Positions 1 through 64,000 of a stretch of 64,000 nucleotides of DNA are shown here, in pieces. The DNA is taken from assembly GCA_030424665.1 (NCBI GenBank), contig JAUHWN010000004.1, forward strand, positions 679 to 64,678. The letters are read 5' to 3'. Position 1 is the first letter of the stretch; the number at the start of each line of letters is the position of its first letter. Source of the stretch: Bdellovibrionia bacterium (GTDB lineage: Bacteria; Bdellovibrionota; Bdellovibrionia; Bdellovibrionales; JAGQZY01). The notes under the pieces were generated by a model that searched no databases, was not told the origin of the DNA, and worked only from the letters and a program-made list of their open reading frames with translations. The translations under genes were made by a program, and so were the position numbers.

Positions 1-279
1 GAAGTTGATCACTTGGGTCTCGATGATATGGATCGGAATATTCTTCGGGTCATTGGAGAGAAGTTCAATGGTGGACCCGTGGGGATTGAAACTTTGTCGG
101 CGGCCTTATCCGAAGATAAAGGGACTCTCGAAGAGGTTTATGAGCCCTTTTTAATTCAAGAGGGATTATTGCAGAAGACTCCTCGCGGACGAGTTTTAAC
201 CGATACGGCCCATAAACACATGGGCATTCCAATAGTCGCTCCGAGTTCGAGTGGGCAAATGGATTTGGGTGGCGCTTAG
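1..279 (+). CDS. ruvB: Holliday junction branch migration helicase RuvB, C-terminal part (5' truncated by window)
   Basis: Frame 1 is open from base 1 ([12 protein letters not shown]...). [25 protein letters not shown] and TPRGR are RuvB C-terminal winged-helix motifs. Confidence 0.95.
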
Positions 280-305
280 TTTAATGGACTTTGTCGAAGT
301 GGGTA

Positions 306-584
306 TTAAAAGCCAAGTTTAAAACAGTCGTAATCGGCCTTCGTAAAGTGGGCTCTTCGTGAGAGCTCACATTCTTTGTAGAAAAATTGAAAATCTGTCG
401 GTTTCCCCGAACTCCATTTCTTATCAATTTGAAACCCATCAACCGTGTAAGCGGCAGCCCTGGCATTGGAATTTTTTGCTGGAGGGCTCGATCCCACATA
501 GCTGTTAGTACTGGCTGTGGCACAGCCTAAAGTACTGAAAACAGTAGTCAAAATAAGGGGTCTCAAAAAGGTAAAACAATACAT
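306..584 (-). CDS. Small hypothetical lipoprotein
   Basis: 92-aa ORF with a hydrophobic N-terminus and lipobox-like TLGC; occupies the ruvB-lpxC gap; two further Cys near the C-terminus. Confidence 0.55.
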   Translation of the reverse strand: MYCFTFLRPLILTTVFSTLGCATASTNSYVGSSPPAKNSNARAAAYTVDGFQIDKKWSSGKPTDFQFFYKECELSRRAHFTKADYDCFKLGF

Positions 585-831
585 TTCAAGTTTGGATCGG
601 ACTTTCTTGGCAAGACCTCTAGACTAGTTCTGTGTCTCCGAAAAACCATACAGACTGTTGAAAAAAAGTAACAGAATGCGCGAAGCATTAGATTTGCTTG
701 AGGTTTTACTGAACTCAGCTATTAATAGACGGATTCTAGCTTAACAATTTTTAGAGAGTCCTCATTGGTATCTAACTTGCTCTATTAGGCAGTAAAGCTC
801 AAGCGGATGTTAGTACCGAGGAGAGGTTGCT

Positions 832-1752
832 ATGTTTTTACAAAGAACGATTCAAAGGCCAGTCGAAGTCGAAGGCATTGGACTCCATACAGGTAGACCG
901 GCGAAACTCGTATTTCGTCCAGCTCCATCGAATACTGGTATTTTCTTTGTTAGAAACGACCTTCCTGGAAGACCGGCCCTGGCAGCTAGAGCTGACTTTG
1001 TAACAGCGACATCTCTTGCGACAACTCTTGGGGGGCCAGAGTTTGCGGTTTCGACGGTTGAGCATTGTCTTTCTACCATGGCCGCCTTTCGCATTGATAA
1101 TTTGTTCATTGAACTCGATGGCCCTGAGATTCCGATCGGTGATGGGAGTGCTCAAGTATTTATGGAGGCCATTCAAGAAGCTGGCTTTGTTGAGCAAGAT
1201 TGTCCGCGAAAGTACGCCTATATCACTCAGCCGATTTATTTTGGCGACGGAGAAAAACACGCCTATGTCGTTCCTTATAACGGTTTGCGAGTGAGTTGTA
1301 CGATTGAATTTCCCCATCCGAAAATTCAAAAACAACAAATTGATATTGATATTAACGAGTATACATTTTCAAAAGAGCTTTCAAATGCTCGTACGTTTGG
1401 TTTTTTAAAAGATGTTGAGAAAATGCGTGCCCAAGGTTTGGCCCTTGGGGCGAGCTTGGACAATGCCATTGGCCTCGATCAAAAAGAGGTGCTCAATCCC
1501 GAGGGACTTCGCTATGCTGACGAGTTTGTTCGTCACAAGGCTCTTGATGCCCTTGGGGATTTAGTGACTCTGGGAATGCCTTTGATGGGGCACCTGGTGC
1601 TCTATAAGGCAGGTCACGATGTGATGAATCGTTTGGTGAAAACGATTTTGGCTTCTCAAGACCGCTTTCGCCTGATTGAATTGGGCTCGGAGCTCCCTGA
1701 GACTGACGATTTAGACCCGGGTTCAATCTGGGCTCTCAGAGAATTCGCGTAA
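832..1752 (+). CDS. lpxC: UDP-3-O-acyl-N-acetylglucosamine deacetylase LpxC
   Basis: QRTI...GIGLHTG N-terminus, TVEH, HKALDALGD zinc motif and KAGH; RBS GAGGAG upstream. Confidence 0.97.
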   Translation: MFLQRTIQRPVEVEGIGLHTGRPAKLVFRPAPSNTGIFFVRNDLPGRPALAARADFVTATSLATTLGGPEFAVSTVEHCLSTMAAFRIDNLFIELDGPEIPIGDGSAQVFMEAIQEAGFVEQDCPRKYAYITQPIYFGDGEKHAYVVPYNGLRVSCTIEFPHPKIQKQQIDIDINEYTFSKELSNARTFGFLKDVEKMRAQGLALGASLDNAIGLDQKEVLNPEGLRYADEFVRHKALDALGDLVTLGMPLMGHLVLYKAGHDVMNRLVKTILASQDRFRLIELGSELPETDDLDPGSIWALREFA

Positions 1753-1809
1753 AGCTTTCAAAAAATACTTCGTGCGAATGCACAAATTATCATTATTTTT
1801 AGGCCCTTA

Positions 1810-1838
1810 TTGCCCTTCGCCAGGCTTTTCGTTATACA
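1810..1838 (+). promoter_or_regulatory. Putative sigma70 promoter of ald
   Basis: TTGCCC-N17-TATACA, about 40 bp upstream of the ATG at 1876. Confidence 0.5.
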
Positions 1839-1875
1839 CAAGAGTCTTTAAACATTCCTATGTGTGGAGGGTGCC

Positions 1876-2985
1876 ATGATTATTGGTGTGCCAAAAGAAA
1901 TTAAGATTAGTGAAAACCGCGTTGGTTTGACCGAAGCAGGTGTTCGTCAACTCGTGACAGAAGGTCACACTCTTCTCGTCGAAAAAGACGCCGGCCTTGG
2001 TTCAATGATTACCAACGAACAATACGAAAAAGTCGGAGCCAAAATTATCAATACGGCCGATGAGCTTTGGGCCCAAGCCGATATGATCGTTAAGGTGAAA
2101 GAGCCTCTCCCAGATGAGTTTGATCGCATGAAAGAAAATCAAATTCTTTATACCTACCTTCACTTGGCTGCCGAACCAAAGCTTACGAAAGTTCTTTGTG
2201 AGAAAAAGGTAAAAGCCGTTGCCTATGAAACGATCGAAGGTCCCAATAAATCTCTTCCACTTTTGAAGCCAATGAGTGAAGTGGCTGGTCGTATGGCAAC
2301 CCAGGTGGGTGCTTTCTATCTGCAAAAAGATCAGGGTGGAAAAGGTGTACTTCTAGGTGGAGTAACCGGTGTTCGTCGCGGTATCGTCACTATTATTGGC
2401 GGTGGAGTAGTTGGTACTAATGCTTTGACTATGGCAGTAGGCCTTGGCGCTGAAGTTCGCGTGATCGATGTAAACCATGATCGTCTTGAGTATCTCGACA
2501 ATGTTTACGGCAATCAAATTACTACGATTTATTCAAACCAACACAATATTGAGCGCTCAGTTCAAGAGTCTGACCTTGTCATTGGAGCCGTTCTAATTCC
2601 AGGACGTAAAGCTCCACATCTTGTTACAAAAGAAATGATATCGAGCATGGCCCCTGGTTCTGTCGTTGTCGATGTTGCCGTTGATCAAGGTGGATGTATC
2701 GAAACTTGTAAGCCAACGTCTCACGCCCAGCCGACCTATGAAGTAGACGGAGTGGTTCACTACTGTGTACCGAATATGCCAGGTGTTGTTGCTCGTACGA
2801 GTACATACGCTCTTACAAATGCTACTTTCAAGTATGCCTCACTTCTTGCCAAGTTTGGTGTTGAAGAAGCGGCGACGAAAGCTCCTGAGCTTGTAGATGG
2901 TATTAACGTCTATAACGGTAACGTCACTTACGAACCAGTCGCAAACGACCTGGATATGCCTTACGTTCCTTACAAGCCCATGTAA
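1876..2985 (+). CDS. ald: Alanine dehydrogenase
   Basis: [10 protein letters not shown] start (ATG 1876 after GGAGG), YLHLAA, GGGVVG Rossmann motif and HYCVPNMPG. Confidence 0.97.
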
Positions 2986-3010
2986 TTTCACGTTCCAAAT
3001 GTGAATACCT

Positions 3011-3042
3011 AAAAAAAGAGACCTCACCCGGTCTCTTTTTTT
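3011..3042. terminator. Bidirectional intrinsic terminator downstream of ald
   Basis: AAAAAAAGAGACC-TCACCC-GGTCTCTTTTTTT, a perfect stem with A/T tails. Confidence 0.85.
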
Positions 3043-3049
3043 TACCTCT

Positions 3050-3449
3050 CCTCCATTTCAAAATATTGATTTCTGTTTTTTATTTTCTCTTAGGGCGAGA
3101 CTCTCCCATTTTTTTGAGTTCCGCAGACCGGTTGTCCTTTGGGGGCTCCTTTGGGTAAGATATAGTTGTCTTCCCACTTCGAAACCCTCGGAGACCCAGT
3201 AAATTTACTCAAACAGTCCTCGGCATTTAAATCTCTCCAAACAGAATTGTGGTGCATTCGAGATTCGAGTCAAATCAGGGCCTGCGGAACTCGAAATTCA
3301 CTGGGTCTCCGAGGGTTTCGAAATAGAAAGACAAATACCCAAAGGAGCCCCCAAAGGACAATCGGATGAGGACTGTCTGAAAAAAAATGGGTATAGAGTC
3401 TCGCCCTAAGAGAAAACTATAAAAAATAGAAGGAATTTTGAAATGGAGG
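3050..3449. repeat. Large imperfect inverted repeat (arms about 3050-3206 and 3294-3449) with crossed internal 13-14 bp repeats; possible paired ncRNAs or MITE-like element
   Basis: Exact reverse-complement blocks: CCTCCATTTCAAAAT, TTTTCTCTTAGGGCGAGACTCT, CCCATTTTTTT, TTGTCCTTTGGGGGCTCCTTTGGGTA and TTCGAAACCCTCGGAGACCCAGT. Confidence 0.9.
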
Positions 3450-3462
3450 GGGGCAAAAAAAA

Positions 3463-4152
3463 CTAGTGGGGGAGGGCGATGTGGCCCCAGGTTTCGGTTT
3501 CGATGAGTGGGATTTTTCTTTGTTTGACTCGGTGAAGAACTTGCCAATGGGGATGGCCGTATTTGTTCTTGCGAGCGCTAGAAAATACCATCTTTAAACT
3601 TTTAAAAGTTGAAAAAAGTTTTTCTCCATTGGAGGTATTGCTGCCGTGATGTGCGAGCATTAAGAATTTCACTTTGTTAGATTTCTCCGCCTTGAAAGGC
3701 CAAGTTTCGAACCTTGTATCGGCGTCACCAGGAAAGTAAAATCCCTTGTAAAAGAGAAGAAAACCTGAATTATTTTTTGAAGCTCCTTGGTTTTTAAAAG
3801 ACGAAACCTGTTTAAGAGCTGATTCTTTGCAGAGAGGAATTCCAAGCCTTAAGGTTTTCGGTCGATTATCAAGGGCGAGACAGTGATTGAGTGACTTCAC
3901 TTTATAAAGAAAATTGAAATGATCTCGATCATAGTGGGAAATGTAGGTGACCTGCTTTTTTTTCTGGCAGAGCTTTTGGAAGCCTTCTCTTGGAAACCGC
4001 TCGCCACCAAAGTCAAAGTTAATGCAAGATTTAGGAGTCACAGAGGTCACCATCTGACCTTGTTCAATATTCCAGATAACAAAACCTAAAAAAGGATCGT
4101 GGTCAGAAGGAATGGAACTAAAGATGAGAAAAATAAATATAAGTCGCTTCAA
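3463..4152 (-). CDS. ComEC/Rec2-type metallo-beta-lactamase domain protein (stand-alone C-terminal half of ComEC)
   Basis: SHYDRDH (HxDxDH), FPGDA, AHHGS and NKYGHPH motifs of the ComEC MBL domain; lies directly downstream of the ComEC membrane ORF. Confidence 0.85.
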   Translation of the reverse strand: MKRLIFIFLIFSSIPSDHDPFLGFVIWNIEQGQMVTSVTPKSCINFDFGGERFPREGFQKLCQKKKQVTYISHYDRDHFNFLYKVKSLNHCLALDNRPKTLRLGIPLCKESALKQVSSFKNQGASKNNSGFLLFYKGFYFPGDADTRFETWPFKAEKSNKVKFLMLAHHGSNTSNGEKLFSTFKSLKMVFSSARKNKYGHPHWQVLHRVKQRKIPLIETETWGHIALPH

Positions 4153-4159
4153 ATTAAAC

Positions 4160-5056
4160 CTAACGAAGAAATTTTCTGCAAAAGAAGAATTGCAGAGCGA
4201 AAGAATATAAAAAAACTCCCGGTAAGGGGCTTGAATAAAGTGAATCGGGACTGACTTGGCCCAGCCACAGAAAGAAGAGTTCTAGGTTTCTCCAGATAAA
4301 TTCAACGGAGCTGGGCCAAAGCGGAAAAAGTAAGCAGGCAAATAGGGCTGCGGGTATGAGTAAAAAACCAATTAAGGGGGTGACGAGCAGATTGAGGAAA
4401 ATGCTAAAGGGGTGGGGTGGGCCCAGCGGTATGAGTAAGGGGAGGAGAAGGAAGTAAATTGCAAACTGTTGGAATCTACTTTTTTTCTCGCTACCCAAAA
4501 GAAGTGCGAGTTGGGCCACCCAACTGAGGTGAAAGGAGTAGGACTGACTCCACTGGGGGATAAAGGCGAGAAGGACCAGGCCACTCAATAGTGAACTCAG
4601 AAGGGGTGGGTGATTCAATCCTAAGGACCGACTGAGCTTTCTAAAGAGTCTAAAACAAAGAGCCCTTGCAATTGGTGGCTGAAAGTTTGTGGCGAAACTA
4701 AAGGCGACGAGGAGAGGAAGTCGGAAATATTCTAATAATTTAAGTTTTCTGCAGAGAAAGTTTATATTTTGTTCAATAAAGACCAAATGAGCCCCGGAAA
4801 CGACGATCAGGTGGAGTAATCCTGTGCTTTGTAATGCTGAATAAAGAGGACCTTTTGCTAAACTGCGTCCACATAGGAGTGCCTGAATTAGAGGCTTTTG
4901 GTGGATATCGGGTGCGATGACAAGACACTGTTTATGAAGTGTTAGGATTGCGTTTGCTAAATAACTCAGCAGATCAAAAACATCTGCTAATACTATCGAT
5001 AAGCAAACAGCAATAAACAGGCGCATATTGGCACTTTTTAGCATATATCCTTCCAA
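4160..5056 (-). CDS. comEC: ComEC/Rec2 competence membrane channel domain
   Basis: TGLLHLIVVSGAHL signature, SF.LSW motif and multiple hydrophobic segments. Confidence 0.85.
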   Translation of the reverse strand: MEGYMLKSANMRLFIAVCLSIVLADVFDLLSYLANAILTLHKQCLVIAPDIHQKPLIQALLCGRSLAKGPLYSALQSTGLLHLIVVSGAHLVFIEQNINFLCRKLKLLEYFRLPLLVAFSFATNFQPPIARALCFRLFRKLSRSLGLNHPPLLSSLLSGLVLLAFIPQWSQSYSFHLSWVAQLALLLGSEKKSRFQQFAIYFLLLPLLIPLGPPHPFSIFLNLLVTPLIGFLLIPAALFACLLFPLWPSSVEFIWRNLELFFLWLGQVSPDSLYSSPLPGVFLYSFALQFFFCRKFLR

Positions 5057-5405
5057 CGTCTTGCCGCGAAAAACGTGACAGAAAAGTTTAGAAATTCGAT
5101 TTTCGGATGTAAGTTCTCGTACAGAAAAACCAAAAAAAATTGAAAAAAATTGAAATAGTTCAATAATTACAAGTATTTAAAATGTGCCTTATGATTAAGC
5201 AATTCGCTGAAACCCTTGTGTTACAATGGGTCCAAGGTCTAGAGAGGTGGAAAATTCACAGGAATTGTGGATAAGTTTACGTCAGAAAACTATTAGGATA
5301 TTTACGAACAATTTGGTGCCCAAAAATAAGGATTTTGATTCGATGAATAATCCTTGTTGCAGATCATTAATATCCATCTAAACTAAATATTGGACTTCTT
5401 AAGCA

Positions 5406-6065
5406 ATGGAGTGCTTGAGTATGAAATGGATTTTTCTATTACTATTAATTAGTAGTTTTCTCAGTGCCTGTGTTACGCAGCCACCCAAAGAGAGCCCAAA
5501 GTCTAAGCCCGGAAGGGCATTAGAAAGCCTTCTGTTGATCAAGCAAAAGGAACTCCAGCGTTTAAAAAATGAGAATAGAGTCCTTAAGCAAAGTCTAAGG
5601 GAATTAAAAAGAAGGCCAGCCGCTAGAACGGGATCAGATATTACGAGAACCGTCGTCAAGAACCAGCTTTCTGAAAAGCAACGCTTTGAAGAGTTGAGTT
5701 TAGCTTATGTTCGCAAAGACAAAGCGACAATGATCCGGACCTATCGAGATTTAATGCGAGCTTTTCCGAAGACTATATATAAGGACAAAGCACTCTTCAT
5801 GATGGGTGATATGTCTTTGCAGCTTCGAGAGTTTGCAGAGGCTCTCAAATATTTTAGAACTCTTGAATCTGATTATCCTCAGAGCGGTAAAATTCCATCA
5901 GTGAAGCTGGCAAAGTCCAAAATATATTACCAAATGTCTCTAGCTGAACAGGCGCGGGTCTTACTCACAGAGCTAATTCGTGATTATCCAAAAAGTCCTG
6001 AGGCACAGTCGGCTAAAGCAGAGTTAAAACTTTTAGACCACCTTGGAAATAATCTTCAGAGGTAA
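5406..6065 (+). CDS. TPR lipoprotein with N-terminal coiled coil (CpoB/YbgF-like)
   Basis: Lipobox LSAC, a coiled coil, then TPR repeats containing YP.S/FP.T motifs. Confidence 0.7.
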   Translation: MECLSMKWIFLLLLISSFLSACVTQPPKESPKSKPGRALESLLLIKQKELQRLKNENRVLKQSLRELKRRPAARTGSDITRTVVKNQLSEKQRFEELSLAYVRKDKATMIRTYRDLMRAFPKTIYKDKALFMMGDMSLQLREFAEALKYFRTLESDYPQSGKIPSVKLAKSKIYYQMSLAEQARVLLTELIRDYPKSPEAQSAKAELKLLDHLGNNLQR

Positions 6066-6069
6066 TTAG

Positions 6070-8073
6070 ATGAAACTTCTTTTATTTCTTTTTTTCATAC
6101 TAACTTTATTGTTAGGTGGAGATTTTCTTGGCGAAAGAGCTGTGGCTCAAGTTAAGAATCCCTCTAGTTTTAAGTCTCCCTTCTTAATCGCTCAACTCGA
6201 CGAAGACGATGATAATGATGAAGGTGAAGGTGATGAGGAAGAGGGGGAGGAAGATGAAGATATTGTTGATGGTGATGAAGACGACGATAGCGATGAGGAT
6301 GGAGAGGAAGTCACCGAGGCCGATGGAACTGAAGATGATATTTTCGCCGGTGAAGTTCTGGAGGATGAAGAGATTACCGATGAAGATTTGGAAGAAGATG
6401 GTGAACTCGACGAATTGGCTGACGACATCTTTATTGAAGAGGGTGAAGAAGAAATCTCTCCAAAAGAGAGCGAAATCGAATTGGATCAAGAACTCGTTGA
6501 AGATGCATTTTCAGAACCTCAGTTCGACAACTTTCGCGATGTAGCTCTCGAAGAGAGGCTCCATAAAATTTATCTCAATTACCAAAGTAGTCCAATTACT
6601 GACGAAGAATGGGAAAAAGAGTTCGGATCGTTGGGAGCCAATGATTACGAAGTTCAATCGGGAGATACCCTTTGGGAGATTTCGCAAATCTTTTTTGGTG
6701 ATGGATTTTTCTGGTCGAAGCTTTGGGCTGTCAATGGCCGAATTACAAATCCTCACCTTATCAACAAGGGTGATCGCCTTAACTTTGTCGGCGGAACAAC
6801 TGAGATGGGACCCCAGTTAGAAATCACTCAAGTCGCCGATGGGGCGGACTCGTCTATCTCGATCGATACTGACCAATCTTATGAGGTCGAGCCGGCAGAG
6901 GTCGAAGAAGAAGTTTCGCCAGAGCCAGAAGATTTGGCGGTCGAACTCCCAGAAGAAACACTTGAGCCACCAACTCCAAAGTATGCTGATAATGTTCCAA
7001 ATATTCAGAGGTTCGTAAAAAAGACTCCGACGTTTCTTCTTCCGGGGGCTCCAAAAATTCCTGAACCCATTAAAAAGAAAACAGATGTTCTTAAAAAGTT
7101 TCCACCTTCATTAGTAAAACGAAGCGAATTGGTAAAATCCGAATTTGACGAATTAGGTTTTGCTGTGGGAGATCGCCCAGCGCTTTATAAAGAGCCAGTG
7201 ATTACATTAGCTAACTTCATTACTGATTCGCAGTTGCCCGAAATAGGTCAAGTTGTCGAAAACCAAGCTGCCAATGAAGTTGTTTCAAATTATCAATATA
7301 CTTACATTCGAGTTGATCAACCGGCTCGAATTGGAGAGCGCTTTACAGTCATACAGAAAAAAGAAATTCTCTCGGATGAGACGGGAATTCTTGGTCAAAT
7401 TATTGAGGTGCAAGGGGAAGTTACGATAACAGATGTGATCGATCAGGGGTCTGGATACTATAGAGCTATTGTTACCAATGCGGTCAATCAGGTTTGGGTT
7501 GGATCTAGTCTGATTAATGAAAACCTTCCACGCTTTACCTTTAACGTAGAAGGAACTCCTAAAAATATTGTGGCTTCTATAATCGGTGGTCAGTTTAACA
7601 AAAAGCGTGAGCTCTTCGGAATTGGTGGGATTGTTTATTTAGATCGGGGTGCCGGGCAAGGCCTTCAAGTGGGAGACATTTTAGCGGTTTCTGCGGATCG
7701 AACAAAGAGACTTAAAAATCCAGTGATTCTTCAGGCTCCCGACTACAGTGCATTGTTGAAGATTGTTAAAGTTTACAATGATGTTTCGACGGCCCTGGTC
7801 GTTAAGTCTTTTGACGATATACGCCCTGGCGATCGAACCGGATTAACGGTCCTTAGAAAAGATTTAGACGTTTACGTTCCGGAAGATGATAGCGACAGTT
7901 TTAAAGAGGTGACTCCCGATCAGTTTAGATTGCTTGAGGATCCGGAAGAGCTTGATGACGAAGAAGACCTAGAAAGTGAATCGGCATCAGCAGGATTGAG
8001 TTCGGAATTCTTCACTGATGGAGATGAAGAAGACGAAGATCTCGATGACGAAGACGAAGATGACGACCTATAG
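6070..8073 (+). CDS. tsaP: LysM peptidoglycan-binding protein, TsaP-like (type IV pilus secretin-associated), with long acidic extensions
   Basis: Signal peptide; YEVQSGDTLWEIS...W..N..ITNPHLI LysM variant; C-terminal VYLDRG..QGL.VGD beta domain; located immediately upstream of dprA, the known tsaP synteny. Confidence 0.65.
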   Translation: MKLLLFLFFILTLLLGGDFLGERAVAQVKNPSSFKSPFLIAQLDEDDDNDEGEGDEEEGEEDEDIVDGDEDDDSDEDGEEVTEADGTEDDIFAGEVLEDEEITDEDLEEDGELDELADDIFIEEGEEEISPKESEIELDQELVEDAFSEPQFDNFRDVALEERLHKIYLNYQSSPITDEEWEKEFGSLGANDYEVQSGDTLWEISQIFFGDGFFWSKLWAVNGRITNPHLINKGDRLNFVGGTTEMGPQLEITQVADGADSSISIDTDQSYEVEPAEVEEEVSPEPEDLAVELPEETLEPPTPKYADNVPNIQRFVKKTPTFLLPGAPKIPEPIKKKTDVLKKFPPSLVKRSELVKSEFDELGFAVGDRPALYKEPVITLANFITDSQLPEIGQVVENQAANEVVSNYQYTYIRVDQPARIGERFTVIQKKEILSDETGILGQIIEVQGEVTITDVIDQGSGYYRAIVTNAVNQVWVGSSLINENLPRFTFNVEGTPKNIVASIIGGQFNKKRELFGIGGIVYLDRGAGQGLQVGDILAVSADRTKRLKNPVILQAPDYSALLKIVKVYNDVSTALVVKSFDDIRPGDRTGLTVLRKDLDVYVPEDDSDSFKEVTPDQFRLLEDPEELDDEEDLESESASAGLSSEFFTDGDEEDEDLDDEDEDDDL

Positions 8074-8130
8074 GTTTATAAAAACCACCCCAGATTCGAT
8101 ATTTGGTTTAGGAAACGAACTTAAATGAAT

Positions 8131-8169
8131 AAAACGCCCCTCGATGAGTCTAGACGGGGGGCTTTTTTT
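8131..8169 (+). terminator. Probable intrinsic terminator after the LysM gene
   Basis: GCCCCTCG...CGGGGGGC stem (one G-U pair) followed by T7. Confidence 0.5.
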
Positions 8170-8184
8170 GCAAGGTTCTGAGTC

Positions 8185-8895
8185 ATGGAATACTTGCAGA
8201 GTCTTTACAAAGAAATAAATCGAGTCGACGAAGATGATGAGCGAATGCCCTCAGGGTTCAAGGCTATGGTTTCTCCTCCTAAAGAGCTTTATTTTTTAGG
8301 GGACATCAGTCTTTTAAACAAAAAGCGAATCTCAATTGTAGGTAGTCGTAGTCCGACGCCACAATCCATCCATTGGATGAGAGTTCACCTTACAGAGTTA
8401 TTTATCGAAAAATCTCTTGTAAGTATCAGCGGTGGCGCCCGAGGAGTTGATTCTTATGTTCACCAGTTGTCCATGGATCAGTCGTGTCCGACCGTGGCCT
8501 TTCTACCATCTGGAATTAGGCAGCCTTACCCAAAATCTTCCATAGAAACTTACGAAAGAATTCTCCAACATGGAGGCTGTTTAATTAGTGAATTCGCTCC
8601 AGATGAAGAAATGAAGAAGTATCACTTTTTTATGCGAAATCGATTAATAGCGGCTAGTTCAGAGCTTCTTCTGCTCATTCAAGCCGGACTTCCGAGTGGT
8701 TCCTATATGTCAGCCGGATGGGCAATGAAACATGGAAAAACCATTGCCTGTTTGCCAAGTTTTCCAGATTCTCCGCAATACGCCGGAAATCTAAAACTTC
8801 TTTTTGAAGGAGCACAACTAATAAGGGAGTGTGAGGACCTTCGTCAATTATTAGAAATTTGTGACAAGGCTCCGTCTTCAATGGATAAAAGCTAG
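8185..8895 (+). CDS. dprA: DNA-processing protein DprA (core Rossmann domain only)
   Basis: ISIVGSR, ISGGARGVD, ISEF, RNRLIAA and SGS motifs, ending with GNLKLLFEGA. Confidence 0.9.
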   Translation: MEYLQSLYKEINRVDEDDERMPSGFKAMVSPPKELYFLGDISLLNKKRISIVGSRSPTPQSIHWMRVHLTELFIEKSLVSISGGARGVDSYVHQLSMDQSCPTVAFLPSGIRQPYPKSSIETYERILQHGGCLISEFAPDEEMKKYHFFMRNRLIAASSELLLLIQAGLPSGSYMSAGWAMKHGKTIACLPSFPDSPQYAGNLKLLFEGAQLIRECEDLRQLLEICDKAPSSMDKS

Positions 8896-8905
8896 AGTGG
8901 GCGCG

Positions 8906-10015
8906 CTAATTCCAAACTCTCTTTAATGAGAAGAATGAAGCAATAATAAATAGGAAGTTAGCGATCCACATAGCGAGTCCAGGAGGAAAACTTGCGCCAC
9001 CTCGGACCAGTGATTCGCTGGAGACATAAATTACCCAATACCCGACGATGACGACGAGAGAGAGGACGATTCCGTTGGATCGTGCCGAGCGGCGATTTTT
9101 ACGAATTCCAAGGCCGACACCCACCAGGGCAAAAAGAATACAGGCGAAGGCTAGGGCCCATCGTTTGTGGTACTCGGCAACGACTCTGCGGCGTTTTTTT
9201 TCTTCGATTTTTTTGTCCCTCATGAGCTGATTGAGTTCGTCGAATGTGAGCGAGGGCATTGATTTAGATCTAACGTTTTGTTTAATAGGGGTTGAAAGTA
9301 GAATGTCGTATTCATCAAAGTTTAATTTGGTATGCCGCCCCTTCGCGATTCGGTGGAGGTTGCCTTTTAGAAGCTTGATTTGAGCTGACTGATACTCGTC
9401 CGATTCTTTTTGTGACATGAGGCCCGATTGAGCAATGATAGTTAAAGGAACATTTGGGTCCCTTTCGTCATAGATAAAAACGTCCTTGAGTAGCCCTTTT
9501 TCGTTGTCCACTTCGTTGGCGTAAATGACCAGATCAAAAAAACCTTCAGAAAAGGTCCCTTCCTTTATTGCAACACTGGCTTTTGCATTGGCGAGCTTAT
9601 TAATGAGGACTTCGAATTTTCTATTGCCCCAGGGCGCCAGTTGAAAAGAGGTCTGGGCGCTCAGGATCGCAACGGCTAAAGAAAACAGCACGGCGGGTGA
9701 AAGTATTGACGCCATACTAATCCCCGAGCTTCTCATGGCAACGATCTCCGAATCGGCACTCAAGCGACTATAGGTGAGCAATACTGTAAAAATGAGGCTC
9801 ATTGGAAAAATGACGGGGAGGAAGCTAATCGAAAGATACATCATGATGCGCCCTATGGTTTCGATTTCCACTCCGTGAATGAGAACAAACTCGGTGAGGC
9901 GCAAGGCTTGAAACATCAACAATATCGAAACAAAAGAAATGACCCCAATGAGAAAGCTCGGGATCATTTCAGTAATGAGATATCGAATGAGGAGTCGCGA
10001 CCGAAAGAGCTCCAA
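8906..10015 (-). CDS. lptF: LPS export ABC transporter permease LptF/LptG family
   Basis: RYL..E start, LSADSEIVAMRSSG motif, EYHKR.AL.FAC and six TM segments. Confidence 0.85.
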   Translation of the reverse strand: MELFRSRLLIRYLITEMIPSFLIGVISFVSILLMFQALRLTEFVLIHGVEIETIGRIMMYLSISFLPVIFPMSLIFTVLLTYSRLSADSEIVAMRSSGISMASILSPAVLFSLAVAILSAQTSFQLAPWGNRKFEVLINKLANAKASVAIKEGTFSEGFFDLVIYANEVDNEKGLLKDVFIYDERDPNVPLTIIAQSGLMSQKESDEYQSAQIKLLKGNLHRIAKGRHTKLNFDEYDILLSTPIKQNVRSKSMPSLTFDELNQLMRDKKIEEKKRRRVVAEYHKRWALAFACILFALVGVGLGIRKNRRSARSNGIVLSLVVIVGYWVIYVSSESLVRGGASFPPGLAMWIANFLFIIASFFSLKRVWN

Positions 10016-10018
10016 GAT

Positions 10019-10921
10019 CTATAAATCCGGATTAATCATGCCTATGTTTTCTGCAGATTTAACGGCCTTTCTTACCTCTAGAGACATTTTGATTAAATTC
10101 TCGTAGTGATCGAGGTTCAGTTGTGAAGCAGCATCACACTTTGCTTCCATGGGGCGAGGATGAGTCTCAATAAAAAGAGAGTCTGCTCCAGCTGCCATGG
10201 CAGCCAGCGTAAGGTGTGGAACGTATTTAGGTTCACCACCGGCAGGATCGGCGCTGGAAATTCCGTAGAGTCGAACAACGTGAGTCGCATCAAAACAAAC
10301 GGGAGCTCCTAATTGCTGCATAATTGGTATAGATCTCATGTCCGCGAGCAAGCGATTATAACCAAAGCAGGTCCCACGTTCTGTGAGTAATATGTTTTTA
10401 TTTCCAGTGCTCGAAATTTTTGAGACGGCTCCCGCCATGTTTTCCGGAGCCAGAAATTGCCCTTTTTTAACATTAATCGGTCGTCCGGTTTCTCCCGCGG
10501 CTAAGAGTAGAGAAGTTTGCTGACACATGTAAGCTGGTATCTGTAGGACGTCTAAATGGTCGGCAATCTCATTGAGATTTTCAGTTCGATGGATGTCTGA
10601 AAGTACGGGAACCCCGAACTCTTTTCTGACATTGGCTAGAATTTCTAAACCCTCTTTCCACATTGGACCGGTCCAATTTCTTTCGCTTCCTCGGTTGTCC
10701 TTTTCAAAAGAGCTTTTAAAAATAAGCTGCACGTCAAGGCGTTCGCAAATATCAACAAGGCGTCGAGCCGTTTCCATGATGAGTTCTTTGCTGTCTATAA
10801 CACAGGGGCCAGAAATCACGGCGAGTTTTTCGTTGCGTCCGATTCGGACCTCGGAGCGATCTGTTTTCACAACGAATTTTCTATCGGGAATTTGTATGGT
10901 TTCTGTACGCTTCTTTTCCAT
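10019..10921 (-). CDS. kdsA: KdsA-family 3-deoxy-octulosonate 8-phosphate synthase (metal-dependent type, variant substrate motif)
   Basis: SGPCVID, IFKSSFEKDNR, QIPAY, INVKKGQFLAP, ERG..FGY, FDATH and FIETHP. Confidence 0.88.
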   Translation of the reverse strand: MEKKRTETIQIPDRKFVVKTDRSEVRIGRNEKLAVISGPCVIDSKELIMETARRLVDICERLDVQLIFKSSFEKDNRGSERNWTGPMWKEGLEILANVRKEFGVPVLSDIHRTENLNEIADHLDVLQIPAYMCQQTSLLLAAGETGRPINVKKGQFLAPENMAGAVSKISSTGNKNILLTERGTCFGYNRLLADMRSIPIMQQLGAPVCFDATHVVRLYGISSADPAGGEPKYVPHLTLAAMAAGADSLFIETHPRPMEAKCDAASQLNLDHYENLIKMSLEVRKAVKSAENIGMINPDL

Positions 10922-10933
10922 AAGCTCTTCTTT

Positions 10934-11803
10934 CTATTTAATTAATTGGTAGGGTTTGTATTCACCAATTCGATAGTTAAATATAGTTTCGAAAAGATCA
11001 CTGGCCATGAGGTTGAGGTCTTTTAATGTCATGTCGCTGATACTTCTGTGGTAGTCAAATTTCCAATCCTGCTGAGCAATCAAGTCCTTCATAATTGCCG
11101 GATGACTCCCTTTAAATTCTCTCAATCCATATTGCCGATCAAAATCAAATTGATCATTTTCGTTATCTTTTTTAGTTCCGTGCCACCATCGATCCAAAAG
11201 TTTTTTCTTTTGTCCCATCTTCTGCGGTGGTTTCACCCAGCCATAATGATAAACCTGGGCTCTACAATGGGCCACTTTTAATTTTTGATTATCAGGGGGA
11301 ATTCGAAACCCCTGAGCGTCCCCGTGGCTTCGAGCCCCACTGGATTTCTTAATGACTCGAATTTCATTGCGGTACCACTTTCTCGACTGGGCGACTACGG
11401 AGTAGCTGCCATAAAAGTGGGTGTAATGAAAAAGAAGTCCCTGAATCGAGTCGTCGTTTTCGTACTTTTCCATGGCAGAGTGAATTCTCGCCAAGTCTTG
11501 CTCGTGGATGACCTCGTCTGCCTGTAGGTAAAAACACCAATCATTACTACAGTGGTCGAGGGCCTCATTGGTTTTTTCTGAGAGTATGAGACCTCCCTTA
11601 GTTTTTGAGGTATCCCAAAAGCTGTCAAAAATCTTAATCTTGGGGTCGCCGATACCCTCAATAAGGGCCTTGGTATTGTCATCACTCTGGCCCACTCCAA
11701 TAACAAATTCGTCGACGATGGGAAGGATGCTTTTGATCGATGGAATGACGGGATAGCCCATCAACTCCGCATTTCGAATAACTGTAAAACCGCTTACTTT
11801 CAT
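10934..11803 (-). CDS. Glycosyltransferase family 2 protein
   Basis: VSGFTVIRN start, S.D.T motif and YLQADE (DxD-like). Confidence 0.85.
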   Translation of the reverse strand: MKVSGFTVIRNAELMGYPVIPSIKSILPIVDEFVIGVGQSDDNTKALIEGIGDPKIKIFDSFWDTSKTKGGLILSEKTNEALDHCSNDWCFYLQADEVIHEQDLARIHSAMEKYENDDSIQGLLFHYTHFYGSYSVVAQSRKWYRNEIRVIKKSSGARSHGDAQGFRIPPDNQKLKVAHCRAQVYHYGWVKPPQKMGQKKKLLDRWWHGTKKDNENDQFDFDRQYGLREFKGSHPAIMKDLIAQQDWKFDYHRSISDMTLKDLNLMASDLFETIFNYRIGEYKPYQLIK

Positions 11804-11913
11804 AATATTGATGTATTACCAAGAGCGTCATGGGGGGTCAACTTAAGCTTTAATATGGATGCGTAGCAAAGCTGTGTATTGACCCCCTCAGATCCAAGGG
11901 TGAGAATTATTAT

Positions 11914-12627
11914 ATGCGTCGGATTCTGATTTTAATCGAAGAGTATAACGAAATGGTATTTATCGAAACCTTTCTACGAAAGATTGGTTTTGACGTCGTA
12001 GGCATTCAAAAGGCTTCAAAATTAGAGGCAGAACTCCTCTCGTTTAATCCCAATATTTTATTTATCAGCGGTAAGTCGAAACAGATTCCCGCTGGGGAGA
12101 TATGCAAAGATATTATTTTAAAACACGGAGAATCAGCGCCCAGTATCATTTATTTGTATTCGGGCAAGCCCACTGATTCGATGAAGGAGCTCGATGGCCT
12201 CGTTTCTGCTTTTATTGAGTCGCCTGTAGATCCGGGAAAACTCATCCACATTATTTCGGCCATCGGAGAGATGGACGAGGAAAAGCTCATTAATAAATAC
12301 CAAAAAATGGTATCGGCCCGCGAGAGTCAGGTGGCTAAAGAAGCCAGCGAAAAAGATGTGAACATTATTCATCACAAAGAAGAAAAAGAGGGGATTCAGC
12401 ACCTCAAAGGACAAGGCGAGGGGAAGGTTCCACTGACTGCGAGGGAGAAATCTTATAAAGCATTTCTCAGTCATCAGGCTCCAGTAGACACCCATAAAAC
12501 ACTTCCTCCTGAAACCATGCGCCAGTTTCAGAAAGAGCTCGCAGCACAAAAATTTGAAGATGACCCCGACGAAGAAGTTCGCATCGAAGAAACTGAAAAA
12601 TTTCTAAAGGCACTTTTTAAAAAGTAG
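11914..12627 (+). CDS. Degenerate (pseudo) receiver-domain protein with charged C-terminal tail
   Basis: RILILIEE...GFDV...NPNILFIS receiver-like pattern, lacking the phosphoacceptor Asp and the conserved Lys. Confidence 0.7.
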   Translation: MRRILILIEEYNEMVFIETFLRKIGFDVVGIQKASKLEAELLSFNPNILFISGKSKQIPAGEICKDIILKHGESAPSIIYLYSGKPTDSMKELDGLVSAFIESPVDPGKLIHIISAIGEMDEEKLINKYQKMVSARESQVAKEASEKDVNIIHHKEEKEGIQHLKGQGEGKVPLTAREKSYKAFLSHQAPVDTHKTLPPETMRQFQKELAAQKFEDDPDEEVRIEETEKFLKALFKK

Positions 12628-12631
12628 GTTC

Positions 12632-14566
12632 TTATTTCTTTCTGCGGAAAAGCATTCCGACTACGTCTTTAAGATCGCTCTTGAAAATATCAACAGATTT
12701 GTTTTTCTGCTGTGCTTCTGATTTGAGAAAGTTAAGTTCGCGTCGGGCATTAATAAAGCTAGAATCAATATGAAGTGCGTGTTGAAAACTCTTCATAGCT
12801 TCTTCTCTTTGATGTGCCATTTTCTGAATCAAACCCTTTACAAAATAGTAAGTAGAATTGTGACGATCCTCTGGTGGGATTTCGTTAAGGTCTTTTTTCA
12901 GATCGTCCGCAGTAGGCTTTTTGTCGGCAGGAGATTTAACTGCGGCCCAAAGCGCGAGGAGTCGAAGTTCAGAGTTCGGAGGAGCCAATTTAATGGCTTC
13001 GTCAAAAAATTCTCTGGCTTGGGCAATTTCTCCCTTTTTGAGGAAGGTCTTTCCTCGTTCAGTAAGTGATTCCGCTTTGAGGACGGCCTCGGCTTTACCT
13101 TGTTCGAGGTCCCTAATGTAGGCATCTCGCGACACCTTGTTTTTCAAAGTGTCATAGGCAATTTGAATCTTTTCAAAAACAACTCTTGAAAGAGCTGTAA
13201 TATCTTCGGGAGTCATCGGGTCGAGCTTATCAGGATGTAGAGTCTTTGCGAGATCGTGATAGGCTCGTTTGATCTCAATATCCTTAGCGGCATTTGAAAC
13301 TCCGAGACGTTCAAAGTAGTTTTTGTCGTCGAGCTCACCCTGAATCTTAAGGAGCCGTTTTTTATGGGCTCCGTAATCAAGGTTTTTAACCGCAGGGTCA
13401 AAGAGAATAAGTCGATTAAGGACTAAAAGGTGGAGGGCCTGATAGAAGGCGCGCTCTTCATATTTGTCCCCATCGAGAAGTTTTTCGAGATTTGCACCAC
13501 TGGTTAGGTCATCGAGTAGGTCTGGAAACCGAGCAAGGGTCGGTAAATTCAAAACTTTGTGATTCGTGGCAAAGTTGGGGCCCTTGCGAATTAAGTTGTG
13601 AACCCATGGAAAGTAAAGACTCTTTAGCCAGTCGTTACTCATCTTTGAATTCACCCAGGTTTCAGTCAGCTCATTGAGAGATTGAGCGTCGAACCCAGCT
13701 TCAATTGTAACGTCGTCAGATTTGTTAAAATTGACGTTTACTGAAGTATTATTAACGATTTTACTGAGGCGAATTCCTAGTTGTTCAGAAATAACAATAT
13801 CAATAGCATGGGGACTAAGAACGTTAGCTTCGACGAGTTTCTGCCCAATTAATTTTTTATTTTCTGTTTGCTTGAGAACCATGTCGAGATCCTCTGAGCT
13901 AATGAAACCTTTTTCGACAAGGAGAAGGCCAAAATAAGACTTAGTGTCTTTTAAATTCACTTGTACGATATTACCACCGTTGAACGCCACTCCAGTAACG
14001 TCTCCATTGGGGTGTACCACGTTAAGGTATCCCGTGATCTTCTTGTCGAGAAGTAGTGAAAATATCCAAGGAAGGTCAAAGCCGTGAACATCCTCGGAGT
14101 TGTTGATCGCTTTAATTTTCTGTCGACTAGAGACCGTTTCTTTAGAGAAAATCTCGTAGAGTGGAGATGTCGGTTCATCGATGACATCGCCAAAGGCTTC
14201 GTCAAATTTTTTGACCACAGTTGCAGCTTGAACGGGTTTAACTAAAAAGTCTAAAGCCTTTACTTTTTTCGTAGAGGTCTTGGCGAAATTCTTGTCTTTG
14301 TAAATTCCAGAGGTCAGAAAAATTACGGGATCGACTTCCCAGTCTCTTTTGCGCAATTCTTCGGCAATGGCAACCCCGTTCTTTTTGGGGAGCATGCAAT
14401 CGATGAGAAAGCCGTGAACCTGATTCATCTCTAGGTACTTGTTCAGCTCACCGGGACGGGCGATGTGTTCTGCTGAATAGCCAGCTCTTTGCAAAGCTTG
14501 TTTGAGAGACTTTCCCAAGCCCTGATCATCTTCTAGAATTACAAGATTTATATCCTTTTTCTGCAT
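12632..14566 (-). CDS. Receiver - DUF4388-like - DnaJ J-domain - TPR protein
   Basis: LEDD/IDCMLP/FLVKP receiver motifs; TGYLNV segment; NYFERLGV...LHPDK J-domain; C-terminal TPR. Confidence 0.85.
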   Translation of the reverse strand: MQKKDINLVILEDDQGLGKSLKQALQRAGYSAEHIARPGELNKYLEMNQVHGFLIDCMLPKKNGVAIAEELRKRDWEVDPVIFLTSGIYKDKNFAKTSTKKVKALDFLVKPVQAATVVKKFDEAFGDVIDEPTSPLYEIFSKETVSSRQKIKAINNSEDVHGFDLPWIFSLLLDKKITGYLNVVHPNGDVTGVAFNGGNIVQVNLKDTKSYFGLLLVEKGFISSEDLDMVLKQTENKKLIGQKLVEANVLSPHAIDIVISEQLGIRLSKIVNNTSVNVNFNKSDDVTIEAGFDAQSLNELTETWVNSKMSNDWLKSLYFPWVHNLIRKGPNFATNHKVLNLPTLARFPDLLDDLTSGANLEKLLDGDKYEERAFYQALHLLVLNRLILFDPAVKNLDYGAHKKRLLKIQGELDDKNYFERLGVSNAAKDIEIKRAYHDLAKTLHPDKLDPMTPEDITALSRVVFEKIQIAYDTLKNKVSRDAYIRDLEQGKAEAVLKAESLTERGKTFLKKGEIAQAREFFDEAIKLAPPNSELRLLALWAAVKSPADKKPTADDLKKDLNEIPPEDRHNSTYYFVKGLIQKMAHQREEAMKSFQHALHIDSSFINARRELNFLKSEAQQKNKSVDIFKSDLKDVVGMLFRRKK

Positions 14567-14572
14567 ACTTAC

Positions 14573-14600
14573 CTATCGGCCCATTAAGCTTAATTTTTTA
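14573..14600 (-). promoter_or_regulatory. Putative sigma28 (FliA)-type promoter, possibly leaderless
   Basis: TAAA-N16-GCCGATAG on the minus strand, ending 6 nt before the ATG at 14566. Confidence 0.6.
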
Positions 14601-14742
14601 AAGGAAAGGGGCATTGTTATGTAAAAGCAGGACCATGGTATTGACGCAGCATAAGAAATTCTCTTTTTAAATTTAAAATAGGTCCAGATTGTGTCAGTTT
14701 GAGAGGGTTTCAAAGAATTGAAGCTTTTAAAGGAGGCTTGAA

Positions 14743-15069
14743 ATGGGGGCGAATACTTTCCCAACTACTGATACTAATTTCGAAAATGATGTTCTTAAGG
14801 CAGATGTCCCAACTCTCGTCGATTTTTGGGCTGAATGGTGTGGACCCTGTCGCGCTCTCGCGCCAAAGTTGGATGAAATTGCTGATGAATTCCAAGGAAA
14901 AATCAAAGTGATGAAGGTGGATATTGACCAGAATCAGGATACCCCGGCTAAGTTTGGTGTTCGTGGCGTTCCTACTTTGATTTTGTTCAAAGATGGAAAA
15001 GCCGTTGACCAGATCGTTGGAAATCACCCAAAAGAAAACATCCAAGAAATGATTAACAAACACGTTTAA
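14743..15069 (+). CDS. trxA: Thioredoxin
   Basis: DFWAEWCGPCR and GVRGVPTL motifs. Confidence 0.98.
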   Translation: MGANTFPTTDTNFENDVLKADVPTLVDFWAEWCGPCRALAPKLDEIADEFQGKIKVMKVDIDQNQDTPAKFGVRGVPTLILFKDGKAVDQIVGNHPKENIQEMINKHV

Positions 15070-15097
15070 TTTTCTGTTTTGATAAATTCAAAATAAT

Positions 15098-15127
15098 AAA
15101 AAAGGAGCCCCTTATGGCTCCTTTTTT
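15098..15127. terminator. Bidirectional intrinsic terminator between trxA and rodA
   Basis: AAAAAAGGAGCC-CCTTAT-GGCTCCTTTTTT. Confidence 0.85.
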
Positions 15128-15158
15128 GTTTTAAAGATATTTAATGAAACTCTTTGAC

Positions 15159-16265
15159 CTAAAAGAGGTACCTTCGGTAAGAGACGGCGGAAATTAAACC
15201 AAGTCCAACCATAGTGGCAATCAATATCGATCCGCCATATGATAAGAGTGGCAGAGGCACTCCCACAATGGGCAAGATACCGATGACCATTCCGACATTG
15301 ACGAACATATGCCAAAAAATAAAGGCAAGAATTCCCACGGTCATAATGGCCCCGAACCGTTCGCGAGCCTGACTGGCAATACCTATGATTTTAATAAACA
15401 AGATAGCAAAGAGACTGACTGTAGTTAGGGAACCTAAGAAACCGTGCTCCTCGCTGAGGACCGAAAAAATAAAGTCAGTATGTCGTTCAGGTAGAAATTC
15501 AAGCTGACTCTGAGAGCCTTTTCTAAAGCCCTTGCCCAAGACTTTCCCACTACCGACTGCAATTTTAGATTGTATTGAATTGTAGCCGGCCCCCCGAGGA
15601 TCCTTACCCGGAGTTAAAAAGGTTCTAACCCGTCTTTTTTGGTACTCTTTAAGACCAAATTGCCAGGCCACTGGTACTGTAATGAGTCCAATAATTGCCG
15701 CTGTGACTATGATTCTTCTTTTGACGCCGACAAATAACATCATCGATCCAGCGATGGCGACGAATAATAGGGCCGTTCCTAAATCCGGTTGTTTCACTGT
15801 TAATAGAAAGGGAACACCAGTTATAATTAATGGGAAAACAAGGTCTTTGAAGCCCATTCCGCCTTCATAGGCTTTGCGCGAAAGAATCTTTGCGAGAATT
15901 AGAATAAGACATAGTTTCATTGTTTCTGAGGGTTGATAGCGAAAAAAACCAAGGTCGAGCCACCTTTGGGCACCATAGTAGGTTTTTCCAACGAATTCGA
16001 CGGCGGCCAGGGCGGCGAGATTGAGTCCGTAGAGAAACCAAGCGATCCGCGTAAATACCTTATAGTCGATGACGGTGAGGACGAAATAAATAAACCAACC
16101 GGCTGTGAGCCATCCGATTTGTTTAAAAAAGATCATCGAAGCGCCGCTGGCGTCGTTACTACTAGCACTGTAGAGATTTACTAAACCAACGAAATTGAGC
16201 ACGGCAATGACGAGGGCAAAATTGAGGTCGACTCGTTTAAAAAAGGTTCTTTCATTTACTCGCAC
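15159..16265 (-). CDS. rodA: Rod shape-determining SEDS protein RodA
   Basis: GAQRW, QPSE..K, QPDLG, YQ..R, HTDFIF and GVPLPLLSYGGS; downstream of mrdA. Confidence 0.97.
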   Translation of the reverse strand: MRVNERTFFKRVDLNFALVIAVLNFVGLVNLYSASSNDASGASMIFFKQIGWLTAGWFIYFVLTVIDYKVFTRIAWFLYGLNLAALAAVEFVGKTYYGAQRWLDLGFFRYQPSETMKLCLILILAKILSRKAYEGGMGFKDLVFPLIITGVPFLLTVKQPDLGTALLFVAIAGSMMLFVGVKRRIIVTAAIIGLITVPVAWQFGLKEYQKRRVRTFLTPGKDPRGAGYNSIQSKIAVGSGKVLGKGFRKGSQSQLEFLPERHTDFIFSVLSEEHGFLGSLTTVSLFAILFIKIIGIASQARERFGAIMTVGILAFIFWHMFVNVGMVIGILPIVGVPLPLLSYGGSILIATMVGLGLISAVSYRRYLF

Positions 16266-16270
16266 AATAC

Positions 16271-18418
16271 TTATCCTGCTGGTTGGGTTGCTGTCGTATC
16301 TTGATTCTGAGTTTCAGTGCTCGAACCACTTTCTGTATTAGGCTTGGGAGCTGGCTTAGGAGGTGGCGGTGGCGAAGAAATCTGGTTGCTGGCCTGGTTC
16401 AGGGGCTTTTTCTTCTTTTGCGCTTTTTTCAGTTTCTTTGGGTCTTTGTCTTTCTCTTTGGCCTCGCGCATTCTCTGCAAAGGCCCTTTTAACCACTTGT
16501 GAGGCTTTAACATCTCGGGCTTATACTTTTCCATGTAAGCCCATATGGCATCGCGCGCGATAGGCGCGCCACCGGTAGAACCATGACATGCGTGTTCGGC
16601 AAGAACAGCAACAGCAATTTCAGGGTTTTCTGCTGGAGCGTAAGCAATGAACCAGCCGTGATGGCGTTGTTCTCTAGGGCGTTCTTCACATTTATCGTAA
16701 ATTTGGTCCGAAGAAAAACCGCGAACCTGGGCCGTTCCCGTTTTTCCAGCGAATTCAACGCCAGGAATTTTCCACCACTTGGCGGTTCCGCGATCGCCAT
16801 TGGCCACATGCCAGAGTCCCTCTTTGACGGCTTCAAAATGGCGTTTTTCGATATGGTGTTCGTTTTTTGGATCGGAAATATCGCGAACGAGTTTAGGCTT
16901 GTTTTCTTTTATAATTCGACCATCGGGAGCCTTTAAACTTTTCACGATGAAGGGCTTAAAGAGTTTCCCTTTAGTACCAATTGCCGCATAGGCGGCTGCC
17001 ATTTGTAGGGGAGTCGTTAAAACGTAACTCTGACCAATTGCTACAGTGAGATTTTCGCCCGGCTGCCATTCCTCTCCAATGTTTTCTTTTTTCCATTTTG
17101 AATTTGGAAGGAGGCCAGGGATTTCGTTGATCAGATCAATGCCCGTTTTCTCGCCAATTCCCAGTTGAGAAATGTAATTGTACATCTTGTCGACGCCGAG
17201 GGCTATTCCCTGTCGATAGAAAAAGACGTTTGAAGAACGTTCGATGGCCTCTCTCAATCGAACCTGTCCTTGGCCAGAGCGGGTATGATCGTGGTAATAA
17301 CGACTACCAAATTTAATACGCCAAGGGGCATTGACTAAAGTGTCCTTGGTTATGATCCCATCTTGTAGGGCGGCGAGAGCAACAAAAGGTTTAAATGTTG
17401 AACCCGGAGGGTTGTGGTCTTGTAAAACTTTATTGCGTAAGGGTTTGTCGGGGTCATTTACCAGGGTGGACCAGAGCTTAGCGGAAATACCGCGCGAGAA
17501 TTCGTTGGGGTCAAAAGAAGGAGTGCTAATCCAAGCGAGAACTTCGCCGTTGGTTTTGAGCATGACCAGTGCCCCGGTCTTTGTTTTTTCACTCTCTTGA
17601 AAAGCGTTGTATGCAGCCTGCTGTAAATCTCTGTCGATCGTAAGGGTGAGGTTGGCTCCAGGAATGGCTCTTTGTGGACGACTGATGGGTCCAAGAAGTT
17701 TTGTGGACTCACTAGCAGCTTCTCTTCCTTTGGCATCCACCTTTACAAAAGAGAGCCCATCGTGACCCCGGAGATGAAGGTCGAGGGTTTCTTCTAAACC
17801 GCTGCGGCCGATAATATCGCCTTGTTTAAATACGTGTTGGTTAGCAAACTTTTCGTTGTAAACCGGGATTTGCTTTTTAGAAATTTCACCCACGTAGCCA
17901 AAAAACTGGGCACCATTGGAGCCCAAAGGGTAAGTTCGCAAAATATTCTCTTTAATATCGAGACCGGGATGGTCGAGTTTTAGTAGTGCCAACTTAAACA
18001 CTTCATCTCGAGTGAGGTTGTCTTTGATTATTACCGGTCGGAAAGGTCCGTCCTTACGCCGACTCTTTTTTACTTTTTTAACGACTTTCTTCCATGCCAT
18101 ATCGAGGACTTTGGCAACAGCCTTTGATGTCGCCTCCAGGTCTTCGGTGTACTGTGGAGAAATGGTAGCTTCAAAACCGGTTAAATTTTCGACAAGAATC
18201 TTACCCTCGCGGTCGTAAATAATTCCTCGCGGTGCGGGGATGCGAATTTCTTTGAGGAGATTTTGCTCAGAAAAGGTTCGCAGTTCATTGCCGTGCATGA
18301 TCTGTAAGAACCAAAGACGAGTAATAATGACGAAAATAAAGAAGCCCACGGCGATATAAAGCATTTTATATCGCGATTGAAGTGATTTTGGGTCAGCGTC
18401 TTGAGAACTTATTTGCAT
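16271..18418 (-). CDS. mrdA: Penicillin-binding protein 2 (class B transpeptidase)
   Basis: APRG.IYDR, PPGSTFK (SxxK), SSN (SxN) and GKTGTAQ. Confidence 0.96.
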   Translation of the reverse strand: MQISSQDADPKSLQSRYKMLYIAVGFFIFVIITRLWFLQIMHGNELRTFSEQNLLKEIRIPAPRGIIYDREGKILVENLTGFEATISPQYTEDLEATSKAVAKVLDMAWKKVVKKVKKSRRKDGPFRPVIIKDNLTRDEVFKLALLKLDHPGLDIKENILRTYPLGSNGAQFFGYVGEISKKQIPVYNEKFANQHVFKQGDIIGRSGLEETLDLHLRGHDGLSFVKVDAKGREAASESTKLLGPISRPQRAIPGANLTLTIDRDLQQAAYNAFQESEKTKTGALVMLKTNGEVLAWISTPSFDPNEFSRGISAKLWSTLVNDPDKPLRNKVLQDHNPPGSTFKPFVALAALQDGIITKDTLVNAPWRIKFGSRYYHDHTRSGQGQVRLREAIERSSNVFFYRQGIALGVDKMYNYISQLGIGEKTGIDLINEIPGLLPNSKWKKENIGEEWQPGENLTVAIGQSYVLTTPLQMAAAYAAIGTKGKLFKPFIVKSLKAPDGRIIKENKPKLVRDISDPKNEHHIEKRHFEAVKEGLWHVANGDRGTAKWWKIPGVEFAGKTGTAQVRGFSSDQIYDKCEERPREQRHHGWFIAYAPAENPEIAVAVLAEHACHGSTGGAPIARDAIWAYMEKYKPEMLKPHKWLKGPLQRMREAKEKDKDPKKLKKAQKKKKPLNQASNQISSPPPPPKPAPKPNTESGSSTETQNQDTTATQPAG

Positions 18419-18957
18419 TATATAAAGTCCGCTCCAAGCTCTTTGGCCTGGTCAATTTTAGTAGTTCGATCCGTCCAAATAAAAATATTATACAAGAAGG
18501 GGCTTAAAATGGGAGTGAGCAAAACGGCAGTGAGCCAGGGTAGGACTCTCGGGTAGGGCATGGGATTCGCTTCGATCATAATTGAAAGTAGGAACAAAAA
18601 GGGGCTGAAGGCGAAGCTGGCGATGGCTGTTGCGAGCATAAAGTAAGAAGTGCCAGGCCAAAACACTCGACTTTTGAGAGCGAGAAGAATTGTAAAAATA
18701 AGTAAATGGTTCAGCATGAGAAGTCCTGCCGACATTGAACTCATCGACGAAATGACCAGTGAGGTGATGTAAATGGTAACGACGGCTTTGAGGGGCGGTT
18801 GGTAGAGGGCCAAATACACAATTGTAGGTATCCAAAAATAGGGAGGAGGGATTGGGCCAAGCCACTGGGGCCAAAGGGAAGTTTGAAAGCTCACCAGAAT
18901 AAGTGTGAATAGAGCGTAAAAAGCAATGTTCAATATCCTGCGATTAACTTCTCTCAC
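18418..18957 (-). CDS. mreD: Rod shape-determining protein MreD
   Basis: 179-aa polytopic membrane protein located between mreC and mrdA. Confidence 0.7.
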   Translation of the reverse strand: MREVNRRILNIAFYALFTLILVSFQTSLWPQWLGPIPPPYFWIPTIVYLALYQPPLKAVVTIYITSLVISSMSSMSAGLLMLNHLLIFTILLALKSRVFWPGTSYFMLATAIASFAFSPFLFLLSIMIEANPMPYPRVLPWLTAVLLTPILSPFLYNIFIWTDRTTKIDQAKELGADFI

Positions 18958-19841
18958 TCACCACTTTCCGTTTCTTTTTTCGGAGCGTCTTCTTTTTCAG
19001 ATTGGCTTTGAAGCTTTAGGTCAGCTTCTCCGGTTTCGAGGACGATAAAGACTTCTTCAAGTTTAGAGGCATTGACGGAGGGTTTTAAGAAAGCCTCAAC
19101 GGAAATTCCGTACTCTGTACTTTTAATAGTTTCAACTTCACCAATAGGAAAGCCTTTAGGGAAGTAACCTTGCAGTCCGCTTGTAACGACCTTGTCTCCC
19201 TCTTTAATGTCATCAGAGCGTTCTAGATATCGCAGTCGACAGGACTGAACAGATCGTCCAACGGAGATACCACGAGCTCGTGTTCGCTGAACTATCGCGT
19301 CAACGCTCGCCGAGCGATCGGTCAGTAGCAGGACCTGTGAAATATGTTGCTGGGGTTCAAAAATATAGCCCACGACACCATCCACGGAAATGACGGCTTG
19401 CAGCTTTTTCAGGCCATGTTTGAGACCCCGATTAATTGTGATCGTAAAATGATCGGCAGAGAGGTCATGACCAACGACTTTTGCCGGCAAAAGCTTCATT
19501 TTAGTTCGGATTTTAAAGTTGAGAAGTTGCCCCAAGCGCTTGTTTTCTTCCACGACCTCTTCGTATTGCATGAGTTTGGCTTTGAGGAGTTGGTTCTCAT
19601 CCCTCATTTCGGCCATTTCATTCTTGAGACCGATGAGGTCGAGATACTGGCGAGTCGTTCCTCGGATCATTCCGCTAAAGCCGGCGTAGGCCTTTTGCAG
19701 GGTCCCGCCCACATAGATAAAGGGTACTTTATACAATGCGGTATCTTTAGGATCCTGCTCGGTATTCATTAATACCAAGGGGATCGCCGCCAAAAAAACG
19801 AACATTAATATTTTTCTGAGATCAAAAGAGAAAAAGTTCAC
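18954..19841 (-). CDS. mreC: Rod shape-determining protein MreC
   Basis: N-terminal TM, coiled coil ENQLLK, ITINRG..HG, GVVG, VTSG..G.FPKG.PIG. Confidence 0.95.
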   Translation of the reverse strand: MNFFSFDLRKILMFVFLAAIPLVLMNTEQDPKDTALYKVPFIYVGGTLQKAYAGFSGMIRGTTRQYLDLIGLKNEMAEMRDENQLLKAKLMQYEEVVEENKRLGQLLNFKIRTKMKLLPAKVVGHDLSADHFTITINRGLKHGLKKLQAVISVDGVVGYIFEPQQHISQVLLLTDRSASVDAIVQRTRARGISVGRSVQSCRLRYLERSDDIKEGDKVVTSGLQGYFPKGFPIGEVETIKSTEYGISVEAFLKPSVNASKLEEVFIVLETGEADLKLQSQSEKEDAPKKETESGE

Positions 19842-19933
19842 CCTAAAAAGCTAGCAAAGACAGGCGCACTTTCCAACAATCTCCTTGAAAAAACTTACAA
19901 ATATGATTGGAATGGGGGCTTACGGAGGCTCAA

Positions 19934-21433
19934 ATGTTTGAATCGGTTTTAAAGAAACGCAAAAATCCCCTTTACAATCTCATCGGATGGTTCCTGCTGA
20001 GTGTGGCGACGATCGCCCTCGCTTTTATCGGTCTCACCGGAGGGAGTTCCCTCTTTAATACGGGCGGAGCCGCTGCAGAAGTAAACTCTGAAATGATTTC
20101 GTCTGCCGAAGTTCTACAGATTGTAAAAAACCAAGAGCGAGGCAAGACCCTAACAACGCCCCAAAGAAAAGCGCTCGAAAATCAGGTTCTCGATAGTTTG
20201 ATCAAGAAGAAGTTGATCCTTCAGGCGGCTAAGGACGAAAATATTTTTGTCTCTGATCAAGAGGTATTTGAGACAATTCAACAATACCCAATTTTTATTG
20301 AAGAGGGGAAGTTCTCTCGCTCTAAATATAAAAATGTCTTTGAGGACTATAAGAGAAGAGGAGTCAATATCGAAGAGCAGATTCGAGAAGACCTTTTGGT
20401 ACAAAAGGTGAGTGGTCTGTTTAGTGCGTCCCTGGATCGACTTTCTTTAGAGCAAGAAAAAGAGGATGTTCTTAAAAATACAAAACTCAACATCGGATTT
20501 GTCGAGCTTAACAAAGACAAAAAGGTAACTCGAACAGCCAGTGCCGATGAAATTTCTCAGTTTGTTCAAGACGAGAAAAACCAAGCGAGAATCCAAAGCT
20601 TTTATGATAATAATAAAAGTACCCGCTTCACAAAACCCGAAAAAGTGAGAGCCTCTATCTTACTTATTACAGCGCCTGAAGATGATATGAATAAGTCGAG
20701 TGAGGCGTTAAGTGAGATTGAAAAGATTAAAAAAGAGATCAACTTCGATAACTTTGAGGAGATGGTCGCCAAACACAGTGAAGACCCCCAGTCGAAAGCT
20801 AAAAACGGAGATTTGGGCTTTTTCGAAAAAGGAAGCTTCGATAAGAAACTTGAGAGTGCTGCCTTTAGTATGAAAAAGGGTGAGGTGAGTGATCCAATTA
20901 AAACCGAGCAAGGTTATACTCTTATAAAACTGACTGACCGAGTTGAAGCTGAAGCGAAAGAGCTCGATGACGAACTTAAAAAGACCATTGCAAAGACATT
21001 GATAGCTCAAGATGAAATGGATCGATTGTTTAACGAGGCCGAAAAGGCTGTTCAGTCGGGCGAGAAGTCATCGGTGGACCAGTTGGTTGGATCTTATAAA
21101 CTCAAGTGGGCCCAAACGGATTTCTTTAATTTGGGAGCGCAAAGAATCCCAAAAATTGGTCTTAATGAACAGTTTTTAAGTGCGGCCATTGGCCTTAAAG
21201 AAAAGGGAGACATCCACAACAGTTTAATTCGTCAAGGATCAAAAGCCTATATTATTCGACTAAATGAAATGAGGGTCGAAGACTCTAAAGATGATCCGAT
21301 GAAGGCCTATCCTTATTTTGCGCAGTTGATGAGTCGAGCTCGAGTTGAAGGTGCGCTTAATTCTTGGACGGAATCAATTGCAGAAGAAGCGAGTATCAAA
21401 AAGAATCCAAACTACTTACAAGCTGTTCAGTAG
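19934..21433 (+). CDS. ppiD: SurA N-terminal domain / parvulin PPIase (PpiD-like)
   Basis: N-terminal TM, SurA_N-like helical region and parvulin motifs (HSED..S...GDLGF, VSDPIKT..GY); ATG at 19934 follows GGAGG. Confidence 0.8.
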   Translation: MFESVLKKRKNPLYNLIGWFLLSVATIALAFIGLTGGSSLFNTGGAAAEVNSEMISSAEVLQIVKNQERGKTLTTPQRKALENQVLDSLIKKKLILQAAKDENIFVSDQEVFETIQQYPIFIEEGKFSRSKYKNVFEDYKRRGVNIEEQIREDLLVQKVSGLFSASLDRLSLEQEKEDVLKNTKLNIGFVELNKDKKVTRTASADEISQFVQDEKNQARIQSFYDNNKSTRFTKPEKVRASILLITAPEDDMNKSSEALSEIEKIKKEINFDNFEEMVAKHSEDPQSKAKNGDLGFFEKGSFDKKLESAAFSMKKGEVSDPIKTEQGYTLIKLTDRVEAEAKELDDELKKTIAKTLIAQDEMDRLFNEAEKAVQSGEKSSVDQLVGSYKLKWAQTDFFNLGAQRIPKIGLNEQFLSAAIGLKEKGDIHNSLIRQGSKAYIIRLNEMRVEDSKDDPMKAYPYFAQLMSRARVEGALNSWTESIAEEASIKKNPNYLQAVQ

Positions 21434-21485
21434 AGGGTTAAACCCCTTAAATTAGGGGTAATTATGTATAGGTTCGTAGAACTAG

Positions 21486-21515
21486 AAAAAAGCCGCTTTT
21501 GGGAGCGGTTTTTTT
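21486..21515 (+). terminator. Intrinsic terminator after the PPIase gene
   Basis: AAAAAAGCCGCT-TTTGGG-AGCGGTTTTTTT. Confidence 0.8.
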
Positions 21516-21584
21516 ATGCATCTATATAGTTGAACTGCAAATTAAGCTTAATGATACGGCAAGTCGTTAGAATATTTACTTCGC

Positions 21585-21627
21585 TAACAGAACCCTGACC
21601 AAACCCTGATGTGAAATTTCGTAGGAT
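21585..21627. promoter_or_regulatory. Tandem direct repeats with 11-bp period (candidate OmpR/PhoB-family box) plus possible -10
   Basis: AACCCTGA at 21591 and 21602; TAAC/TGAC/TGAT cores at 21585, 21596 and 21607; TAGGAT at 21622. Confidence 0.4.
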
Positions 21628-21696
21628 TTTTCTTATAGATGTTCTCGAAAGGGCATAGGGAAAACCCTTTTAAACAAACATCGAAAGGTTGGTTCT

Positions 21697-23034
21697 ATGA
21701 TGTCACTTAAATCACTTTTTACAGGCTTAGGGACTTTAGTAGTGTTGGGTGCTACTTCAGTAGCTTCTGCAAATTGTCCTGCAGGGACCCAAGATTTGGG
21801 CGCTCCAAACGGTAAAACAGCGTGCCTTCTCAGTGGTTCATATATGAATACTGAAATGGTTCTCACAAATAATAATGAATACGTTTTAGAAGGTGGAGTT
21901 TTCTTTGGGAACGACAACAAAGAAAATTCGGTTCTTCGCATTCAAGCGGGGACAAAAATTTATGGCAAATCAGGTGCTGATTACCTCGTTATCACACGTG
22001 GTTCTAAAATATTCGCTCAAGGGACGGCAGATGCACCCATCGTGATGACCTCTGCAAAAGCTGAAGGTCAGCGTCAACGTGGTGACTGGGGTGGACTCAT
22101 CATCAACGGAAACGCTCCAATCAACGGTTGTGATTCTGGTGTTTGCGAAGCTGAGGGCGAAGGGGCAACTGGTTTCTACGGCGGAACAGATGCCATGGAT
22201 AGCTCAGGTGTTCTTAAATATCTCCGTGTTGAATTCGCTGGAAATGAAATTACTCCGGATAACGAGTTAAACGGAATCGCCTTCCAAGGTGTTGGAGCCG
22301 GTACTGAAGTCGACTACATCCAGGTTCACATGAACTCTGACGATGGCGTTGAGTTTTTCGGCGGAACAGTTAACGTAAAGCACGTTGTTCTTACTGGAAA
22401 CAAAGACGATTCAATGGACTGGACGAGCGGTTGGCAAGGTAAGGCGCAATTTGTTCTTATCGAGCAGTATGCCGATCAAGCGAATAACGGTATCGAAGCC
22501 GATAATCTTAAGTCGCCAATGAATGCCATGCCAAGATCGTTCCCAACAATTTCTAATATGACTATGATCGGAACTAAATCTGACGCGGCAAAAGGTGGAG
22601 ATGGTATTCTTCTTCGAGTCGGAACTGGCGCAAGTATCACTAATACAATCGTTACTGGTTTTAAGAAAGCTTGTCTTGATATCGACGATGCTGAAACTTT
22701 CAGACACGCTAAAGAAGAAGCTGGAATTGAGATTACGAATACAATCTTTGCTGATTGTGGTGTGACTTTCAAAGATGGTGAAGTACAGAAAGATAGTGAT
22801 GGAAATGTGATTTTCACTGACTCTTTTACGATCTCAGACTTCGTAATGGCGACTGGTACTAACTATGTGCAAAGCCCTGAGCTTCAAGGATATATGCCTA
22901 CTGCCAGCTCAATTGCCATGGGTAACGGTGAAGCTCCATTTGATTTCTGGTTCGAGCCAGTGGATTACATTGGTGCCTTCGAAGATTCGTCTGATGATTG
23001 GGCGTCTAAGTGGACTATCCACACAATGAATTAA
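21697..23034 (+). CDS. Secreted parallel beta-helix-like protein of the type found beside TonB-dependent receptors
   Basis: Signal peptide; GDWGGLIING.APIN, SSGVLKYLRVEFAG, NELNG and DDGVEFFGG repeats. Confidence 0.75.
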   Translation: MMSLKSLFTGLGTLVVLGATSVASANCPAGTQDLGAPNGKTACLLSGSYMNTEMVLTNNNEYVLEGGVFFGNDNKENSVLRIQAGTKIYGKSGADYLVITRGSKIFAQGTADAPIVMTSAKAEGQRQRGDWGGLIINGNAPINGCDSGVCEAEGEGATGFYGGTDAMDSSGVLKYLRVEFAGNEITPDNELNGIAFQGVGAGTEVDYIQVHMNSDDGVEFFGGTVNVKHVVLTGNKDDSMDWTSGWQGKAQFVLIEQYADQANNGIEADNLKSPMNAMPRSFPTISNMTMIGTKSDAAKGGDGILLRVGTGASITNTIVTGFKKACLDIDDAETFRHAKEEAGIEITNTIFADCGVTFKDGEVQKDSDGNVIFTDSFTISDFVMATGTNYVQSPELQGYMPTASSIAMGNGEAPFDFWFEPVDYIGAFEDSSDDWASKWTIHTMN

Positions 23035-23045
23035 TAAAGAATATT

Positions 23046-23102
23046 TCAGGGTTCCTTTCACGAGGGGCCCTGAGTTTTTTAAGCCCCACCGGGGCTGTTT
23101 TT
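23046..23102 (+). terminator. Two tandem hairpins with T-tracts inside the TonB cluster
   Basis: TCAGGGTTCCT/AGGGGCCCTGA followed by GT6, then AGCCCC-ACC-GGGGCT followed by GT5. Confidence 0.55.
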
Positions 23103-23119
23103 GCAAGAGGGACGATGTC

Positions 23120-23911
23120 ATGAAAAAGCGAATGGGTACAATTCTTCTTTCTTTGATTATTTTTTTCTCAGTGATTTCTGTCAGCGGAAGTCAGTCAAAA
23201 AAAATTGATCAACTCAGTGAAGAACTTCTTCGGCTCAGATCTGAGGTTGAACGACTTAACGAAGAAGTCGAAACTAGTAAAGAAATTCATCAAAATGAGC
23301 TTAAAGCCCTTTCAATTCAGAAAAGTGAGTTGGAGTCTGACCTACAAAGGCAGAGGTTAACTCAGGATCAGCTTAAATCGAAAATTGTTAAAATCAAAAC
23401 GAAGCTCAAAGATGAGGGCCTCGGTAAAGGGGAGCAAAAACAGGTTCTAACCAATCATATTCAAGAACTGCGCGCCTATATTTCTAGTTCTCTCCCTTTT
23501 CAAAAAGACATGCGCATGGAGGCTTTAGATAAGATCGAGTCTTCTATTGAGTCAGAAACGATGGCAACAGAGGTCGCCTTTAATCGCCTTTGGAATTTTA
23601 TAGAGGACGAAATTCGTTTAACTAAAGAAAGCGGTCTTTTTAAGCAAAAAATTACGACTAAAGGGGGCGATCATTTAGCAAATGTGATTCGCTTAGGTAT
23701 GATGGCGTTATTTTATCGCTTGGCAGACGGTCAAGTGGGAATGGCGCAAAAAAAACAGGGTTCCTGGGTTTTTATTGAGCTCAAGTCGGGGGAGTCTAAG
23801 GAACAAATCGAAACCCTTTTCACTTCTTTCAAAAAGCAGATTCGCAGTGGTTATTTCGAAATTCCCAATATATTGAGTGCAAAATCGATCTCTTTCGATG
23901 GTGAGGTATAA
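23120..23911 (+). CDS. DUF3450-like coiled-coil protein (TtpB-like)
   Basis: Signal peptide, a long coiled coil, LPF...R motif and RLGMMALFY; first gene of the ExbB cluster. Confidence 0.75.
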   Translation: MKKRMGTILLSLIIFFSVISVSGSQSKKIDQLSEELLRLRSEVERLNEEVETSKEIHQNELKALSIQKSELESDLQRQRLTQDQLKSKIVKIKTKLKDEGLGKGEQKQVLTNHIQELRAYISSSLPFQKDMRMEALDKIESSIESETMATEVAFNRLWNFIEDEIRLTKESGLFKQKITTKGGDHLANVIRLGMMALFYRLADGQVGMAQKKQGSWVFIELKSGESKEQIETLFTSFKKQIRSGYFEIPNILSAKSISFDGEV

Positions 23912-23912
23912 A

Positions 23913-25271
23913 ATGAAGTTCGGTGTTATCACCCTAGGTATTTTTTCGGCTTTGATATTTATGAACCCAGGTACTGTTCATGCCTCCTCCCAATCAGAGA
24001 CATCCGTGAAGGCGGAAACTGATGCCAATAAAAAGTCCCAACTCGAAAAAGCCTTTATGCGAGAGTTCGCCTTTTTGAAATCCCAAAAGCGAATTCTAGA
24101 AAAGCGAAAGACCCAGGCTTCGGGGTTTTACGGACAGCAAATTAAGAAAATTAAAGGTCAAATTCGGCAACTCGAAAAGACCTTAATTGCTGTCAGTGCC
24201 GAAACTGAAGAATTAAATCAAAATCTTCAAATGGCTCAGAGATCAGTTGAAAGCGTCGACGACAGGGTTAATCTTCTAGAAAACACTATGACTCAGGTCC
24301 AGACGAGTTTAAAAAACCTGGGGCTCAAAGACTCTTGGACGCAAAAAGAAGAAATTGTCAATTTTGAAAAAATGGACAGGCTTCTTAGAAATTCTTTGGT
24401 GGGACTCAATAGAGCCAACCAAGTCATAAAGTCTAAGAGTTCCTACTTTGATGAAAATGGTAAAGAAATCAATGGCGAAGTCCTTCGGATTGGGAGGGTT
24501 GCTTCTTTTGGACTCGCTACTGGTAAAACAGGAAATTTGGCACCCGCAGGAGAGGGGGAATACAAGCTCATTTCTCAATTTGCTGTCGAGAAAGAGCTTA
24601 AGGCTGAAACCCTTCCGATTTTTCTTTATCAGGATGGTCAAAAGGCTTTTGAAGAAAAGTCAGAAAAGACGGTCTTATCAACCATTCAGGCAGGTGGCTC
24701 AATTGCCTGGGTTATTGTTTTATTAGGCCTTTTAGGACTCTTCTTCATTGTCGCACGTTACTTAATGCTAAGAAAAGCGAGTCACGAAGAGGCTGATCTG
24801 GTTTCGAAAGTCGAGGCAAGGCTTGTCGACGATGGACACGAAAGCGCCAAAGAATTTTTAGCTAAGAAAACCACACCGACAGCTCGAGTTCTAAATTACT
24901 GCCTAGAGAAAGTGGGTATTGACCGTGAATCTATGGAAGATGTAATCAACGAAAGCCTTTTGCAAGAGGGACAGAAGCTCGATCGATTTAGTACAGTCAT
25001 CCTAGTTTTTGCGGCGATTGCTCCACTTTTGGGGTTACTGGGCACGGTTACGGGGATGATTTCTACTTTCGATATTATTACAGAGTTTGGTACGGGTGAC
25101 CCAAAGCTGCTCTCTAGTGGTATTTCTGAGGCTTTAATCACAACAGAATTAGGTTTGATCGTGGCAATTCCAACTCTTCTGTTGGGACACTTGCTTTCGG
25201 CCTGGTCGAAAAAAATAAAAGAATCTACTGAGGCAGCTGCCCTTAAAATTTGCCAAGTTATTTGTAGGTAA
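23913..25271 (+). CDS. Large MotA/TolQ/ExbB protein with periplasmic N-domain (TtpC-like)
   Basis: Signal peptide, periplasmic region with RIGRV, then APLLGLLGTVTGMI and GISEALITTELGL; likely start is ATG 23913. Confidence 0.88.
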   Translation: MKFGVITLGIFSALIFMNPGTVHASSQSETSVKAETDANKKSQLEKAFMREFAFLKSQKRILEKRKTQASGFYGQQIKKIKGQIRQLEKTLIAVSAETEELNQNLQMAQRSVESVDDRVNLLENTMTQVQTSLKNLGLKDSWTQKEEIVNFEKMDRLLRNSLVGLNRANQVIKSKSSYFDENGKEINGEVLRIGRVASFGLATGKTGNLAPAGEGEYKLISQFAVEKELKAETLPIFLYQDGQKAFEEKSEKTVLSTIQAGGSIAWVIVLLGLLGLFFIVARYLMLRKASHEEADLVSKVEARLVDDGHESAKEFLAKKTTPTARVLNYCLEKVGIDRESMEDVINESLLQEGQKLDRFSTVILVFAAIAPLLGLLGTVTGMISTFDIITEFGTGDPKLLSSGISEALITTELGLIVAIPTLLLGHLLSAWSKKIKESTEAAALKICQVICR

Positions 25272-25275
25272 GGTT

Positions 25276-25821
25276 ATGCAGGTATTTGAGCGAATCATTG
25301 AACTCATACTTTCAGGTGGATTTGTCGGAGTGCCTCTCGCCGTTCTCACCTTTGTAATGTGGATCGCTCTGAGTTATCGCTACTTTTTACTGAAGTCGAT
25401 TCAAACAACTGACTTTGTGTCTGAGTTAGAGTCCCTCGATAGAAGGGACCTTAGAAATCAAGCCGATGTTGTTTTAAGTGAGTGGAAGTCTCGACTTTCA
25501 GAAAAGAACACTTTGGTCAGTGTCATCGTTGTAATCGCTCCTTTACTGGGGCTCCTTGGTACCGTTGACGGTATGATCGAAACATTTGAGTCTCTCGGAG
25601 ATATGAATCTCTTTTCTCAAAGTGGTGGAATCGCGGGCGGAATTTCTTCGGCATTGATTTCTACGCAAATGGGTCTTTGTGTGGCTATTCCAGGCCTCAT
25701 AGCGATGCGATTACTATTTGGAAAGCAAAAGACTATTTCGGCTCAATTAGAAATCAAGAGAGATACTTTTTTACAACGACAGTCCCTAGGTGGTCTGTCT
25801 CTTCCGAAAGAGGAGGCCTAA
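25276..25821 (+). CDS. exbB: ExbB proton channel protein
   Basis: APLLGLLGTVDGMI and GIS.ALI.TQMGL. Confidence 0.92.
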   Translation: MQVFERIIELILSGGFVGVPLAVLTFVMWIALSYRYFLLKSIQTTDFVSELESLDRRDLRNQADVVLSEWKSRLSEKNTLVSVIVVIAPLLGLLGTVDGMIETFESLGDMNLFSQSGGIAGGISSALISTQMGLCVAIPGLIAMRLLFGKQKTISAQLEIKRDTFLQRQSLGGLSLPKEEA

Positions 25822-25823
25822 AA

Positions 25824-26228
25824 ATGAGACGCAGAGGAAGCCAAAGTGAAGATCAGTTTGGAATTGATATCTCGCCCCTTATTGACATGGTTTTTATCCT
25901 TCTGATCTTTTTCATGGTTTCTACGACCTTTGTCAAAGATATGAAGCTCGATTTGGAACGGCCCGGAGCATCGAGCGCACAGCCGGCATCGAGTAAGAGT
26001 ATTCGTGTTTACATAGACAAAAACAAAGAAGTATTCCTTGATGGTCAGTCCGTAAGAATATGGGTGCTTCAGGGTAAGTTGAGAGACCTTCTTCAAGCAT
26101 CAAATCAAAAATCGGTTTTAGTCGTTACAGATTTAGGTGTACCCGCTGAACGTCTGATAGAAGTCGTTGACCAGTGTCGTCTAGCCGGAGCTGAAGATGT
26201 TGGTGTTGCAACCGAGCAGGAGTCTTAA
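25824..26228 (+). CDS. exbD: ExbD biopolymer transport protein
   Basis: IDISPLIDMVFILLIFFMVST; start at ATG 25824 after GGAGG. Confidence 0.95.
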   Translation: MRRRGSQSEDQFGIDISPLIDMVFILLIFFMVSTTFVKDMKLDLERPGASSAQPASSKSIRVYIDKNKEVFLDGQSVRIWVLQGKLRDLLQASNQKSVLVVTDLGVPAERLIEVVDQCRLAGAEDVGVATEQES

Positions 26229-26864
26229 TTGAAAGACTTTTTAAATAGACTGCAGATTAAATCAATTTTAGTGGGTACAGGACTCAGCTTTTTGATTTTA
26301 TGTGTAATGGCCTATTTGAACGATATTGTGAACGTGCAAAATTCAAAAACAAATGGAAGCACGGTTAATTTTAACGTACAAAAAATCGAAAAAAAGAAGA
26401 CTGCAAAAATAAAGAAGCCTAAAAAACGCAAGAAAAAGCGCAAGAGCCAGGCGCAAAAAAGAGCAAGGCCTGATTTAAAGACAGCTCTATCCGGAAGCTC
26501 ATTCGGTTTGGACCTTTTTCAGGTTGATCTCGGGTTAGGGGATTCCTTAGGAAAAGATCTTCAAGACATGGTTATGACCGAAGATAGTGTTGATAAAAAG
26601 CCGGTAGCTAGTCAAAGAGGCGTCGGCCTGGAATATCCAGCCGAAGCAAAGGCTCGAGGCATTCAAGGTTATGTTAACTTAAAGGTTCTTATCGATCGGC
26701 GTGGCAGAGTTGAAAAAGTGAGAGTTCAAGAATCTAGCCCCAGTGGAGTATTTGATCAGATCGCTATGGATGCGATTCGATCTTGGGTTTTTTCTCCAGC
26801 CGAATATCAAGGAGAGCCCGTTCGCGTTTGGGCCAAGCAATTAATCCGATTTGAATTGGAGTAG
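26229..26864 (+). CDS. tonB: Short TonB energy transducer
   Basis: N-terminal TM and YP.EA..RGIQGYV...F.PA..QG TonB_C domain; 211 aa. Confidence 0.92.
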   Translation: MKDFLNRLQIKSILVGTGLSFLILCVMAYLNDIVNVQNSKTNGSTVNFNVQKIEKKKTAKIKKPKKRKKKRKSQAQKRARPDLKTALSGSSFGLDLFQVDLGLGDSLGKDLQDMVMTEDSVDKKPVASQRGVGLEYPAEAKARGIQGYVNLKVLIDRRGRVEKVRVQESSPSGVFDQIAMDAIRSWVFSPAEYQGEPVRVWAKQLIRFELE

Positions 26865-26867
26865 ACT

Positions 26868-28040
26868 ATGAAGTTTAATTTCCTGCAAAAATTCAAGAGT
26901 GTCAGCACTTTAGTTTTGACCTATCTAATGATGATCAGCTCGGCTCCAGCTCAAGACGATGTCGATTTTTACTCTATTGCACAGAGATTGGTCCAAGATG
27001 CTCAGTACAATCGTGCCTTAACATATATAAAAAGTATTCCTGAGGACGCAGATATATCGAAGGCTCGGATGAGCTTGTTAAAAGGAATTGTCTTTGTCAA
27101 TACCAAGGCCTTTGAGGAGGGGCGAAAAGAGCTGGAGAGAGCTTTGCTTCAGTTTAAAGATGAAGAGCTAAAGATTCCCCCTGAGGTATATCTCTATTAT
27201 TGTCAGAGCTTCTTTTTGCAAGGGGATTTTACCGGTAGCCTAAAATCATTAGAAAAATACTCTAAGGAATTAGCAAGGGAACCAAAGGCCCAAATTATCC
27301 GAGCCAATAGTTTATGGAAACTCGACCGCAAAGAAGAGGCATGGCAAATTGTACTCAAAGGAGAAGAGAATTTCCCAAATGAAATTCTTTTTTCACGACA
27401 GAAAATTGTCTTTATGATGGAGCTTGGACTCTATGAAAATGCTTTTCAGTTAGTTTTGCAGTATCTAGTTGAAAACTCAGCTCCCCCTCAAGAGTTCCTC
27501 AGTTTTGCCGTGAACTTTAGAAAAGCTAAACAAGAAAAGAATTCACTTAAACTTTTTGAAGTGGCTCGGCTAAGATTTCCGAGAAATGAAATGATATTGT
27601 TGGAATTTGCTAATAGTTACTACGAAAAAGGAAAGCTCTACCGAGCGGCTGAAATCTTTGAAGAATTGAGTCGTAGAAATACAAAGTACGTCAAAGAGGC
27701 CTCTGAACTTTATCGACGGGCAGGGTATCCGATGCGTGCCCTTGCTTTAAATAGAAAAATACAAGATTCAGAGACGAAGTTAAAACAGAGGCTAGCAATT
27801 TATATTGATCAATCTGATTTTGAATTAGCATCGAGCATGGAGATGGAGTTAAATAACTTAGGTCTCGGGAAAGACCAAGATATTAGCTACGCCCTAGCTT
27901 ACAGTCATTTTCAGATTGGGAAGATTCAGCAGTCTAAAGAACTCTTGCGAAGAGTTACCAGAGAGGATCTTTACCGCAAAAGTCTAGCTTTAAAGTCATT
28001 GATGTCAGCCTGTCTTGATGGTCAGGGAGCTTGTTTGTGA
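26868..28040 (+). CDS. TPR protein (TtpD-like)
   Basis: Signal peptide followed by tandem helical TPR-like repeats; follows tonB. Confidence 0.75.
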   Translation: MKFNFLQKFKSVSTLVLTYLMMISSAPAQDDVDFYSIAQRLVQDAQYNRALTYIKSIPEDADISKARMSLLKGIVFVNTKAFEEGRKELERALLQFKDEELKIPPEVYLYYCQSFFLQGDFTGSLKSLEKYSKELAREPKAQIIRANSLWKLDRKEEAWQIVLKGEENFPNEILFSRQKIVFMMELGLYENAFQLVLQYLVENSAPPQEFLSFAVNFRKAKQEKNSLKLFEVARLRFPRNEMILLEFANSYYEKGKLYRAAEIFEELSRRNTKYVKEASELYRRAGYPMRALALNRKIQDSETKLKQRLAIYIDQSDFELASSMEMELNNLGLGKDQDISYALAYSHFQIGKIQQSKELLRRVTREDLYRKSLALKSLMSACLDGQGACL

Positions 28041-31000
28041 AGCTGATTCTATCATTGCTCGTCATTCTCAGTGTTTGTAATCCTGCTAGAGCTCAGCATA
28101 TTAAAGCAGAGATAAATGCTGACCCGGATTCAAATGTCGACACAAATTCCGTTGCTGAAATCGAAGTCTATCTTTTTGAGTCTGGAGAGGCTGTTCGGTT
28201 TGCGCCCATTTTAATCGATGGAGCTGCAGTCGCTAAAACAGACGAGGATGGATTTGCTATCCTCCAAAGTTTTACGGGGCTCAGAACTATTGAATTCGTT
28301 TTGAATCAAGGCAGAACACTTAAATATCCAGCTCAGTTTAAGAAAGATCAGCCTGGAAAACTCTTCATTAACATCAGAGGAGAATCTTTAGTTTCTGATT
28401 TTGAAAAAACCCAAAGGTCGATCGAGAAAAAAAGGATCGTCGGTCAGAATGTTGTTGAATTGCAAGGAACCGTTAAGGACGCGGAATCTGGAGCTCAACT
28501 CAGAGGTGCAAAAATCTTTTTTATGGGTATAGAAGAAGAGGCTGTGAGTGACGTCTATGGTAACTTTCGTGTCAAAGTTCCAGTTGGTCAGCATACCCTA
28601 ACAGTGGTTCACCCCAAGTATTCAAGTAAAACTATTAAAGACCTCGAAATCAGCACGAGGGCAAAAACAATTTCTATAGAATTGGAGTCGTCGGGCCTAA
28701 AGCTCGATGACTTTGTCGTTCTAGCTCCTAAGGTTCAGGGATCCGTATCGGCCCTCATCGAGCTCAGAAGAAATACGAGTAATGTAGCGGAAGTACTTGG
28801 TGCCGAACAAATTTCGAAATCAGGTGATAGTGATGTCGCAGCCAGTTTAAAAAGGGTGACTGGTCTAACCCTAGTGGATGGAAAATTTGTTTATGTAAGG
28901 GGGCTCGGTGAGAGATATTCGAGCATTTTACTCAATGGGTTTAATCTACCGAGTCCGGATCCATATCGACGGGTGATCCCTCTTGATATGTTTCCTACCA
29001 GTGTTCTTGAATCGATGGTCATCCAAAAAAGTTACTCTCCCGATCGTCCTGGTGAATTCGGAGGAGGGACTATTGAGATGCGTACTAAGTCGATCCCTAA
29101 GAAGTTTTTCTTTAAATACTCTTTTGGAAGTTCAGTCGAAGACTACGAGAACTTCAAGTCCTACAATGGAGGTAAAACCGATGCACTTGGATTTGATGAT
29201 GGAACAAGGGCTCTCCCGGTAGCATTAAAAGAGGCATTGGCTGGAAATCGTGAACTTAGAGAAGTGAATCCATTTAACCCAGAGGGATTTACAGCCGAAG
29301 AGTTAACGACTCTCTCTAGGAGCCTATCGAATAATTATTCGATCAAATCAGAAGATCCTGAAGTTCCTTATGACATCAAAGTTGCCAGCGGAGGTCAGTT
29401 GGATCTTGGAGTAGGGCGCTTTGGTCTCATGGGGTCCGTGCTTTATAAAAATAGTTTCGATCAAGACATAAAACAACAGTCCAAATATTTGTCCACTGGA
29501 GAGGAGCTTGTCGAAAGTGAGTCACGACGTATAGAGGAAAATGAAAAGACGGTTAATTTAGCACTCAGTTTAGACTTTGGTTTTCAGTGGAATAAGAAAA
29601 ACAGGATTGAGGTAACTAATTTGTTACTTCGAAAGACGACAGATACTGTCGAAATAAATTCTGGTACAAATGCCGAAGGTGAAAATACGATCGATACCAC
29701 TCTAGACTACATTGAAACTCAATTGAGATCCCATCAATTGCGAGGAAGTCACGAGGACCTCTTTGCGGGAAATGGCATAGATTGGCGAGTCTCTCAATCT
29801 CAGGCTCTGCGAAGTAATCCTGATCAAAGATTTTATCGGTTCGAAGAAGTTGACAGTGAATATCGTTTCAGTAACCGCAATGATGGCAATCAAAGGTTGT
29901 ACAATGAGCTCGTCGACGACATTATTGATTATGGCTTCGACCTGAGTATTCCTGTAAGTCTGGGTTCTATCGTTGATAGTTTTAAAATTCGAACGGGTGC
30001 GAGTCTGACCGAAAAAAGGCGAGAGAATGACACGAGACGTTTCACGTTTTCGGATAAGCGAACTAATGGGTCGGCTGAAGATTTAAAAGGAGATATCAAC
30101 GAGGTCCTAGGGCAAAGCGCAATTGGTCGGGATGGTTTTCTGTTGGTCGAGTCAACCCGGGCGACGGATAACTACTTTGCGAAACAGCGAATCGGAGCCA
30201 TTTATGCGCTCATGGAGAGCGAGATAACTTCTAAGCTAAAGATTCTCGCTGGGGCCCGATATGAGAATTCAAAACAGGAAGTGACGACTTTTGATTTACA
30301 CAACAAAGACAACTTACCAATTCGTGCGGAACTTGAAACAGTAGATATTCTTCCAGTTTATACGGCAACGTATAAGTTGAATCGAAAGGGTAATATGCAG
30401 CTTCGAGCCTCATACTCAGAGACCCTTTCGCGACCTGATTTTAGAGAATTGAGTAGCTCAACTTATACCGACGATATTGACAATATCGAAGTTGAAGGGA
30501 ATCCAGAGTTAGAAACGGCAGTCATAAGTAATTCTGATTTGCGATGGGAATATTACTTTAGTTCCGATGAGCAAATTAGTTTTGGAGGTTTTTACAAGTA
30601 CTTCGAGAAACCGATCGAAGCCATCATTAAGCCAGGAACAGAAGGAAAGCGATCATTTGATAATGCGAAGTTTGCGCGTAACTATGGCCTTGAGTTTGAT
30701 ACTCGATTTCGTCTCAAGCCAATGAGTAAAAATTTAAGAAATTTTACTATTGGAACTAATGTTTCTAGAATTTTATCAAAGGTTGAAATCGATGAAGCTT
30801 CCAAGTCTATTCAAACCTCTGATGTTAGGCCACTTCAAGGACAGTCTCCTTACGTCTTTAATTTTCAGCTGGAGTATGACCGCAAAAAATCGGGAACTAC
30901 GGCTTCTCTTTTGTACAATGTCTTTGGCCAAAGAATCACTGAGGTGGGAACAAGTAAGCGTCCAGATATAATTGAAGATCCCTTTTATCAACTGGATTTT

Positions 31001-31153
31001 GTTCTCAAACAAAAAATTGGAAAAACTTATTCTGTTGGATTGAAGGCGAAGAATCTGCTCGACCCCTACGCGACGGCTCGGCAAGGTGCTGAGGTAACTC
31101 GACGTTATAAAAAAGGGCGTGCATTTAGCCTTGCTTTTTCGGGGAGTTACTAA
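28031..31153 (+). CDS. TonB-dependent receptor with N-terminal carboxypeptidase-regulatory-like domains
   Basis: G.VKDAESG..L.GA extension, plug region (YVRGLGERY) and a beta-barrel ending in an aromatic residue (FSGSY). Confidence 0.93.
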   Translation: MFVKLILSLLVILSVCNPARAQHIKAEINADPDSNVDTNSVAEIEVYLFESGEAVRFAPILIDGAAVAKTDEDGFAILQSFTGLRTIEFVLNQGRTLKYPAQFKKDQPGKLFINIRGESLVSDFEKTQRSIEKKRIVGQNVVELQGTVKDAESGAQLRGAKIFFMGIEEEAVSDVYGNFRVKVPVGQHTLTVVHPKYSSKTIKDLEISTRAKTISIELESSGLKLDDFVVLAPKVQGSVSALIELRRNTSNVAEVLGAEQISKSGDSDVAASLKRVTGLTLVDGKFVYVRGLGERYSSILLNGFNLPSPDPYRRVIPLDMFPTSVLESMVIQKSYSPDRPGEFGGGTIEMRTKSIPKKFFFKYSFGSSVEDYENFKSYNGGKTDALGFDDGTRALPVALKEALAGNRELREVNPFNPEGFTAEELTTLSRSLSNNYSIKSEDPEVPYDIKVASGGQLDLGVGRFGLMGSVLYKNSFDQDIKQQSKYLSTGEELVESESRRIEENEKTVNLALSLDFGFQWNKKNRIEVTNLLLRKTTDTVEINSGTNAEGENTIDTTLDYIETQLRSHQLRGSHEDLFAGNGIDWRVSQSQALRSNPDQRFYRFEEVDSEYRFSNRNDGNQRLYNELVDDIIDYGFDLSIPVSLGSIVDSFKIRTGASLTEKRRENDTRRFTFSDKRTNGSAEDLKGDINEVLGQSAIGRDGFLLVESTRATDNYFAKQRIGAIYALMESEITSKLKILAGARYENSKQEVTTFDLHNKDNLPIRAELETVDILPVYTATYKLNRKGNMQLRASYSETLSRPDFRELSSSTYTDDIDNIEVEGNPELETAVISNSDLRWEYYFSSDEQISFGGFYKYFEKPIEAIIKPGTEGKRSFDNAKFARNYGLEFDTRFRLKPMSKNLRNFTIGTNVSRILSKVEIDEASKSIQTSDVRPLQGQSPYVFNFQLEYDRKKSGTTASLLYNVFGQRITEVGTSKRPDIIEDPFYQLDFVLKQKIGKTYSVGLKAKNLLDPYATARQGAEVTRRYKKGRAFSLAFSGSY

Positions 31154-31930
31154 ATGGCGAGTTTGACGAGAGGTAATATGAACTCCAGCTTCAGATTTGG
31201 AATAATAGTGGCTTTGCTATTAATAAATTTCGGATTGAGTTCATGCGGGTATCACCGCACTGTCTCTAAAGAAACTTCAGCGGATGGTAGCTTCGAGGGA
31301 GGTGATAAGCCGAAAACCTCAGCCGAAAAAAATCTCTTTGAACTTGTCGAGAGTGGAGACATAGAAAGTTTACGCTTACGAATCGCTCGAGGAAGCGATC
31401 TCGCTTTGACCAATGAAAAAGGTCAGTCTCTTATAATGTGGGCTGTTATATGGAACCAAAAAGAGATCATTGAATTACTTCTCCAAGAGGGAGTTAACCT
31501 TGAGATTCGTGATAAAGATGGAAGGACTGTCCTCGAATATCGCGACGTCAGTGAGGAGCTCGTGGTCTTTATTGAGGCCTGGCAAATGCGCGAAGAGCTA
31601 CAGACTGAATTTAAGGAGGCTCTTGAAATTGCTGACTTTAAAAGAGTTTCTGAACTCCTCGAACTGGGAGTGAGCCCAAGTGTCCGCTATGAGGAAGGTG
31701 CAACGGCTCTCATTTTAGTTCTTAAAATAGCAGACCCTAAGGACCGTGGAAGTTATCGAAATTTTCGCAGAGTGATACAGGCCCTTCTTAAATTAGACAC
31801 GAGTCGCAAGCCAGTCTATGAGGTTGATTTGAATGCTCAAGATGATTTTGGGAAGTCGGCACTCGACTGGGCCAAAGAAAAAGGGGACCGCGGTTTGGTT
31901 AAAAATTTGGAGATGATTGGAGCACTCTGA
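31154..31930 (+). CDS. Ankyrin-repeat lipoprotein
   Basis: Lipobox LSSC; ankyrin repeats GQSLIMWAV, GRTVL, GATALI and GKSALDWA; the start may be ATG 31178. Confidence 0.8.
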   Translation: MASLTRGNMNSSFRFGIIVALLLINFGLSSCGYHRTVSKETSADGSFEGGDKPKTSAEKNLFELVESGDIESLRLRIARGSDLALTNEKGQSLIMWAVIWNQKEIIELLLQEGVNLEIRDKDGRTVLEYRDVSEELVVFIEAWQMREELQTEFKEALEIADFKRVSELLELGVSPSVRYEEGATALILVLKIADPKDRGSYRNFRRVIQALLKLDTSRKPVYEVDLNAQDDFGKSALDWAKEKGDRGLVKNLEMIGAL

Positions 31931-32026
31931 GTCCATTCTAAATAAGCGTTTCATACTGATAATTCATAAGTTAAGATTTCCTAAACATTGTCTAAAATAT
32001 CCCAGTGGTTTTCATAAATTAGTCTC

Positions 32027-32049
32027 AATTCAGCTCCTGCTGAATTTTT
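32027..32049 (+). terminator. Possible terminator after the ankyrin gene
   Basis: AATTCAGC-TCCT-GCTGAATT followed by TTT. Confidence 0.45.
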
Positions 32050-32082
32050 GTTCTTGAAAATAAAAAACTTAGTTTTAGGGCC

Positions 32083-32110
32083 TAAACAGGATCAGACCTT
32101 AGTCCGATAA
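32083..32110 (+). promoter_or_regulatory. Putative sigma28-type promoter of the subtilase gene
   Basis: TAAA-N16-TCCGATAA. Confidence 0.6.
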
Positions 32111-32132
32111 ATATAAAGTCTACGGGGAGTTT

Positions 32133-33995
32133 TTGGTGTCTATTAGGTCCTTACTTTGCCTATTGGTTTTATTGGGGTGGATGAGTCCGGGGTTCGCACA
32201 AGATTTTGTTCCAGGGGAAGTCATCGTAAAATTGAAAGATCGCGACTCTGGCAAAGCCAATTTCATGAGTAAGTCGTCAGCTTCGATGACTCTCAAAAAA
32301 TCCTATCCGGTTTTAAGAACTCACAAAATGGCCCTAAAAAGCGGTGCCGATGTTATGGCCACAGTCGATGCCCTTAATAATGACCCCGACGTCGAATATG
32401 CTGAGCCAAATTATTACCTCAGAAAATCAAGCACTGAGCAGGCCCAAGGCCGTGTCGATTACGAAAGTGCCCAGGCGGCATTTTATGAAGTTCAATCTAT
32501 GAGTGGATCGAGCTTTAATCAAAGTAGCGCCAATATTCAGGCCGAGCAGGCTTGGGATTTATTGTCCGGGGGGGCGACTCCTCCGGTGATCGCAGTCATT
32601 GATACTGGAGTTGATTATAATCACGATGTTTTTCAAGACAGCGGAGCCATGTGGGTTAATCCCGGAGAAGTGCCTGGTAATGGAATTGACGATGATAATA
32701 ATGGTTACATTGACGATATTCATGGCTGGAACTTTGTGGCCAATAGTAATTCGCCCATTGATGACGATGATCATGGAACTCACGTAGCTGGAATTATCTT
32801 GGGATCAACCCAGAATATTTTGGCGTCACCAATCGGTTCAGCTCAAATTCGAATTATGGCTCTTAAGTTTCTTGATGACCAGGGGATCGGAACCACGACG
32901 GACGCCATTGAAGCTATTCATTATGCGATAAACAATGGTGCAAAAGTTCTCAATAACTCATGGGGTGGAGGAGGATATTCTCAAGCTCTCAGAGACGCTA
33001 TTGTATCCTCTAATAATAATGATCTAGTTTTTATTGCCGCCGCTGGAAACCAAGCTTCAAATAATGATAGCTACGCGACTTATCCTGCCAACTACGACAT
33101 TCCCAATGTATTTTCGGTAGCGGCCACGAACGACTACGACTACCTCGCTAGTTTTTCGAACTATGGTAAGAGTACAGTCCATATAGCAAGTCCCGGTGTT
33201 TCCATATACAGTACACTCGCTGGAAATAGCATGGGGTATCTTTCGGGAACAAGTATGGCAGCTCCCTTTGTTGCGGGTCTTGCGGCTATGATGGTTCATG
33301 AAGAAAGTAGTATCGATGGCTTTCAAGTAAAAACGATAATTGAAGATACGGCCAATCGTGTTCTTAGTTTACAAAACCGTGTTGCCAGTGAGTCTCGGAT
33401 TAATATGTACAACGCTGTTAATGTCGCAGCGACGGGACAAGCTCTCAATTATCAGCCAGGGAGTAACATTGACCCCTCAAGAGAAATCGCTTCTGAAGTT
33501 CAGGGTGGTGGTTGCGCGGCAATTCTTCCGCTTATAAAAGATATTATTGGTGGTCCTAAGGGACCATCGGGTCCCGCGAATTACTTACGCTTTCTCGGAC
33601 TGCTTCTGGTTCTTCTTTCTCCGGTAATGATTCTATTGACCATGAGAAATGCGAGTAAAGAACGAGAGGCCCAAGGCGGTGGACAGAATAGACGACGTTA
33701 TGACCGTTTTAAAGTCGATACTCAGGTGCAGATTTTCTTTGGTAGTCAGCAGCTTTGTGGTGCTGTCAGTTGTATTTCCCTGGGGGGGGTAAGAATTGAT
33801 ACCCATGATTCACTTCACGACGGAGATCAAATTTCAATGAAGATCCAAGGACCTGACGAAGATAGCTACATCGAAGCCAGTGGTGAAATCGTTTGGTCGA
33901 AGGATCAAGAATCCTATGGTGTGAAGTTCAACGAAATCGATGATATGAATAAGGTTCAGATCAGCGAGTGGACAAAGGTTCTAGAAAAAGACTAA
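32133..33995 (+). CDS. S8 subtilisin-like serine protease with C-terminal TM segment and PilZ domain
   Basis: Signal peptide, propeptide, triad IDTG / HGTHVAG / GTSMAAP; GGGC plus hydrophobic segment; RRRYDR and ISLGG PilZ motifs. Confidence 0.9.
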   Translation: MVSIRSLLCLLVLLGWMSPGFAQDFVPGEVIVKLKDRDSGKANFMSKSSASMTLKKSYPVLRTHKMALKSGADVMATVDALNNDPDVEYAEPNYYLRKSSTEQAQGRVDYESAQAAFYEVQSMSGSSFNQSSANIQAEQAWDLLSGGATPPVIAVIDTGVDYNHDVFQDSGAMWVNPGEVPGNGIDDDNNGYIDDIHGWNFVANSNSPIDDDDHGTHVAGIILGSTQNILASPIGSAQIRIMALKFLDDQGIGTTTDAIEAIHYAINNGAKVLNNSWGGGGYSQALRDAIVSSNNNDLVFIAAAGNQASNNDSYATYPANYDIPNVFSVAATNDYDYLASFSNYGKSTVHIASPGVSIYSTLAGNSMGYLSGTSMAAPFVAGLAAMMVHEESSIDGFQVKTIIEDTANRVLSLQNRVASESRINMYNAVNVAATGQALNYQPGSNIDPSREIASEVQGGGCAAILPLIKDIIGGPKGPSGPANYLRFLGLLLVLLSPVMILLTMRNASKEREAQGGGQNRRRYDRFKVDTQVQIFFGSQQLCGAVSCISLGGVRIDTHDSLHDGDQISMKIQGPDEDSYIEASGEIVWSKDQESYGVKFNEIDDMNKVQISEWTKVLEKD

Positions 33996-34023
33996 ATTAT
34001 TAATTTTATTAATTCAAAAAAGC

Positions 34024-34051
34024 CAAGAGAAAGACGTTCGTCTTTCTCTTG
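34024..34051. terminator. Hairpin between convergent genes
   Basis: 12-bp perfect stem CAAGAGAAAGAC-GTTC-GTCTTTCTCTTG. Confidence 0.65.
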
Positions 34052-34068
34052 TTTCGATCGTTGTTCAA

Positions 34069-34581
34069 TTAAAATATAATTTGGACCTTGAGCATCCAGT
34101 CACTGACGATGTTTCCGCGATAGATGTCTTCGCTGCCGATGGCATTAATAATATTTAAATTCTCGATACCAATATTGAGCCCTTGGGTGATTGTCATCAT
34201 GGTGCCAATGGCAAACATCGGTGTGAGTGTCACCTCTCCATCGAAATTGTCGATTTTGATTCGTGTTATGCCAAGGCCAGGCGCTGCGTAGATTTCCCAA
34301 GAGCGAATCGGAAAATGAGCCTTGTAAAAAGCACCAAAGTTAATGACTTCGGGCTGACCATTATCACCACCGGTGTAGAAGCGAGCTAATCCGCCGATGC
34401 CAAAATCTCTATGGAGCATGTATTCGTAGTCGATTCCAAGGCCGATACCACCACCGTGAAATCCAAGAGCTCCCACAAGGTTGTGATCTCGATTGGCATA
34501 ATCCAGTTCAGGATTAAATAGTGAAGCCTGACAGATAGGGCTCAAACCGAGGATAAGAATTATTAGAGTTAGATATTTCAT
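34069..34581 (-). CDS. Small outer-membrane beta-barrel protein
   Basis: Signal peptide, about 8 amphipathic Gly/aromatic strands and a C-terminal Phe. Confidence 0.7.
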   Translation of the reverse strand: MKYLTLIILILGLSPICQASLFNPELDYANRDHNLVGALGFHGGGIGLGIDYEYMLHRDFGIGGLARFYTGGDNGQPEVINFGAFYKAHFPIRSWEIYAAPGLGITRIKIDNFDGEVTLTPMFAIGTMMTITQGLNIGIENLNIINAIGSEDIYRGNIVSDWMLKVQIIF

Positions 34582-34727
34582 AGGGCAACCTCCAGACCTT
34601 TATGACTCTTTCTGATTTCAGAAAAGAGATCAAGTCTGGGGGCGCTTTATCAGTCTTTTGGGCACTGAGTTAAAGGCAAGAAAATTTCGTCCACGTTTCT
34701 CCTTAAAAAAGAAAGCTGTGATTGAAC

Positions 34728-35606
34728 TTAGTTTCCTCGCTCTTCTGTCGTTCCATAGGTTTCTGTAAAGAAGTCCATGTCCACTTCGGGGACTTTAGCT
34801 TCGCAAATATCTTTGATCCCTTGGGGAGCATTTCTGAGTTCACCGGATTGACTCACACCAAGCACGAGCCACAAGTCTTCAGCAATGGCGTCTTGTCTAT
34901 AGACGCCATTACAGAAAACGTTGACGTTATCAAAGAGTGCTTTTGGGAAGATGCCTGCTTGTCCAGCAGCTTCGATACCAAATTCAGGACCTTCTCTTTC
35001 GAATTGAAGAAGAACATCATTGTTGTCGCCAAGAGCGTACTTTTCACTCTGGGGATCAATGTAATCGAAGACCTCTGGGTTTCTGATGGCTCGAAAAACA
35101 TGTTGAACCATACGGTTTGCGCTAACCTCGGTCAGTTGGGTTTTAGTCCAAATTTCATCACTATCGCGCATACCACGGGCCACAGTTTTGTACTTACCAT
35201 TATCTAAGCGTCTAGAGACAGTGATATAGGCTTTTAATCGGTGACCTCTTGGGCTGCCTTCTCCACCATAGCGAATCCATTGGGATCTATTCAGGTGAAG
35301 GTTGAGGATAATGCTGACTTTATAGGCGGCATCTTCTTGATCGGCTCCTCCTAATCGTCCACCGGAGTGCTCTTCGACGCTGGGAACGAACCACTCGTGT
35401 TTTCCGATCATCATATTTTGAATGCGACTTTCACTTTGAGTTAGTTCAATTTCGCTCATATCGCCACCTTGTTCATACTCGACAAAGACGCGGTTAAACT
35501 GCATTCCGCACTCAACATAGGGGAATTCGGTTATACTTTCTAGCTCGACAGCGAAGACTGTTGAAGACAAAAGCAGTAGTAGGGGGATTGATAAAAGTTT
35601 TTTCAT
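34728..35606 (-). CDS. Secreted hypothetical protein
   Basis: Signal peptide (STVFA); ATGA overlap with the stop of the upstream metalloprotease. Confidence 0.75.
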   Translation of the reverse strand: MKKLLSIPLLLLLSSTVFAVELESITEFPYVECGMQFNRVFVEYEQGGDMSEIELTQSESRIQNMMIGKHEWFVPSVEEHSGGRLGGADQEDAAYKVSIILNLHLNRSQWIRYGGEGSPRGHRLKAYITVSRRLDNGKYKTVARGMRDSDEIWTKTQLTEVSANRMVQHVFRAIRNPEVFDYIDPQSEKYALGDNNDVLLQFEREGPEFGIEAAGQAGIFPKALFDNVNVFCNGVYRQDAIAEDLWLVLGVSQSGELRNAPQGIKDICEAKVPEVDMDFFTETYGTTEERGN

Positions 35607-38600
35607 TGAACGTACTCCGGGTGAGTAAAGTAAAGAAACATATTCATAAATTGGATATTACTAAATAGGTAAGCGTACTGAAGCTCCATAAAGCTTTCGC
35701 TCAAAAGAATACTTAAGGCATTCTTTAATGGTCTTGGAAGTCCAAGGTCGTCCTTGAGTAGGGTCGCATAGGCAATCCAAACGCCAGGGTTGACGCGAAT
35801 AAAATTCTTAATGCGATTTTGTTGGGCCAATATGAACTCAAACTTCTCTTGAAGCGGAACGTTGTCGTCGTCCTGGATTTCGATGACCTGGACGGCTGTT
35901 TGAATGAGCTTGTCCATTTCTTGGAGGAAAAGTCGAGCTTCTCTCGAGCCTGTATTTTCTGGAAAATTCCTAAGCCCCTCGTTGATGGCACTTCGAATTT
36001 GTTCCTTTCGTTCGGCGAGAGCATCAAGTTCTGTTTGAGTTGCACCACCTTCGAGAATATAAACTTCTTCTTCTCTTCCTGCGCGAATTTCTTGTTCAGC
36101 CTTTTGTTTTCTGAGGTGAGTGATAAAGTACTCCTTAAAACTTTGTCTGAATTCAGTTTCGTGTTCGATCATAAATTTGAGATCTGCGGCATTTTTATGG
36201 ATCATATATGAGCCTAAAGCTCCATCAAATGGCCAGTATTTTAGGGTATTGATAGAATCCGGGTTTGAGCCGAGCTGGGTGAGCATGGGGACCCCAGAAA
36301 GTCGTTCGCTCTCGTGACCTAAAATACTGCCAAAGCGAAAGAAGCTAGAAAAATTGTCAGTGGCTTCAATTGTATTGGTGTCGAGCATAACCATAGCCGC
36401 AATGACTGAGTAGATACGGACAAGTTCACTGGACGTGGCAGAAAAGGTCGCATCGGGGACAATCTCTAGAGTCTTTTGCGGCGTTAAAAAGGCAGGCCGG
36501 AGTCTCTCGGAAAGAATCGAAATGATAAGCTGAATGGTTTCAGATTCAAAAGCGCTTCCTGAGATCACTTTTTCTAGGTCGGGGTAAGAGAATCGGACGA
36601 GCTGCTGATCGTATTCTGGAATACCAATACGTCGAGTAGTAAGCATCATCATGGCAATCACTTGATCAAACTCAATTCCTCTCACTTTGAGGCGTCCCAA
36701 CGAACCTTGTAGCCACTGATCTCTCGAAGGTTTGCGTTCGACAACATAGGTGATTTCCGGTAGATCCTGAGGCTGAATCGTGACTTCTTTAAAGCGATTT
36801 TCGATATCGAGTAATGGGTTGAGCTCGGGAGTGCGAATAATCGAATGGAAGAAATCGCGACCAAGAATTGCCGCTGAACCAAATTCATCTTCGATGGCAC
36901 CAAATTCCATGCGTAAGCCGAGATCAGTTTCGCTCCGTGTTTGAGCTTCGGTCTGCAAGCTGCGAATTCGGAAGGCCGTTTCATCGAGAAAGTGTCTAAT
37001 GCGAATAAAGTAAAAATAGAGGCGATAAATATAGCGATAAACTTGGTACCACTGAAAGTTAATACGATCTTTAGGCAAGTTCGTAAGGCTGTAAAAGGAA
37101 TGATAGTCATCGATAACATTACTCACGATTTCAGCTGGTGTCGTTCCAAGATCGTGACGATTACAGATAGGCGAGCGACGAGTGTCTTCATCACTACAGT
37201 ACATATAACGCTTATTAGGGATCTGCCTAATATGAGAAGTTTCGATCTCTTCCCAGTGTTCGAGATCGAGTTGGTCTTTGATATCTGAAATTTGAATAAA
37301 GCGATCGTTAATGATATTCCAGCTTTGTTCGCTGTCTGACATTCGGCTCTGATCAACCTCAAGAAGTCCCGTGTAGGCAGCGCGCACGGCCTGAACGTCA
37401 TAAGGGCCGGGGCCATTATATTCTAGATGGGCATCTGAAATGTAATCCATAACCGTAGTGTAGTTACGGTTGACCTCTTCGGGATTTTCGTCATCAAAGT
37501 TCCAGTTCTTTTTATCGTAGGAGCCCAGGAAATTATGACGGAGGCCGAAGGCGTGACCCAATTCGTGACTTAGAGTTTTACGATAGCTCGAAACCAAGAG
37601 TTCGGTAATGTCGCCATCGATATAGCGCTCAGAATAGCCGATTTCTTTGGTTTCTAGGACCGTGTGGCCAGAGTTAATATTTTTGATAACTTCATTAGTG
37701 AAAAGTTCTTTTTGAATTTCAAAAAGTGCCATTTGCTTTGTATTCTGATCTAGTCGCTCACTAGTGCGAATGTATTCCATCAACTCACGACCGAGACTCT
37801 CTCCAATTTTTGCCTCATCAGTCAGTGCGCCTTCTTCGAGGGTATTTTGTAAAGTTCTGAGCAAGAAGAGCTCTCTTTTGAGTTTAGGGTCTTCAGTACC
37901 TACTTGGTGGTTCGGAACCTCGAGACTTCTAATATCGAGCAGACTTCTATTCATACTAAGAGTTGCCTGAAAAATGTTTCGGTCTCTGCTCTCTTGTGGA
38001 AGGGTGTCGAGTCGCTCCACATAATTGATAGTTGGATTAAAGCCTGTGAAATCCATATCAGAATACCAAGGGATAGCGACCTCTTGGCTATCGCCAGCTT
38101 CGGCATCTCGTCTAGCCTCAAGAGCTTCCATTTCAGCACGCATTCTCTCGCCCGCCTGACGGACTCTTTCGCGACGTTCCTCATCGATTTGTTCTTGAAT
38201 ATCTTCAAGTTGATTCAGGCGTTCAATGGTCTCTCGATATTTCATGTTTTCGTTGTATTCTTTACGGGCCAGGGCGCGATCCTTTTCCCATTCCAAAACA
38301 TTGCGAATGTTTCCGCCGTAAACCATGACATCAGAATTTTCAAAAATTCCAGAGCGCGGATTCGGAGAAGGGTTAACCATTCCTAGAACTTTCATGCGAA
38401 GATCTTTGTCGAGCCAGTAAATAAAGTTCTTATCGAGGTCACCCAACTGGGCCGAATCGTCCTCTAGAACTTCGAGAGCTAGGTAATTGCCCGCTCGCTC
38501 AAGGGGAGTGTCTTTAAAAGCCTTTTTAAGGGTTCGATTCCAGTCTTCAATGACACTTTGAGTGGCTTCAATAAGACCTGCGCGCAGACGCCCATCATTG

Positions 38601-40990
38601 GTTGGAAGGCCTGCAAGAGTATAGGTAATAACTTTGCCATTTCTAAAACTATGCTGCATTTGAAGGGGAGGCCTGGTGCCTATGCGTCCAATATTATTGT
38701 ACTCATTGGGGTTCTTGCCTCTAAATGTGAAAATGCCGTATCCGAGCCGACGTTGGGCCTCGTAGGGAATGGCTTCGATATCGGGAACGTCATTTTCTCC
38801 GTTATACTTTTTAAAAGAGATACGTTCCTTGAAAGTAAAGTTTGCTTGTGACGGGTACCAATAGTGAATCAAGCCAGAGGTTAGCCACTGGTAACTACAA
38901 CCGGGGTAAGGGTGAACGGCATAGGTTCCTTCGAGTGAGAAGTTTAGCACTCCATCAGAGGGTAGTCGCATGTCAATATCGTTCACAGTACTATTCGCCT
39001 GGCGAATTAAACACTGCCCTGCTCCAAAGTAAGAAAGAGGTGAGGCTACGATTGGAATTGTATTTTGTCTCCAGTCGATGATGGCAATTGCACCTTCAGC
39101 CTGGGGTGAACTCTCGATGTACTCGTCAGACCAGAGGTCTTCACCCCGTTCGTTTTGGTTCCTTCGAACGTAATAACGAGCCGGAAGGGAAATGAGTTCT
39201 TCAAAATCCGTTTCAGTATTATTAGGATGGGGGTCGAGAGCGTAGGCCCTTTTTACAACGACCCGCTCCTCTTCAAAGTAAAACTTCACAATCTCGAGCT
39301 GACCATTGAGACCAGGAAAGGTCAGTGGAAAACGATTTGGAGAATCGAGTAGTGTTCTTCTAAAGAGAAACTCTTGATTTCTCATTTGATCGACGATGAG
39401 AGTGTTTCTGAGGTCACCCGTTAGACCATCTCTAATAACTTCAGGAGTGGCACTCGAATCGATAATCATTAAAAATTGAGCTCCCGGATTAAGCGCACGT
39501 CGTGTTGAAAGAGTGGGAGATTGAATATCGTTGTCGGCTTGAATTGAAGGCAAAAAGACTTCAATGGGTTGTATGGGAACTCTATGGGAAATAACAACCA
39601 CACAATTGCCAGGATTGAGTCCTGACTGAGAGGCCTCTTCTGTAGTACATCGACGGATTCTCTCTTGATCTTGCCCTTGCGCGAGAAGCTGCCTTCTACG
39701 CTCAGTGATGCTCGAATCATTGAGAGTCGTTATTTTAAAAATATAGAGGCCGCTGCTGAATGTGCGAGTTAATATTCGAGCATTGTCATCTAAATTGATA
39801 TTAAGGCCAGACACGCTTTCAAACTGTCCAACTGTAAAAATGCGCTGATCGAAATCTCGCGAGTTCAGAATTTCTCTTCCGGAATCGTCGGTGTTAAGGG
39901 GCATGTCGACTGCGAGTCTACGATCTTTATTCAGGGGAATTTGCACGTGGCTTGCCTCAGAAAAGCTCGATTCTTCTAAGTAAAGAGTGGGGCCCTTGAA
40001 ACCTTGATCGTCTTTTATTTGTGCGACTTTTCCGTAGGAGATGACGGGAACTTTAAAAAGAGGAGTGATGGTCTTTCCATCTTCAGATTGAATACTGATT
40101 TGCTGCTGAATGGACGAGAGGCTTTCGGGGCCGCTACTGACTCTATAGGCAGTCATATAAGAGCTATCAAATGCGATTTTTAATTGAATTTGCTCCCCTG
40201 GAGTTCCAGGTAAATAGAGTTCATCAAGAAGCAGTTTCATCTGGTCCGGAGCGCTGCTACTCGTTACAGGAAGGAGTCTACCAAATGACGGACTCTCTTT
40301 AAACATCTCTTCCGAATCAGCAAGAGTGACTTCAAACTGAATCCCGTCGAATTGCTCGAGACCAAACATTTGAGGTTTAATAGTCTGTGGGAAATCCACC
40401 ATGATTCGACTTCTTACGGAAGGTGAGAACCGCAGGTGGGTTGCGTTTTCCCAAGATGTTTCTTGAAGGCGTAACAAACTCGTTTCTTCGTCAATCGTAT
40501 TTTTTATTCTTTTAGTTTTACCGTAGGACTGAATCCGGTACATAAAGGCAGGATAGACCTGGGAGTTGTTATGGTTCGATACAATGCCTTTATTTCTAAC
40601 GTGTGCGGCGACCTCTTCATTAAGAACCTGGTAAACCGTGATATACTTTTCATTCACCTCAAGGTTAAATTCAAGTGATTGGCCGGTGCTGGTTTCTAGG
40701 TAAAGTTCGTCAAAAAGGGGTTTTAGGGCTCCTGGTACGTTCGAGGCTTGGAACTGACTTAAAACTTGCGGGCGAAACACATTTCTACTTTGATAGATGC
40801 GGGCATCGGCTTCTTGTCCGGTGCTCCCTGTGACTCTCATTTTCTTTAGAGTACTGATTGAAAAGATATTGTCGCCAGCCCCATCTGGAAACTTGGCGGG
40901 TCTTTTTTCGGTACACGAAATAAGGCTCATAGCTAGCAATGCTAGTATCATCAATTGAATTTTGATTAAAAGGTTCTTCATTAAATCCAT
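35603..40990 (-). CDS. Giant zinc-dependent metalloprotease lipoprotein (metzincin, EcxA/DUF4953-like)
   Basis: Lipobox LISC; HELGHAFGLRHNF (HEXXHXXGXXH); TTVMDY Met-turn; the true start may be ATG 40981 (TAATG overlap). Confidence 0.88.
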   Translation of the reverse strand: MDLMKNLLIKIQLMILALLAMSLISCTEKRPAKFPDGAGDNIFSISTLKKMRVTGSTGQEADARIYQSRNVFRPQVLSQFQASNVPGALKPLFDELYLETSTGQSLEFNLEVNEKYITVYQVLNEEVAAHVRNKGIVSNHNNSQVYPAFMYRIQSYGKTKRIKNTIDEETSLLRLQETSWENATHLRFSPSVRSRIMVDFPQTIKPQMFGLEQFDGIQFEVTLADSEEMFKESPSFGRLLPVTSSSAPDQMKLLLDELYLPGTPGEQIQLKIAFDSSYMTAYRVSSGPESLSSIQQQISIQSEDGKTITPLFKVPVISYGKVAQIKDDQGFKGPTLYLEESSFSEASHVQIPLNKDRRLAVDMPLNTDDSGREILNSRDFDQRIFTVGQFESVSGLNINLDDNARILTRTFSSGLYIFKITTLNDSSITERRRQLLAQGQDQERIRRCTTEEASQSGLNPGNCVVVISHRVPIQPIEVFLPSIQADNDIQSPTLSTRRALNPGAQFLMIIDSSATPEVIRDGLTGDLRNTLIVDQMRNQEFLFRRTLLDSPNRFPLTFPGLNGQLEIVKFYFEEERVVVKRAYALDPHPNNTETDFEELISLPARYYVRRNQNERGEDLWSDEYIESSPQAEGAIAIIDWRQNTIPIVASPLSYFGAGQCLIRQANSTVNDIDMRLPSDGVLNFSLEGTYAVHPYPGCSYQWLTSGLIHYWYPSQANFTFKERISFKKYNGENDVPDIEAIPYEAQRRLGYGIFTFRGKNPNEYNNIGRIGTRPPLQMQHSFRNGKVITYTLAGLPTNDGRLRAGLIEATQSVIEDWNRTLKKAFKDTPLERAGNYLALEVLEDDSAQLGDLDKNFIYWLDKDLRMKVLGMVNPSPNPRSGIFENSDVMVYGGNIRNVLEWEKDRALARKEYNENMKYRETIERLNQLEDIQEQIDEERRERVRQAGERMRAEMEALEARRDAEAGDSQEVAIPWYSDMDFTGFNPTINYVERLDTLPQESRDRNIFQATLSMNRSLLDIRSLEVPNHQVGTEDPKLKRELFLLRTLQNTLEEGALTDEAKIGESLGRELMEYIRTSERLDQNTKQMALFEIQKELFTNEVIKNINSGHTVLETKEIGYSERYIDGDITELLVSSYRKTLSHELGHAFGLRHNFLGSYDKKNWNFDDENPEEVNRNYTTVMDYISDAHLEYNGPGPYDVQAVRAAYTGLLEVDQSRMSDSEQSWNIINDRFIQISDIKDQLDLEHWEEIETSHIRQIPNKRYMYCSDEDTRRSPICNRHDLGTTPAEIVSNVIDDYHSFYSLTNLPKDRINFQWYQVYRYIYRLYFYFIRIRHFLDETAFRIRSLQTEAQTRSETDLGLRMEFGAIEDEFGSAAILGRDFFHSIIRTPELNPLLDIENRFKEVTIQPQDLPEITYVVERKPSRDQWLQGSLGRLKVRGIEFDQVIAMMMLTTRRIGIPEYDQQLVRFSYPDLEKVISGSAFESETIQLIISILSERLRPAFLTPQKTLEIVPDATFSATSSELVRIYSVIAAMVMLDTNTIEATDNFSSFFRFGSILGHESERLSGVPMLTQLGSNPDSINTLKYWPFDGALGSYMIHKNAADLKFMIEHETEFRQSFKEYFITHLRKQKAEQEIRAGREEEVYILEGGATQTELDALAERKEQIRSAINEGLRNFPENTGSREARLFLQEMDKLIQTAVQVIEIQDDDNVPLQEKFEFILAQQNRIKNFIRVNPGVWIAYATLLKDDLGLPRPLKNALSILLSESFMELQYAYLFSNIQFMNMFLYFTHPEYVQ

Positions 40991-42018
40991 GCGCTAATCC
41001 CCAAGAAAACTCCAGAAGAGTTTTCGTTATAAAGCTGTATATTACTCGTGCGACCATCGGAGTGGAGGGTTTGTCCACTGTTCATATGACCGAACTTTAA
41101 ACTCATATTTTTGTGAAGGTTGTACTTTAATGTCTGGCTCGATGAGAAAACGGAGTCGTAAACCGACTCATAGGTCCATCGACTGCTCAGTGCGAAGTTG
41201 AGAGTGAGAGAAAGCTTGTCCAGTATTTGGTAGCTTGCACCAAAGCTGTTAGTAAGTTTGTGTTGTTTGTTATCAACGCCGCGGAGGGATTCTTCGAAAT
41301 CGTGAATATTTCGGGCGTAGTTGACCAAATAACTCAAAGAAAGTTTCGTACTAGGGATACGAATTAGGTTTGAAAGCCCCGCCGATAAAGAGAGGTTTAA
41401 GGAGTCATATTCTGTCAGAGTTTTGCTAAGTGGTAGGCTTATTCCAAGAATTGGCGTCAAGGTATGCCATGAAGCCAATTTGGGGATGAGCCCTGGAAGT
41501 TGCCCGTTGATGTCAATAGCATGGAGGTCACCATAGTCCTCAGATCGTTTGTTTAAGTCCTGATAACCATCAACACTAGCGCCCAGTTTAAAATTTTTGT
41601 GAAACTGATAGCCAGCTGAGAGTTGCCCTGAAAGACTTTGGCTGTCTCTACCATCTTGGAAATTAATGGAAGATTCAGAATAGGTTTTAGAAAAGGCTAG
41701 GGAGAACTTTTGTTGTTTTTTTCGCTTTATTTGGTTTTTTAGGTGAGGTCGCTTGACCATAAAAGTTTTCTTGCCAGATTTATAGCTCCGTTTTTTTTGT
41801 AAACGACGACTGGCTTTACGACTTCGTTTTTTAAAACGCTTTTTCGATGGCTTCTTGAGCTTTTTCTTAGAAGACCGGACTTTTTTCGAATAATCGATAG
41901 CAGTATTTTTTGGTGAGGCAGCTGGCGTTTTGGAGTGCGCAGAATGGGAGGACGCTAGGCCGATGACAATAGCCAAAACGATAAGGTGTAAAATTTGAAT
42001 TCTTCTATCTAACTTCAT
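40981..42018 (-). CDS. Outer-membrane beta-barrel-like protein with a very basic N-terminal segment
   Basis: Signal peptide, K/R-rich stretch of about 60 aa, amphipathic strands and terminal GISAWI. Confidence 0.7.
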   Translation of the reverse strand: MKLDRRIQILHLIVLAIVIGLASSHSAHSKTPAASPKNTAIDYSKKVRSSKKKLKKPSKKRFKKRSRKASRRLQKKRSYKSGKKTFMVKRPHLKNQIKRKKQQKFSLAFSKTYSESSINFQDGRDSQSLSGQLSAGYQFHKNFKLGASVDGYQDLNKRSEDYGDLHAIDINGQLPGLIPKLASWHTLTPILGISLPLSKTLTEYDSLNLSLSAGLSNLIRIPSTKLSLSYLVNYARNIHDFEESLRGVDNKQHKLTNSFGASYQILDKLSLTLNFALSSRWTYESVYDSVFSSSQTLKYNLHKNMSLKFGHMNSGQTLHSDGRTSNIQLYNENSSGVFLGISAWI

Positions 42019-42448
42019 GCTTCACTTCCCGAAGGTAAGAACTAAGCAAGAGTCGTACGAAGTGAATCGATTGAGTTCGTTAAAAGTTTAAAAAAAATGG
42101 GCCCGGTAATCGCCAGTAATCAATAGTTTAGAAGCTTTTAGTAATGGGTGTAGAGGCTTTTTATACTTGAAATTAGAGATAATTATGCAAAAGTCCTCAG
42201 GTATTCCTGATTTTTGCTGAGTCGAGCGGCTTTTTGCGTCTTGGGAATGGGGTAGAAAATGGACCGACAAAAGAAAAATGTACTTGAGCCCGCTCATAAT
42301 TTTTCTACTTTATGGAGCTTTGGTTTTGAAAAACATGGTCGAAGAAAATGACCTTGGAACTCGCTTTAAATCCTTTTGAGGTATCAAAAGGGCACGAAGC
42401 GAATCATTCCCTTTATTTTTTAGGTCACTTCTCTTTAATCTTAGAGTA

Positions 42449-42814
42449 ATGCTATTTTTACGCTTTGTCCTTTGTGGCTTTTTAATGTTTTCAGGTCTTG
42501 CATGTAGTGAGATGTTTAACCATCAAATCGGAGTCGGTGGATCTGGTGATGGTGACGATCCTGGTGATGGCCCTGGTGATGGAACTCCCATCATCGACGG
42601 GGGTTATAAACTTCAAGGAGCTACGGTTGACTTTTCAGGTCGACTTTTTCTAATAGAACAAGGGCAAACAGAGGCCACAGGATACAAGGGTGTGTTTTCT
42701 ACTTCATTTAATTCAGAAACTTTGATTGAAGGTCCGGATCCAATCGGCGCTCCAGGAGATAACTACATTCTCTATTCCAAGGGCTTTTCTTTAGATCATA
42801 TTTATACGGAATAA
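42449..42814 (+). CDS. Small hypothetical lipoprotein with a G/D/P-rich linker
   Basis: Lipobox GLAC; GDGDDPGDGPGDG linker. Confidence 0.65.
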   Translation: MLFLRFVLCGFLMFSGLACSEMFNHQIGVGGSGDGDDPGDGPGDGTPIIDGGYKLQGATVDFSGRLFLIEQGQTEATGYKGVFSTSFNSETLIEGPDPIGAPGDNYILYSKGFSLDHIYTE

Positions 42815-42879
42815 TTGTTCCTCCGGTATTCTATTCAGGAATCTTAACAACTACTCAAGTTATATAAAGAGAGTGCCGT

Positions 42880-42935
42880 CTTATCTTGAGAAAACAGAGT
42901 TAAATTGTGAAGTTAGCTTTTGTCTAGGCCGATAA
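42880..42935 (+). promoter_or_regulatory. Putative sigma28-type promoter plus upstream TTGAGAAAAC box (fibre gene 1)
   Basis: TTGAGAAAAC at 42886, N12, TGAAGTTA at 42908, N12, GCCGATAA at 42928. Confidence 0.6.
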
Positions 42936-42957
42936 AAGACTAGTAGGACGTAGGTTA

Positions 42958-45900
42958 ATGAATCAATACTTAAAAGCATTTCTCTCATTTACATTCATCT
43001 TTGTTTTAGCTTTAGAGCTGAATGCAGACCCATTGTATTTCAATTACAATGGTCGTATCCTGCGTCCGGATGATACTCCGCTCAACGCGGCTAGCGTCGA
43101 CTTTACTGTACAAATTATTTCAACAACCGATGGTTGTGTCCTATACGAAGAAACTCACAATCTTGACATGTCGACCTCTGCGGGAGTTTTTAACTTAAAA
43201 GTGGGCTCGGGTGCGAGAGCTGGAACGGACTACGAAGATACCTCAACACTTGATCAAGCTTTTGATAATGGATTGGGCAATATTACGGGCCTGACTTGTG
43301 ATTCGGGAACAGCTTATGATGCTGCTCCAGGTGATGCCCGCGCCATTCGTTTGACGATTAACGAAGGCACTGGTGTTATTCAATTTTCAGAAAACATCAA
43401 TATGGCCTCGGTACCCTACGCCCGCTACGCTACAAAGCTTGAAGGCATGGGGGCCGGTGACTTTTTAGCTGTGGACGGCGTAAATAACATCGACCAAACC
43501 AACTTACAAAACGTATTTGGTGGCGGTAACTACACTGAACTCATGAACTTGATTAACGGTACGAGTGCCCAATACGCAGACCCGGCTGGGGCCAACTTCA
43601 CTCCGACAGCTCCTGTGGACTTTAATAATCAAGCCTTACAAAACTTGGCTGATCCTGCGAACGCGACAGATGCAGCCACTAAAAATTATTCTGATAGCTA
43701 CATTGGTGGAGCGGCAGCCGATTCGGCAAGCCTCTCGGTTTTAGCCGGTGGGGCTGATATCGGAAAAGTTCTTACTTGGAATGGAACGACTTGGGTTGCT
43801 AATAATGTGACGGCAACAGATGCCACGAAACTTCCCTTAGCCGGCGGAACCATGACGGGTGATATCGACATGGGTGGAAATGACATTCTCAACTCCGGTT
43901 TTATAACCATGTCGGCCAATACTTACTTACACCTTGGGACCTACGCGGCTGATCCTTCGGGGTTAACGGCGGGCCATGAGGGTGTGACTTGGTATAACTC
44001 AACGAGCGATGAACTTAAGATTTGGGATGGTGCTGCCGCCCAAGTGATTGGTGGTTTTGACATTGGTACTGCGGCAGGAGATGCCATGGGTGCCGATGCG
44101 GTTCCGAACTGTTTGGCCACGGAGAAACTACAAATGAGTGCCGGTCCCGTATATACCTGGTCTTGTGTGACCGATGCCACCGGCGGTGACTTTGAATCTG
44201 ACGGTAGCGTTGCCATGACGGGTAATATTCGACTTAACGGAAATTACCTCAGTGGCGATGGCGATAGTGAAGGTGTTTTTGTTGGTAATACAGGTCGAGT
44301 GAATATCGGTGGAGCGACGACATTTGAACACCAACTAAATATCGAGAGCAACGATGTAACGCTTTACACACCGACAAGTGGCGCGGTTCGATCGCCTCTA
44401 CCAGACGGAATAGGATTAGAAATTAAAAATACTGGTAACTCAACTGGAACGGGAGCCTTTTTGAGTTTGTCTTCTGATAATAACATCGGACTTTCTTCTC
44501 AAACCTTTCTAGGGAATATATCAGATCCGAGTAACTATGATTCAACATTTGTCATAGGAGCGAGCACAGGAAACGCCAGTTATGAAGAGCGAATGCGGAT
44601 TGATGTCAATGGTAACGTGGGGATCGGTCTTGATGGTGCCAATAATCCAAGTATTTCAACAGGGGCAAAGTTGGATGTTGAAGGTCGCATAGTTTCAGGC
44701 CCTGCCGGAACGGCTACTGGAGAAACTGGCGCGATACGTTTAGAAGAGCTCGCAGCTAATGGAACAAACTATGTTTCATTACGGGCGCCTGACTCAGTAG
44801 CTACCGACGTTGTCTGGACCTTACCAGGTACCGACGGCACCAATGGACAAGTTCTTTCGACAAATGGCTCGGGAGTACTCTCGTGGCAAGACTCTGGTGT
44901 TGGCGACATATTAAATAATGGAAACTCAGGGGCTGTGGTCATCGGTTCTAATGACAATAGTTTGAGCTTAGAGGCAAATAATAATGTGGCCATTCAGATT
45001 CAAGCGAATGGTGATATCGCTTTTGATACAGATACTTTGTTTATAGATGAAGATGTCAACCGACTCGGACTGCGTAATACATCTCCTGATGAAGAAATCC
45101 ATCTCGGTGATGGAACGCAATCGGTATCGATTAAAGTTGATGCCTCAAGTGCCGGGATTCACGATGCATTGATTCTCGAGAATACTTCAGGGGGAACCAA
45201 CAGAGGACCGGCGATTCAGTACATAGATAGTGGTGGTTCCGCAGGGCGAATTTCAGTTTCCCGTGGGCCAAATAATTCAGTATCACAAATGGTTTTTGAA
45301 ACTAGATCTTCGAGCACCGTCGCGGAACGAATGCGAATTGATACCTCAGGAAACCTTGGAGTCGGAACGACGACCCCAGAAGATCGGCTTGATGTAGCGG
45401 GCTCGATTCGATCGGCAGCGCGAGGAAACACTGCCGGTGAAGGTGGTCAAATTCGTCTCGAAGAATTGGCGACTTCTCCGGACGGGGGAGCTGATGGAGT
45501 TCCTGAATTTGTTGGTTTTCGAGCGCCGGATAGTGTGGCGAGTGATTTAATTTGGACCTTACCAGGTACCGACGGCACGAATGGCCAAGTTCTTTCAACT
45601 AATGGTTCAGGGGTACTTTCGTGGGCTTCTGCCGGCACCGGTGATTTTGAGTCTGACGGTAGTGTTCCTATGGCGGGAAACATTCAATTGAACGGAAATT
45701 ACTTGAGTGGTGATGGTGGTAATGAAGGTGTTTTTGTTGATGGAGCTGGAAACGTCGGGATAGGCATCTCGTTGCCTTTGGCAAAATTTCACATCAATGG
45801 AGGCACTGGTTCGCTGTCAACAGGAGTCGCATTTGGAGATGGTGATACAGGGATTTTTGAAAATAGTGATGACTATTTAAGATATATTGGAACGGCACAT

Positions 45901-48900
45901 ATGTTTGACGGTCAGCTTCGACTTGATAATGGAACTGCTGCAGCCCCAGTTATAGTCGGTACGGAGAATTCATCAGGTTTATATTTTGAATCAGGTGGCG
46001 GTAACGGCAAAGTGATGATCTCAACAGAAGGAACTGAACGGTTGAGAGTAGATCATCTAGGAAATGTCGGTATCGGAACAAATGCTCCAACAAATATTTT
46101 AGATGTCAATCCTGCTGCTGCGCCAGCATCTGTTGCGGGTAGAGGCGTTCGAATCAAATCTCAAGACGCAAGTTCGAATAGTGCAGGTGGAAATCTTTTA
46201 GTCACATCCGGACAGGGTGAAGGGAGTGGTGGCGCTGGAGGAGATATAGAGCTTCGATCAGGAAATGCTGGTTCGGGTTCGACCGGAAATGGCGGAAAAA
46301 TGACCATACGCTCTGGTTCGGCCCAGGGAACCGGCAATGGTGGTAACATCGATCTTGTCGCAGGTAATGGAACTGGCGGTGCTGCGACCGGAAATGGTGG
46401 TAATATTAATATCACTGCCGGAAACTCTGCGAGTTCTGGTTCAGGTGGACCGGGTGACATCTCTTTAACAGCCGGTAATGCCAGTGCTGGAAGCACGGAT
46501 CAAGATGGTGGCGATATCACTTTATCCGGAGGTCTCAACAATGGTGGAAACGATGGAAATATTCTTCTCAATCCTAATTCAGGTAATGTCGGAATCGGTA
46601 CCATTTCGCCTTCGTCAAAGTTGGAAATAAATGGAGATTTGGCCATTATAGGTATAGCCGCTCCCGCAGTCTCTTCTACCGGACAAGGGAGAATTTATTT
46701 TGACTCTGCTTCAAGTAAGTTTAGGGTGTCAGAAAATGGTGGAGGGTACGTCGATCTTGTTTCTGGTGGCACCGGTGACTTTGAGTCTGATGGTTCAGTT
46801 GCAATGACAGGACGATTGACCTTGGCCGATGGTTCTCAGGCCACGCCAAGTATGGCTTTTTCTTCTGATAATCAATTGGGCTTTTACTACGGTGGTACAA
46901 ATGTAATAGGGATAACCGATGGTGGAACACAGTTTGCGACAATTAGTCCAACAAATGGTTTAGTGATTAACTCAGGGCCTATGGTTCGAACCGATGGTTA
47001 CCGTTTTCATACTGACACCGATACTGGTATAACAAATCCCGCAGACAATACACTGGGACTCGTGACTGGTGGTAATCAAATATTAACAGTCGACCCATCT
47101 TTTCAGGTTGGTATTAATAATAATAATCCGTCATTTAATCTGGATGTTACCGGTGATATGCGTGTTCTTGCTTCAGGTGGTTCAGCCACTGGGACCTACG
47201 AAGCTTATAGTAGTTCTTCTACTGATGGAGCTGTGGTTAATTTTTACCGAGCTAATGGTGCGAGTGGAGCCCCGGCTGCGGTATCGAATGGTGATTTACT
47301 TGGTGGAATCAATATCGGTGGATATGCTCCAAGTGGCTCTTTTCAGACATCTGTTCAGATTTTGTCGAGCGTAAACGGAGCGCCATCGGGGACTAACATT
47401 CCTAGTGATTTAACTTTTGCTCTCAACGATGGTTCGGGAATGCAATATCCCGTCTTGATGACTGCTGACAATTTAATGGTAACCACGGGCAAGGATCTAG
47501 TATTAGCCGATGACGATAATTCCGCCTGGACGGGCTTTAGGGCCCCATCAGTAGTTACGACTTCTGTGATTTATACTCTACCACCTGCCGACGGCTCTAA
47601 CGGACAAGTGCTTTCCACCAATGGAAGTGGTGTTCTTTCGTGGCAAGCGGGAGGGTCAGGTGATTTTCAATCGGACGGTAGTGTGGCTATGACCGGGCAA
47701 TTCGATGCCGTACTTGGCAACCAAGGTAGCCCTGGTATTAGTTTTGGCACTGACGCCAATACGGGTTTATTTAGTCCGGCCGCCGACAACGTGGCGATCA
47801 CAACGGGTGGAAACGAACGCATGCGCATCGCCTCAGATGGTAGTGTTGGAATAGGTGAGTCTTCGCCGAATTTTTCTTTAGACGTCTCTTCAGCCTCTAG
47901 TTCAAGCTTGATGAGAGTTCGAAGTACGGATGCATTTGGTTGGTCATCGATCACCTATGCTGCCAGTGACGGTGGCACTGTTGGCTGGGTCGGTTATGGT
48001 AATCCTTCTGCAACGTCTCAAGCGAATCAAATGTACATGGAAGCCAACGGAGCTCGATCCATTGGATTATACACTAACAGTACCGAGCGAATACATATCG
48101 CCTCAGATGGTAAAGTCGGTATTGGTACTAGTTCTCCCGATGGAACTCTCCACGTCGAAGGAACCGATGCAAATCGACCGGTGTTTAAGACTTCAGGGAG
48201 TTCCGGTTCGGACTACGGTATCGAAATTCAAGGTGCCAGAAACGGAACAATTGACCACAGCATTTCTTATATCAATCTTCGTAATGATCGCGGAGGCGGA
48301 GCTTACGATTTAGCCCAAATTTCTGGAGCCATGCAATCGGGTGCAACCAATCAATCTAAACTTCGCTTTTCAACAAACGATGGAAGCTCACTCAATGTAC
48401 AGATGGTTATTGATAAAGATGGTAATGTTGGACTAGGGAATGAAGCGCCAGTGGAGAAGTTAGAAGTCGAAGGACGAGTCGTATCTGGGCCGGCTGGAAC
48501 AGGAGCTGGAGAGACAGGTTCAATCCGTTTTAAAGAACTCGCCGCCGGGGGAAGTAATTACGTGGGATTGCGAGCGCCAGATGCTGTTACTTCTGATATT
48601 GTATGGACTCTACCTGCAGCTGACGGTTCCAGTGGACAAATTCTCTCAACTAATGGCTCAGGTGTACTTTCGTGGACTGCTGCGGGGTCGGGAGACTTCG
48701 AATCAGATGGCAGTGTCGCCATGACGGGACAATTCGATGCCGTACTTGGTAACCAAGGAAATCCTGGGATTAGTTTTGGGACTGACGCTAATACGGGTTT
48801 GTTTAGCCCGGCTGCTGACACTGTAGCGATCACTACGGGTGGGAGCGAAAAAATGCGTATCGCCTCGGATGGTAAAGTCGGTATTGGAGTTAATTCAACA

Positions 48901-51039
48901 GATAGCATTTTAAGGGTCGAAGATACCACCCACCCTGTTTTTAGAAGAGAACGCACGACGAATGGTACGTCCACTGCAGCAGCTTTACGTTTGGAGCGAA
49001 CCTATGAAGGTGGTGTCGGTGGTGTCGGTATGGGGGTTCACCAAGACTTCTATGTCGAAACGGCAACCGAAGGTGTGATGGAACCGATTGCACAAATCGG
49101 AGCGCGTACCACCGTGCCAACAGCAGGTGATATTCATTCGGACCTTTTCTTTAGGACCTTTTTTGAGGGCGGCTCAAACGAAGCCATGATTATTAAAAGT
49201 ACTGGGGCCGTCGGTGTTGGTGTCGATCCGACTGAGTCCTTTCATATGAAGTTTGATACTAACTCCAGTGTTTCTAATAAAGCTGAGAACAAAGGAACGG
49301 GCGGAAACTCTGTAGCCCAGTTTTGGGCAGAGGGGGGAGCGACGGCCAATGATTGGATTAAGATGGGTGTTGGTAACTCTGGATCCGCGTGGCCCAACAA
49401 AGCCTACATTGAAGCAGGAAATACGGTTGATGATTTAACCATTAGTGCACCCGATGTCATTTTTGATACGACAGGCGCAGCAACTATGACCTTAAATGGT
49501 TCTGGTAATTTACAAGTGCACACCGAAAATGAAATTCGCTTCGAAGATAATACTGGAGGTGAATATGTTGGCTTTAAAGCCCCGGCCACAGTAACTGGAT
49601 CACAAACCTATACCTTGCCACCTGCGGATGGTTCCAGTGGCCAGGTGCTCACCACCAATGGTTCGGGGGTACTAACGTGGTCTTCTGCCGGTGGTGGAAG
49701 TGGTGACCTCATGTCAGATGGGTCTGTTGTAATGACCGATCAATTTTTTGGAGTTGTTGGAAATGCCGGCGCGCCTTCTTATACATTTGACGGTGACCCT
49801 GACACGGGTGTCTTTAAGGCTGCGGATGATGTTGTGGCAGTTAGTACAGGCGGAGCTGAAGCGATTCGCATAGATAGCGGTGGTAATCTCGGTGTTGGAA
49901 CAACGTCACCAGATGCAATCCTTCATGTGGAACCTTCAGCTGCTGCAACCAGTACTAAAGGTAAAGGGATTAAGCTATTCGCACAGGATTCGACGGGTCC
50001 TACTTCGAATACCGGTGGAAGTATACTTCTAGAGGTTGGTGACGGCGCTGGTGGGTTTGGTTCTGGGAATTTTTCGGCTGATGTTAAAAACGGGATGTTC
50101 TTTGTTTCTAAAGGGAGCAATACTAATTACACACCTGGTTCTGCCCCTGATCATCATCTCTACTTAGACAATAGTTGGTTCTTAGACTCGAATTCAGTTT
50201 TTATTACCCATAATGTGCGGAACACAGCCAATGATCAGTATTTCTTCACAGGAGCCTTCTCGAATTCTGGAGCGGGTAACTACTCACCCTCATACGCTTG
50301 GGTTCAGCAAACTGGAGCCTCAACCTATGCCGAGCGCATGCGTATCGATGGTTCAGGGCAACTTGGAATTGGAACGACCTCACCTGAATCCCTCGTCCAC
50401 ATTGATGGTTCAGGTGCGGGAAAAGGTCTTTGTGTCACTAGTGATGATACCTGTGGATCAGTTCCAGCGGGAGGAGAAATTTCGGCTGAAACGACTCTTA
50501 ATACTGGTGCCGATTATGCGGAATACTTTGCGGCTGAAGTAAATGATCTCGAACCTGGAGATTTGGTGGGTCTGAACCCTAAAAACGGATTAGTACGAGC
50601 CTACCAAAAAGGCGATGCTCTTTTGGGGGTTATTTCTACGAACCCAGGTGTGATCGGTAATTCTGAACTTCGCGGAAAAGAAAACGTGGCCCTTGTTGGT
50701 TTAGTCGGGCAACTTCCTGTGAAGTCGGATCAGGTTTATTATTACAACGGCTTTGCTTACGCTAATGACGGATCGCCTGTCGGCTTCGCACTTGCAGACG
50801 GCAGTATCTACATTAATATTTCTTCAGCGGACATCATACAAAACACTGAGATTGCCAAACTTAAAAATCGCCTTGATGAAAAAGACAAACAACTCCGTGG
50901 AATCGCCAGCGTAGTCGGCGAAAAAGAAGAGCGTATTAAAGCTCTTGAGAACAAAAACTCAGAGCTTCAGTCTAAATATGAGTCGCTAGAAGATAAACTA
51001 GAACGCCTTGAAAAAATCGTCGATCAACTAACTCAGTAA
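42958..51039 (+). CDS. Giant mosaic trimeric fibre adhesin (Bdellovibrio MAT-like) 1 with Peptidase_G2-like C-terminal chaperone
   Basis: Signal peptide; YNGRILRPD..PL...GCVLYEE N-domain; repeated GDFESDGSVAMTG, GQVLSTNGSGVLSW and GNVGIG modules; ADYAEYF...LGVIS...VGLVGQLPV; terminal coiled coil. Confidence 0.85.
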   Translation: MNQYLKAFLSFTFIFVLALELNADPLYFNYNGRILRPDDTPLNAASVDFTVQIISTTDGCVLYEETHNLDMSTSAGVFNLKVGSGARAGTDYEDTSTLDQAFDNGLGNITGLTCDSGTAYDAAPGDARAIRLTINEGTGVIQFSENINMASVPYARYATKLEGMGAGDFLAVDGVNNIDQTNLQNVFGGGNYTELMNLINGTSAQYADPAGANFTPTAPVDFNNQALQNLADPANATDAATKNYSDSYIGGAAADSASLSVLAGGADIGKVLTWNGTTWVANNVTATDATKLPLAGGTMTGDIDMGGNDILNSGFITMSANTYLHLGTYAADPSGLTAGHEGVTWYNSTSDELKIWDGAAAQVIGGFDIGTAAGDAMGADAVPNCLATEKLQMSAGPVYTWSCVTDATGGDFESDGSVAMTGNIRLNGNYLSGDGDSEGVFVGNTGRVNIGGATTFEHQLNIESNDVTLYTPTSGAVRSPLPDGIGLEIKNTGNSTGTGAFLSLSSDNNIGLSSQTFLGNISDPSNYDSTFVIGASTGNASYEERMRIDVNGNVGIGLDGANNPSISTGAKLDVEGRIVSGPAGTATGETGAIRLEELAANGTNYVSLRAPDSVATDVVWTLPGTDGTNGQVLSTNGSGVLSWQDSGVGDILNNGNSGAVVIGSNDNSLSLEANNNVAIQIQANGDIAFDTDTLFIDEDVNRLGLRNTSPDEEIHLGDGTQSVSIKVDASSAGIHDALILENTSGGTNRGPAIQYIDSGGSAGRISVSRGPNNSVSQMVFETRSSSTVAERMRIDTSGNLGVGTTTPEDRLDVAGSIRSAARGNTAGEGGQIRLEELATSPDGGADGVPEFVGFRAPDSVASDLIWTLPGTDGTNGQVLSTNGSGVLSWASAGTGDFESDGSVPMAGNIQLNGNYLSGDGGNEGVFVDGAGNVGIGISLPLAKFHINGGTGSLSTGVAFGDGDTGIFENSDDYLRYIGTAHMFDGQLRLDNGTAAAPVIVGTENSSGLYFESGGGNGKVMISTEGTERLRVDHLGNVGIGTNAPTNILDVNPAAAPASVAGRGVRIKSQDASSNSAGGNLLVTSGQGEGSGGAGGDIELRSGNAGSGSTGNGGKMTIRSGSAQGTGNGGNIDLVAGNGTGGAATGNGGNINITAGNSASSGSGGPGDISLTAGNASAGSTDQDGGDITLSGGLNNGGNDGNILLNPNSGNVGIGTISPSSKLEINGDLAIIGIAAPAVSSTGQGRIYFDSASSKFRVSENGGGYVDLVSGGTGDFESDGSVAMTGRLTLADGSQATPSMAFSSDNQLGFYYGGTNVIGITDGGTQFATISPTNGLVINSGPMVRTDGYRFHTDTDTGITNPADNTLGLVTGGNQILTVDPSFQVGINNNNPSFNLDVTGDMRVLASGGSATGTYEAYSSSSTDGAVVNFYRANGASGAPAAVSNGDLLGGINIGGYAPSGSFQTSVQILSSVNGAPSGTNIPSDLTFALNDGSGMQYPVLMTADNLMVTTGKDLVLADDDNSAWTGFRAPSVVTTSVIYTLPPADGSNGQVLSTNGSGVLSWQAGGSGDFQSDGSVAMTGQFDAVLGNQGSPGISFGTDANTGLFSPAADNVAITTGGNERMRIASDGSVGIGESSPNFSLDVSSASSSSLMRVRSTDAFGWSSITYAASDGGTVGWVGYGNPSATSQANQMYMEANGARSIGLYTNSTERIHIASDGKVGIGTSSPDGTLHVEGTDANRPVFKTSGSSGSDYGIEIQGARNGTIDHSISYINLRNDRGGGAYDLAQISGAMQSGATNQSKLRFSTNDGSSLNVQMVIDKDGNVGLGNEAPVEKLEVEGRVVSGPAGTGAGETGSIRFKELAAGGSNYVGLRAPDAVTSDIVWTLPAADGSSGQILSTNGSGVLSWTAAGSGDFESDGSVAMTGQFDAVLGNQGNPGISFGTDANTGLFSPAADTVAITTGGSEKMRIASDGKVGIGVNSTDSILRVEDTTHPVFRRERTTNGTSTAAALRLERTYEGGVGGVGMGVHQDFYVETATEGVMEPIAQIGARTTVPTAGDIHSDLFFRTFFEGGSNEAMIIKSTGAVGVGVDPTESFHMKFDTNSSVSNKAENKGTGGNSVAQFWAEGGATANDWIKMGVGNSGSAWPNKAYIEAGNTVDDLTISAPDVIFDTTGAATMTLNGSGNLQVHTENEIRFEDNTGGEYVGFKAPATVTGSQTYTLPPADGSSGQVLTTNGSGVLTWSSAGGGSGDLMSDGSVVMTDQFFGVVGNAGAPSYTFDGDPDTGVFKAADDVVAVSTGGAEAIRIDSGGNLGVGTTSPDAILHVEPSAAATSTKGKGIKLFAQDSTGPTSNTGGSILLEVGDGAGGFGSGNFSADVKNGMFFVSKGSNTNYTPGSAPDHHLYLDNSWFLDSNSVFITHNVRNTANDQYFFTGAFSNSGAGNYSPSYAWVQQTGASTYAERMRIDGSGQLGIGTTSPESLVHIDGSGAGKGLCVTSDDTCGSVPAGGEISAETTLNTGADYAEYFAAEVNDLEPGDLVGLNPKNGLVRAYQKGDALLGVISTNPGVIGNSELRGKENVALVGLVGQLPVKSDQVYYYNGFAYANDGSPVGFALADGSIYINISSADIIQNTEIAKLKNRLDEKDKQLRGIASVVGEKEERIKALENKNSELQSKYESLEDKLERLEKIVDQLTQ

Positions 51040-51170
51040 TATTCTTTGTCACTGTAGACCTTTATATCCCTACTTACACCTAAGATTTTTGAAGATTTCA
51101 AATCCTCAGATAGCGAATTCTCTTTTGTCTCTTTTGAAGGCGATTTGTCGCAGAAAATTGCTGTTTTACA

Positions 51171-51220
51171 TTGAGAAAACCGTGCCATTGGCTAGAGGTC
51201 TAAACGTCCTGAACCGATAA
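51171..51220 (+). promoter_or_regulatory. Putative sigma28-type promoter plus upstream TTGAGAAAAC box (fibre gene 2)
   Basis: TTGAGAAAAC at 51171, N12, TAGAGGTC at 51193, N12, ACCGATAA at 51213; same geometry as fibre gene 1. Confidence 0.55.
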
Positions 51221-51238
51221 GACTATGTTGGTCGTAGG

Positions 51239-54200
51239 ATGATGAGGATAAATATCAAAGGGCTTATTTTATTAATCTTTTCTAGTTTGCTGGCCTTGCC
51301 TGCCCAGGCAGACCCATTGTATTTCAATTACAATGGTCGTATCCTGCGTCCGGATGATACTCCGCTCAACGCGGCTAGCGTCGACTTTACCGTACAAATT
51401 ATTTCAACAACCGATGGTTGTGTTCTATACGAAGAAAATCACAATCTCGACATGTCGACCTCTGCCGGAGTTTTCAACTTAAAAGTGGGCTCGGGTGCGA
51501 GAGCTGGATCGGACTACGAAGATACTTCGACACTCGATCAAGCCTTTGATAATGGGTTAGGAAATGTTACGGGCCTCACGTGTGATTCGGGAACAGCTTA
51601 TGATGCTGCTCCCGGTGATGCCCGCGCCATTCGTTTGACGATTAACGAAGGCACTGGCGTTATTCAGTTTTCAGAAAATATTAACATGGCTTCGGTACCC
51701 TACGCCCGTTACGCTACGAAGCTTGAAGGTATGGGGGCCGGTGACTTCCTTGCGGTCGATGGTGTTAACAATATCGATCAAACCAACTTACAAAACGTAT
51801 TTGGTGGCGGTAACTACACTGAACTCATGAATTTAATTAATGGTACGAGTGCCCAATACGCAGACCCGGCTGGGGCCAACTTCACTCCGACAGCTCCTGT
51901 GGACTTTAATAACCAAGCCTTACAAAACTTGGCCGAACCGACTGACGCGACAGACGCTGCCACAAAAAATTACTCTGATACCTACATCGGGGGAGCGGCA
52001 GCGGATTCGGCGAGCCTTTCGGTATTAGCCGGTGGGGCTGATATCGGAAAAGTTCTTACTTGGAATGGAACCACTTGGGTTGCCAATGCTCCAACAACCA
52101 CAGATGCCACAAAACTCCCTTTAGCCGGCGGAACTATGACGGGCGATATCGACATGGGTGGAAATGATATTCTAAATACTGGTTTTATAACCATGTCGGC
52201 CAATACTTACTTACACCTTGGGACCTATGCTGGTGACCCTGGAGCAAGCTTCGGTCCCGTTCATGAAGGTGTCACGTGGTATGACACTATAGCTAATCAG
52301 CTTAAGATTTGGGATGGTGCTGCCGCCCAAGTGATTGGTGGTTTTGACATTGGTACTGCGGCAGGAGATGCCATGGGTGCCGATGCGGTTCCGAACTGTT
52401 TGGCCACGGAGAAACTGCAAATGAGTGCCGGTCCCGTTTATGCCTGGTCTTGTGTGACCGATGCCACCGGCGGTGACTTCGAGTCTGACGGAAGTGTTGC
52501 GATGACTGGTAATATTCGACTTAACGGAAATTACCTCAGTGGTGATGGCGATAGTGAAGGTGTTTTTGTCGACGCCGCTGGAAATGTTGGGGTTGGTTCT
52601 TCATCACCACAGGCGAATTTACATATTCGTAATAATGATACGTCTCATGCTCTCAGAATAAGTCGCGCCAGTGATGCTGCCGATTCCGCTCATCTAGGTT
52701 TTGTGCCAACTGTGACGTCGAGTTTAACACCAATTTGGAATGTGGGACTTGTTGAGGCGAATTCCGATAATTTTCACATTTCGACCTGGAATGGTGTGAG
52801 TGCAAATTCAAGGGTCGTTCTAACTCCTTCGGGTGCTTTAGGAATAGGAGACTTGGCGCCGAGCCAAAGGCTTGAAGTATCAGGTCGAATTGTTTCAGGT
52901 CCCGCAGGAACTGCCTCGGGTGAGGCCGGTACGATTCGCTTCGAGGAACTCGCTGCTAATGGCACAAACTATGTGTCTTTGAGAGCTCCTGATTCTTTGG
53001 CAGGCGATGTTGTTTGGACCTTACCAGGTACCGACGGCACGAATGGACAAGTCTTACAGACGAACGGCAGTGGTGTTTTGAGTTGGACAACCCCAGCTAC
53101 CGGTACGGGTGACTTTGAATCTGACGGTTCTGTAGCGATGACCGGTCAGTTCCAAGCTAACTCTGGCTCTGTCAGTGCGCCTGGGATAACTTTCGACGGC
53201 GATGAGGATACAGGGTTTTACAGACCTCTAAGTGGAGTTGTTAGTTACTCCAGCAACGGAAGTGAAGTATTTGGTTTTGGCATTGGTACTATTGACATTG
53301 CATTTATTGGAACTGCTAATCTAGAAGCTCAGGATAATTTTGAAATTGAAATTGATGGTAATAATTCCGGGAGTGGGAATTTCGATATTACACATGATTC
53401 TACAAATCTCTTAAGAGTTACTGATTTAGGCAACGTTGGAATTGGTCAAACAGTTCCCTCTGAAAAGCTCGATGTTGAAGGTTCCATTGTATCTGGCCCG
53501 AAAGGCACAGCTTCAGGCGAAGGCGGAGCCATTATTTTTGAAGAACTCGCAGCTAATGGAACAAACTATGTGTCTTTGAGAGCTCCTGATTCTTTGGCAG
53601 GCGATGTTGTTTGGACACTTCCTGCAAGTGACGGGACATCTGGTCAAGTTCTATCAACTAATGGTACAGGTCAGCTGGGCTGGTCGAGCCTTGGTGGTGG
53701 TGGTGATTTTGAATCTGACGGTTCAGTTGCAATGACAGGGCAAATTGATGCCATACTTGGTAACCAAGGAAACCCTGGAATAAGTTTTGGAACTGACGCT
53801 GATACGGGGTTCTTTAGCCCAGGTGCCGACAATGTGGCGATCACTACCGGTGGTACCGAGCGTGTTCGGGTTACGAGCGTTGGCCGAGTGGGTATTGGAG
53901 TTGATCCGAGTTCGATTCTTCACATTGAAGGGACGAATCCCGATTTGCAGATCAATGGTAACGTAGATGACACGAACATTAGCATCAGTATGATCGGGTA
54001 TAACACTGGAGCTTATAATCACGGGTTTGAGATGACTCACAATGATGACTCTGATAACTCCTTCCAGCTCAATCGAATTCAAGCGGGTACACCAAAAACG
54101 GTACTTCATGCCGAACGGGATACGGCTCAACTTGGTGTATTTAATACGAGCCCCATTGGAGCCGTACATATCACAGATGAGAATAATAGAGATTTTTATT

Positions 54201-57200
54201 TCGATGGTCACAACGATACTTTCAATCAAGGCCCAGACTTAATTTTACGTCGAAGTCGTGGAGATACGAGTGCGTTAACACCTGTCATGAACACGGATAA
54301 AGTAGGTGCGCTTATGTTCCATGCCTACGATACCACGAGTACTTACAGAGGTGCTGCCGGTATTCAGGCGACGGCGACGGCCGATACTGGAGTAAACCGC
54401 GCACCAACTAAATTAGAATTTATCACTCGCGAAGTTGGATCGACCACAACTAAAACACAAATGGAACTCGGTGACGACGGTAATCTTAATATGCTCGATC
54501 ACAATCGAGTTCGATTTTACGATACTGGGACTAGCGAGTATGTCTCTCTCGTTGCTCCATCTGATGTGACCGCTGACACCAATCTCACATTACCAAATGG
54601 TCCGGGTACCAATGGTCAAGTTTTAACAACCGACGGTACAGGAGTCATGTCTTGGACAACTCCGGCTTCAGGTGGAGACTTTGAATCTGATGGTAGTGTG
54701 GCAATGACAGGCCAACTCGATGCGACTCTTGGTAACCAAGGTAACCCCGCAATTAGCTTCGGCACTGATGCCAATACTGGTTTTTTTAGTCCCGGTGCAG
54801 ACACTATTGCGTTTACAACCGGTGGATCTGAACAGATGCGTTTGACTTCATCGGGAGAACTTGGAATTGGAGGAACGCCGACCACCGGGAGCCTCGTGCA
54901 TGCTCAGGGGAGTAGTGCCAATGCTCTCAGTATGACCATTGAAAACCAGGGGACTGGTGCAAATTCTTATGCTTCTGTTTGGGTTCAAGCTGAGGGCGGC
55001 GGCGGAAATAATTATGTCGAATTGGGGACTGGTGGAACGGGCTCTGGTTCGGCCCAACAGGCCTACCTAGCAACGGGTAGTGGCGTTACCAGTTTAAGTC
55101 TTGGTGCGAACTTACATATTTTTGGCAACTTGAGTGGAACTCCACACCTTACCATCGAGCCATCCGGTAATCTTCACATGAGTAGCGAAAACGAAATTCG
55201 TTTCGAAGATGGCGATGGTGGTGAATACGTCGGTTTTAAAGCACCCAATATTGTGACGGGGTCACAAACCTGGACACTTCCGCCATCCGACGGTACCAGC
55301 GGCCAAGTTCTTTCGACCGATGGTAATGGAGTATTATCTTGGCAGTCCACGAGTGCAGGTGATTTTTTAGCAAATGGTTCAGTGTCAATGACGGGGAATA
55401 TTCGATTAAACGGAAACTACCTCAGTAACGATGGTGGAAGTGAAGGTGTCTTTGTCGATACTGATGGCAATGTTGCAATCGGCAATGGGGCCCCCGATTC
55501 AAAACTTCATGTCTTCAGCGGTCACACGGTAAATGGTGTAGGGGATTTAATTTTAGAAAATAACAACTGGTCTTACGATATGGGAGTTCGGTTCCGTCAA
55601 GCCGACAATGATAAATGGCATTTTGGCTTTAGCGGTAATGACACTGAAGACCTGCATATTAGAAATAATTCTGGCGGTTACTTTCAGACTTGGGATTACT
55701 CCACTGGCAATGTCGGTATAGGGACTTCCGCTCCTGAAGAAGAGCTCCATGTAGAAGGAACCGATACGACGGTTGCGGTTAAAGTGACAAATACCGATTC
55801 TTCCGTGGCGAGATATCCAGGTTTCATTGTCGATCATCATAAGGGTGCAACGATTCTTGGGGCCCCAACGTTTGCTGGTCGAACCAGTCGGGGAACAAAA
55901 TCTTTACCGACAGAAACCCAAACTGGTGATGTTCTAGCAAGTTTTGTGGGGCTTGGCGCTTATAATACTACTCCGAACTGGCATACGGGTGGTGGAATGG
56001 AAGTGATTGCGATTGAAAACTTTAATGCCACGGATCGTGGAACGGGTTTGCGTTTTAGTGTGACTCCTAGTGGTACTACTTCATCTGAAAATGCGGTTCT
56101 AATTACTGAAGCAGGAGATATAAATTTACTCACAGAAAATGAAATACGTATGCAAGATGCAGCCGGTGGTCAGTATGTAGGATTCAAAGCACCTACCACG
56201 GTCACATCAAGTCAAACCTATACTCTACCAGCGGCTGATGGTACCAGCGGTCAAGTTCTTTCGACCAATGGTTCAGGTGTTCTTTCGTGGACGGCTTCTA
56301 GCGGTGGGAGCGGTGATATTAATAATGGCGGTAACTCTTTCGGTGCTACGATGACGATTGGTACGAACGATGCCAATGAATTAGAATTTGAAAGTAATAA
56401 TTCGACAACGATGATTATGGACTCTGTATTTTTATACGGCGGAGGTGGAACTGGTGCGCCTTCGATTAGCATGGGTGCACCTGGGGGTGCGGCCCAGCCT
56501 TCGTTTGCCTTTTTTGGTGATGATGACACGGGTATGTATCGATCGGCCGCCGATGAAATTTCTTTTGCTACTGGCGCGACCGAAAGAATGACTCTAGATA
56601 GTACCGGACGGCTCGGTATTGGTGTCGATCCAACAGAAGAGCTTCACGTTAGAAAAGATCAAAATGCAACGACAACTTTTAGAGTTGATAACTTTACTGC
56701 GGGAGCCAATGCTGATTCGCAAATGATTTTAGGTACGAGCTCAGCGACCCTTTCAATTACTCAAATTAGCTCGAGTAGCACTGGAACTGGAGCCAGCTCT
56801 CCAAACTCTTCATTGATTGATGGCTTTGGTACTAATGGATTAGCTCTCGCGGGAAGTAATGGGGTTTCTGGTTCTATTAGTTTTTTCACCGATGGAATTG
56901 CTGAAGCAAATAGACGTATGACCATTGATAATACGGGACATACAAATATTTTAGCCGAAAAAGAACTTCGCTTACAAGATGCATCGGGCGGTGAGTACGT
57001 CGGTTTCAAAGCACCAGCTACAGTAACGGGGACTCAGACCTACACGTTGCCGGCGGCCGATGGTACCAGCGGACAAGTTCTTTCGACCAATGGTTCGGGT
57101 GTTCTTTCGTGGACAGCGGCCGGCGGGGGAAGTGGTGATTTTCTCGCAGATGGTTCGATTCCAATGACAGGTCAATTCACAGCTGATTTCGGTACAGCGG

Positions 57201-58609
57201 CCGCCCCAGGGATCACTTTTGATGGAGATGAAGATTTAGGGATTTATCGAATAGCTGCCGATCAAATGGCTTTTACTGCTGCAGGTAGTATGAAGTTTGA
57301 AATGAATCAAAACCGCTTTGAAGGTAAAGATTTTGGCTCGGCCGCCATGCGCTCTGCCGCCGGTGTCGAGGCCAACCCTGCATTCACATTTGTAAATGAC
57401 CCCGATACAGGTCTATTCACACCGGCTTCTAATGAAATTGCATTTTCTAACTCTGGGTCAGAATCACTTCGAATTGATGCGGACGGTGACGTTGGAATTG
57501 GAACATCTGCGCCAGATTCTATCCTTCACGTTGAACCTTCGGCAGCGCCTGCTAGTACGAAAGGTAAAGGAATTAAACTTTACGCTCAAGATTCGACGGG
57601 TCCTGCTTCAAATACGGGTGGAAGTATACTTCTAGAGGTTGGTGACGGTGCTGGTGGATTTGGTTCGGGAAATTTTTCTGCGGATGTTAAAAGTGGTAAT
57701 TTCTTTGTTACTAAAGGAAAAAACTCTGCTTACACACCAGGATCGGCACCTGATCATCACCTCTTTTTAGAAAATAGTTGGTTTGTTGATTCGAACTCTG
57801 TTTTTATTACTCATAACGTTCGAAATACAGCCAATGATCAGTATTTCTTTACTGGAGCCTTCTCGAACTCTGGAGCAGGCACTTACTCTCCTTCCTACGC
57901 TTGGGTTCAGCAAACGGGAGCATCATCCTATGCTGAGCGAATGCGAATCGATGGGTCGGGACAATTGGGAATTGGGACCACTTCCCCAGAGTCTTTAGTT
58001 CATATCGATGGCTCAGGTGCCGGTAAAGGACTTTGTGTCACCAGTGATGATACCTGTGGGTCTGTTCCCGCTGGAGGAGAAATTTCGGCTGAAACGACAC
58101 TAAATACGGGTGCCGATTATGCGGAATATTTTGCCGCAGAAAGCGATAATTTTCAGCCAGGGCAGCTAGTTGGTATAAATCCTGAAAATGGTCTTGCTCG
58201 ATCTTATCAATCTGGAGATGCCCTCCTTGGTATAGTCTCTACCAATCCTGGAGTCATTGGTAACTCAGAATTACGAGGGAAAGAAAACGTAGTACTCGTT
58301 GGTCTTGTAGGGCAACTACCGGTTCAATCCGATCAAGTTTACTATCATAATGGTTTTGCCTTTGCAAATGACGGTGAACCTCTTGGTTTCGCCTTAGCTA
58401 ACGGAAGTGTGTACATCAATATTTCTTCAACCGATGTTCAGCAGAATTCAGAAATCGCAAAACTCAAAGACGAGTTGAGCAGAAAAGATCAAGAGATCAA
58501 GAATTTAAAAGAAAAGAACGAAAGCCTAGAAAGCCGCATGGATCGACTTGAAGCCATGATGGAAGCGCTTTCGGCTTCTTCGAGTCGCGCGCCAGCTTCG
58601 GTTGAGTAG
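51239..58609 (+). CDS. Giant mosaic trimeric fibre adhesin (MAT-like) 2, paralog of the upstream gene
   Basis: Near-identical N-terminal ~430 aa and highly similar C-terminal ~330 aa to 42958-51039; different order of central modules; same ADYAEYF chaperone. Confidence 0.85.
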   Translation: MMRINIKGLILLIFSSLLALPAQADPLYFNYNGRILRPDDTPLNAASVDFTVQIISTTDGCVLYEENHNLDMSTSAGVFNLKVGSGARAGSDYEDTSTLDQAFDNGLGNVTGLTCDSGTAYDAAPGDARAIRLTINEGTGVIQFSENINMASVPYARYATKLEGMGAGDFLAVDGVNNIDQTNLQNVFGGGNYTELMNLINGTSAQYADPAGANFTPTAPVDFNNQALQNLAEPTDATDAATKNYSDTYIGGAAADSASLSVLAGGADIGKVLTWNGTTWVANAPTTTDATKLPLAGGTMTGDIDMGGNDILNTGFITMSANTYLHLGTYAGDPGASFGPVHEGVTWYDTIANQLKIWDGAAAQVIGGFDIGTAAGDAMGADAVPNCLATEKLQMSAGPVYAWSCVTDATGGDFESDGSVAMTGNIRLNGNYLSGDGDSEGVFVDAAGNVGVGSSSPQANLHIRNNDTSHALRISRASDAADSAHLGFVPTVTSSLTPIWNVGLVEANSDNFHISTWNGVSANSRVVLTPSGALGIGDLAPSQRLEVSGRIVSGPAGTASGEAGTIRFEELAANGTNYVSLRAPDSLAGDVVWTLPGTDGTNGQVLQTNGSGVLSWTTPATGTGDFESDGSVAMTGQFQANSGSVSAPGITFDGDEDTGFYRPLSGVVSYSSNGSEVFGFGIGTIDIAFIGTANLEAQDNFEIEIDGNNSGSGNFDITHDSTNLLRVTDLGNVGIGQTVPSEKLDVEGSIVSGPKGTASGEGGAIIFEELAANGTNYVSLRAPDSLAGDVVWTLPASDGTSGQVLSTNGTGQLGWSSLGGGGDFESDGSVAMTGQIDAILGNQGNPGISFGTDADTGFFSPGADNVAITTGGTERVRVTSVGRVGIGVDPSSILHIEGTNPDLQINGNVDDTNISISMIGYNTGAYNHGFEMTHNDDSDNSFQLNRIQAGTPKTVLHAERDTAQLGVFNTSPIGAVHITDENNRDFYFDGHNDTFNQGPDLILRRSRGDTSALTPVMNTDKVGALMFHAYDTTSTYRGAAGIQATATADTGVNRAPTKLEFITREVGSTTTKTQMELGDDGNLNMLDHNRVRFYDTGTSEYVSLVAPSDVTADTNLTLPNGPGTNGQVLTTDGTGVMSWTTPASGGDFESDGSVAMTGQLDATLGNQGNPAISFGTDANTGFFSPGADTIAFTTGGSEQMRLTSSGELGIGGTPTTGSLVHAQGSSANALSMTIENQGTGANSYASVWVQAEGGGGNNYVELGTGGTGSGSAQQAYLATGSGVTSLSLGANLHIFGNLSGTPHLTIEPSGNLHMSSENEIRFEDGDGGEYVGFKAPNIVTGSQTWTLPPSDGTSGQVLSTDGNGVLSWQSTSAGDFLANGSVSMTGNIRLNGNYLSNDGGSEGVFVDTDGNVAIGNGAPDSKLHVFSGHTVNGVGDLILENNNWSYDMGVRFRQADNDKWHFGFSGNDTEDLHIRNNSGGYFQTWDYSTGNVGIGTSAPEEELHVEGTDTTVAVKVTNTDSSVARYPGFIVDHHKGATILGAPTFAGRTSRGTKSLPTETQTGDVLASFVGLGAYNTTPNWHTGGGMEVIAIENFNATDRGTGLRFSVTPSGTTSSENAVLITEAGDINLLTENEIRMQDAAGGQYVGFKAPTTVTSSQTYTLPAADGTSGQVLSTNGSGVLSWTASSGGSGDINNGGNSFGATMTIGTNDANELEFESNNSTTMIMDSVFLYGGGGTGAPSISMGAPGGAAQPSFAFFGDDDTGMYRSAADEISFATGATERMTLDSTGRLGIGVDPTEELHVRKDQNATTTFRVDNFTAGANADSQMILGTSSATLSITQISSSSTGTGASSPNSSLIDGFGTNGLALAGSNGVSGSISFFTDGIAEANRRMTIDNTGHTNILAEKELRLQDASGGEYVGFKAPATVTGTQTYTLPAADGTSGQVLSTNGSGVLSWTAAGGGSGDFLADGSIPMTGQFTADFGTAAAPGITFDGDEDLGIYRIAADQMAFTAAGSMKFEMNQNRFEGKDFGSAAMRSAAGVEANPAFTFVNDPDTGLFTPASNEIAFSNSGSESLRIDADGDVGIGTSAPDSILHVEPSAAPASTKGKGIKLYAQDSTGPASNTGGSILLEVGDGAGGFGSGNFSADVKSGNFFVTKGKNSAYTPGSAPDHHLFLENSWFVDSNSVFITHNVRNTANDQYFFTGAFSNSGAGTYSPSYAWVQQTGASSYAERMRIDGSGQLGIGTTSPESLVHIDGSGAGKGLCVTSDDTCGSVPAGGEISAETTLNTGADYAEYFAAESDNFQPGQLVGINPENGLARSYQSGDALLGIVSTNPGVIGNSELRGKENVVLVGLVGQLPVQSDQVYYHNGFAFANDGEPLGFALANGSVYINISSTDVQQNSEIAKLKDELSRKDQEIKNLKEKNESLESRMDRLEAMMEALSASSSRAPASVE

Positions 58610-59863
58610 CTAAAATCGATAGCCCACACGAAATTCAGCATTTGAATAAAATAGATAGATGTCACCCTTTAGGTTTTGCGACAAGGATGTATTGTTTTGA
58701 CTAAAGGTGTACCAGTGAAAAACGCCGTACCAGAAAGCACCGATACTCCACCTTTTTCCTAAATACTTCTCTAATCCGATAGAGCCTTCTATGCCGTAGG
58801 CCGAATCGAGATTAAAAACATTTTCGGAATAGAGTGGAAACTGCAGTCTAAAAAAGATTTCGTATAGAAAGGTACGGGCCTGTTCAAGCTCAAAGTGCAT
58901 CCCCAGGGCTCCAAAAAGAATTTGGTTGTTATTGACCTCAACAACGCTAGGAGTTTCGCTGAGAATATTGATAAAAGGTACAGAATGGTACTGAATGCCG
59001 GCCTGGAAACCCATTCTCAGAGTATCATTCGGACGTTTGTAGCGAAACTTTTGTGGAAAGTAAACTCCGGTCGCCGAAGCCATAATCCAGTTAAAAGTTT
59101 TATCCCGAACTTGAGCTTGCTCTGAAGAGGCTGTTTCGCCGGGCGTGAGTTTTGCCGTTAAAAGAACTTGATACTCGTTTGAGAGCTGCTTCCAGTAATC
59201 GATATAAAAAGCCCCAAGATTAATACTCTGAAACGTCGTACTCGAAGGATAATTGGAGTCTTGTTTAAAAAGAACAAAGTTAAGTCCCAAGCCTAAAGAG
59301 AGTTGACTCGTTTTTAAAAAAGGAGACTTGCCCGCTAAGGTAGGAGTGTTGGCAATAATTTTTTCAGGACTGATTTCGAGAATCAGTTGATAAGAAGATT
59401 TTTGCGAACCCTTTCTTACTTTGATCGGAATTTGATAGGCTCCCTTGGGTAGAATAACTTGAAGTTGAAATTCGCCCTTAGAATTCGCTTGTGTCTGTTG
59501 GATGGGCATAAAACTTTGTTTGACCTTAACTTCTTTAACTGAGGCATCGAGAATTCGAATAATATCGGGAGAGTACTCTACAGTCGAGTATGGGAGCGTC
59601 TTTCCGGTGATTACTACATCAACAAATTTCTTGTTAGTACCCAGGCCAAGAAAAGGTTGGTAAAACTCGAGTTTTATATTTCCAGATGTGATTTGCGCCG
59701 ACAGACTCGATTTATCTTTTGAGTCTTGTGTCTTTTTAGGAGTTTCTTTAAGAGTCTCGACACTCTCTTCATTTTCTGTTTTAGCATCATTATTAGTCTG
59801 AGCCGAAACGTTCACTACAAGAAATAGACTCAGTAGAGTAATGATTTTGAGAGCGTGAATCAT
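58610..59863 (-). CDS. Hypothetical outer-membrane protein (N-terminal beta domain plus barrel-like C-terminus)
   Basis: Signal peptide, amphipathic strands and terminal VGYRF; ATGA overlap with the phosphatase C-half. Confidence 0.7.
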   Translation of the reverse strand: MIHALKIITLLSLFLVVNVSAQTNNDAKTENEESVETLKETPKKTQDSKDKSSLSAQITSGNIKLEFYQPFLGLGTNKKFVDVVITGKTLPYSTVEYSPDIIRILDASVKEVKVKQSFMPIQQTQANSKGEFQLQVILPKGAYQIPIKVRKGSQKSSYQLILEISPEKIIANTPTLAGKSPFLKTSQLSLGLGLNFVLFKQDSNYPSSTTFQSINLGAFYIDYWKQLSNEYQVLLTAKLTPGETASSEQAQVRDKTFNWIMASATGVYFPQKFRYKRPNDTLRMGFQAGIQYHSVPFINILSETPSVVEVNNNQILFGALGMHFELEQARTFLYEIFFRLQFPLYSENVFNLDSAYGIEGSIGLEKYLGKRWSIGAFWYGVFHWYTFSQNNTSLSQNLKGDIYLFYSNAEFRVGYRF

Positions 59864-61654
59864 AGAACCCTGCAGCCAATGATCGTTATGTCATCTTCTT
59901 GGGGCAGCCCATCCTCAAAGACTTTTACATCCGAGTAAAGGGCGCGAAGAGCCTGCTTAACACCGAGTCCATTGTTATAGGCCTCAGCGAGTTTTTGGCG
60001 GAAGCGTCGATTGCCGTACATTTTTTTATCTCTATTTTCGGCTTCAAGCATTCCATCGGTGAAAATATAGAGCTGATCGCCGGACTCCAATTGGAATTCA
60101 TCCAACTTAAAATCATTGAAATTTTCTTTTGATCCCACGCGGGGGTTCATTGATCCCTCGAGGGATAGAAATGATTTTCTATTGGCCTCTCCGGGTTTTA
60201 CATTCCTTAAGTAGATGGGAGAAATATGAGAGGCATTTGTGAAGTAAAGTTTTTTGGTTTCTGGATCGAAGCAACATAAAAAGAAAGTCATCACGATTTC
60301 GCCACGAGCAGTTTTGTAAATGGCATCGTTGAGTACACCGAGTGCCTGGGCCGGCGTCATATTGTCCATGCTCTAAAATGCCGGCCGTGGCACGGGCCGC
60401 GCTAGTAATCAAAGCCGGTCCAGCTCCGTGTCCTGTGGCATCACCGAGCCATAAGAAGAGTCTTCCGCGAGCGTCGTGGTGAAAATGCCACCAATCACCT
60501 CCACACTCATTGGCCGGTTCATAGAGCCCGTAGATTTCAATATGATCATCTTTGTATCCGGTTTGTGGCACGAGAGTTTGTTGAACCAGTTGCGCCGTTT
60601 TAAGTTCTGTTTCCATTCTGGCTTTTTGCACTGATTCGCTCAGAAGTCTCGATACCTCTTTGGCCATCTGGTTAAAGCGATCCCCCAAGTTCTTGATTTC
60701 ATCGTTGGATGAAATAGAGATATCGATATCAAAATTTCCGTTTGAAATCTGATCGGTTGCCGTCACCAGCGACGAAATATTTTTCGAAATACTTTTAGAG
60801 AATATCAGGCCGGCGATGGCTGCGAGACTGAAAAGGAATATCCCCAACCAAATAGCCATTTGTCGATATTCGAATATGGCTGTGAGTGCTTGATTCTTTG
60901 GGATCAATTCTGCGGCATAAAAATTAAAACCGATTGAAGACGCCGACACTAAATGCGAGTCCATTTGTCCGATAAAACGGGTGCCCTCTGGGGTTGTCAG
61001 GTTCTCAATCCATTGAGCCGTTTCTGCAAACAAGCCTTCGTCATTTTTTTGCGAACTAAACGACAGCCGCCGACTCTGATCAAAGAGTAAAGAGGTTTTC
61101 CAAGGTGAAGCTTCGGACAAAAGTTCTTCGAGGCTTCTGATGTAAACTTCGCAGGCAATAATTTCGCCTTTAAGATTCGATGGAAAGAAAAGTGTAACGA
61201 TTCCTTCTTTTGCCCGCGTTACTTGAAACCCCAGAGTATCGAAGTTCTGGCTGGACTGTATGTCTAGACTGGACTGGCCAGGGGGCTTGATTGCCTGAGT
61301 GTTTACCAGTGTGATCATTTTGTTCTCTTGAAAATTGGTCAAAGAGCCAGCCTGGATTTTTAGGATGTTTCTATTGCGAGCAAAGATCTGCCGGCCCTTT
61401 TTTGTAAAGTCTTTGGCCTTGGGATCGAAGTGAATGAGTAAATTTCGAATGTTTTGCAACTCTGAATCGATGGATTGCCTGATTTGTCTGGCCTTCAGCC
61501 TTGTGGAACTGAGTGAGGAATCAAATAAGTAAGAAATTTTGTCCCGTTCGAAGTAGTCGACCGCGACATAGATCAAGCTCGCGCACACGACCAAAGTGAG
61601 TGCAAGAAAGTAAATCAATATCTTAAAGCGGATCCCTAGTTGCAGCCGAAACAT
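59860..61654 (-). pseudogene. Membrane HAMP + PP2C/SpoIIE (RsbU-like) phosphatase interrupted by a frameshift near 60370
   Basis: ORF 60179-61654 carries TM-sensor-TM-HAMP, CGGDWW and LGDATGHG. ORF 59860-60369 carries NASH, FTDG and DDITI. Removing one base joins GILE to MDNMTPAQAL. Confidence 0.75.
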
Positions 61655-61697
61655 ATTATATAGAGTAAAAAAATTTTAAGGAGTTGTTAAGACAAAA

Positions 61698-63254
61698 ATG
61701 AATAAGAATTTACTCAGTCGGCGACTGAGGACTATCTCCATTGACCTTTTATTGGTCTTTGTCTTTGTGACATTGATGGGGATTGCTTTGTCTCAACTCT
61801 ATAAATCTCTCCTTGGAAACTCCTTATCACGAACAATGAATGAACAAACCGTGGGACTCGTTAAGAGCTACCGGAACGATGTAAGAATCAAAGAGCAAGG
61901 CGATTATCGCTGGTACCAAGTTGGCGAGAGTTTAGCTCTAGAAGAAGGCGATGAGATCTTTACCGGGGCCGAGAGTCAGGTAGAAATTGAAGTGGGTAAT
62001 CAGTCGATAAGTCTCGGGGCTTATACACTGGCAAAAGTGAACACCCGTTCAAACTCACCAGAGATTAATCTCGAGTTTGGTGAAATCGAAGTGGATGTTA
62101 GTAAGCCCATCGTCCTTGCTTCGAAAGGTAAGCGCCTTAACCTTCGCGGCGACCAATCGAAGGCTCGGGTCAAACTCAAGGTTGGCAAAAAGAAATCCCA
62201 GCTGAGAGTTGTCTCAGGTCAATTGAAACTGGCTAAGAACAAAAAGTTGGTGTCTAAGTCTTTTGAAGTGGATAAGAGTCCCCTTGCGGTTGGTAAGGCC
62301 ATCGACCTCGACAAGATTGAACTCGTCGACACCTCGCTCGAATCGTTCTCAGATCCCTTTGTGGGCGACATCACCGAAGAGATCCGTGAGGAGATTATCG
62401 GACCGACGGTTCATGACAAGTCGTTAGCTGCAATTGATCGAACCAGAGAGTTAACGGCCGTTGAGTTTGAGATTCTTGTTAAGCCAGAGCTCAATCTTAA
62501 TCGACTCGAACTTGAAGTCAGCGAAAAGCAGATGAAGGAAAAGGGTCAATTTATCGAAGCCGGCGAAGATCAGGACCTGGTCGCGAAGTCGCTAAATGTT
62601 GAAATGGGTGATCGGGTCTTTGACTTTCAAGTCTCCAATGAGCCGAGCTTTAAAGACGTTCTCTCCCAAAGACGATTGCGTAAGAATAGTGTGGCATTTG
62701 AAAAGTTTCCGAAAAAAGACTTCTACGTGCGAGTGCGCTATTTCGACTTATCCAATCGAGATTGGAGTGAGTTTTCCGAGGTTCGCAAGGTCGATGTGAA
62801 AGTTGAAAAACCGGATCGAGGGGCTGCCAGTATTCCACCGGTGGGCGGTTTGATTCCAGTTGCACCAATGGGACCACCTGCACCGGCGAAGCCCATGTTT
62901 TTGAGTTCGCCAAAGTTGAAAGGGTTGTCTGATGGTGAAACTTTTATCGCCAATAAAAAGTTTCCAGTCGTCATGCGCCTTAATTGGGATCCAAACTCCT
63001 ACAAACCGGGAGCAAGTCTCGAGTTCGAAGTCTCTAAGTCGCCAGACTTCTCAAAGGTGATAGAGAAAACCACCACTGATCAAAAGCGCTTACTATTTTC
63101 TAACCGGCTGAAGCCAGGTACCTACTATTGGCGTGCTCGCGTCATTAACGGCGAAGAATCGTCCCAGTGGTCTAGACCAAAAAAGGTAATTATAAAAGCG
63201 ATCCAGTGGAAGGGTTCACACTTGCCAAATATCCGATATAATTATATTTGTTAG
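61698..63254 (+). CDS. FecR-domain protein with FN3-like C-terminal repeats
   Basis: N-terminal TM; EGDEIFTG..S FecR-like motif; FQVS..PSF and EVSKSPDF...TYYWRARV FN3-like repeats. Confidence 0.75.
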   Translation: MNKNLLSRRLRTISIDLLLVFVFVTLMGIALSQLYKSLLGNSLSRTMNEQTVGLVKSYRNDVRIKEQGDYRWYQVGESLALEEGDEIFTGAESQVEIEVGNQSISLGAYTLAKVNTRSNSPEINLEFGEIEVDVSKPIVLASKGKRLNLRGDQSKARVKLKVGKKKSQLRVVSGQLKLAKNKKLVSKSFEVDKSPLAVGKAIDLDKIELVDTSLESFSDPFVGDITEEIREEIIGPTVHDKSLAAIDRTRELTAVEFEILVKPELNLNRLELEVSEKQMKEKGQFIEAGEDQDLVAKSLNVEMGDRVFDFQVSNEPSFKDVLSQRRLRKNSVAFEKFPKKDFYVRVRYFDLSNRDWSEFSEVRKVDVKVEKPDRGAASIPPVGGLIPVAPMGPPAPAKPMFLSSPKLKGLSDGETFIANKKFPVVMRLNWDPNSYKPGASLEFEVSKSPDFSKVIEKTTTDQKRLLFSNRLKPGTYYWRARVINGEESSQWSRPKKVIIKAIQWKGSHLPNIRYNYIC

Positions 63255-63268
63255 TAGTTGGGAGCTCA

Positions 63269-63712
63269 ATGGATTATAGCGTACCTGAATTTATCAACGA
63301 GCAATGTGAATTTCCGAGTCTTCAAGGGGTGGAGTCGCTCCATATTACCTTTGAAGATAATCGAGCTATCAACTCTTCGGGGATTGCCAAGTGGATTTCT
63401 TGGATTGAAAGCAACCCAGGCACCAAAATATTTATGGAACACGTATCAGTGACATTTCTCCACCAGGCCTCAATGGTCAGCGAAATGTTGCCAGAAAATT
63501 GCTCAATTATTTCTTTCAAGGTTCCTTACTACTCCGAGAAACTCCAAGAGGATCGTGAATTTCTTTTTTATTCAGACGCCGATATCACCCTCGACTCAGC
63601 CGGTGATCTCGTAATCAATAAAGAAATCGAAAACCAAACCGAAGAAGAGTGGGAGCTGGATCTCATGAGTGACCGGTTCTTCGATCCCTTGATCGCCCAA
63701 CTCAAACTCTGA
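63269..63712 (+). CDS. STAS-like (anti-anti-sigma-like) hypothetical protein
   Basis: HITFEDNRAINSSGIAKWI resembles the STAS DSSG region; ATG at 63269 follows GGAG. Confidence 0.55.
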   Translation: MDYSVPEFINEQCEFPSLQGVESLHITFEDNRAINSSGIAKWISWIESNPGTKIFMEHVSVTFLHQASMVSEMLPENCSIISFKVPYYSEKLQEDREFLFYSDADITLDSAGDLVINKEIENQTEEEWELDLMSDRFFDPLIAQLKL

Positions 63713-63792
63713 GGTGCCAGGTACCATTTGGTAGCGCACTTGCGTAATGCCCCATTGTCGACACAATACAAATGTGAAATTTCGTCGAAATA

Positions 63793-63999
63793 TTATTTTT
63801 TACTGCCCTGATGAGCCTTCATAAAGCGAGGTAAGTCATTCTTGATTGATTGGCGCAATTCTTCGAGTTTTGCCTTGGCATCTTTAGATTTGATATCACC
63901 TAGTTCCTCGGCATTGATATCAATGAGACGGTCAAGTTCACTCTTAATGAAACTAACGTCTTTGGAGCAGATCTTACCTAGGTGGGAGTTTGCAAAGTC
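63793..63999 (-). CDS. C-terminal fragment of a hypothetical protein (5' end outside the window)
   Basis: Open frame from the window edge, DFANSHLGKICSK...KAHQGSKK, to TAA at 63795-63793. Confidence 0.55.
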   Translation of the reverse strand, partial: DFANSHLGKICSKDVSFIKSELDRLIDINAEELGDIKSKDAKAKLEELRQSIKNDLPRFMKAHQGSKK

Positions 64000-64000
64000 T

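Follow-up and report, generated by a model that had tools for sequence, protein, structure and literature searches.

A long hairpin between ald and a ComEC-like gene in a Bdellovibrionia genome: probable nesting of two members of a widespread bacterial repeat family

Between the convergent genes for alanine dehydrogenase (ald) and a ComEC-like protein in the genome of an uncultured Bdellovibrionia bacterium lies a non-coding stretch of some 400 bp that is largely complementary to itself, and the question it raises is whether so long a palindrome is an artefact, a local duplication, a switch, or one instance of a wider class of element. An inverted-repeat search of the window (the whole 64-kb stretch of DNA that was analysed) agrees with an earlier note in finding two arms built of exact blocks of about 11-26 nt with short asymmetric stretches between them; the arms, which that note had placed at 3050-3449, are present there and reach further, to 3037 on one side and 3462 on the other. 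The nested arm pairs, at 3037-3064/3435-3462, 3076-3104/3395-3423, 3105-3115/3381-3391, 3128-3157/3336-3365 and 3163-3206/3294-3337, are all 86-100% complementary. Either strand of 3030-3470 folds into one rod, at -226.8 kcal/mol (+ strand) and -235.9 (- strand), where the means for shuffled sequence are -117 and -114 (z of -19.9 and -21.8), and 0 of 100 shuffles folds as well. Each of the three longest blocks occurs a single time in the window, with 0 chance occurrences expected, and no second comparable inverted repeat was found within the 64 kb. The assembly fold-back that the earlier note had raised as a danger is excluded by an independent Logan assembly (L123, run ERR3428543), which is base-for-base identical across the whole element. 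Search, folding and independent assembly together confirm that the inverted repeat at 3037-3462 is real.

Besides ald and the ComEC-like gene, the latter present as two ORFs, the flanking genes include LpxC. The earlier note was correct that ald is ended by a separate and complete terminator and that the element is not itself a terminator: a hairpin with a T-run, called by eye from these two features, adjoins the element directly and lies outside it, and it is kept, with compensated stem changes, in a related strain that lacks the element (L124). A terminator scan returned no intrinsic terminator in 2900-3650, the same scan missing the ald hairpin at 3011-3042, and the run of eight A residues at the right end of the element is part of its stem. 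Promoter-like sites number one in 750 bp, which is the chance level, and no promoter or terminator is tied to the unit. As had also been stated from the first inspection, no transposase or recombinase is found among the neighbouring genes; nor is an invertase.

The nearest species-representative genome, JAUICP01 (L004/L126), encodes an Ald protein 99% identical to that of the window (92.9% in DNA) and a ComEC-like C-terminal ORF 86.7% identical in DNA, and it carries a homologous element at exactly the orthologous site (L004). The two elements are 71% identical when one is read as the reverse complement of the other and 60% identical in direct orientation. This flip is backed from both flanks by separate Logan contigs, L127 on the ald side and L129 on the ComEC side, both of them de Bruijn assemblies from the sister strain that break at the inner exact repeat, and a third allele (L128) has the same orientation as L004. 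At the orthologous site in L124/L125 (Ald 96% identical in amino acids) the element is absent, about 29 nt lying between the terminator and the stop codon, and it is likewise absent from that site in L005 (Ald 87%). Its presence in some relatives and absence from two indicates that it was gained or lost within the clade; the empty site of L124 is too diverged to fix the insertion junctions.

Aligned in the flipped register, the window element and that of L004 have a consensus structure of 132 pairs, of which 31 have changed on both sides, 7 on one side (to a wobble) and 0 are broken. The asymmetric stretches between the paired blocks are identical in the two strains, in runs of 20-26 nt each. 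The earlier picture of conserved blocks separated by variable spacers must accordingly be reversed, for it is the paired blocks that vary, by compensated changes, and the 'spacers' that are 100% conserved. Turnover is pronounced in the stems termed Q below: in the outer of the two, 11 of about 13 pairs differ on both sides from L004, and the inner stem-loop is only about 50% identical between strains. The ald gene is about 7% diverged, almost entirely at synonymous positions (by our estimate roughly 0.3 changes per synonymous site), and by that standard the stem pairs, 23% of which have turned over, have changed at about the neutral rate if the arms are copied from one another. Complementarity that persists in arms changing at the neutral rate points to such copying, whether by gene conversion or by template switching, and is not what slow compensatory selection would be expected to achieve by itself. 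Accelerated or diversity-generating stem evolution was considered and dropped, the flanks themselves being 7-13% diverged and the 23% change in pairs being close to neutral.

Any hairpin has arms that form an inverted repeat, and its interior is turned round when the two recombine or when template switching occurs between them. A second, independent flip, of a module belonging to the family defined below, is seen between two MAGs labelled Planctomycetales (L226 and L236), in which the modules sit at one and the same position, with the same genes on either side, but point in opposite directions and have compensated stem differences. It is on these two pairs of lineages that the case for an inverton would rest, that is, for arms that serve as recombinase sites and a flipping that controls ald or the ComEC-like genes. 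Such a switch is nonetheless highly improbable, given that the neighbourhood contains no invertase or recombinase, that the arms vary between genomes and the interior loop is kept, the opposite of what recombinase sites would do, and that the element stands downstream of both genes, beyond the complete ald terminator and with no promoter above chance. Both orientations were moreover observed only between diverged lineages (about 7-13% nucleotide divergence), and rare recombination of the hairpin's own arms explains flips of that kind. With no invertase nearby, no promoter above chance and a second independent case, we read the flip as a recurrent outcome of hairpin structure and not as a regulated switch. 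Among the roles first proposed for the locus, the invertible segment therefore stands in so far as the segment does occur in both orientations among related strains, and falls as an inverton; a MITE- or REP-like element and a structured nucleic acid both came close to what follows. Xer/dif, attC, retron and telomere-resolvase sites were also considered and rejected, since the locus has neither their consensus sequences nor a nearby enzyme.

The conserved stretches resolve into two motifs, X (GAGTTCCGCAG), on the 5' strand of an internal loop, and Y (GAGGACTGTYTGA), on its 3' strand, and these define a family of hairpins: X, a stem-loop of 40-70 nt and Y, inside a stem of at least 20 bp. A typical module is about 130-170 nt long and consists of a stem P of 20-38 bp ending in GGC, then X, a stem-loop Q of 40-70 nt, Y, and GCC with the remainder of the other P arm. 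Along the + strand of the window the motifs run X (3116), Y' (3213), X' (3282) and Y (3368), a prime marking the reverse complement, and across the rod X lies opposite Y and Y' opposite X', never X opposite X'. A plain inverted duplication, which is what the element had been taken for, cannot give this layout. Instead, a hairpin is nested in the apical loop of a second hairpin of the same family (Table 1).

Table 1. Features of the composite hairpin and its immediate flanks, in window coordinates
Feature	Position	Strand	Basis or remark
Ald (alanine dehydrogenase)	1876-2985	+	true start 1876
ald intrinsic terminator	3011-3042	+	13-bp perfect stem, 6-nt loop, T-run; context only
Whole composite hairpin, outer plus nested inner module	3043-3462	.	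inverted-repeat search, folds, L123 identity
Outer module, stem P, 5' arm	3043-3115	+	pairs with 3381-3462; pairing kept despite two-sided changes between strains
Outer module, motif X = GAGTTCCGCAG	3116-3126	+	internal loop
Outer module, stem Q, 5' arm	3127-3157	+	pairs with 3336-3367; 97% complementary
Outer module, apical-loop remnant AGATA	3158-3162	+	unpaired beside inner module; read from sequence
Inner module, complete family member	3163-3337	-	stem P 3293-3337 with 3163-3208, then X, Q, Y
Inner module, motif Y = GAGGACTGTTTGA on - strand	3209-3221	-	
Inner module, stem-loop Q	3222-3281	-	60 nt, variable, closed by GCC/GGC; apical core of composite
Inner module, motif X = GAGTTCCGCAG on - strand	3282-3292	-	
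Outer module, stem Q, 3' arm	3338-3367	+	
Outer module, motif Y = GAGGACTGTCTGA	3368-3380	+	agrees with family consensus
Outer module, stem P, 3' arm	3381-3462	+	abuts stop codon 3463-3465 of convergent 229-aa ORF
ComEC-like gene, two ORFs	3463-4152 and 4160-5056	-	convergent to ald

The inner unit agrees with the family definition throughout, having exact motifs, a Q of 60 nt and a stem P of about 38 bp, and the family covariance model R1 matches it at 3179-3322 on the - strand with 63 bits (E 2.7e-10), this sequence having been in the seed alignment. It forms one subfamily with a plain single copy found elsewhere in the window's sister genome (L175), both reading TTTC-X-GCCCTGAT...GCC-Y(TTTGAG). 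The outer unit has exact motifs and an adjacent P stem; the R1 score covers the inner unit only, because the 175-nt inner unit occupies the outer Q loop. When the inner module is removed, the outer X-to-Y gap shrinks to about 68 nt, inside the family range of 40-70 nt. TA dinucleotides at 3163-3164 and 3336-3337 border the inner module, and excising it with one TA leaves a 7-nt outer loop, TAAGATA; judged from the letters, the two TAs might be a target duplication around the inner module, or might be there by chance. Since each unit is hairpin-shaped, a nested pair mimics a single 400-bp inverted repeat, and the rod is broken by three asymmetric 'spacers', namely two internal loops and a split apical loop. 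As far as nesting and family membership alone are concerned, 3043-3462 is very probably a composite of two oppositely oriented members, the inner in the apical loop of the outer.

As to copy number, which the earlier note had proposed to establish, there is one locus in the window, and the family counts at least 118 exact-motif loci in species-representative genomes. These match GAGTTCCGCAG-N40-70-GAGGACTGT in a pattern scan, where our arithmetic puts the chance expectation at about 34 loci (596 Gb x 2 strands x 31 gap lengths / 4^20); nearly all share one architecture, and R1 gave 105 matches with full-length P stems in the first 100 of these loci. Among the matches listed, members occur in more than ten bacterial phyla. 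Hosts in the Planctomycetota are Phycisphaerae, MAGs with the label Planctomycetales, and Singulisphaera, whose genomes contain many copies each; the family also occurs in Myxococcota, in Nannocystis punicea FL3 and in MAGs labelled 'delta proteobacterium', one of which has at least 10 copies. The Bdellovibrionota are represented, beside the sister genome already mentioned, by B. bacteriovorus YOA24, the candidate phyla by Eisenbacteria, Latescibacterota, Krumholzibacteriota and Omnitrophota, and further hosts are found in the Coriobacteriia (the isolate Adlercreutzia rubneri ResAG-91), the Lachnospiraceae, and MAGs labelled Dormibacteraeota, Patescibacteria, Acidobacteria and Gammaproteobacteria. 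Three hosts are cultured, B. bacteriovorus YOA24, Nannocystis punicea FL3 and Adlercreutzia rubneri ResAG-91, which makes the nature of the element a question that can be tested at the bench.

Copies within one genome are near-identical and stems differ between genomes; a search of genome contigs for copies of the stem blocks returned chance-level matches only, the stems being specific to each lineage. A gapped scan for X..Y' retrieved the sister locus and palindromes in Lachnospiraceae. In metagenome contigs the same pattern gave chance-level matches, with the exception of L111, in which one X...Y pair sits in a simple hairpin and which provided the lead to the basic unit. Viral contigs scanned with both the X..Y' and the X..Y patterns yielded no match. 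These results leave hardly any room for a one-off local inverted duplication, a neutral palindrome or an assembly fold-back with no relatives elsewhere. Such an origin would fit the single locus in the 64-kb window and the breaking of the sister-strain de Bruijn assemblies inside the arms, but the independent assembly is identical, a diverged strain has a homologous element at the orthologous site, and the asymmetric loops are the motifs of the whole family, with X facing Y and not its own complement.

No neighbouring gene recurs within 1.5 kb of the at least 118 loci, where ORF clustering gave nothing but housekeeping genes and spurious reading frames across the repeat, and no mobilising enzyme was identified or lies near any copy examined. 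Gaps between convergent genes, in one of which the window element also lies, are the commonest context (32 of 123 modules), and neighbouring genes mostly turn their 3' ends toward the module, both according to rough ORF calls. Where neighbours are co-directional, the X-to-Y strand is antisense to them in 21 cases and sense in 10. A first count had suggested an antisense bias of 29/32; a cleaner recount replaced it with the preference for gene 3' ends and the co-directional figures just given.

The structure of the junction was examined with R1, which was built from 41 dereplicated family members. Motif X is invariant in 41/41 of these, and X and Y together make up an invariant internal loop of 24 nt. 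Standard pairs are formed in 90.8% of cells, where shuffling gives 66% and sliding the partners about 42%; for covariation the corresponding scores are 0.54, 0.15 and about 0.1-0.16; and two-sided changes are found at 15/15 pairs of the P stem. Pairing counts of this kind lean somewhat toward structure, because the alignment is fitted to the model and a genome's copies are not independent of one another; they agree with the slid controls and with the dereplicated alignment. The RNAalifold consensus shows more than a plain bubble at the junction: two asymmetric G/A-rich loops are separated by an invariant 5-bp helix (AGU(U)CC with GGACU). Mismatches in the P stem on the X-to-Y strand are of the G.U type in 54 cases and of the A.C type in 18, and in 24 of 26 informative dereplicated lineages G.U exceeds A.C, losing in the other 2 (p = 1e-5); the window and L004 show a matching bias on the equivalent strand. 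An excess of G.U on one strand indicates that one folded strand, RNA or ssDNA, was selected to pair and is the functional form, and as both tolerate G.U or G.T, the wobble bias does not distinguish between the two.

A kink-turn consists of a C stem, a 3-nt bulge, tandem sheared G.A/A.G pairs and an NC stem. In one register of the junction G1-A2 of X stand opposite G12-A13 of Y beside the GGC/GCC stem, with a loop of 5 nt and not 3 nt, and RNAalifold prefers another register; the kink-turn resemblance serves as a lead only. In having an invariant loop, covarying helices, G.U tolerance on one strand and, as with twister and hammerhead, many copies, the family is like structured RNA motifs such as kink-turn-type motifs and small ribozymes. 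It is unlike them in that it has no match in Rfam 15, its loop lengths depart from the canonical kink-turn with its 3-nt bulge, and the AGUC/GGAA bases that recall the hairpin ribozyme are paired. That ribozyme, suggested by the strings ACA|GUC and GGAA, was discarded as a candidate, since in the consensus these bases are Watson-Crick paired together, no loop-B-like motif is present and Rfam gives no match. The earlier note had allowed for a match to a known Rfam family; none was obtained for the window, for one Lachnospiraceae copy or for typical modules, even when E values of up to 10 were admitted, with hammerhead, twister, pistol, hatchet, hairpin, HDV-like, 6S, HEARO and ROOL among the models tried. 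The matches returned were chance-level ones to unrelated sRNA and miRNA models, far under gathering scores.

It is possible, though we regard it as doubtful, that the module is in the first place a structured RNA with a function, be it a protein-binding junction of the kink-turn or loop-E kind or a new ribozyme, transcribed from the X-to-Y strand, that its spread is secondary, and that the window just happens to have two copies. Twenty-four invariant nucleotides across more than ten phyla within strongly covarying helices are in keeping with this idea, as are the strand-specific tolerance of G.U, a classic RNA signature, the invariant 5-bp helix between G/A-rich asymmetric loops, which is akin to protein-binding RNA motifs, and the surplus of antisense over sense placements, which would be expected if sense insertion into mRNAs is harmful. 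Yet in folded ssDNA, too, G.T is the mildest of mismatches, the unit comes with no promoter or terminator (promoter-like sites being at the chance level noted above), orientation flips freely at orthologous loci, and no known ribozyme or motif in Rfam matches; dozens of near-identical copies per genome, presence and absence between strains, nesting and tandem copies are the behaviour of a repeat.

The reading that we favour, with a probability of about 0.6, is that the family is a non-autonomous REP/MITE-like repeat, with members that can nest, which a factor acting in trans recognises, on a folded single strand, by the junction. A factor encoded elsewhere in the genome would copy the family to new intergenic sites, recognising the folded X-to-Y strand, as ssDNA or RNA, through the invariant internal loop and not through the ends of the element. 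In the lineage of the window a first copy would have landed after the ald terminator and a second in the apical loop of the first, possibly at a TA; the complementarity of the arms would be kept by arm-to-arm copying or by selection, and in one lineage the two arms would later have recombined, or undergone template switching, so as to invert the whole hairpin. The window element probably serves no function other than to persist in an intergenic gap between convergent genes, a 'safe' place. The repeat reading and the functional-RNA reading are not exclusive, as a selfish element can carry an active RNA. Against the selfish-repeat reading, the 24-nt loop with its GA-rich asymmetric bulges, invariant in more than ten phyla, has more the look of a functional RNA or a protein-binding motif than of a typical MITE, in which it is the termini that are conserved.

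It is established that REPs and REPINs are mobilised in trans by RAYT transposases through a folded single strand. Like them, the present family is non-coding, intergenic, hairpin-forming, free of ORFs, present in many copies per genome and located at gene 3' ends; mobilisation in trans by folded-strand recognition, established for REP, is for the X/Y-loop family only inferred. REPs measure 20-40 bp and bear, at one of their ends, a conserved GTAG or CGTC tag (PMC3733652), whereas the modules are 130-170 nt long and have a conserved internal loop common to many phyla. No conserved terminal tetranucleotide is present in the 41 dereplicated members, in which only the internal loop is invariant. 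A genome with REPs also has a RAYT (TnpA_REP) gene, usually with the repeats on its flanks.

MITEs possess terminal inverted repeats that match those of a parent IS, together with target-site duplications, and their families usually remain within one genus or family. The resemblance to MITEs such as Correia/NEMIS, ERIC, RUP and bcr1 lies in the length of 100-200 nt, the long hairpin formed by a single strand, the dispersed intergenic positions, presence and absence between strains and nested or tandem insertions; there may also be a TA duplication around the inner copy. Within a genome the P stem acts like a long terminal inverted repeat, but one to which no parent IS could be matched among the neighbour clusters. 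Unlike MITEs, the family has variable termini, no parent IS or transposase in its neighbour clusters, and a spread over more than ten phyla. In other genomes the copies follow no general target duplication, and in the GC-rich ones no TA rule, which, like the lack of a mobilising enzyme near any copy examined, counts against the reading that we favour. Integron attC sites have consensus boxes R''/R' (RYYYAAC / GTTRRRY) and L boxes with extrahelical bases, and they adjoin cassettes and an integrase. With attC and the attP of CTX phage the family shares a hairpin with an unpaired asymmetric region, variable sequence with conserved structure, and one-strand recognition (the family's being presumed); it differs in conserving the unpaired region, whereas attC and attP conserve the paired binding arms. 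The window element contains no attC R/L boxes or dif-like arms, and no integrase or cassette array is nearby.

We file the family beside the REP/MITE kind, as a member of neither. The motif strings retrieved unrelated primers or nothing from literature full text, and absence from Rfam and from text within open-access scope leaves its undescribed status unproven. If it is truly undescribed, the family would be a pan-bacterial multi-copy structured element with 24 invariant nucleotides from Bdellovibrio to gut Coriobacteriia and Lachnospiraceae, and conservation of such depth in non-coding DNA is usually the sign of an RNA with catalytic activity, of a universal protein-binding site or of a specific enzyme's substrate. 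The locus is also a natural example of how nested hairpin repeats imitate large inverted duplications, and of arms that evolve about neutrally yet stay perfectly complementary in hairpins that flip at fixed loci. For annotation, it matters that elements of the family break short-read assemblies and yield spurious ORFs in GC-rich genomes.

A more far-reaching proposal, which we put forward only tentatively, is that the GAGUUCCGCAG / GAGGACUGUYUGA junction is the active core of an undescribed class of structured nucleic acid, a new small ribozyme, a protein-binding RNA or the site recognised by a new kind of mobilisation enzyme acting on ssDNA, spread on hairpin carriers over more than ten phyla; rods with two junctions, such as that of the window and the permuted ones of Lachnospiraceae, would then be functional, with one active junction per strand, and not accidents of nesting. 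Composite elements outside the window are of interest in this connection and give a hint that rods with two junctions, or arrays, may not be mere accidents.

In one Lachnospiraceae MAG a palindromic element of about 400 nt is present in at least 8 copies, and in a related bin in at least 4, with the same four motifs and entirely different stems. These composites have two junctions, one per strand, at the ends of a rod of about 90 bp, with the P side closed by a mini-hairpin of the GCGAAGC type and the Q side open, so that their connectivity is permuted; their outer arms include inverted copies of the copy-specific flanking terminators. Permuted connectivity and inverted terminator copies speak against simple nesting for these elements. 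The permuted order of the motifs in the window relative to Lachnospiraceae had suggested a circular or rolling-circle rod-shaped replicon, an idea that was dropped as unneeded for the window, where nesting explains the order. The Lachnospiraceae composites show no G.U strand bias (52 vs 51). Nested copies in Coriobacteriaceae have the same orientation, and the copies in Singulisphaera sit between 12-nt tandem repeats.

The orientation of the repeat family, whose members are single hairpin modules of ~130-170 nt carrying the invariant internal-loop motifs X and Y (together the junction), differs between relatives at orthologous sites in two cases. Two MAGs labelled Planctomycetales carry a member at matching positions, flanked by the same genes, in opposite orientations, with compensated differences in the stems, and this is a second independent flip beside that between the window element and its sister-strain ortholog.

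In Singulisphaera MAGs a 12-nt tandem repeat (about GGCTGTATCCGT) is repeated in stretches to either side of the module, and at times two modules lie 180-330 nt apart. Nested copies in Coriobacteriaceae RUG13125 include one in which the stem-loop Q has shrunk to a GCGAAGC mini-hairpin. In MAG MFD06435.bin.2.192 the similarity among most copies extends ~100 nt beyond the hairpin in both directions; what has been amplified in this genome is more than the module alone. The multi-copy palindromic element of Lachnospiraceae (~400-480 nt) has the same X/Y junctions in permuted connectivity, its apex reading Y-GCGAAGC-X, and its outer arms differ copy by copy and include exact inverted copies of an adjacent intrinsic terminator; unlike single modules, it has no G.U strand bias (52 vs 51). 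One copy with a single junction, which precedes a thymidylate-kinase-like ORF, carries a perfect complement of motif Y 13 nt after it (GAGGACTGT...ACAGTCCTC), so that an alternative hairpin could form, which would exclude the junction.

Features discussed, with coordinates on their own contigs
Feature	Locus	Coordinates	Strand or orientation	Remark
Planctomycetales member	L226	1905-2038	+	
Planctomycetales member	L236	1905-2038	-	
Singulisphaera, 12-nt repeat runs	L137, L141, L144, L170, L171, L178, L229			
RUG13125 nested copy	L185	4940-5072	same orientation	
RUG13125 nested copy	L198	5015-5152	same orientation	
MFD06435.bin.2.192 copies	L132, L136, L148, L208, others			
Lachnospiraceae palindromic element	L095	4300-4900		others in SUG999 / CAMGRE bin 71
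Lachnospiraceae palindromic element	L108	4320-5000		
Single-junction copy	L111	1640-1760		
ComEC-like ORF, C-terminal	window	3463-4152	-	229 aa; HHGS motif
ComEC-like ORF, N-terminal	window	4160-5056	-	Competence domain
AT-rich imperfect palindrome	window	3581-3626		24-28 nt; 75-79% complementary
Sister-strain Logan contig	L127	end 4326		
Sister-strain Logan contig	L129	end 2815		

The ComEC-like gene beside the window element is divided into two adjoining ORFs in differing frames, the C-terminal one having no Pfam match, and because the same split is called in relatives (L124, L126 and L129) it looks like a conserved arrangement and not a fresh frameshift. The palindrome within the C-terminal ORF is probably incidental.

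Long-hairpin elements like the one described here fragment de Bruijn assemblies once an exact arm block exceeds k, and both sister-strain Logan contigs break at one inner exact repeat (..CCCTAAATT).

Follow-up and report, generated by a model that had tools for sequence, protein, structure and literature searches.

Template switching between inverted repeats yields homogenisation of the arms together with inversion of the spacer (PMC8604942, PMC8794818). Swapped flanking repeats serve as a mark of intramolecular replicative transposition in trans or of recombination between inverted copies, as described for IS26 and Tn4401 with the order 1 [IS>] 2 ... 1' [<IS] 2' (He et al. 2015, PMC4471558). 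The locus described here, a nested inverted repeat in a 64-kb stretch of DNA (the whole of which is called the window below), resembles both. It has in common with the swapped duplications of IS26 and Tn4401 the succession of a copy, inverted DNA and an inverted copy, the flanking boxes X..X' and Y..Y' being likewise inverted. Here, however, the repeat is non-coding and 77 nt long, the "duplications" measure 13–18 bp and are accompanied by arm homology that extends beyond them, and neither a transposase nor a further copy has come to light. Template switching of the Ripley model shares with our locus the block-wise joint changes of the arms and the inversion of the intervening DNA, although the described cases mostly involve repeats of about 10–20 bp with spacers of a few bases, whereas here nested arms of about 190 bp bound inverted segments of 87 to about 400 bp.

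The invertible segments fimS, hin and the Bacteroides invertons are also bounded by inverted repeats and occur in both orientations. Unlike them, our locus has no nearby recombinase, no conserved inner promoter and very long, homogenised repeats, and its two orientations are seen between genomes and not within a population. The short repeats of the ERIC/IRU, Correia/NEMIS and BIME/REPIN groups are similar in being non-coding, in lying by a terminator between convergent genes, in forming hairpins at the 3' ends of mRNAs, and in their patchy presence among relatives in either orientation. These are multi-copy families with a consensus, in contrast to a single known locus with no sequence similarity to them and no Rfam match, which is moreover three to four times longer and has nested arms. 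The par locus of pAD1 is a type I toxin-antitoxin system with a toxin ORF, in which the convergent, overlapping RNA I and RNA II start from mapped promoters and share a bidirectional terminator lying between their genes. If an earlier note on this DNA were right in reading it as a pair of small RNAs, the two systems would have convergent units, common repeats and a 3'-end overlap in common; here, by contrast, no promoters, shared terminator or toxin ORF were found. We regard the locus as a variation on phenomena already known, not as a system of a new kind. The reading that we prefer, with middling confidence, is a lineage-specific, self-homogenising and flipping nested inverted repeat that is passively transcribed in the 3' UTR of comEC.

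Setting and architecture of the palindrome

The element sits between the terminator of the alanine dehydrogenase gene ald (1876–2985, plus strand) and the stop codon of the last comEC ORF of a Bdellovibrionales-like genome; the best named Ald homologues are labelled Bdellovibrio, Pseudobdellovibrio or Bdellovibrionales. Its parts and immediate neighbours are listed below, where L011 denotes the sister genome GCA_030427805.1.

3011–3043, no strand: bidirectional intrinsic terminator after ald (A7-GAGACC, loop TCACCC, GGTCTC-T8)
3037–3115, plus strand: left outer arm, module alpha-1, pyrimidine-rich, ending in GACTCTCCCATTTTTTT and pairing with 3381–3462
3116–3129, plus strand: box X, GAGTTCCGCAGACC, occupying slot A of the left arm; part of a 28-nt stretch that the flipped L011 element shares without change
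3130–3208, plus strand: left inner arm E1, module beta-1, pairing with 3294–3365
3209–3221, plus strand: box Y, TCAAACAGTCCTC, occupying slot B of the left arm; part of a 25-nt stretch that L011 shares without change
3222–3278, no strand: asymmetric centre, 57 nt, poorly conserved
3279–3292, minus strand: box X in slot B of the right arm (plus strand GGCCTGCGGAACTC), with a 20-nt run identical to L011
3293–3367, minus strand: right inner arm E2, module beta-2; its "short" loop has 7 nt fewer
3368–3380, minus strand: box Y in slot A of the right arm (plus strand GAGGACTGTCTGA)
3381–3462, minus strand: right outer arm, module alpha-2, which has 3-nt insertions not present in alpha-1 and ends in A8 (3455–3462)
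3463–4152, minus strand: 229-aa ORF with homologues, downstream of the ComEC "Competence" ORF (4160–5056, minus strand)

The ald terminator is a perfect 13-nt inverted repeat with a 6-nt loop and is kept in relatives that have no element; its T-run (3036–3043) is at the same time the outermost base-paired part of the palindrome. The consensus terminator scan missed this evident terminator both here and in L011, so its negative results in this region need caution. On the other side, the stop codon of the 229-aa ORF abuts the A8 run in which the palindrome ends. Before the element there is no separate terminator for this ORF, and its mRNA would therefore have to cross the element to reach the shared terminator. 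The comEC gene appears as two adjacent ORFs (3463–5056, minus strand), of which 4160–5056 has the Pfam Competence domain, whereas the 229-aa ORF has no Pfam match and carries an SHYDRDHF motif. The same split is present in the gene calls of L011, of the Logan contig L007 and of the distant relative L010. A 27-nt A/T-rich palindrome (3581–3626) lies inside the coding region of the 229-aa ORF.

The earlier note had delimited a unit at 3116–3380. The matches within it are real, but the homology of the arms runs 79 nt further out (3037–3115 against 3381–3462), so that the whole object is a 426-bp non-coding quasi-palindrome (3037–3462) with a 57-nt asymmetric centre, and the unit is its inner part. 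The order on the plus strand is outer arm, X, E1, Y, centre, X', E2', Y', outer arm. As terminal inverted repeats, the arms 3037–3208 and 3292–3462 match at 141 of 161 aligned positions. The inner arms share the scaffold reported before, with GGGGGCTCCTTTGGGT at 3141 (plus strand) and 3337–3352 (minus strand) and TTCGAAACCCTCGGAGACCCAGT at 3178 (plus strand) and 3300–3322 (minus strand); both strings have one copy per strand and occur nowhere else in the window. E1 carries the "long" loop TAAGATATAGTTGTCTTCCCA, kept at 25 of 26 positions in L011, and the tail CCCAGTAAATTTAC, while the loop of E2 contains a 19-nt run identical to L011. Exact inverted matches between the inner arms reach 23–26 nt in the window and 31 nt in L011, and the window has no other long palindrome.

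The crossed complementarity on which the earlier note was built is present and far beyond chance. Box X is complementary to 3279–3292 and box Y to 3368–3380, with one mismatch each; at fixed positions the chance of such matches is 1.6e-7 for X and 6e-7 for Y, and shuffled versions of 3116–3380 hold a mean of 0.02 inverted 13-mers with at most one mismatch. Followed along their own strands, the arms differ in the order of the boxes, which is (X, Y) in one and (Y, X) in the other. Each arm is built of an outer module, alpha, and an inner one, beta (the scaffold E), which look like diverged tandem copies of one unit: every module finishes in ...CCC, followed by 7–9 A/T and a 13–14-nt box of the X or Y kind, and in L011 the string ACTCTCCC-W8-X is common to outer and inner modules over 32 nt. 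The ends of the palindrome are T8 and A8, themselves part of it, and the empty sites in relatives are too diverged to show whether the outer ends carry a target-site duplication. A third, degenerate copy of the "tail + Y" unit lies in the centre at 3228–3244, visible as a direct repeat (76%) between 3200–3216, TAAATTTACTCAAACAG, and 3228–3244, TAAATCTCTCCAAACAG.

Inversion in the sister genome and joint change of the arms

Syntenic loci were reached through homologues of the 229-aa ORF and of Ald. The element is present in L011, to which the Logan contigs L012 and L007 are identical, and as a partial arm in GCA_041259675.1 (L013). No element is found in L008/L009, L014/L015 and L010, which have 28–84 nt at the same position; in L008/L009 (about 80% nucleotide identity) and L014/L015 the terminator and a 55–84-nt spacer alone separate the two genes, and L008 can be aligned with the window up to 3042 and again from 3473 onwards. 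Since the more distant relatives are without the element, it is a gain in a narrow lineage. The comparative sample amounts to about 2.5 independent sequences, two of which (the window and L011) are full-length. That the Logan contigs break off within the element is explained by an exact inverted repeat of 31 nt in L011, which equals the word size of the assembler (k = 31), and these breaks are therefore not evidence for mixed orientations.

In L011 the whole element is reversed between the same flanks with the crossed arrangement retained, and everything between the outer arms is inverted. The two elements agree at 73% of positions in reverse and 62% forward, as against 91–94% forward identity in the flanks, and all markers of arm type swap sides: the slot-A box, the long and short loops (the long one marked by TAAGATATAG.TGTCTTCCCA) and the two 3-nt insertions. 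The partial arm of L013 agrees with the L011 orientation, so both orientations are seen between genomes (the window versus L011 and L013). Instead of a single fixed orientation, opposite ones were thus found, which supports the inversion signature or two-state DNA suspected in the earlier note; the concerted evolution of the arms described below, expected if they recombine or template-switch, backs it as well. A couple of positions within the outer 45 nt follow the side and not the arm type, which places the breakpoints in the outer arms or in the T8/A8 runs. For the same reason inversion in situ appears more likely than two separate insertions.

The four-arm alignment has 91 invariant columns, 31 that are genome-specific and common to both arms, 34 that are arm-type-specific across genomes and one that is position-specific. 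When the window element and the flipped L011 element were folded together as an inter-arm hairpin of 137 pairs, 30 pairs proved to be changed on both sides and kept, seven to be changed on one side and kept as G-U, and none to be broken. The changes are clustered, with as many as 11 neighbouring columns altered together (10 of 11 consecutive pairs in columns 94–104, for instance), and such contiguous blocks of double changes argue for templated events in the DNA rather than for compensation one step at a time. At the DNA level the arms do interact, changing together in blocks in each genome. Selection on an RNA hairpin would also fit the 30 kept double changes and the lack of broken pairs. Between the arms, transition mismatches are G-U rather than A-C in 14 versus 5 cases on the genomic plus strand of both genomes. 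This strand test was considered as a sign of RNA and set aside, as the G-U excess is explained by the positive GC skew, which is constant, and does not depend on how the element or comEC is oriented, so that it says nothing for RNA.

The blocks of change adjoin identical runs of 28, 25, 20 and 19 nt, which cover X, Y, X' and the E2 loop; four identical runs of at least 17 nt were reached in 4 of 20,000 shuffles. Conserved blocks of the element include CCCATTTTTTTGAGTTCCGCAG and AAATTTACTCAAACAGTCCTCGGC. The boxes had earlier been called variable slots. The arms do differ there, but the slots sit in the longest stretches that are identical across related genomes. Such runs on the boxes, A/T tails and loops could reflect purifying selection, a case that seems strong against the genome-wide identity at four-fold sites (0.77 in this comparison, range 0.73–0.78) and is weakened by low local divergence: four-fold differences beside the element number 5 of 39 and 1 of 16, and the neighbouring spacer is identical at 123 of 123 positions. 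The argument from selection is not firm because the local neutral divergence is low, and it is safer to say that boxes and loops seem to evolve at about the local background rate, while the paired blocks appear to be replaced wholesale and alike in both arms. A candidate relationship in which the c-block of L011 would be a copy of Y was rejected, the 18-nt match at 78% being close to chance level. Divergence between the sister genomes is itself mosaic where 1753–2985 of the window aligns with 5878–7110 of L011: the lpxC-ald spacer is the one identical at 123/123, ald codons 1–60 have 0 of 29 four-fold differences and codons 121–180 have 17 of 40, a pattern that suggests recent homologous exchange between lineages.

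Searches for further copies and for an enzyme that might move the element gave negative results. When 198 kb of sequence, the window included, were searched with an nhmmer profile of the arms, no second copy emerged. Phage and plasmid collections held nothing relevant, and viral contigs scanned with conserved blocks gave nothing or chance matches. Exact scans with fast-changing strings specific to the window returned chance single matches only, both in genome contigs (CCTTTGGGGGCTCCTTTGGG) and in metagenome contigs (TTCGAAACCCTCGGAGACCC). A spurious ORF (P0129) over one L011 arm was retrieved by exact look-up and phmmer as nothing but itself, with no relatives among 1.84 billion representative proteins; six-frame translations of both elements against proteins scored nothing, not even the known L011 ORF, so that this search carries no weight. 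No recombinase or transposase Pfam match occurs in the ORFs of at least 150 aa of the window, and the gene calls of L007 and of the 13 kb surrounding the L011 copy include no such gene.

Folding and signals for transcription

The whole region folds at -227 kcal/mol (z = -19.9). Within it, the earlier note had proposed two paralogous, convergent RNAs of about 175 nt, each closed by its own terminal stem. The corresponding folds, 3116–3292 on the plus strand and 3380–3209 on the minus strand, do close in this way in the window (z = -3.1 and -2.9) and in L011 (z = -3.2 and -1.7), their interiors differing between the two genomes. The terminal stems form, but X:X' and Y:Y' never covary, with 24 of 27 pairs invariant and 0 covarying in the two full sequences, so that covariation speaks neither for nor against them. 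The two Y:Y' mismatches, including one L011-specific change, are G-U on the strand of the type-2 RNA. The 5' hairpin said to be common to both RNAs is real as a sequence scaffold but folds no better than shuffles (z from -0.06 to -1.8); eight consensus pairs of the E hairpin are kept across five arms, with one compensatory change.

A scan for the sigma-70 consensus found no conserved promoter of that kind. Its match on the minus strand of the window core (3273–3246) is weak, one hit against 0.7 expected, and is absent from L011. No stem followed by a T-run comes after 3292 on the plus strand or after 3209 on the minus strand, and Rfam 15 has nothing at gathering score, an E-value limit of 10 yielding weak terminator-like or chance matches. 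No matches to X or Y with up to two mismatches that would suggest RNA targets occur in the window. The proposal of two sRNAs finds no backing in a conserved promoter, a terminator, an Rfam match or stem covariation. No small ORF, type I toxins included, is conserved between the window and L011; a tiny frame of the MGESRPKRK type in the outer arms was dismissed, its sequence changing wholesale between the genomes. A ribozyme, a retron and a CRISPR-like array were likewise discarded, with no model matching and no reverse transcriptase or cas gene present, as was a dif or terminus site, there being no switch in GC skew.

Explanations and their consequences

According to the preferred reading of a self-homogenising nested repeat, the inversion seen between the outer arms would have a counterpart further in, where the inner arms E1 and E2' would invert the 87-bp core by the same process, as the crossed boxes suggest. 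Before such an inversion each inner copy would have been flanked by its own direct pair (X..X and Y..Y), and after it each would carry one X and one Y, in the order X-E1-Y-core-X'-E2'-Y'. Flipping the core back does indeed restore X-E1-X and Y'-E2'-Y', as had been pointed out before. The agent may be homologous recombination, template switching during replication or an intramolecular transposition-like event, and RecA-type recombination and template switching are equally good candidates. The terminal stems of the proposed RNAs would then be an automatic by-product of the rearrangement, and the comEC mRNA, through passive transcription, would cross the element and fold as one long interrupted hairpin. 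The long exact inverted matches of the inner arms, which offer a substrate, and the outer flip already observed both support a flip of the core. It counts against it that the uncrossed isomer (X-E-X ... Y'-E'-Y') is not seen and that both independent lineages are crossed. Additionally, the 79 nt of arm homology outside slot A are not predicted by a simple model of a repeat with target-site duplication, and outer and inner modules that resemble diverged tandem copies fit poorly with a simple transposon story.

Among the other explanations, a functional interrupted hairpin RNA of about 430 nt, made from comEC or as its own transcript and with its stems under selection, is rather unlikely. Its working parts may be the unpaired islands, namely X opposite Y', Y opposite X' and the two E loops, which may act for example as protein-binding sites, in RNase III control or in alternative loop-to-loop pairing. 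The 137 pairs with their double changes all kept, the extreme z-score of the fold, the coincidence of the longest identical runs with boxes and loops while the stems vary, and an mRNA that should traverse the element from the unterminated 229-aa ORF are what such an RNA would lead one to expect. Against it, the double changes come in contiguous blocks of up to 11 positions, the element occurs in either orientation relative to comEC, the G-U excess tracks the genomic plus strand and not the comEC-sense strand, and the islands are not clearly more conserved than the local background, where divergence is low. We consider it unlikely that the element belongs to a dispersed, low-copy mobile family of the foldback or MITE type whose two orientations are separate insertions at the same site. 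Presence and absence at the orthologous site, long terminal inverted repeats, an intergenic place beside a terminator and an element more diverged (73% identity) than its immediate flanks would all agree with such a family; against it stand the single copy in 198 kb, the lack of anything relevant in phage, plasmid and viral collections, the spurious L011 ORF without a relative in 1.84 billion representative proteins, and the position-specific outer-arm bases, which suggest a flip in situ.

It is quite improbable that the locus is a programmed invertible switch, in which a recombinase encoded elsewhere flips the element or its core and thereby alters transcription, the boxes X and Y or the A/T runs being the putative sites on which it would act. 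That both orientations exist, that nested inverted repeats allow four states, that the boxes are conserved without covariation as protein-binding sites would be, and that the core holds one sigma-70-like match (3273–3246, minus strand) can be quoted in favour of such a switch. However, no recombinase is encoded by ORFs of at least 150 aa in the window or in the 13 kb of L011, the promoter match is missing from L011, homogenised repeats of 77–79 nt are far longer than usual recombinase sites, and the breaks of the Logan contigs are accounted for by the 31-nt exact repeat. The pair of convergent, partly antisense sRNAs of about 175 nt, 3116–3292 (plus) and 3380–3209 (minus), engaged in mutual regulation or regulating shared targets, is very improbable. 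Terminal stems that form in both genomes and Y:Y' mismatches that turn into G-U on the type-2 RNA strand speak for it, yet conserved promoters, terminators, an Rfam match and stem covariation are lacking, the interior folds differ between genomes, E folds no better than shuffles and the window offers no X or Y targets within two mismatches. A more speculative idea, as improbable as the programmed switch, is that of a two-bit nucleic-acid switch, either a hairpin (RNA or extruded DNA) with reciprocal loops or a set of four DNA isomers. It could toggle between the in-register hairpin and a cross-paired, pseudoknot-like fold, with boxes and loops as putative protein recognition sites, perhaps tied to comEC and competence.

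If the DNA-level reading is true, the locus provides a clean natural example of nested inverted repeats in a bacterial chromosome. It also illustrates that palindromic DNA can mimic paired, structured RNAs with strong covariation, here 30 kept double changes, which calls for caution in covariation-based discovery of non-coding RNAs in palindromic DNA. A potential hairpin of about 430 nt would, moreover, lie in the 3' UTR of a competence gene. Should the boxes prove to be selected, the reciprocal internal-loop architecture would be new.

Several other genes of the window deserve mention. Three giant ORFs of 1795, 2693 and 2456 aa (35603–40990, minus strand; 42958–51039 and 51239–58609, plus strand) have a near-absent Pfam signal, with weak matches to Met-zincin DUF4953 and Peptidase_G2 and none in the third. 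A 667-aa protein (6070–8073, plus strand) has very long Asp/Glu-rich runs at both ends, and the homologous gene calls show a weak LysM match. At 32133–33995 (plus strand), a subtilase (Peptidase_S8) that has a fervidolysin-like prodomain carries a PilZ domain fused to its C-terminal end, which hints at a c-di-GMP-linked protease. The cluster at 23120–31153 (plus strand) encodes DUF3450, ExbB, ExbD, TonB, a TPR protein and a TonB-dependent receptor with a CarboxypepD_reg domain.

Follow-up and report, generated by a model that had tools for sequence, protein, structure and literature searches.

Organisation of the locus

Analysis of the window, a 64,000 bp stretch of a Bdellovibrionia bacterium contig (accession: JAUHWN010000004.1), revealed an open reading frame between 32133 bp and 33995 bp that is predicted to encode a periplasmic subtilisin-type protease followed by one membrane helix and a cytoplasmic PilZ domain. 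Counted from a TTG, which is the numbering used here, the product is 620 amino acids. The GTG at 32136 bp is the likelier true start, giving a product of 619 amino acids, because an SD-like GGGGAG lies 6 nt 5′ of it and the database copy of the protein (P0001) is 619 amino acids long. A terminator-like hairpin lies between the ORF and an upstream ankyrin gene, which suggests that the ORF has its own promoter. No riboswitch or other RNA element was found upstream of the ORF, as Rfam gave no match anywhere in the whole window, and a search for RNA evidence from this organism found the gene in DNA metagenome runs only. The features of the locus were as follows:

32027–32046, + strand: terminator-like hairpin between the ankyrin gene and the subtilase-PilZ ORF (consensus match only)
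32133–33995, + strand: whole ORF, pre-pro-subtilase, transmembrane (TM) helix and PilZ domain
32133–32198, + strand: predicted signal peptide, aa 1–22 (hydropathy; cleavage context GFA/QD; AF2 helix 4–15)
32199–32504, + strand: pro-domain, aa 23–124 (Pfam Fervidolysin_NPro-like 22–93, E 3.9e-12; AF2 beta-alpha fold; invariant EPNY)
32583–33359, + strand: Peptidase S8 catalytic domain, Pfam aa 151–409, fold to about aa 433 (E 4.5e-50)
32601–32603, + strand: S8 catalytic D157
32772–32774, + strand: S8 catalytic H214
33048–33050, + strand: S8 oxyanion N306
33252–33254, + strand: S8 catalytic S374
33432–33503, + strand: predicted disordered periplasmic linker, aa 434–457 (AF2 pLDDT <50 for residues 443–463)
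33504–33515, + strand: GGGC motif, aa 458–461
33525–33584, + strand: short juxtamembrane helix, aa 465–472, then Gly/Pro-rich spacer, aa 473–484 (AF2 models)
33585–33647, + strand: single predicted TM helix, aa 485–505 (Kyte-Doolittle maximum 2.31; AF2 helix 481–513)
33687–33968, + strand: PilZ domain, Pfam aa 519–612 (six-stranded beta-barrel 525–599 and C-terminal helix 604–616)
33690–33707, + strand: RRRYDR, aa 520–525, the PilZ RxxxR motif (R521, R525)
33768–33788, + strand: SCISLGG, aa 546–552, a variant of [D/N]xSxxG
34024–34051, no strand assigned: hairpin with a 12-bp stem between convergent genes, a probable bidirectional terminator (consensus match only)

Conservation is given below over 120 sequences for motifs and over 100 homologs for the invariance of single residues.

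The protease half

An initial annotation of this DNA, made from the letters alone, had proposed a signal peptide and a full D/H/S triad, and both were borne out. Residues 1–22 are hydrophobic and end in the GFA/QD cleavage context, and D157, H214 and S374 were invariant in 100/100 homologs, as was the oxyanion residue N306. The Peptidase_S8 model scored 171 bits against a cutoff of 21.8, and the catalytic apparatus, as judged from the alignment, is intact in the window protein. The pro-domain motif EPN[YF] occurred in 119 of the 120 family sequences, and unprocessed pro-subtilisins were also among the Foldseek matches. The AF2 model of the full-length protein had a pLDDT of 84.8 and a pTM of 0.73.

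The closest solved structure to the S8 domain was deseasin MCP-01 (3vv3; E 9.1e-68, 41% identity, TM-score (target) 0.85), which together with thermitase is the nearest relative of the catalytic domain. Deseasin and thermitase are freely secreted whereas the window protease is predicted to be tethered. The best NCBIfam match was the mycosin model TIGR03921, which aligned with the catalytic core only and at 114.7 bits did not reach its cutoff of 278.75. Mycosins (MycP) are S8 proteases that are also held by a C-terminal TM helix; however, they belong to type VII secretion in Actinobacteria and Firmicutes and lack the PilZ domain of the window protein.

The linker, the juxtamembrane cysteine and topology

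Within the linker Pro442 was invariant and Arg450 near-invariant; the family motif here is QPx[YF], whereas the window protein has QPGS. The initial annotation had described a GGGC motif, a hydrophobic helix and basic residues, and the three were found at residues 458–461, at residues 485–505 and as a family-wide net charge of +5.1 in the 15 amino acids after the TM helix, compared to +0.2 before it. One juxtamembrane Cys, in the context [GA][GA]C-G-[LM]-[VI], was present in 120/120 family sequences; in the window protein this is Cys461, invariant in 100/100 homologs and the sole invariant Cys of the family. It precedes the TM helix by 15–28 amino acids across the family. Pro497, within the helix, was also invariant (100/100). 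The basic cluster after the helix runs from R505 to RRR520–522 in the window protein and has the family consensus LRxRxxGxxRRR.

By hydropathy, residues 485–505 are the sole hydrophobic TM segment after the signal peptide. The PilZ domain is therefore placed in the cytoplasm, on the basis of the signal peptide, the single TM helix and the charge difference, and the predicted topology is N-out/C-in, in agreement with the cytoplasmic C-terminal domain that had been suggested. The protein had also been called a surface protease, which does not hold for the protein as encoded: it would be anchored at the inner membrane, on the periplasmic side, and would reach the surface only if processed.

The PilZ domain and its variant ligand motif

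PilZ (PF07238) matched the whole protein with 55.9 bits (E 5.7e-15) and the tail alone with 60 bits (cutoff 22.5). Searched against the PDB as a sequence profile, the C-terminal module gave only weak matches (best E 0.009), so a fold comparison was needed to confirm the assignment. AF2 modelled the PilZ domain with a pLDDT of about 90, and the Foldseek PDB matches of the module were all PilZ domains, the top ones being PA0012 and the c-di-GMP-bound structures of MotI, MapZ, Alg44, YcgR and BcsA (E 6e-6 to 1e-3, TM-score (target) 0.69–0.79). XC1028-type PilZ proteins were among the weaker structural matches. The modelled C-terminal domain thus has a genuine PilZ fold, as the initial annotation had supposed.

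That annotation had read RRRYDR as the RxxxR motif, and RxxxR[YF] was indeed present in 120/120 sequences, at a median of 9 amino acids from the TM helix in the family and 16 in the window copy. It had also placed a Cys in the D/N position of SCISLGG. The placement was correct, since the Asn of MotI 'NISAGG' aligned with C547 in the PDB profile alignment; however, Cys is a minority state there. The 120 members had S (63), T (44), C (6), K (5) or R (2) at this position, the family norm being S/T, and the canonical D/N was absent from all 120. S549, G551 and G552 were each invariant in 100/100 homologs. In other PilZ proteins a D-to-A mutation abolishes c-di-GMP binding, and we know of no validated c-di-GMP-binding PilZ domain with S/T at this position. 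As D/N is never present in the family, c-di-GMP binding cannot be assumed, and the ligand affinity or specificity of these domains may differ from that of canonical PilZ domains.

Distribution, conservation and genomic context

A search for the domain architecture, which had been put forward as a check, recovered it in at least 120 protein clusters from NCBI, JGI, ENA and Logan assemblies. Genomic loci were found by alignment of the C-terminal region only, since a full-length alignment was drawn to the S8 motifs and gave for the most part subtilases outside the family. The 43 loci recovered in this way all belong to Bdellovibrionales, among which the predicted family is conserved. Identity to the window protein was 89% (P0002) and 68% (P0003) within its own clade and about 45–50% outside it. 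Mean pairwise identity was 0.62 for PilZ and 0.63 for the protease catalytic domain, so by this measure the two domains are conserved to the same degree. The full-length matches of the C-terminal module were all proteins of 596–680 amino acids with the module at the C-terminus, and among the module's matches there were no natural split or stub forms; in these sequences the subtilase-PilZ fusion is obligate. Two candidates for stand-alone tag-TM-PilZ genes (P0121 and P0130) were rejected as contig-edge fragments.

The only recurrent neighbour was a PpiD/SurA-like PPIase, found at 19 of the 31 loci with enough upstream flank and about 200 bp away; in the window it lies 10.7 kb from the subtilase-PilZ ORF. 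Clade-specific neighbours were YceI, DUF502, MgtE and two unannotated proteins of 462 and 690 amino acids. As the PPIase alone recurs and the other neighbours are clade-specific, no operon partner can be claimed, and the gene context of the family loci implicated no substrate or partner.

The Bdellovibrio bacteriovorus HD100 counterpart

Annotation, synteny and a listing from 2008 identify Bd2545 (UniProt Q6MK66; Subt-PilZ protein NP_969350.1) as the predicted HD100 ortholog. Its annotation reads S8 subtilisin-like protease, and it has also been named as a pilZ gene. It sits between MgtE (Bd2544) and DUF502 (Bd2546), like the Bdellovibrio-type loci L107, L118 and L121, which retain the GC-G motif, the TM Pro, RxxxR[FY] and T[IL]SxGG. 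The window protein shares the family architecture with Bd2545 but comes from another Bdellovibrionia lineage, has another gene context and has Cys instead of Thr/Ser at the D/N position. Two other HD100 genes were rejected as the ortholog: Bd2692 (BspE) is a 53-kDa S8-only secreted protease (PMC6510308), and Bd2717 encodes a YcgR-like PilZ protein.

The Subt-PilZ architecture was catalogued for B. bacteriovorus in 2008 (catalogue mentions: PMC2605481, PMC7288161), and the window protein is a further member of this family. Bd2545 was described in 2010 as an attack-phase pilZ gene that is down-regulated when attack phase ends (PMC2797640). The protein has been detected with 13 peptides; its log2 value was about 5.0 in attack phase and up to 1 h, then fell to 3.7 at 4 h (PMC12546842 Supplementary Data 1). 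Bd2545 is therefore expressed as a low-abundance attack-phase/early protein. A literature search on transmembrane PilZ-subtilisin c-di-GMP proteins returned catalogue mentions and no functional study, and that on Bd2545 returned expression data only.

Comparison with C-terminal sorting tags

The defining features of MYXO-CTERM-type tags and their cleavage by myxosortase have been described (bioRxiv 10.1101/2023.06.07.544157, PMC11980579). The family segment shares with MYXO-, JDVT- and Synerg-CTERM tags a Gly-rich motif with an invariant Cys, a TM helix and an Arg cluster; the TM helix of Synerg-CTERM has an invariant Pro and that of JDVT-CTERM a DP, as the family has its invariant TM Pro. Two PilZ-less S8 relatives end in tags of this design: L042 matched JDVT-CTERM with 53.5 bits (cutoff 27) and MYXO-CTERM with 22.1 bits (cutoff 20), and L074 matched Synerg-CTERM with 39.7 bits (cutoff 22.5). 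An HMM of the family segment matched the terminal tag of a third S8 protein, L034, only marginally (E 0.03).

The likeness to a sorting tag pointed out in the initial annotation therefore stands for the Cys-type design seen in S8 relatives and fails at the level of the models. None of the NCBIfam CTERM models matched the segments of the window protein and four other family members at E<=10, while positive controls passed; the GlyGly-CTERM model was one of those without a match, and the suggested GlyGly-CTERM likeness is not upheld. The segment is never terminal, lying always 101–116 amino acids from the C-terminus with about 105 amino acids of PilZ beyond it; apparent distances of 142–146 came from the first halves of split matches. 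A search of 1.68 Mb found the segment on no other ORF. The Cys-to-TM spacing of 15–28 amino acids in the family compares with ~11–14 amino acids in the tags of L042 and L034 (counted by eye). A crude motif screen (EExxxR/FxxxH/HxxxN, >=3 TM) found no CPBP-like ORF in the window or in 44 family loci.

In VesB of Vibrio cholerae (GlyGly-CTERM/rhombosortase), a C-terminal TM tag sets the surface retention of a secreted serine protease. VesB is, however, an S1 (trypsin-like) protease with a terminal GlyGly tag that lacks a Cys, whereas the window protein is an S8 protease with a non-terminal, Cys-containing segment.

Proposed mechanism and alternatives

Predation and growth of Bdellovibrio are under the control of c-di-GMP (PMC3271064). 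We give about an even chance to the reading that the window protein is a periplasmic protease held at the inner membrane and that a cytoplasmic dinucleotide signal sets its activity, its placement or its release; ligand binding, transmembrane coupling and the substrates of the family are what we infer here. The protein would be a type-I bitopic inner-membrane protein, with a Sec signal peptide that directs a deseasin/thermitase-type pro-subtilase to the periplasm. There the pro-subtilase would autoprocess and remain anchored through the single TM helix and a disordered linker some 50 residues long, and the RxxxR arm of PilZ would start shortly past the helix on the cytoplasmic side. The whole would form a one-polypeptide 'inside-out' device in which a cyclic dinucleotide (c-di-GMP being the most probable) would lock the PilZ barrel against the RxxxR arm next to the membrane. 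The effect would be relayed by the Pro-kinked TM helix, perhaps together with a dimer formed through Cys461, and would alter how the protease oligomerises, where it sits, how stable it is or whether it is released. Cleavage of envelope/surface proteins of the predator itself would in this way be tied to the c-di-GMP state on which attack-phase behaviour depends. A conformational signal passes poorly through a single TM helix unless the protein oligomerises, which counts against coupling.

BcsA (cellulose synthase) and Alg44 (alginate co-polymerase) also have, at the cytoplasmic face, an RxxxR-armed PilZ barrel beside a TM helix, and their membrane-adjacent PilZ domains control periplasm-facing machinery. 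Their output is polysaccharide synthesis or secretion and not proteolysis, and they have the canonical DxSxxG, whereas the window family lacks the D/N. BcsA is moreover polytopic and the PilZ domain of Alg44 is N-terminal, compared to one TM helix and a C-terminal PilZ domain here. In the LapD/LapG system of Pseudomonas, cytoplasmic c-di-GMP controls the periplasmic proteolysis of surface proteins by the same inside-out logic as that proposed here. LapD/LapG are, however, two proteins, LapD being a degenerate GGDEF-EAL receptor with HAMP and a periplasmic domain, and LapG is a sequestered Cys protease unrelated in sequence to the tethered subtilase.

A processed sorting tag would account just as well for the invariant Cys and TM Pro, which counts against the mechanism above. 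The Cys would be modified and an intramembrane protease (CPBP/Rce1-type or other) would cut the segment as an elongated Cys-type signal, so that a lipid-anchored or free subtilase is exported to the surface or to prey while a TM-PilZ stub is left, with the ligand gating or reporting cleavage; taken together, this has a small but real probability. It would account for the invariance of the Cys with its flanking Gly and of the TM Pro, helix-breakers being typical of intramembrane-protease substrates, and it gains from the genuine tags of L042 and L074 and the marginal match to that of L034. The failure of all five family segments against the CTERM models, the longer Cys-to-TM spacing with its extra helix and G/P spacer, the non-terminal position and the absence of the segment from other ORFs all argue against it, as does the lack of split or stub forms. 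No CPBP-like ORF lay nearby in the crude screen, though single-client systems like JDVT usually have an adjacent protease. In a speculative and less than probable version, PilZ was grafted behind the Arg cluster of a tag, the cluster became the RxxxR arm, and c-di-GMP or 3′,3′-cGAMP decides whether the tag is cut, cutting sending a lipid-anchored subtilase to the predator surface and leaving a membrane PilZ stub; this is improbable as a whole. 3′,3′-cGAMP is a candidate ligand here because of the S/T-for-D/N change.

It is rather unlikely that PilZ is a ligand-independent adaptor docking the protease to a partner such as a pole, pilus or motor component, or binds another dinucleotide, e.g. 3′,3′-cGAMP. 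The replacement of D/N in all members would fit either possibility, and XC1028-type PilZ proteins, which are adaptors without c-di-GMP binding, resemble the domain structurally, if more weakly. Bdellovibrio also produces 3′,3′-cGAMP via Bd0367 (PMC9140294). Against an adaptor, the invariant RxxxR, Ser and Gly-Gly form the signature of nucleotide-binding PilZ domains, known non-binders lack RxxxR, and the best structural matches were ligand-bound PilZ domains. We consider it very improbable that the subtilase sheds itself by cutting its own linker at a pro-domain-like site, PilZ setting only the place or timing of the precursor. The linker motif QPx[YF] (93/120) does resemble the EPN[YF] of the pro-domain, and Pro442 is invariant within an otherwise variable linker; yet the QPGS of the window protein lacks the aromatic residue, Pro442 may merely cap the folded S8 domain, and the invariant Cys and TM Pro would be left unexplained. 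An assembly chimera or a vestigial PilZ appendage on a decaying fusion has next to no probability, and nothing in its favour came to light. The E-values and the conservation in at least 120 clusters rule out a chance or misassembled fusion, the same architecture occurs at the 43 genomic loci, PilZ is conserved as strongly as the catalytic domain, and Bd2545 has been detected as a protein.

Significance for Bdellovibrio biology

c-di-GMP sets the choice between attack, gliding and growth in Bdellovibrio, and to our knowledge almost none of its roughly 15 PilZ proteins has a known output. Three family-wide features, namely S/T in place of D/N, the juxtamembrane Cys and the TM proline, give testable hypotheses on Bd2545. 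If the tag-processing reading is true, myxosortase-type sorting would extend to a ligand-gated case. If instead the tethered, dinucleotide-controlled protease is the true reading, a PilZ domain connected across the membrane to a protease would, as an effector, link c-di-GMP directly to envelope/surface remodelling, and the window protein would follow the LapD/LapG logic within one polypeptide.

Organisation and predicted structure of the fusion protein

The S8-PilZ open reading frame (32133–33995, + strand) encodes 620 amino acids. Its 5′-end (32133–32138) reads TTG-GTG, with an SD-like GGGGAG 3 nt before the TTG and 6 nt before the GTG. As this motif lies 6 nt upstream of the GTG, and the public database copy of the protein is 619 amino acids long, the true start is probably the GTG at 32136. 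The N-pro, Peptidase_S8 and PilZ matches were all well over the curated Pfam cutoffs, and every element named in the initial annotation (signal peptide, S8 domain, GGGC, TM helix, RRRYDR and SCISLGG) was recovered by Pfam, hydropathy or direct inspection of the sequence.

Features of the window protein (residues)
N-terminus: signal peptide, GFA/QD (hydropathy)
22–93: fervidolysin-type N-pro domain (Pfam, E 3.9e-12)
151–409: Peptidase_S8 (Pfam, E 4.5e-50)
443–463: disordered stretch including Cys461 (AlphaFold2)
458–461: GGGC (sequence)
465–472: short helix, followed by a Gly/Pro spacer (AlphaFold2)
481–513: long TM helix (AlphaFold2)
485–505: TM segment, the only one besides the signal peptide (hydropathy)
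519–612: PilZ (Pfam, E 5.7e-15; 60 bits scanned alone)
520–525: RRRYDR (sequence)
525–599: PilZ beta-barrel (AlphaFold2)
546–552: SCISLGG (sequence)
604–616: C-terminal helix (AlphaFold2)

The full-length AlphaFold2 model, built from a 100-sequence alignment, had a pLDDT of 84.8 and a pTM of 0.73, with the pro-domain packed against the subtilase core. Deseasin MCP-01 was nearest to the catalytic domain (E 9.1e-68, 41% identity, TM-score (target) 0.85), and thermitase-type enzymes were also near. Modelled separately, the C-terminal module gave a barrel of pLDDT ~90 whose top PDB matches were PilZ domains only, mostly ligand-bound (MotI/DgrA, MapZ, Alg44, YcgR, BcsA and PA0012; E 6e-6 to 1e-3, TM-score (target) 0.69–0.79). 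Family-wide, the 15-residue stretch that follows the TM helix had a net charge of +5.1, compared to +0.2 ahead of the helix, and therefore a periplasmic protease and a cytoplasmic PilZ domain are predicted.

Distribution of the family

A protein search revealed at least 120 clusters, each of ~600–690 amino acids with the same domains and most with 45–50% identity to the query; the named sources were Bdellovibrionota MAGs. All three domains were listed in 119 clusters, the remaining one (P0081) having no N-pro match. With an alignment restricted to the C-terminal part as query, a scan of genomes found 43 loci, all from Bdellovibrionales, Pseudobdellovibrionaceae or Bdellovibrionia, one of which (L081) was syntenic with the window and 98–99% identical to it. 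When the C-terminal module was used for an exhaustive profile search, 58 representatives scored E<=1e-30; full-length representatives were 596–680 amino acids long and always carried the module at the extreme C-terminus. Two short Met-initiated entries, considered as stand-alone module genes, proved to be contig-edge fragments. The S8-PilZ fusion is therefore obligate. The architecture was tabulated as Subt-PilZ in 2008 for B. bacteriovorus NP_969350.1 (PMC2605481), and Peptidase_S8 appears among the PilZ partners in a 2020 review (PMC7288161); the window protein is thus a new member of a catalogued architecture and not a new kind.

The putative PilZ ligand site

Mean pairwise identity was 0.62 for PilZ, 0.63 for the catalytic domain and 0.34 for the linker, so that PilZ is conserved to the same degree as the catalytic domain. 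R521 and R525 of RxxxR, S549, G551 and G552 were invariant, and RxxxR followed the TM helix at a median of 9 residues (range 6–18; 16 in the window protein). The D/N position of [D/N]xSxxG, set by alignment to the 'NISAGG' of MotI, was Ser in 63 of the 120 sequences, Thr in 44, Cys in 6, Lys in 5 and Arg in 2, and never Asp or Asn. The Cys initially reported here is correct for the window protein, but it is a minority state of a family-wide substitution. In PilZ domains the D/N residue contacts the guanine edge, and replacement of Asp by Ala at this position abolishes binding in other PilZ proteins. Binding of a c-di-GMP-type ligand is plausible because the site is otherwise invariant, and a changed affinity or specificity has to be reckoned with.

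The juxtamembrane segment and Cys-type sorting tags

All 120 sequences had exactly one juxtamembrane Cys, set in [GA][GA]C-G-[LM]-[VI] and lying 15–28 residues before the TM helix, within which Pro497 was invariant. A segment HMM searched against 6587 ORFs (1.68 Mb) matched only S8-PilZ proteins, always 101–116 amino acids from their C-termini; the one exception, marginal at E 0.03, was the tail that ends an S8 protease from Thermodesulfovibrionales. By inspection, several PilZ-less S8 relatives terminate in GGGGGC...TM(Pro)...RRRR tails.

PilZ-less S8 proteases with Cys-type tags (locus coordinates; NCBIfam)
L074, 6432–10302: Aminobacteriaceae, two tandem genes; Synerg-CTERM, 39.7 bits (cutoff 22.5)
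L042, 7803–10040: Mariprofundaceae; JDVT-CTERM, 53.5 bits (cutoff 27), and MYXO-CTERM, 22.1 bits (cutoff 20)
L034, 7965–9668: Thermodesulfovibrionales; tail unrecognised (JDVT-CTERM only 7.4 bits), which may be an undescribed tag variant

As defined in the literature (bioRxiv 10.1101/2023.06.07.544157; PMC11980579), Cys-type tags occupy the extreme C-terminus, where a short motif containing Cys is followed by a TM helix and an Arg cluster, and they are cut by CPBP-type myxosortases. The proposed likeness of the S8-PilZ segment to a sorting signal holds for this tripartite design; however, the segment is not terminal, and the NCBIfam search that recognised the L042 and L074 tails gave no CTERM match at E<=10 to five family segments. 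The most economical evolutionary reading is that PilZ would have been appended behind the Cys-type tag of an S8 protease, its Arg cluster merging into RxxxR.

Genetic neighbourhood

Window features
16271–21433: conserved cell-shape cluster, mrdA (PBP2)-mreD?-mreC, divergent from the PPIase gene; the middle ORF (178 aa) has no family match and is MreD by position only
19907–21433: PpiD/SurA-like PPIase
21697–31930: DUF3450, two ExbB-type genes, TonB, a TPR protein, a TonB-dependent receptor (1040 aa, CarboxypepD_reg domain) and an ankyrin-repeat protein whose N-terminus resembles that of a lipoprotein
32027–32046 and 34024–34051: terminator-like hairpins
34069–34581 (−): small (~170 aa) outer-membrane beta-barrel protein, weak OMP_b-brl match
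35603–40990 (−): 1795-aa ORF, Met-zincin DUF4953 match with HELGHAFGLRHNF zinc-binding motif
42958–51039 (+): 2693-aa ORF, apparently a giant tailspike-like or adhesin-like protein; sole Pfam match Peptidase_G2 IMC autoproteolytic cleavage domain (residues 2498–2568, near the C-terminus)

Upstream flank of >2 kb was available for 31 loci, and in 19 of these the PPIase gene, divergent from mreC-mreD-mrdA-rodA, lay ~200 bp before S8-PilZ on the same strand. As the two genes adjoin in these related loci, the 10.7-kb block (21697–31930) parting them in the window and L081 looks like an insertion common to both and, in part, to L082. Neighbours in other clades were YceI, DUF502 and MgtE. The two hairpins suggest that the S8-PilZ gene is monocistronic; Rfam had no match anywhere in the window. 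The context points loosely to envelope biogenesis and names no partner.

The OMP_b-brl-like gene was also convergent just downstream in L081, L082, L086, L097, L125, loci that otherwise differ. A conserved ~690-aa protein was convergent ~67 bp downstream (− strand) in L087, L090, L095, L096, L100, L101, L116 and L120; it had no significant Pfam match, its C-terminus being PilZ-like by eye without Pfam confirmation. In the 2025 proteome (PMC12546842), Bd3137, the DUF4953 protein of B. bacteriovorus HD100, climbed from log2 7.9 to 9.4 during the first hour of predation.

The HD100 counterpart

Three grounds identify Bd2545 (Q6MK66) as the HD100 ortholog: its annotation as a subtilisin-like protease of family S8, its naming as a pilZ gene, and its flanking genes, MgtE (Bd2544) and DUF502 (Bd2546). 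The same flanks occur at L107, L118 and L121, Bdellovibrio-type loci that keep all key motifs. Lambert et al. 2010 (PMC2797640) name Bd2545 with two other pilZ genes whose expression falls as cells leave attack phase. In the 2025 quantitative proteome, whose units were verified against the published 4.0-fold change of Bd2321, Bd2545 was detected with 13 peptides; its log2 value stayed at ~5.0–5.2 between attack phase and 1 h, dropped to 3.7 by 4 h and was 4.1 at 7 h, compared to ~10.3 for RpoB. These values mark Bd2545 as a low-abundance attack-phase/early protein. A literature search found no functional study of Bd2545 or the family.

Proposed mechanism

The best-supported reading, to which we give roughly even chances, is an inner-membrane-tethered periplasmic subtilase controlled by a cyclic dinucleotide at PilZ. 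The ligand would bind the PilZ clamp directly beneath the membrane, in a membrane-adjacent arrangement also seen in BcsA/Alg44, and the bound domain would set the activity, oligomeric state, position or release of the protease. Such a device would be a one-polypeptide analogue of the LapD/LapG logic.

That the segment is still processed as a sorting tag, gated by PilZ, is unlikely but the leading alternative; no CPBP-like gene emerged from a crude motif screen of the window and the 44 family loci, and the invariant Cys and TM Pro fit this and the tethered protease alike. Somewhat less probable is that PilZ, its D/N residue lost throughout, is a ligand-independent or cGAMP-type adaptor. Auto-shedding at the linker is improbable: QPx[YF] (93/120, with Pro442 invariant) resembles the pro-domain EPN[YF] (119/120) and could be an autoprocessing site, but the window copy is QPGS (33453–33464, residues 441–444). 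An artefactual fusion is refuted by the numbers of clusters and loci and by the equal conservation of the PilZ and catalytic domains.

What is new here is the link to Bd2545 with its expression pattern, the finding that the fusion is obligate and restricted to one lineage, the loss of the D/N residue throughout the family, the invariant Cys and TM Pro, and the relation to the genuine Cys-type tags of related proteases. The S8-PilZ hypotheses are directly testable in HD100.

Follow-up and report, generated by a model that had tools for sequence, protein, structure and literature searches.

Two adjacent genes in the window that we analyzed, a stretch of 64,000 nucleotides from a Bdellovibrionia bacterium, encode giant fibre proteins of the mosaic adhesive trimer (MAT) family. 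We call these genes A and B. The two proteins are a G2-terminated variant of this known family, that is, they end in a Peptidase_G2-type chaperone, and they show cassette exchange along the shaft. Our whole account is that these giant MAT fibres are folded by the G2 chaperone and that their shaft modules are exchanged at conserved joints, and we give it a probability of about 0.8. Among the structures by which Bdellovibrio-like predators may recognize many kinds of prey, MAT fibres are at present the leading candidates. Our literature search turned up nothing on G2-type MATs, nor on the exchange of shaft cassettes.

A and B are separately started genes of an uncultured Bdellovibrionia predator. 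The first-pass annotation had described tandem open reading frames of 2,693 and 2,456 aa; both the coordinates and the lengths were exactly right, and both frames are intact. The features of the two genes are listed in Table 1. The spacer between A and B is unrelated to the sequence upstream of A, and the promoter/terminator scan listed no terminator-like hairpin inside it. In the same scan promoter-like sites were rarer than in shuffled sequences, and operon structure is not firmly readable from it. An exact search of public assemblies gave no record of protein B, and no RNA runs were listed. The neighbouring genes encode a TonB-dependent receptor, an S8 protease, a metzincin, outer-membrane-like proteins, and a HAMP/SpoIIE protein.

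Table 1. Features of genes A and B, with positions counted from the first nucleotide of the window.
Feature	Position (nt)	Strand	Residues	Basis
Gene A, giant MAT-family fibre precursor	42958..51039	+	2,693 aa	open reading frame and translation
A signal peptide, ...ELNA/DPLYF	42958..43026	+	1-23	read from sequence; predicted cleavage site
A conserved N-terminal block	43024..44282	+	23-442	90.6% nt identity to 51308-52569; NCBIfam
A shaft M1-M6	44185..49701	+		motif map, module BLASTP, PDB alignments anchored on capping loops
A modules M1-M6			410-648, 649-894, 895-1272, 1273-1567, 1568-1911, 1912-2248	motif map
A M7, distal beta-helix unit, predicted mature tip	49702..50511	+	2249-2518	82% aa identity to B M7; Foldseek
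A Peptidase_G2-type intramolecular chaperone	50512..50847	+	2519-2630	Pfam, profile, AF2, Foldseek
A C-terminal coiled coil	50848..51036	+	2631-2693	AF2 single long helix, pLDDT ~90
A-B intergenic spacer, 199 nt	51040..51238	.		spanned by contigs of independent runs
Gene B, giant MAT-family fibre precursor, tandem paralogue of A	51239..58609	+	2,456 aa	open reading frame and translation
B signal peptide, ...PAQA/DPLYF	51239..51310	+	1-24	read from sequence, alignment; predicted cleavage site
B conserved N-terminal block	51308..52569	+	24-444	nt identity, NCBIfam, dS
B shaft M1-M6	52472..57133	+		motif map, module BLASTP
B modules M1-M6			412-623, 624-821, 822-1145, 1146-1373, 1374-1691, 1692-1965	motif map
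B M4 body, 562 nt	54721..55282	+		sister strain: 844 unrelated nt instead, breakpoints in flanking joints
B M7, distal beta-helix unit, predicted mature tip	57134..58114	+	1966-2292	BLASTP; sister-strain identity
B Peptidase_G2-type intramolecular chaperone	58115..58450	+	2293-2404	Pfam sub-cutoff, motif, profile member
B C-terminal coiled coil	58451..58606	+	2405-2456	coiled-coil Pfam matches

The N-terminal ends had been called nearly identical, and they are indeed 90.6% identical in DNA and 91% identical in protein when A 23-442 is aligned with B 24-444. By eye, the N-termini look like typical Sec leaders, with the ending LNA/D in A and AQA/D in B. These putative signal peptides are unrelated to each other, and the identity between A and B, including that in DNA, starts exactly at the predicted cleavage site. 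The conserved block of A comprises the MAT_N domain, a phage-fibre-like stalk with KLPLAGGTMTGDIDM, two Cys pairs, and the first GDF joint. Its dS was 0.42 between A and B and 0.72-0.83 to the copy of the sister strain described below.

NCBIfam NF053851 (Bdello_MAT_N, cutoff 60 bits) matched A at aa 13-173 with 129.3 bits and B at aa 14-174 with 132.7 bits. In the sequence search A matched PDB 8OND, 8OML, 8OJN, and 8OL4, B matched 8OND at E=3.5e-12, and the phmmer alignments to 8OND, 8OML, and 8OJN were anchored on the MAT capping loops. Thus, the assignment to the Bdellovibrio-type MAT fibres made beforehand is borne out by the domain match and by the PDB matches to Bd2133, Bd1334, and Bd3182. 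An N-terminus of the MAT_N type was found in 84 of 94 homologues, which were 1,350-4,283 aa long and mostly from Bdellovibrionales. One further MAT, of 2,209 aa, is solitary, has an N-terminus 45% identical, and lies in a different gene context, so that its locus (L003) is uninformative for synteny. When metagenome contigs were scanned with the N-terminal 431 aa, no further alleles were found, and the matches were only distant ones through the ubiquitous LPLAGGTMTG fibre motif.

The C-terminal ends are also similar, as had been claimed. A 2313-2623 is 78% identical to B in DNA, and the chaperone and coiled coil together are 68% identical. Pfam PF11962 matched A with 27.8 bits, above the cutoff of 25, and B with 21.5 bits, under that cutoff. 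We built a profile of 13 such C-termini, in which that of B was included, and it matched 28NB (1.2e-12), 3GQH (1.3e-12), 6QZ9 (9e-12), and 3SUC (7.5e-11). The motif GADYAEYF was invariant in all 13 aligned C-termini. In the alignment its Asp pairs with the first residue of the fragment in 3GQH (DFAEYFES), and we take this fragment to begin at the residue right after the cleavage site of gp12. Autocleavage is accordingly placed, as a prediction from the motif, at GA/DYAEYF, that is, between A2518 and D2519 in A and between A2292 and D2293 in B. In the AF2 monomer model of A, pLDDT was at least 90 over residues 2518-2623. A Foldseek search with the chaperone of A returned 3GQH (probability 1.00, TM (target) 0.48, E=3e-3) and 3SUC (probability 1.00, E=2e-3). 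The model suggests, with moderate confidence, that the auto-chaperone fold of this domain is of the phi29 gp12 type. PF13884 (Peptidase_S74) had no match in A or B, which places the pair outside the S74 subgroup. The coiled coil of A gave weak GCN4-like matches, and that of B is 21 aa shorter, as seen from a gap in the alignment.

The phi29 pre-neck appendage gp12 (3GQH, 3SUC) and Dpo31, a Klebsiella phage depolymerase (28NB), have a C-terminal auto-chaperone that starts D(Y/F)AEYF directly behind the cleavage site and comes after a trimeric beta-helix, an arrangement that we predict for A and B as well. There are three differences. A and B would be fibres of the cell, exported by Sec and anchored by their MAT domain, whereas gp12 is a virion appendage; after the chaperone of A and B comes a coiled coil of 52-63 aa; and we detected no enzymatic beta-helix domain upstream of it. 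At least 5 other database proteins combine MAT_N with the G2 chaperone above the curated cutoff. The locus of A and B defines a MAT subclass that would fold with a phi29-type G2 chaperone rather than with S74.

M7 is the unit just before the chaperone. In A it finishes with a CVTSDDTC loop and ...TTLNTGA. Foldseek of the C-terminal/M7 model returned the MAT fibres 8OML, 8OND, and 8ONC first, with E from 4e-5 to 7e-4. M7 of A is 60% identical over 221 aa to a unit of another fibre, P0095, which terminates instead in an S74 domain (30.9 bits, with SDRRIK). M7 of B is 96% identical in amino acids to M7 of the sister strain, and its dN/dS of 0.029 was the lowest of all modules. A common tip had been proposed for the two fibres. 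The M7 units are alike (82% aa identity), but the last ~175 aa of A and ~164 aa of B, which are chaperone and coiled coil, are predicted to be cleaved off. The mature tip common to both fibres is predicted to be M7 only, once the chaperone part leaves.

Between these ends lies the shaft. The motif GD(F/L)x(S/A)(D/N)GSxxM occurs six times in A (410, 895, 1273, 1568, 1912, and 2249) and six times in B (412, 624, 822, 1146, 1374, and 1966), and each protein has one extra degenerate GDF copy (GDILNNGNS at A649 and GDINNGGNS at B1692). The GQVLSTNGSGVLSW-type motif occurs five times in A and six times in B. These counts are exactly those of the first-pass annotation. In 2,000 shuffles per protein the expected count was at most 0.0005 for either motif, and neither occurs in any other frame of the window. 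The two motifs had been taken for separate types of joint. However, GQVL...W always lies 5-7 residues upstream of the GDF motif, and we therefore regard them as the halves of one composite junction: ...YVGFxAP..WTLP..DG..GQVLSTNGSGVLSW, a Gly/Ser linker of 5-7 aa, and GDFxSDGSVxMTG. The modules of A each begin with the latter sequence, and all except M3 finish with the former. MAT capping loops (xRMRIDxxGNVGIGTxxPxxxL) number at least 11 in A, M7 included, and at least 9 in B.

The joint profile also matched residues 710-766 of gp28, the fibre of cyanophage P-SCSP1u (E=1.7e-6). This protein (8I4M) has the same joint motif, and the matching part is not resolved in its cryo-EM map. Modular receptor-binding proteins and tail fibres of phages evolve by exchange at conserved linkers, and there, too, short conserved junction sequences flank exchangeable domains. 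Phage fibres mostly exchange their distal receptor-binding domain, whereas A and B keep the distal unit and vary internally. The exact DNA matches shared by joints have a median of 10 nt and a maximum of 56 nt. Being so short, they do not guarantee simple RecA-type exchange at all joints.

The middle of the proteins had been described as re-shuffled. The shafts do differ between the paralogues, but they are not the same modules in another order. DNA matches between the middles of A and B occur at the joints only, module-by-module BLASTP gave 25-54% protein identity, and none of the modules of A is closely matched by one elsewhere in B, the highest identity being that of M1-M1 (54%). Judged from the sequence, the middle consists of seven diverged paralogous beta-helix modules per protein, M7 included. 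Tandem Repeats Finder detected no DNA-level tandem arrays in either gene, and the modules would therefore be old, diverged repeats. Pfam, NCBIfam, and PHROGs found no lectin, other binding, or enzyme domain in any module. A monomer AlphaFold2 model of B 1085-1400, a central module with both joints, had pLDDT 64 and pTM 0.35, and Foldseek of this model against the PDB gave nothing significant (best 8OND, E=0.07). This model is uninformative; a single chain is inadequate for an intertwined trimer.

The evidence for cassette exchange comes from comparison with one sister strain of the same biofloc study. Its syntenic locus, L001, has flanks 91% identical in nucleotides and carries one fibre gene. 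This fibre retains M3, M5, M6, M7, and the C-terminus of B at 83-96% aa identity (the modules alone at 88-96%, and M3, M5, and M6 at 88-92%). In contrast, the bodies of its modules 1, 2, and 4 are unrelated to those of B, with breakpoints inside the joints. The homology blocks stop within about 15-40 aa of the joints, and BLAST resolves the breakpoints no finer than the joints since alignments run on into any conserved joint. The same arrangement was reproduced in another sample, on a 48.7-kb contig of run X8 at 30x depth, which jumps from 54720 to 55283 with 844 letters between; the BLAST blocks agree, and that sample lacks a shaft of the A type. These alignments indicate that module bodies are replaced at joints between strains, and the order of modules is not invariant, since the sister strain has a different module string. 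The retained modules had dN/dS of 0.03-0.09 between B and the sister strain and are under strong purifying selection. In the sister gene itself a 2-nt frameshift is fixed at codon 30, and this allele may be decaying rather than adaptive. When the M4 bodies of B and of the sister strain were searched against GTDB representative genomes for donors of the swapped cassettes, only self matches or matches of 33% were returned. What the locus offers is an anchor, a distal unit, and a chaperone that stay constant while whole shaft modules swap at standard junctions between co-occurring strains.

The published MAT fibres show how this differs from known members. Bd3182, an S74 MAT (PDB 8ONC/8OJN; PMC10769870), begins with a signal peptide, to which the putative leaders of A and B would correspond. 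Like A and B, it then has the conserved MAT N-terminal domain and shaft units of the triple-beta-helix kind, capped by V-G-G/N-x-x-x-P-x-x-x-L loops, and its C-terminal intramolecular chaperone is, as in A and B, expected to cleave itself and expose the last beta-helix unit. This chaperone is S74 with SDxxxK, whereas that of A and B is of the Peptidase_G2 (phi29 gp12) type with GADYAEYF. A and B reach about 2.5-3 times the length of Bd3182, which has 922 aa (~1,000 aa is typical of MATs). Bd2133 and Bd1334 (NS74 MATs, PDB 8OND and 8OML) are also a mosaic pair of paralogues, with the N-terminal fibre region 75% identical, and their beta-helix units align to the modules of A and B. Unlike A and B, they end in unrelated beta-sandwich tips without a chaperone, so that their variation is at the tip. 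A and B have a common tip and different shafts, and the published pair shows the opposite. The composite GQVL...W/GDF junctions are not reported for Bd2133/Bd1334.

Since the 1.26-kb N-terminal blocks are 90.6% identical with exact matches up to 116 nt, and both genomes are metagenome-derived, the repeated block and the joints might have misled the assembly and produced either the tandem pair or the single-gene allele of the sister strain. We consider such an artefact very improbable and reject it. Logan contigs of two independent samples cover the whole 18.5 kb (41500-60000), including the A-B spacer and junction, at 99% identity or more and roughly even depth; the sister arrangement recurs on the X8 contig; and that run has almost no reads matching the shaft of A at 80% identity or more. 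It is slightly less probable still that A and B are tail fibres of a prophage or a phage-like particle instead of cellular adhesins. PHROGs tail-fibre families do match (A at E 4e-64), the joint matches a cyanophage fibre, and the chaperone is of the phi29 gp12 type. Yet both proteins carry putative Sec signal peptides and the Bdellovibrio-specific MAT_N domain, adjacent phage structural, replication, or lysis genes were not detected, and synteny with ordinary chromosomal genes is kept in the sister strain. On these grounds, with the chromosomal type of the neighbours, we rejected this reading as well.

A harder matter is the role of the shaft. It may be purely structural, that is, composed of interchangeable spacers whose turnover alters length, flexibility, or antigenicity, with all recognition in M7; we hold this to be a serious possibility, somewhat short of an even chance. 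The modules are all homologous beta-helix units to which no domains have been added, the family covers its wide range of lengths with one set of module types, conservation is highest in M7, and the sister strain tolerates a frameshifted allele, from which it would follow that the fibre is dispensable. On the other hand, dN/dS is low across whole retained modules, and very different bodies were swapped in, which is not simple gain or loss of copies. An example of altered antigenicity would be escape from phages or grazers that recognize the fibre. It is unlikely, in our estimate, that each shaft module is a ligand-binding bead, so that the fibres would be multivalent adhesins with prey specificity along the shaft and a common tip of secondary importance. 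The shaft units and the tip of Bd3182 are capped beta-helix units of one kind, and a lateral cleft of that tip has been proposed to bind O-antigen (Caulton et al. 2024, PMC10769870). Moreover, the bodies turn over between strains, those retained are constrained more tightly than expected of a mere spacer, and the paralogues have the same tip and different shafts. Against the beads stand the domain searches and the uninformative model of the central module. The predicted tip M7 is the most conserved module, and its 60%-identical copy in another fibre fits the tip as the main functional unit. Published MAT work also places diversity and specificity at the tips (Caulton et al. 2024, PMC10769870). 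Quite unlikely, too, is a combinatorial cassette shaft, in which the bodies would be independent ligand-binding units swapped at the joints among fibre genes and strains, prey recognition would be multivalent along the shaft and not confined to the tip, and the common N-terminus, M7, and the G2 chaperone would be the constant chassis. If shaft modules do bind ligands, the search for prey specificity would shift to the shaft, and the joints would give the engineering of predator fibres ready-made places for splicing. Otherwise the joints retain their use as register-preserving couplers in the construction of long trimeric fibres.

Our preferred account, of G2-folded giant MAT fibres with exchange at the joints, would work as follows. 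Each protein would be exported through its Sec signal peptide, and the conserved MAT N-terminal domain and the stalk would hold the fibre on the cell surface; we infer this display, as well as the trimeric state and any ligand binding by the tip or the shaft. Folding of the trimer would run from the C-terminus, nucleated by the G2-type chaperone and the coiled coil, and the chaperone would then cut itself off at GA/DYAEYF and bare M7 as the distal tip. In each of the six shaft modules, which are 200-380 aa long, the triple-beta-helix units would number one to three and carry MAT capping loops. We interpret the junctions as standard couplers, by which any module can come after any other in register, and also as recombination sites for the exchange of module bodies. 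Exchange at these couplers would explain why paralogues and strains differ in the composition and length of the shaft while they keep the anchor, the tip, and the folding device. By scaling, each fibre would be roughly 160-180 nm long.

The two giant fibre genes A and B are separated by a spacer of 199 nt, and the tandem ORFs reported in the first-pass annotation were both recovered. The strict motif GD(F/L)x(S/A)(D/N)GSxxM was found six times in each protein; the GQVLSTNGSGVLSW-type motif has five copies in A and six in B, in agreement with the earlier counts. Shuffled A and B proteins gave approximately zero copies of either motif, and the other reading frames of the 64-kb window contained neither.

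Coordinates of the fibre genes, of two segments of A, and of neighbouring features in the window
Feature	Coordinates	Strand	Description
Gene A	42958..51039	+	2,693 aa; ORF listing and translation
Gene B	51239..58609	+	2,456 aa; ORF listing and translation
Glycine-rich run of A_M3	~46180-46560		A aa 1075-1200; short coils of GGxIxLxxGN...-type, e.g. GNGGNIDLVAGNGTGG, GNGGNINITAGNSASS
M3/M4 boundary of A	~46675-46773		aa 1240-1272; alternative joint GRIYFDSASSKFRVSENGGGYVDLVSGGT/GDF
Subtilase-PilZ protein	32133-33995	+	620 aa; fervidolysin-type prodomain, S8 subtilase, C-terminal PilZ (c-di-GMP-binding)
Met-zincin ORF	35603-40990	-	1,795 aa; Met-zincin (DUF4953) at aa 1129-1206 the sole recognisable part
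Left flanking protein	40981-42018	-	signal peptide; no Pfam match
Small ORF	42449-42814	+	121 aa; lipoprotein-type leader FSGLAC/SE; no Pfam or NCBIfam match
Right flanking protein	58610-59863	-	signal peptide; no Pfam match
HAMP/SpoIIE region	59860-61654	-	HAMP part (491-aa ORF) and SpoIIE-phosphatase part (169-aa ORF), overlapping by ~190 nt

The similarity noted earlier at both ends was recovered by BLAST of the two genes as an N-terminal block of 1,265 nt (90.6% identical; A aa 23-442 versus B aa 24-444) and a C-terminal block of 932 nt (78% identical; A aa 2313-2623). Between these blocks the DNA of A and B showed short matches only, located at the joints. The predicted signal-peptide cleavage site is the exact point at which the identity begins; the leaders, like the upstream DNA, are unrelated. 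The Cys residues of A and B, six in each, are confined to the conserved ends and occupy equivalent positions, with two pairs in the N-terminal block and one pair in CVTSDDTC directly ahead of the C-terminal domain. In two independent biofloc-metagenome samples, Logan contigs covered 41500-60000, including the A-B spacer, at 99% identity or more and about even depth, which rules out an assembly artefact as the source of this arrangement.

Both proteins are members of the mosaic adhesive trimer (MAT) family of Bdellovibrio fibres, as had been supposed. The curated NCBIfam model Bdello_MAT_N, titled "mosaic adhesive trimer family chimeric fiber protein", matched A at 129 bits and B at 133 bits (cutoff 60), and phmmer against PDB sequences matched the MAT structures 8OND (Bd2133), 8OML (Bd1334), 8OJN (Bd3182) and 8OL4 (Bd2439); the sole non-MAT match was a weak one of B to flagellar protein 3C12 (E=0.005). 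The MAT alignments are anchored at the motif xERMRIDxxGNVGIGTxxPxxxL, the "capping loop" consensus for MAT beta-helix units (Caulton et al. 2024, PMC10769870), of which A has at least 11 and B at least 9. A database search with B gave 94 proteins of 1,350-4,283 aa, from Bdellovibrionales where an origin was named, so that giant size is common in the family and not new by itself. A local profile detected a MAT_N-like N-terminus in 84 of them, and most end in the Pfam chaperone domain Peptidase_S74 (S74).

When module borders were set by cutting at the GDF motifs, A and B had the same plan, consisting of the N-terminal block of ~410 aa, seven modules (M1 to M7, counted from the N-terminus) and a C-terminal domain. 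In all-against-all BLASTP, A and B were 91% identical in the N-terminal block, 82% in M7 and 68% in the C-terminal domain, whereas M1 to M6 showed just 25-54% identity to any other module, the top pair being A_M1/B_M1 (54%). Thus, the shafts are different sets of diverged paralogous modules. The annotation had described a re-shuffled middle; the shafts do differ, but not by rearrangement of a common module set. No DNA-level repeat arrays were detected in the genes by Tandem Repeats Finder. The modular plan of the two proteins is clear.

The two motifs had been regarded as two kinds of joint. Both are present, but the GQVL...W motif always precedes a GDF motif by 5-7 residues; that is, they are the two halves of one composite junction, which reads ...YVGFxAP..WTLP..DG..GQVLSTNGSGVLSW, followed by a Gly/Ser/Ala/Thr linker and GDFxSDGSVxMTG. 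Of the sequences with solved structures, a 40-joint profile matched one, the cyanophage P-SCSP1u fibre gp28 (8I4M, residues 710-766, E=1.7e-6), in a part that the 8I4M map does not resolve. The joint is therefore a phage-fibre element. In a monomer model of a central module the joint was the best-predicted part (pLDDT 70-81, four short strands). At the M3/M4 boundary of A an alternative joint replaces the GQVL...W half, and it is also found in the relatives P0008 and P0009. The glycine-rich coils of A_M3 are absent from all the other modules of both proteins and probably form a different, narrower beta-solenoid segment.

The strain comparison proposed earlier was performed with one sister strain, the GTDB representative MAG Bdellovibrionia 7_bin.39. 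Its syntenic locus (L001) has flanking genes in common with the window (91% nucleotide identity) and a single fibre gene, C. The upstream region and signal peptide of C are those of A, and its N-terminal block matches that of A at 95.6% and that of B at 92.4% identity; M3 (89.5%), M5 (92%), M6 (88%), M7 (96%) and the C-terminus (83%) are of B type. The bodies of M1, M2 and M4 have no related sequence in the window (below 57% identity, near joints only), and the module string is therefore not invariant. The blocks of B/C DNA homology (C aa 1-381, 873-1244 and 1523-end, corresponding to B 72-453, 790-1161 and 1346-end) place each breakpoint inside, or ~15-40 aa from, a composite junction. These results show that module bodies are replaced as cassettes at joints.

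Further samples from the same biofloc study also contain the sister strain. In metagenome run X8, the single-gene arrangement was reproduced on one 48.7-kb contig at 30x depth, in which 562 nt of B_M4 (54721-55282) are exchanged for 844 other nucleotides. The A shaft (44585-50137) was essentially uncovered at 80% identity or more in runs X8, X6 and X10, so that the sister strain truly lacks an A-type gene. For run X10, an aquatic metagenome of a different study, fragmentary contigs matched 41500-60000 at 80-95% identity with further junction combinations (e.g. 45737 joined to 57501); they hint that the locus has a third allele, but their depth of 2-8x is too low for interpretation.

Nei-Gojobori estimates for the modules retained between B and C gave dS of 0.76-0.85 and dN/dS of 0.03-0.09 (lowest in M7, 0.029), showing purifying selection. 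The genes flanking the fibre locus had dS of 0.29 and 0.47; silent sites in the fibre DNA have thus diverged about twice as far as those of the neighbouring DNA, suggesting that it was exchanged with lineages further removed. In GTDB representative genomes, no donor was found for the swapped M4 bodies of B and the sister strain. The dS between the N-terminal blocks of A and B was low (0.42, compared with 0.72 and 0.83 to C and with 1.12 between A and B in M7), and the informative sites of this block in C are alternately A-like and B-like, a pattern that fits an anchor region in which gene conversion has occurred repeatedly. Exact DNA matches reached 116 nt between N-terminal blocks and were mostly short between joints (median 10 nt, a few of 26-56 nt). 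As substrates for homologous recombination the joints are plausible, though not ideal.

In C, 2 nt are deleted at codon 30 (AATTACAATGG to AAT--CAATGG; window 43045-43046, codon 30 of A; L001 about 10088), and this deletion is fixed both in X8 (29.8/29.8 depth) and in X6. It breaks the frame directly after the signal peptide, and the allele is probably inactive, a recent pseudogene, as would fit the redundancy of MATs in published work; its modules nevertheless have the dN/dS of 0.03-0.09. Upstream of the fibre gene the sister strain has ~275 extra nt (L001 9026-9466 versus window 42275-42300), holding most of a 146-aa membrane-protein-like ORF absent from the window.

The C-terminus of A and B is an intramolecular chaperone of the Peptidase_G2 (G2) type. 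The Pfam model ("IMC autoproteolytic cleavage domain") gave 27.8 bits for A (cutoff 25) and 21.5 bits, under the cutoff, for B. A profile from 13 C-termini with invariant GADYAEYF matched the phi29 gp12 C-terminal fragment 3GQH (E=1.3e-12), the chaperone domain of tailspike Dpo31 (28NB, 1.2e-12) and full-length gp12 (6QZ9, 3SUC). An AlphaFold2 model of A 2249-2693 had pLDDT of at least 90 over the chaperone domain, followed by one long helix; Foldseek ranked the MAT fibres 8OML, 8OND and 8ONC first (E 4e-5 to 7e-4) and then 3SUC and 3GQH (probability 1.00; 3GQH target TM 0.48). The D of GADYAEYF aligns with residue 1 of 3GQH (DFAEYFES), which we take to be the residue directly after the gp12 cleavage site. 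From this homology, alignment and model we predict self-cleavage at A2518/D2519 in A and A2292/D2293 in B. The last ~175 aa of A and ~164 aa of B would then lie outside the mature fibre, and M7 would be its tip. Thus, of the conserved ~330 aa described as a common tip, the M7 part would retain that role, but the remainder is the chaperone with its coiled coil.

Neither A nor B has an S74 domain or the SDxxxK motif, which define the larger MAT subgroup (Caulton et al., PMC10769870). G2-type MATs are unmentioned in that paper and its supplements, and we found no other paper describing them. An exhaustive profile search gave 6,311 cluster representatives with the G2 cassette (E <=1e-3); five further proteins (1,033-1,895 aa) within the top 150 exceeded the Bdello_MAT_N cutoff, and the relative P0009 (2,353 aa) also has the cassette, so the type is not unique to this locus. 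The cassette itself is mobile: P0095 ends in S74 although one of its units is 60% identical to M7 over 221 aa, and P0096-P0100 carry G2 after unrelated modules.

A and B resemble published MATs in signal peptide, N-terminal domain, capped beta-helix shaft and mosaic evolution. They differ in the chaperone, in explicit joint-delimited cassettes, which are unreported for published MATs, and in that the shaft varies and the tip is constant between adjacent paralogues, the reverse of the published pair Bd2133/Bd1334. This is unsurprising in principle, and would be of use to specialists in predatory bacteria and to fibre engineering.

By analogy with the MAT family and phi29 gp12, A and B would be exported by Sec and anchored through the MAT_N domain and stalk, the trimer would fold from C to N with the chaperone and coiled coil as nucleus, and self-cleavage would expose M7. 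Scaled from the model of Bd3182 (550 Å modelled; 922-aa precursor cleaved at S782; Caulton et al., PMC10769870), the fibre may measure ~160-180 nm, and the junctions may serve as register-preserving couplers as well as exchange points. As to the shaft modules, we give the reading as pure spacers a probability of roughly 0.4. The idea of the first-pass annotation, that they bind ligands and make the fibre multivalent, is in our judgement unlikely, and mixed cases, in which for example only some modules bind, take up the rest.

The neighbours of A and B are ordinary chromosomal genes (TonB-dependent receptor, S8 protease, metzincin-like giant protein, outer-membrane-like proteins, HAMP/SpoIIE protein), which rules out a prophage location. 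The small ORF directly upstream of A is identical in 119/121 aa in the sister strain, where its surroundings are only 88.7% identical at the nucleotide level, and might be a partner of the fibres. The two flanking proteins are kept in the sister strain; the C-terminal half of each resembles an outer-membrane beta-barrel, one ending in ...RVGYRF, and to name them candidate surface anchors of MAT fibres is pure speculation. In the 620-aa protein, a secreted-type protease is unusually paired with a cytoplasmic signalling domain. The HAMP/SpoIIE region is one 598-aa ORF in the sister strain; either the window's strain carries a frameshift here or the gene structures differ. The Met-zincin ORF has equal length in the sister strain, with a dN/dS of 0.033.
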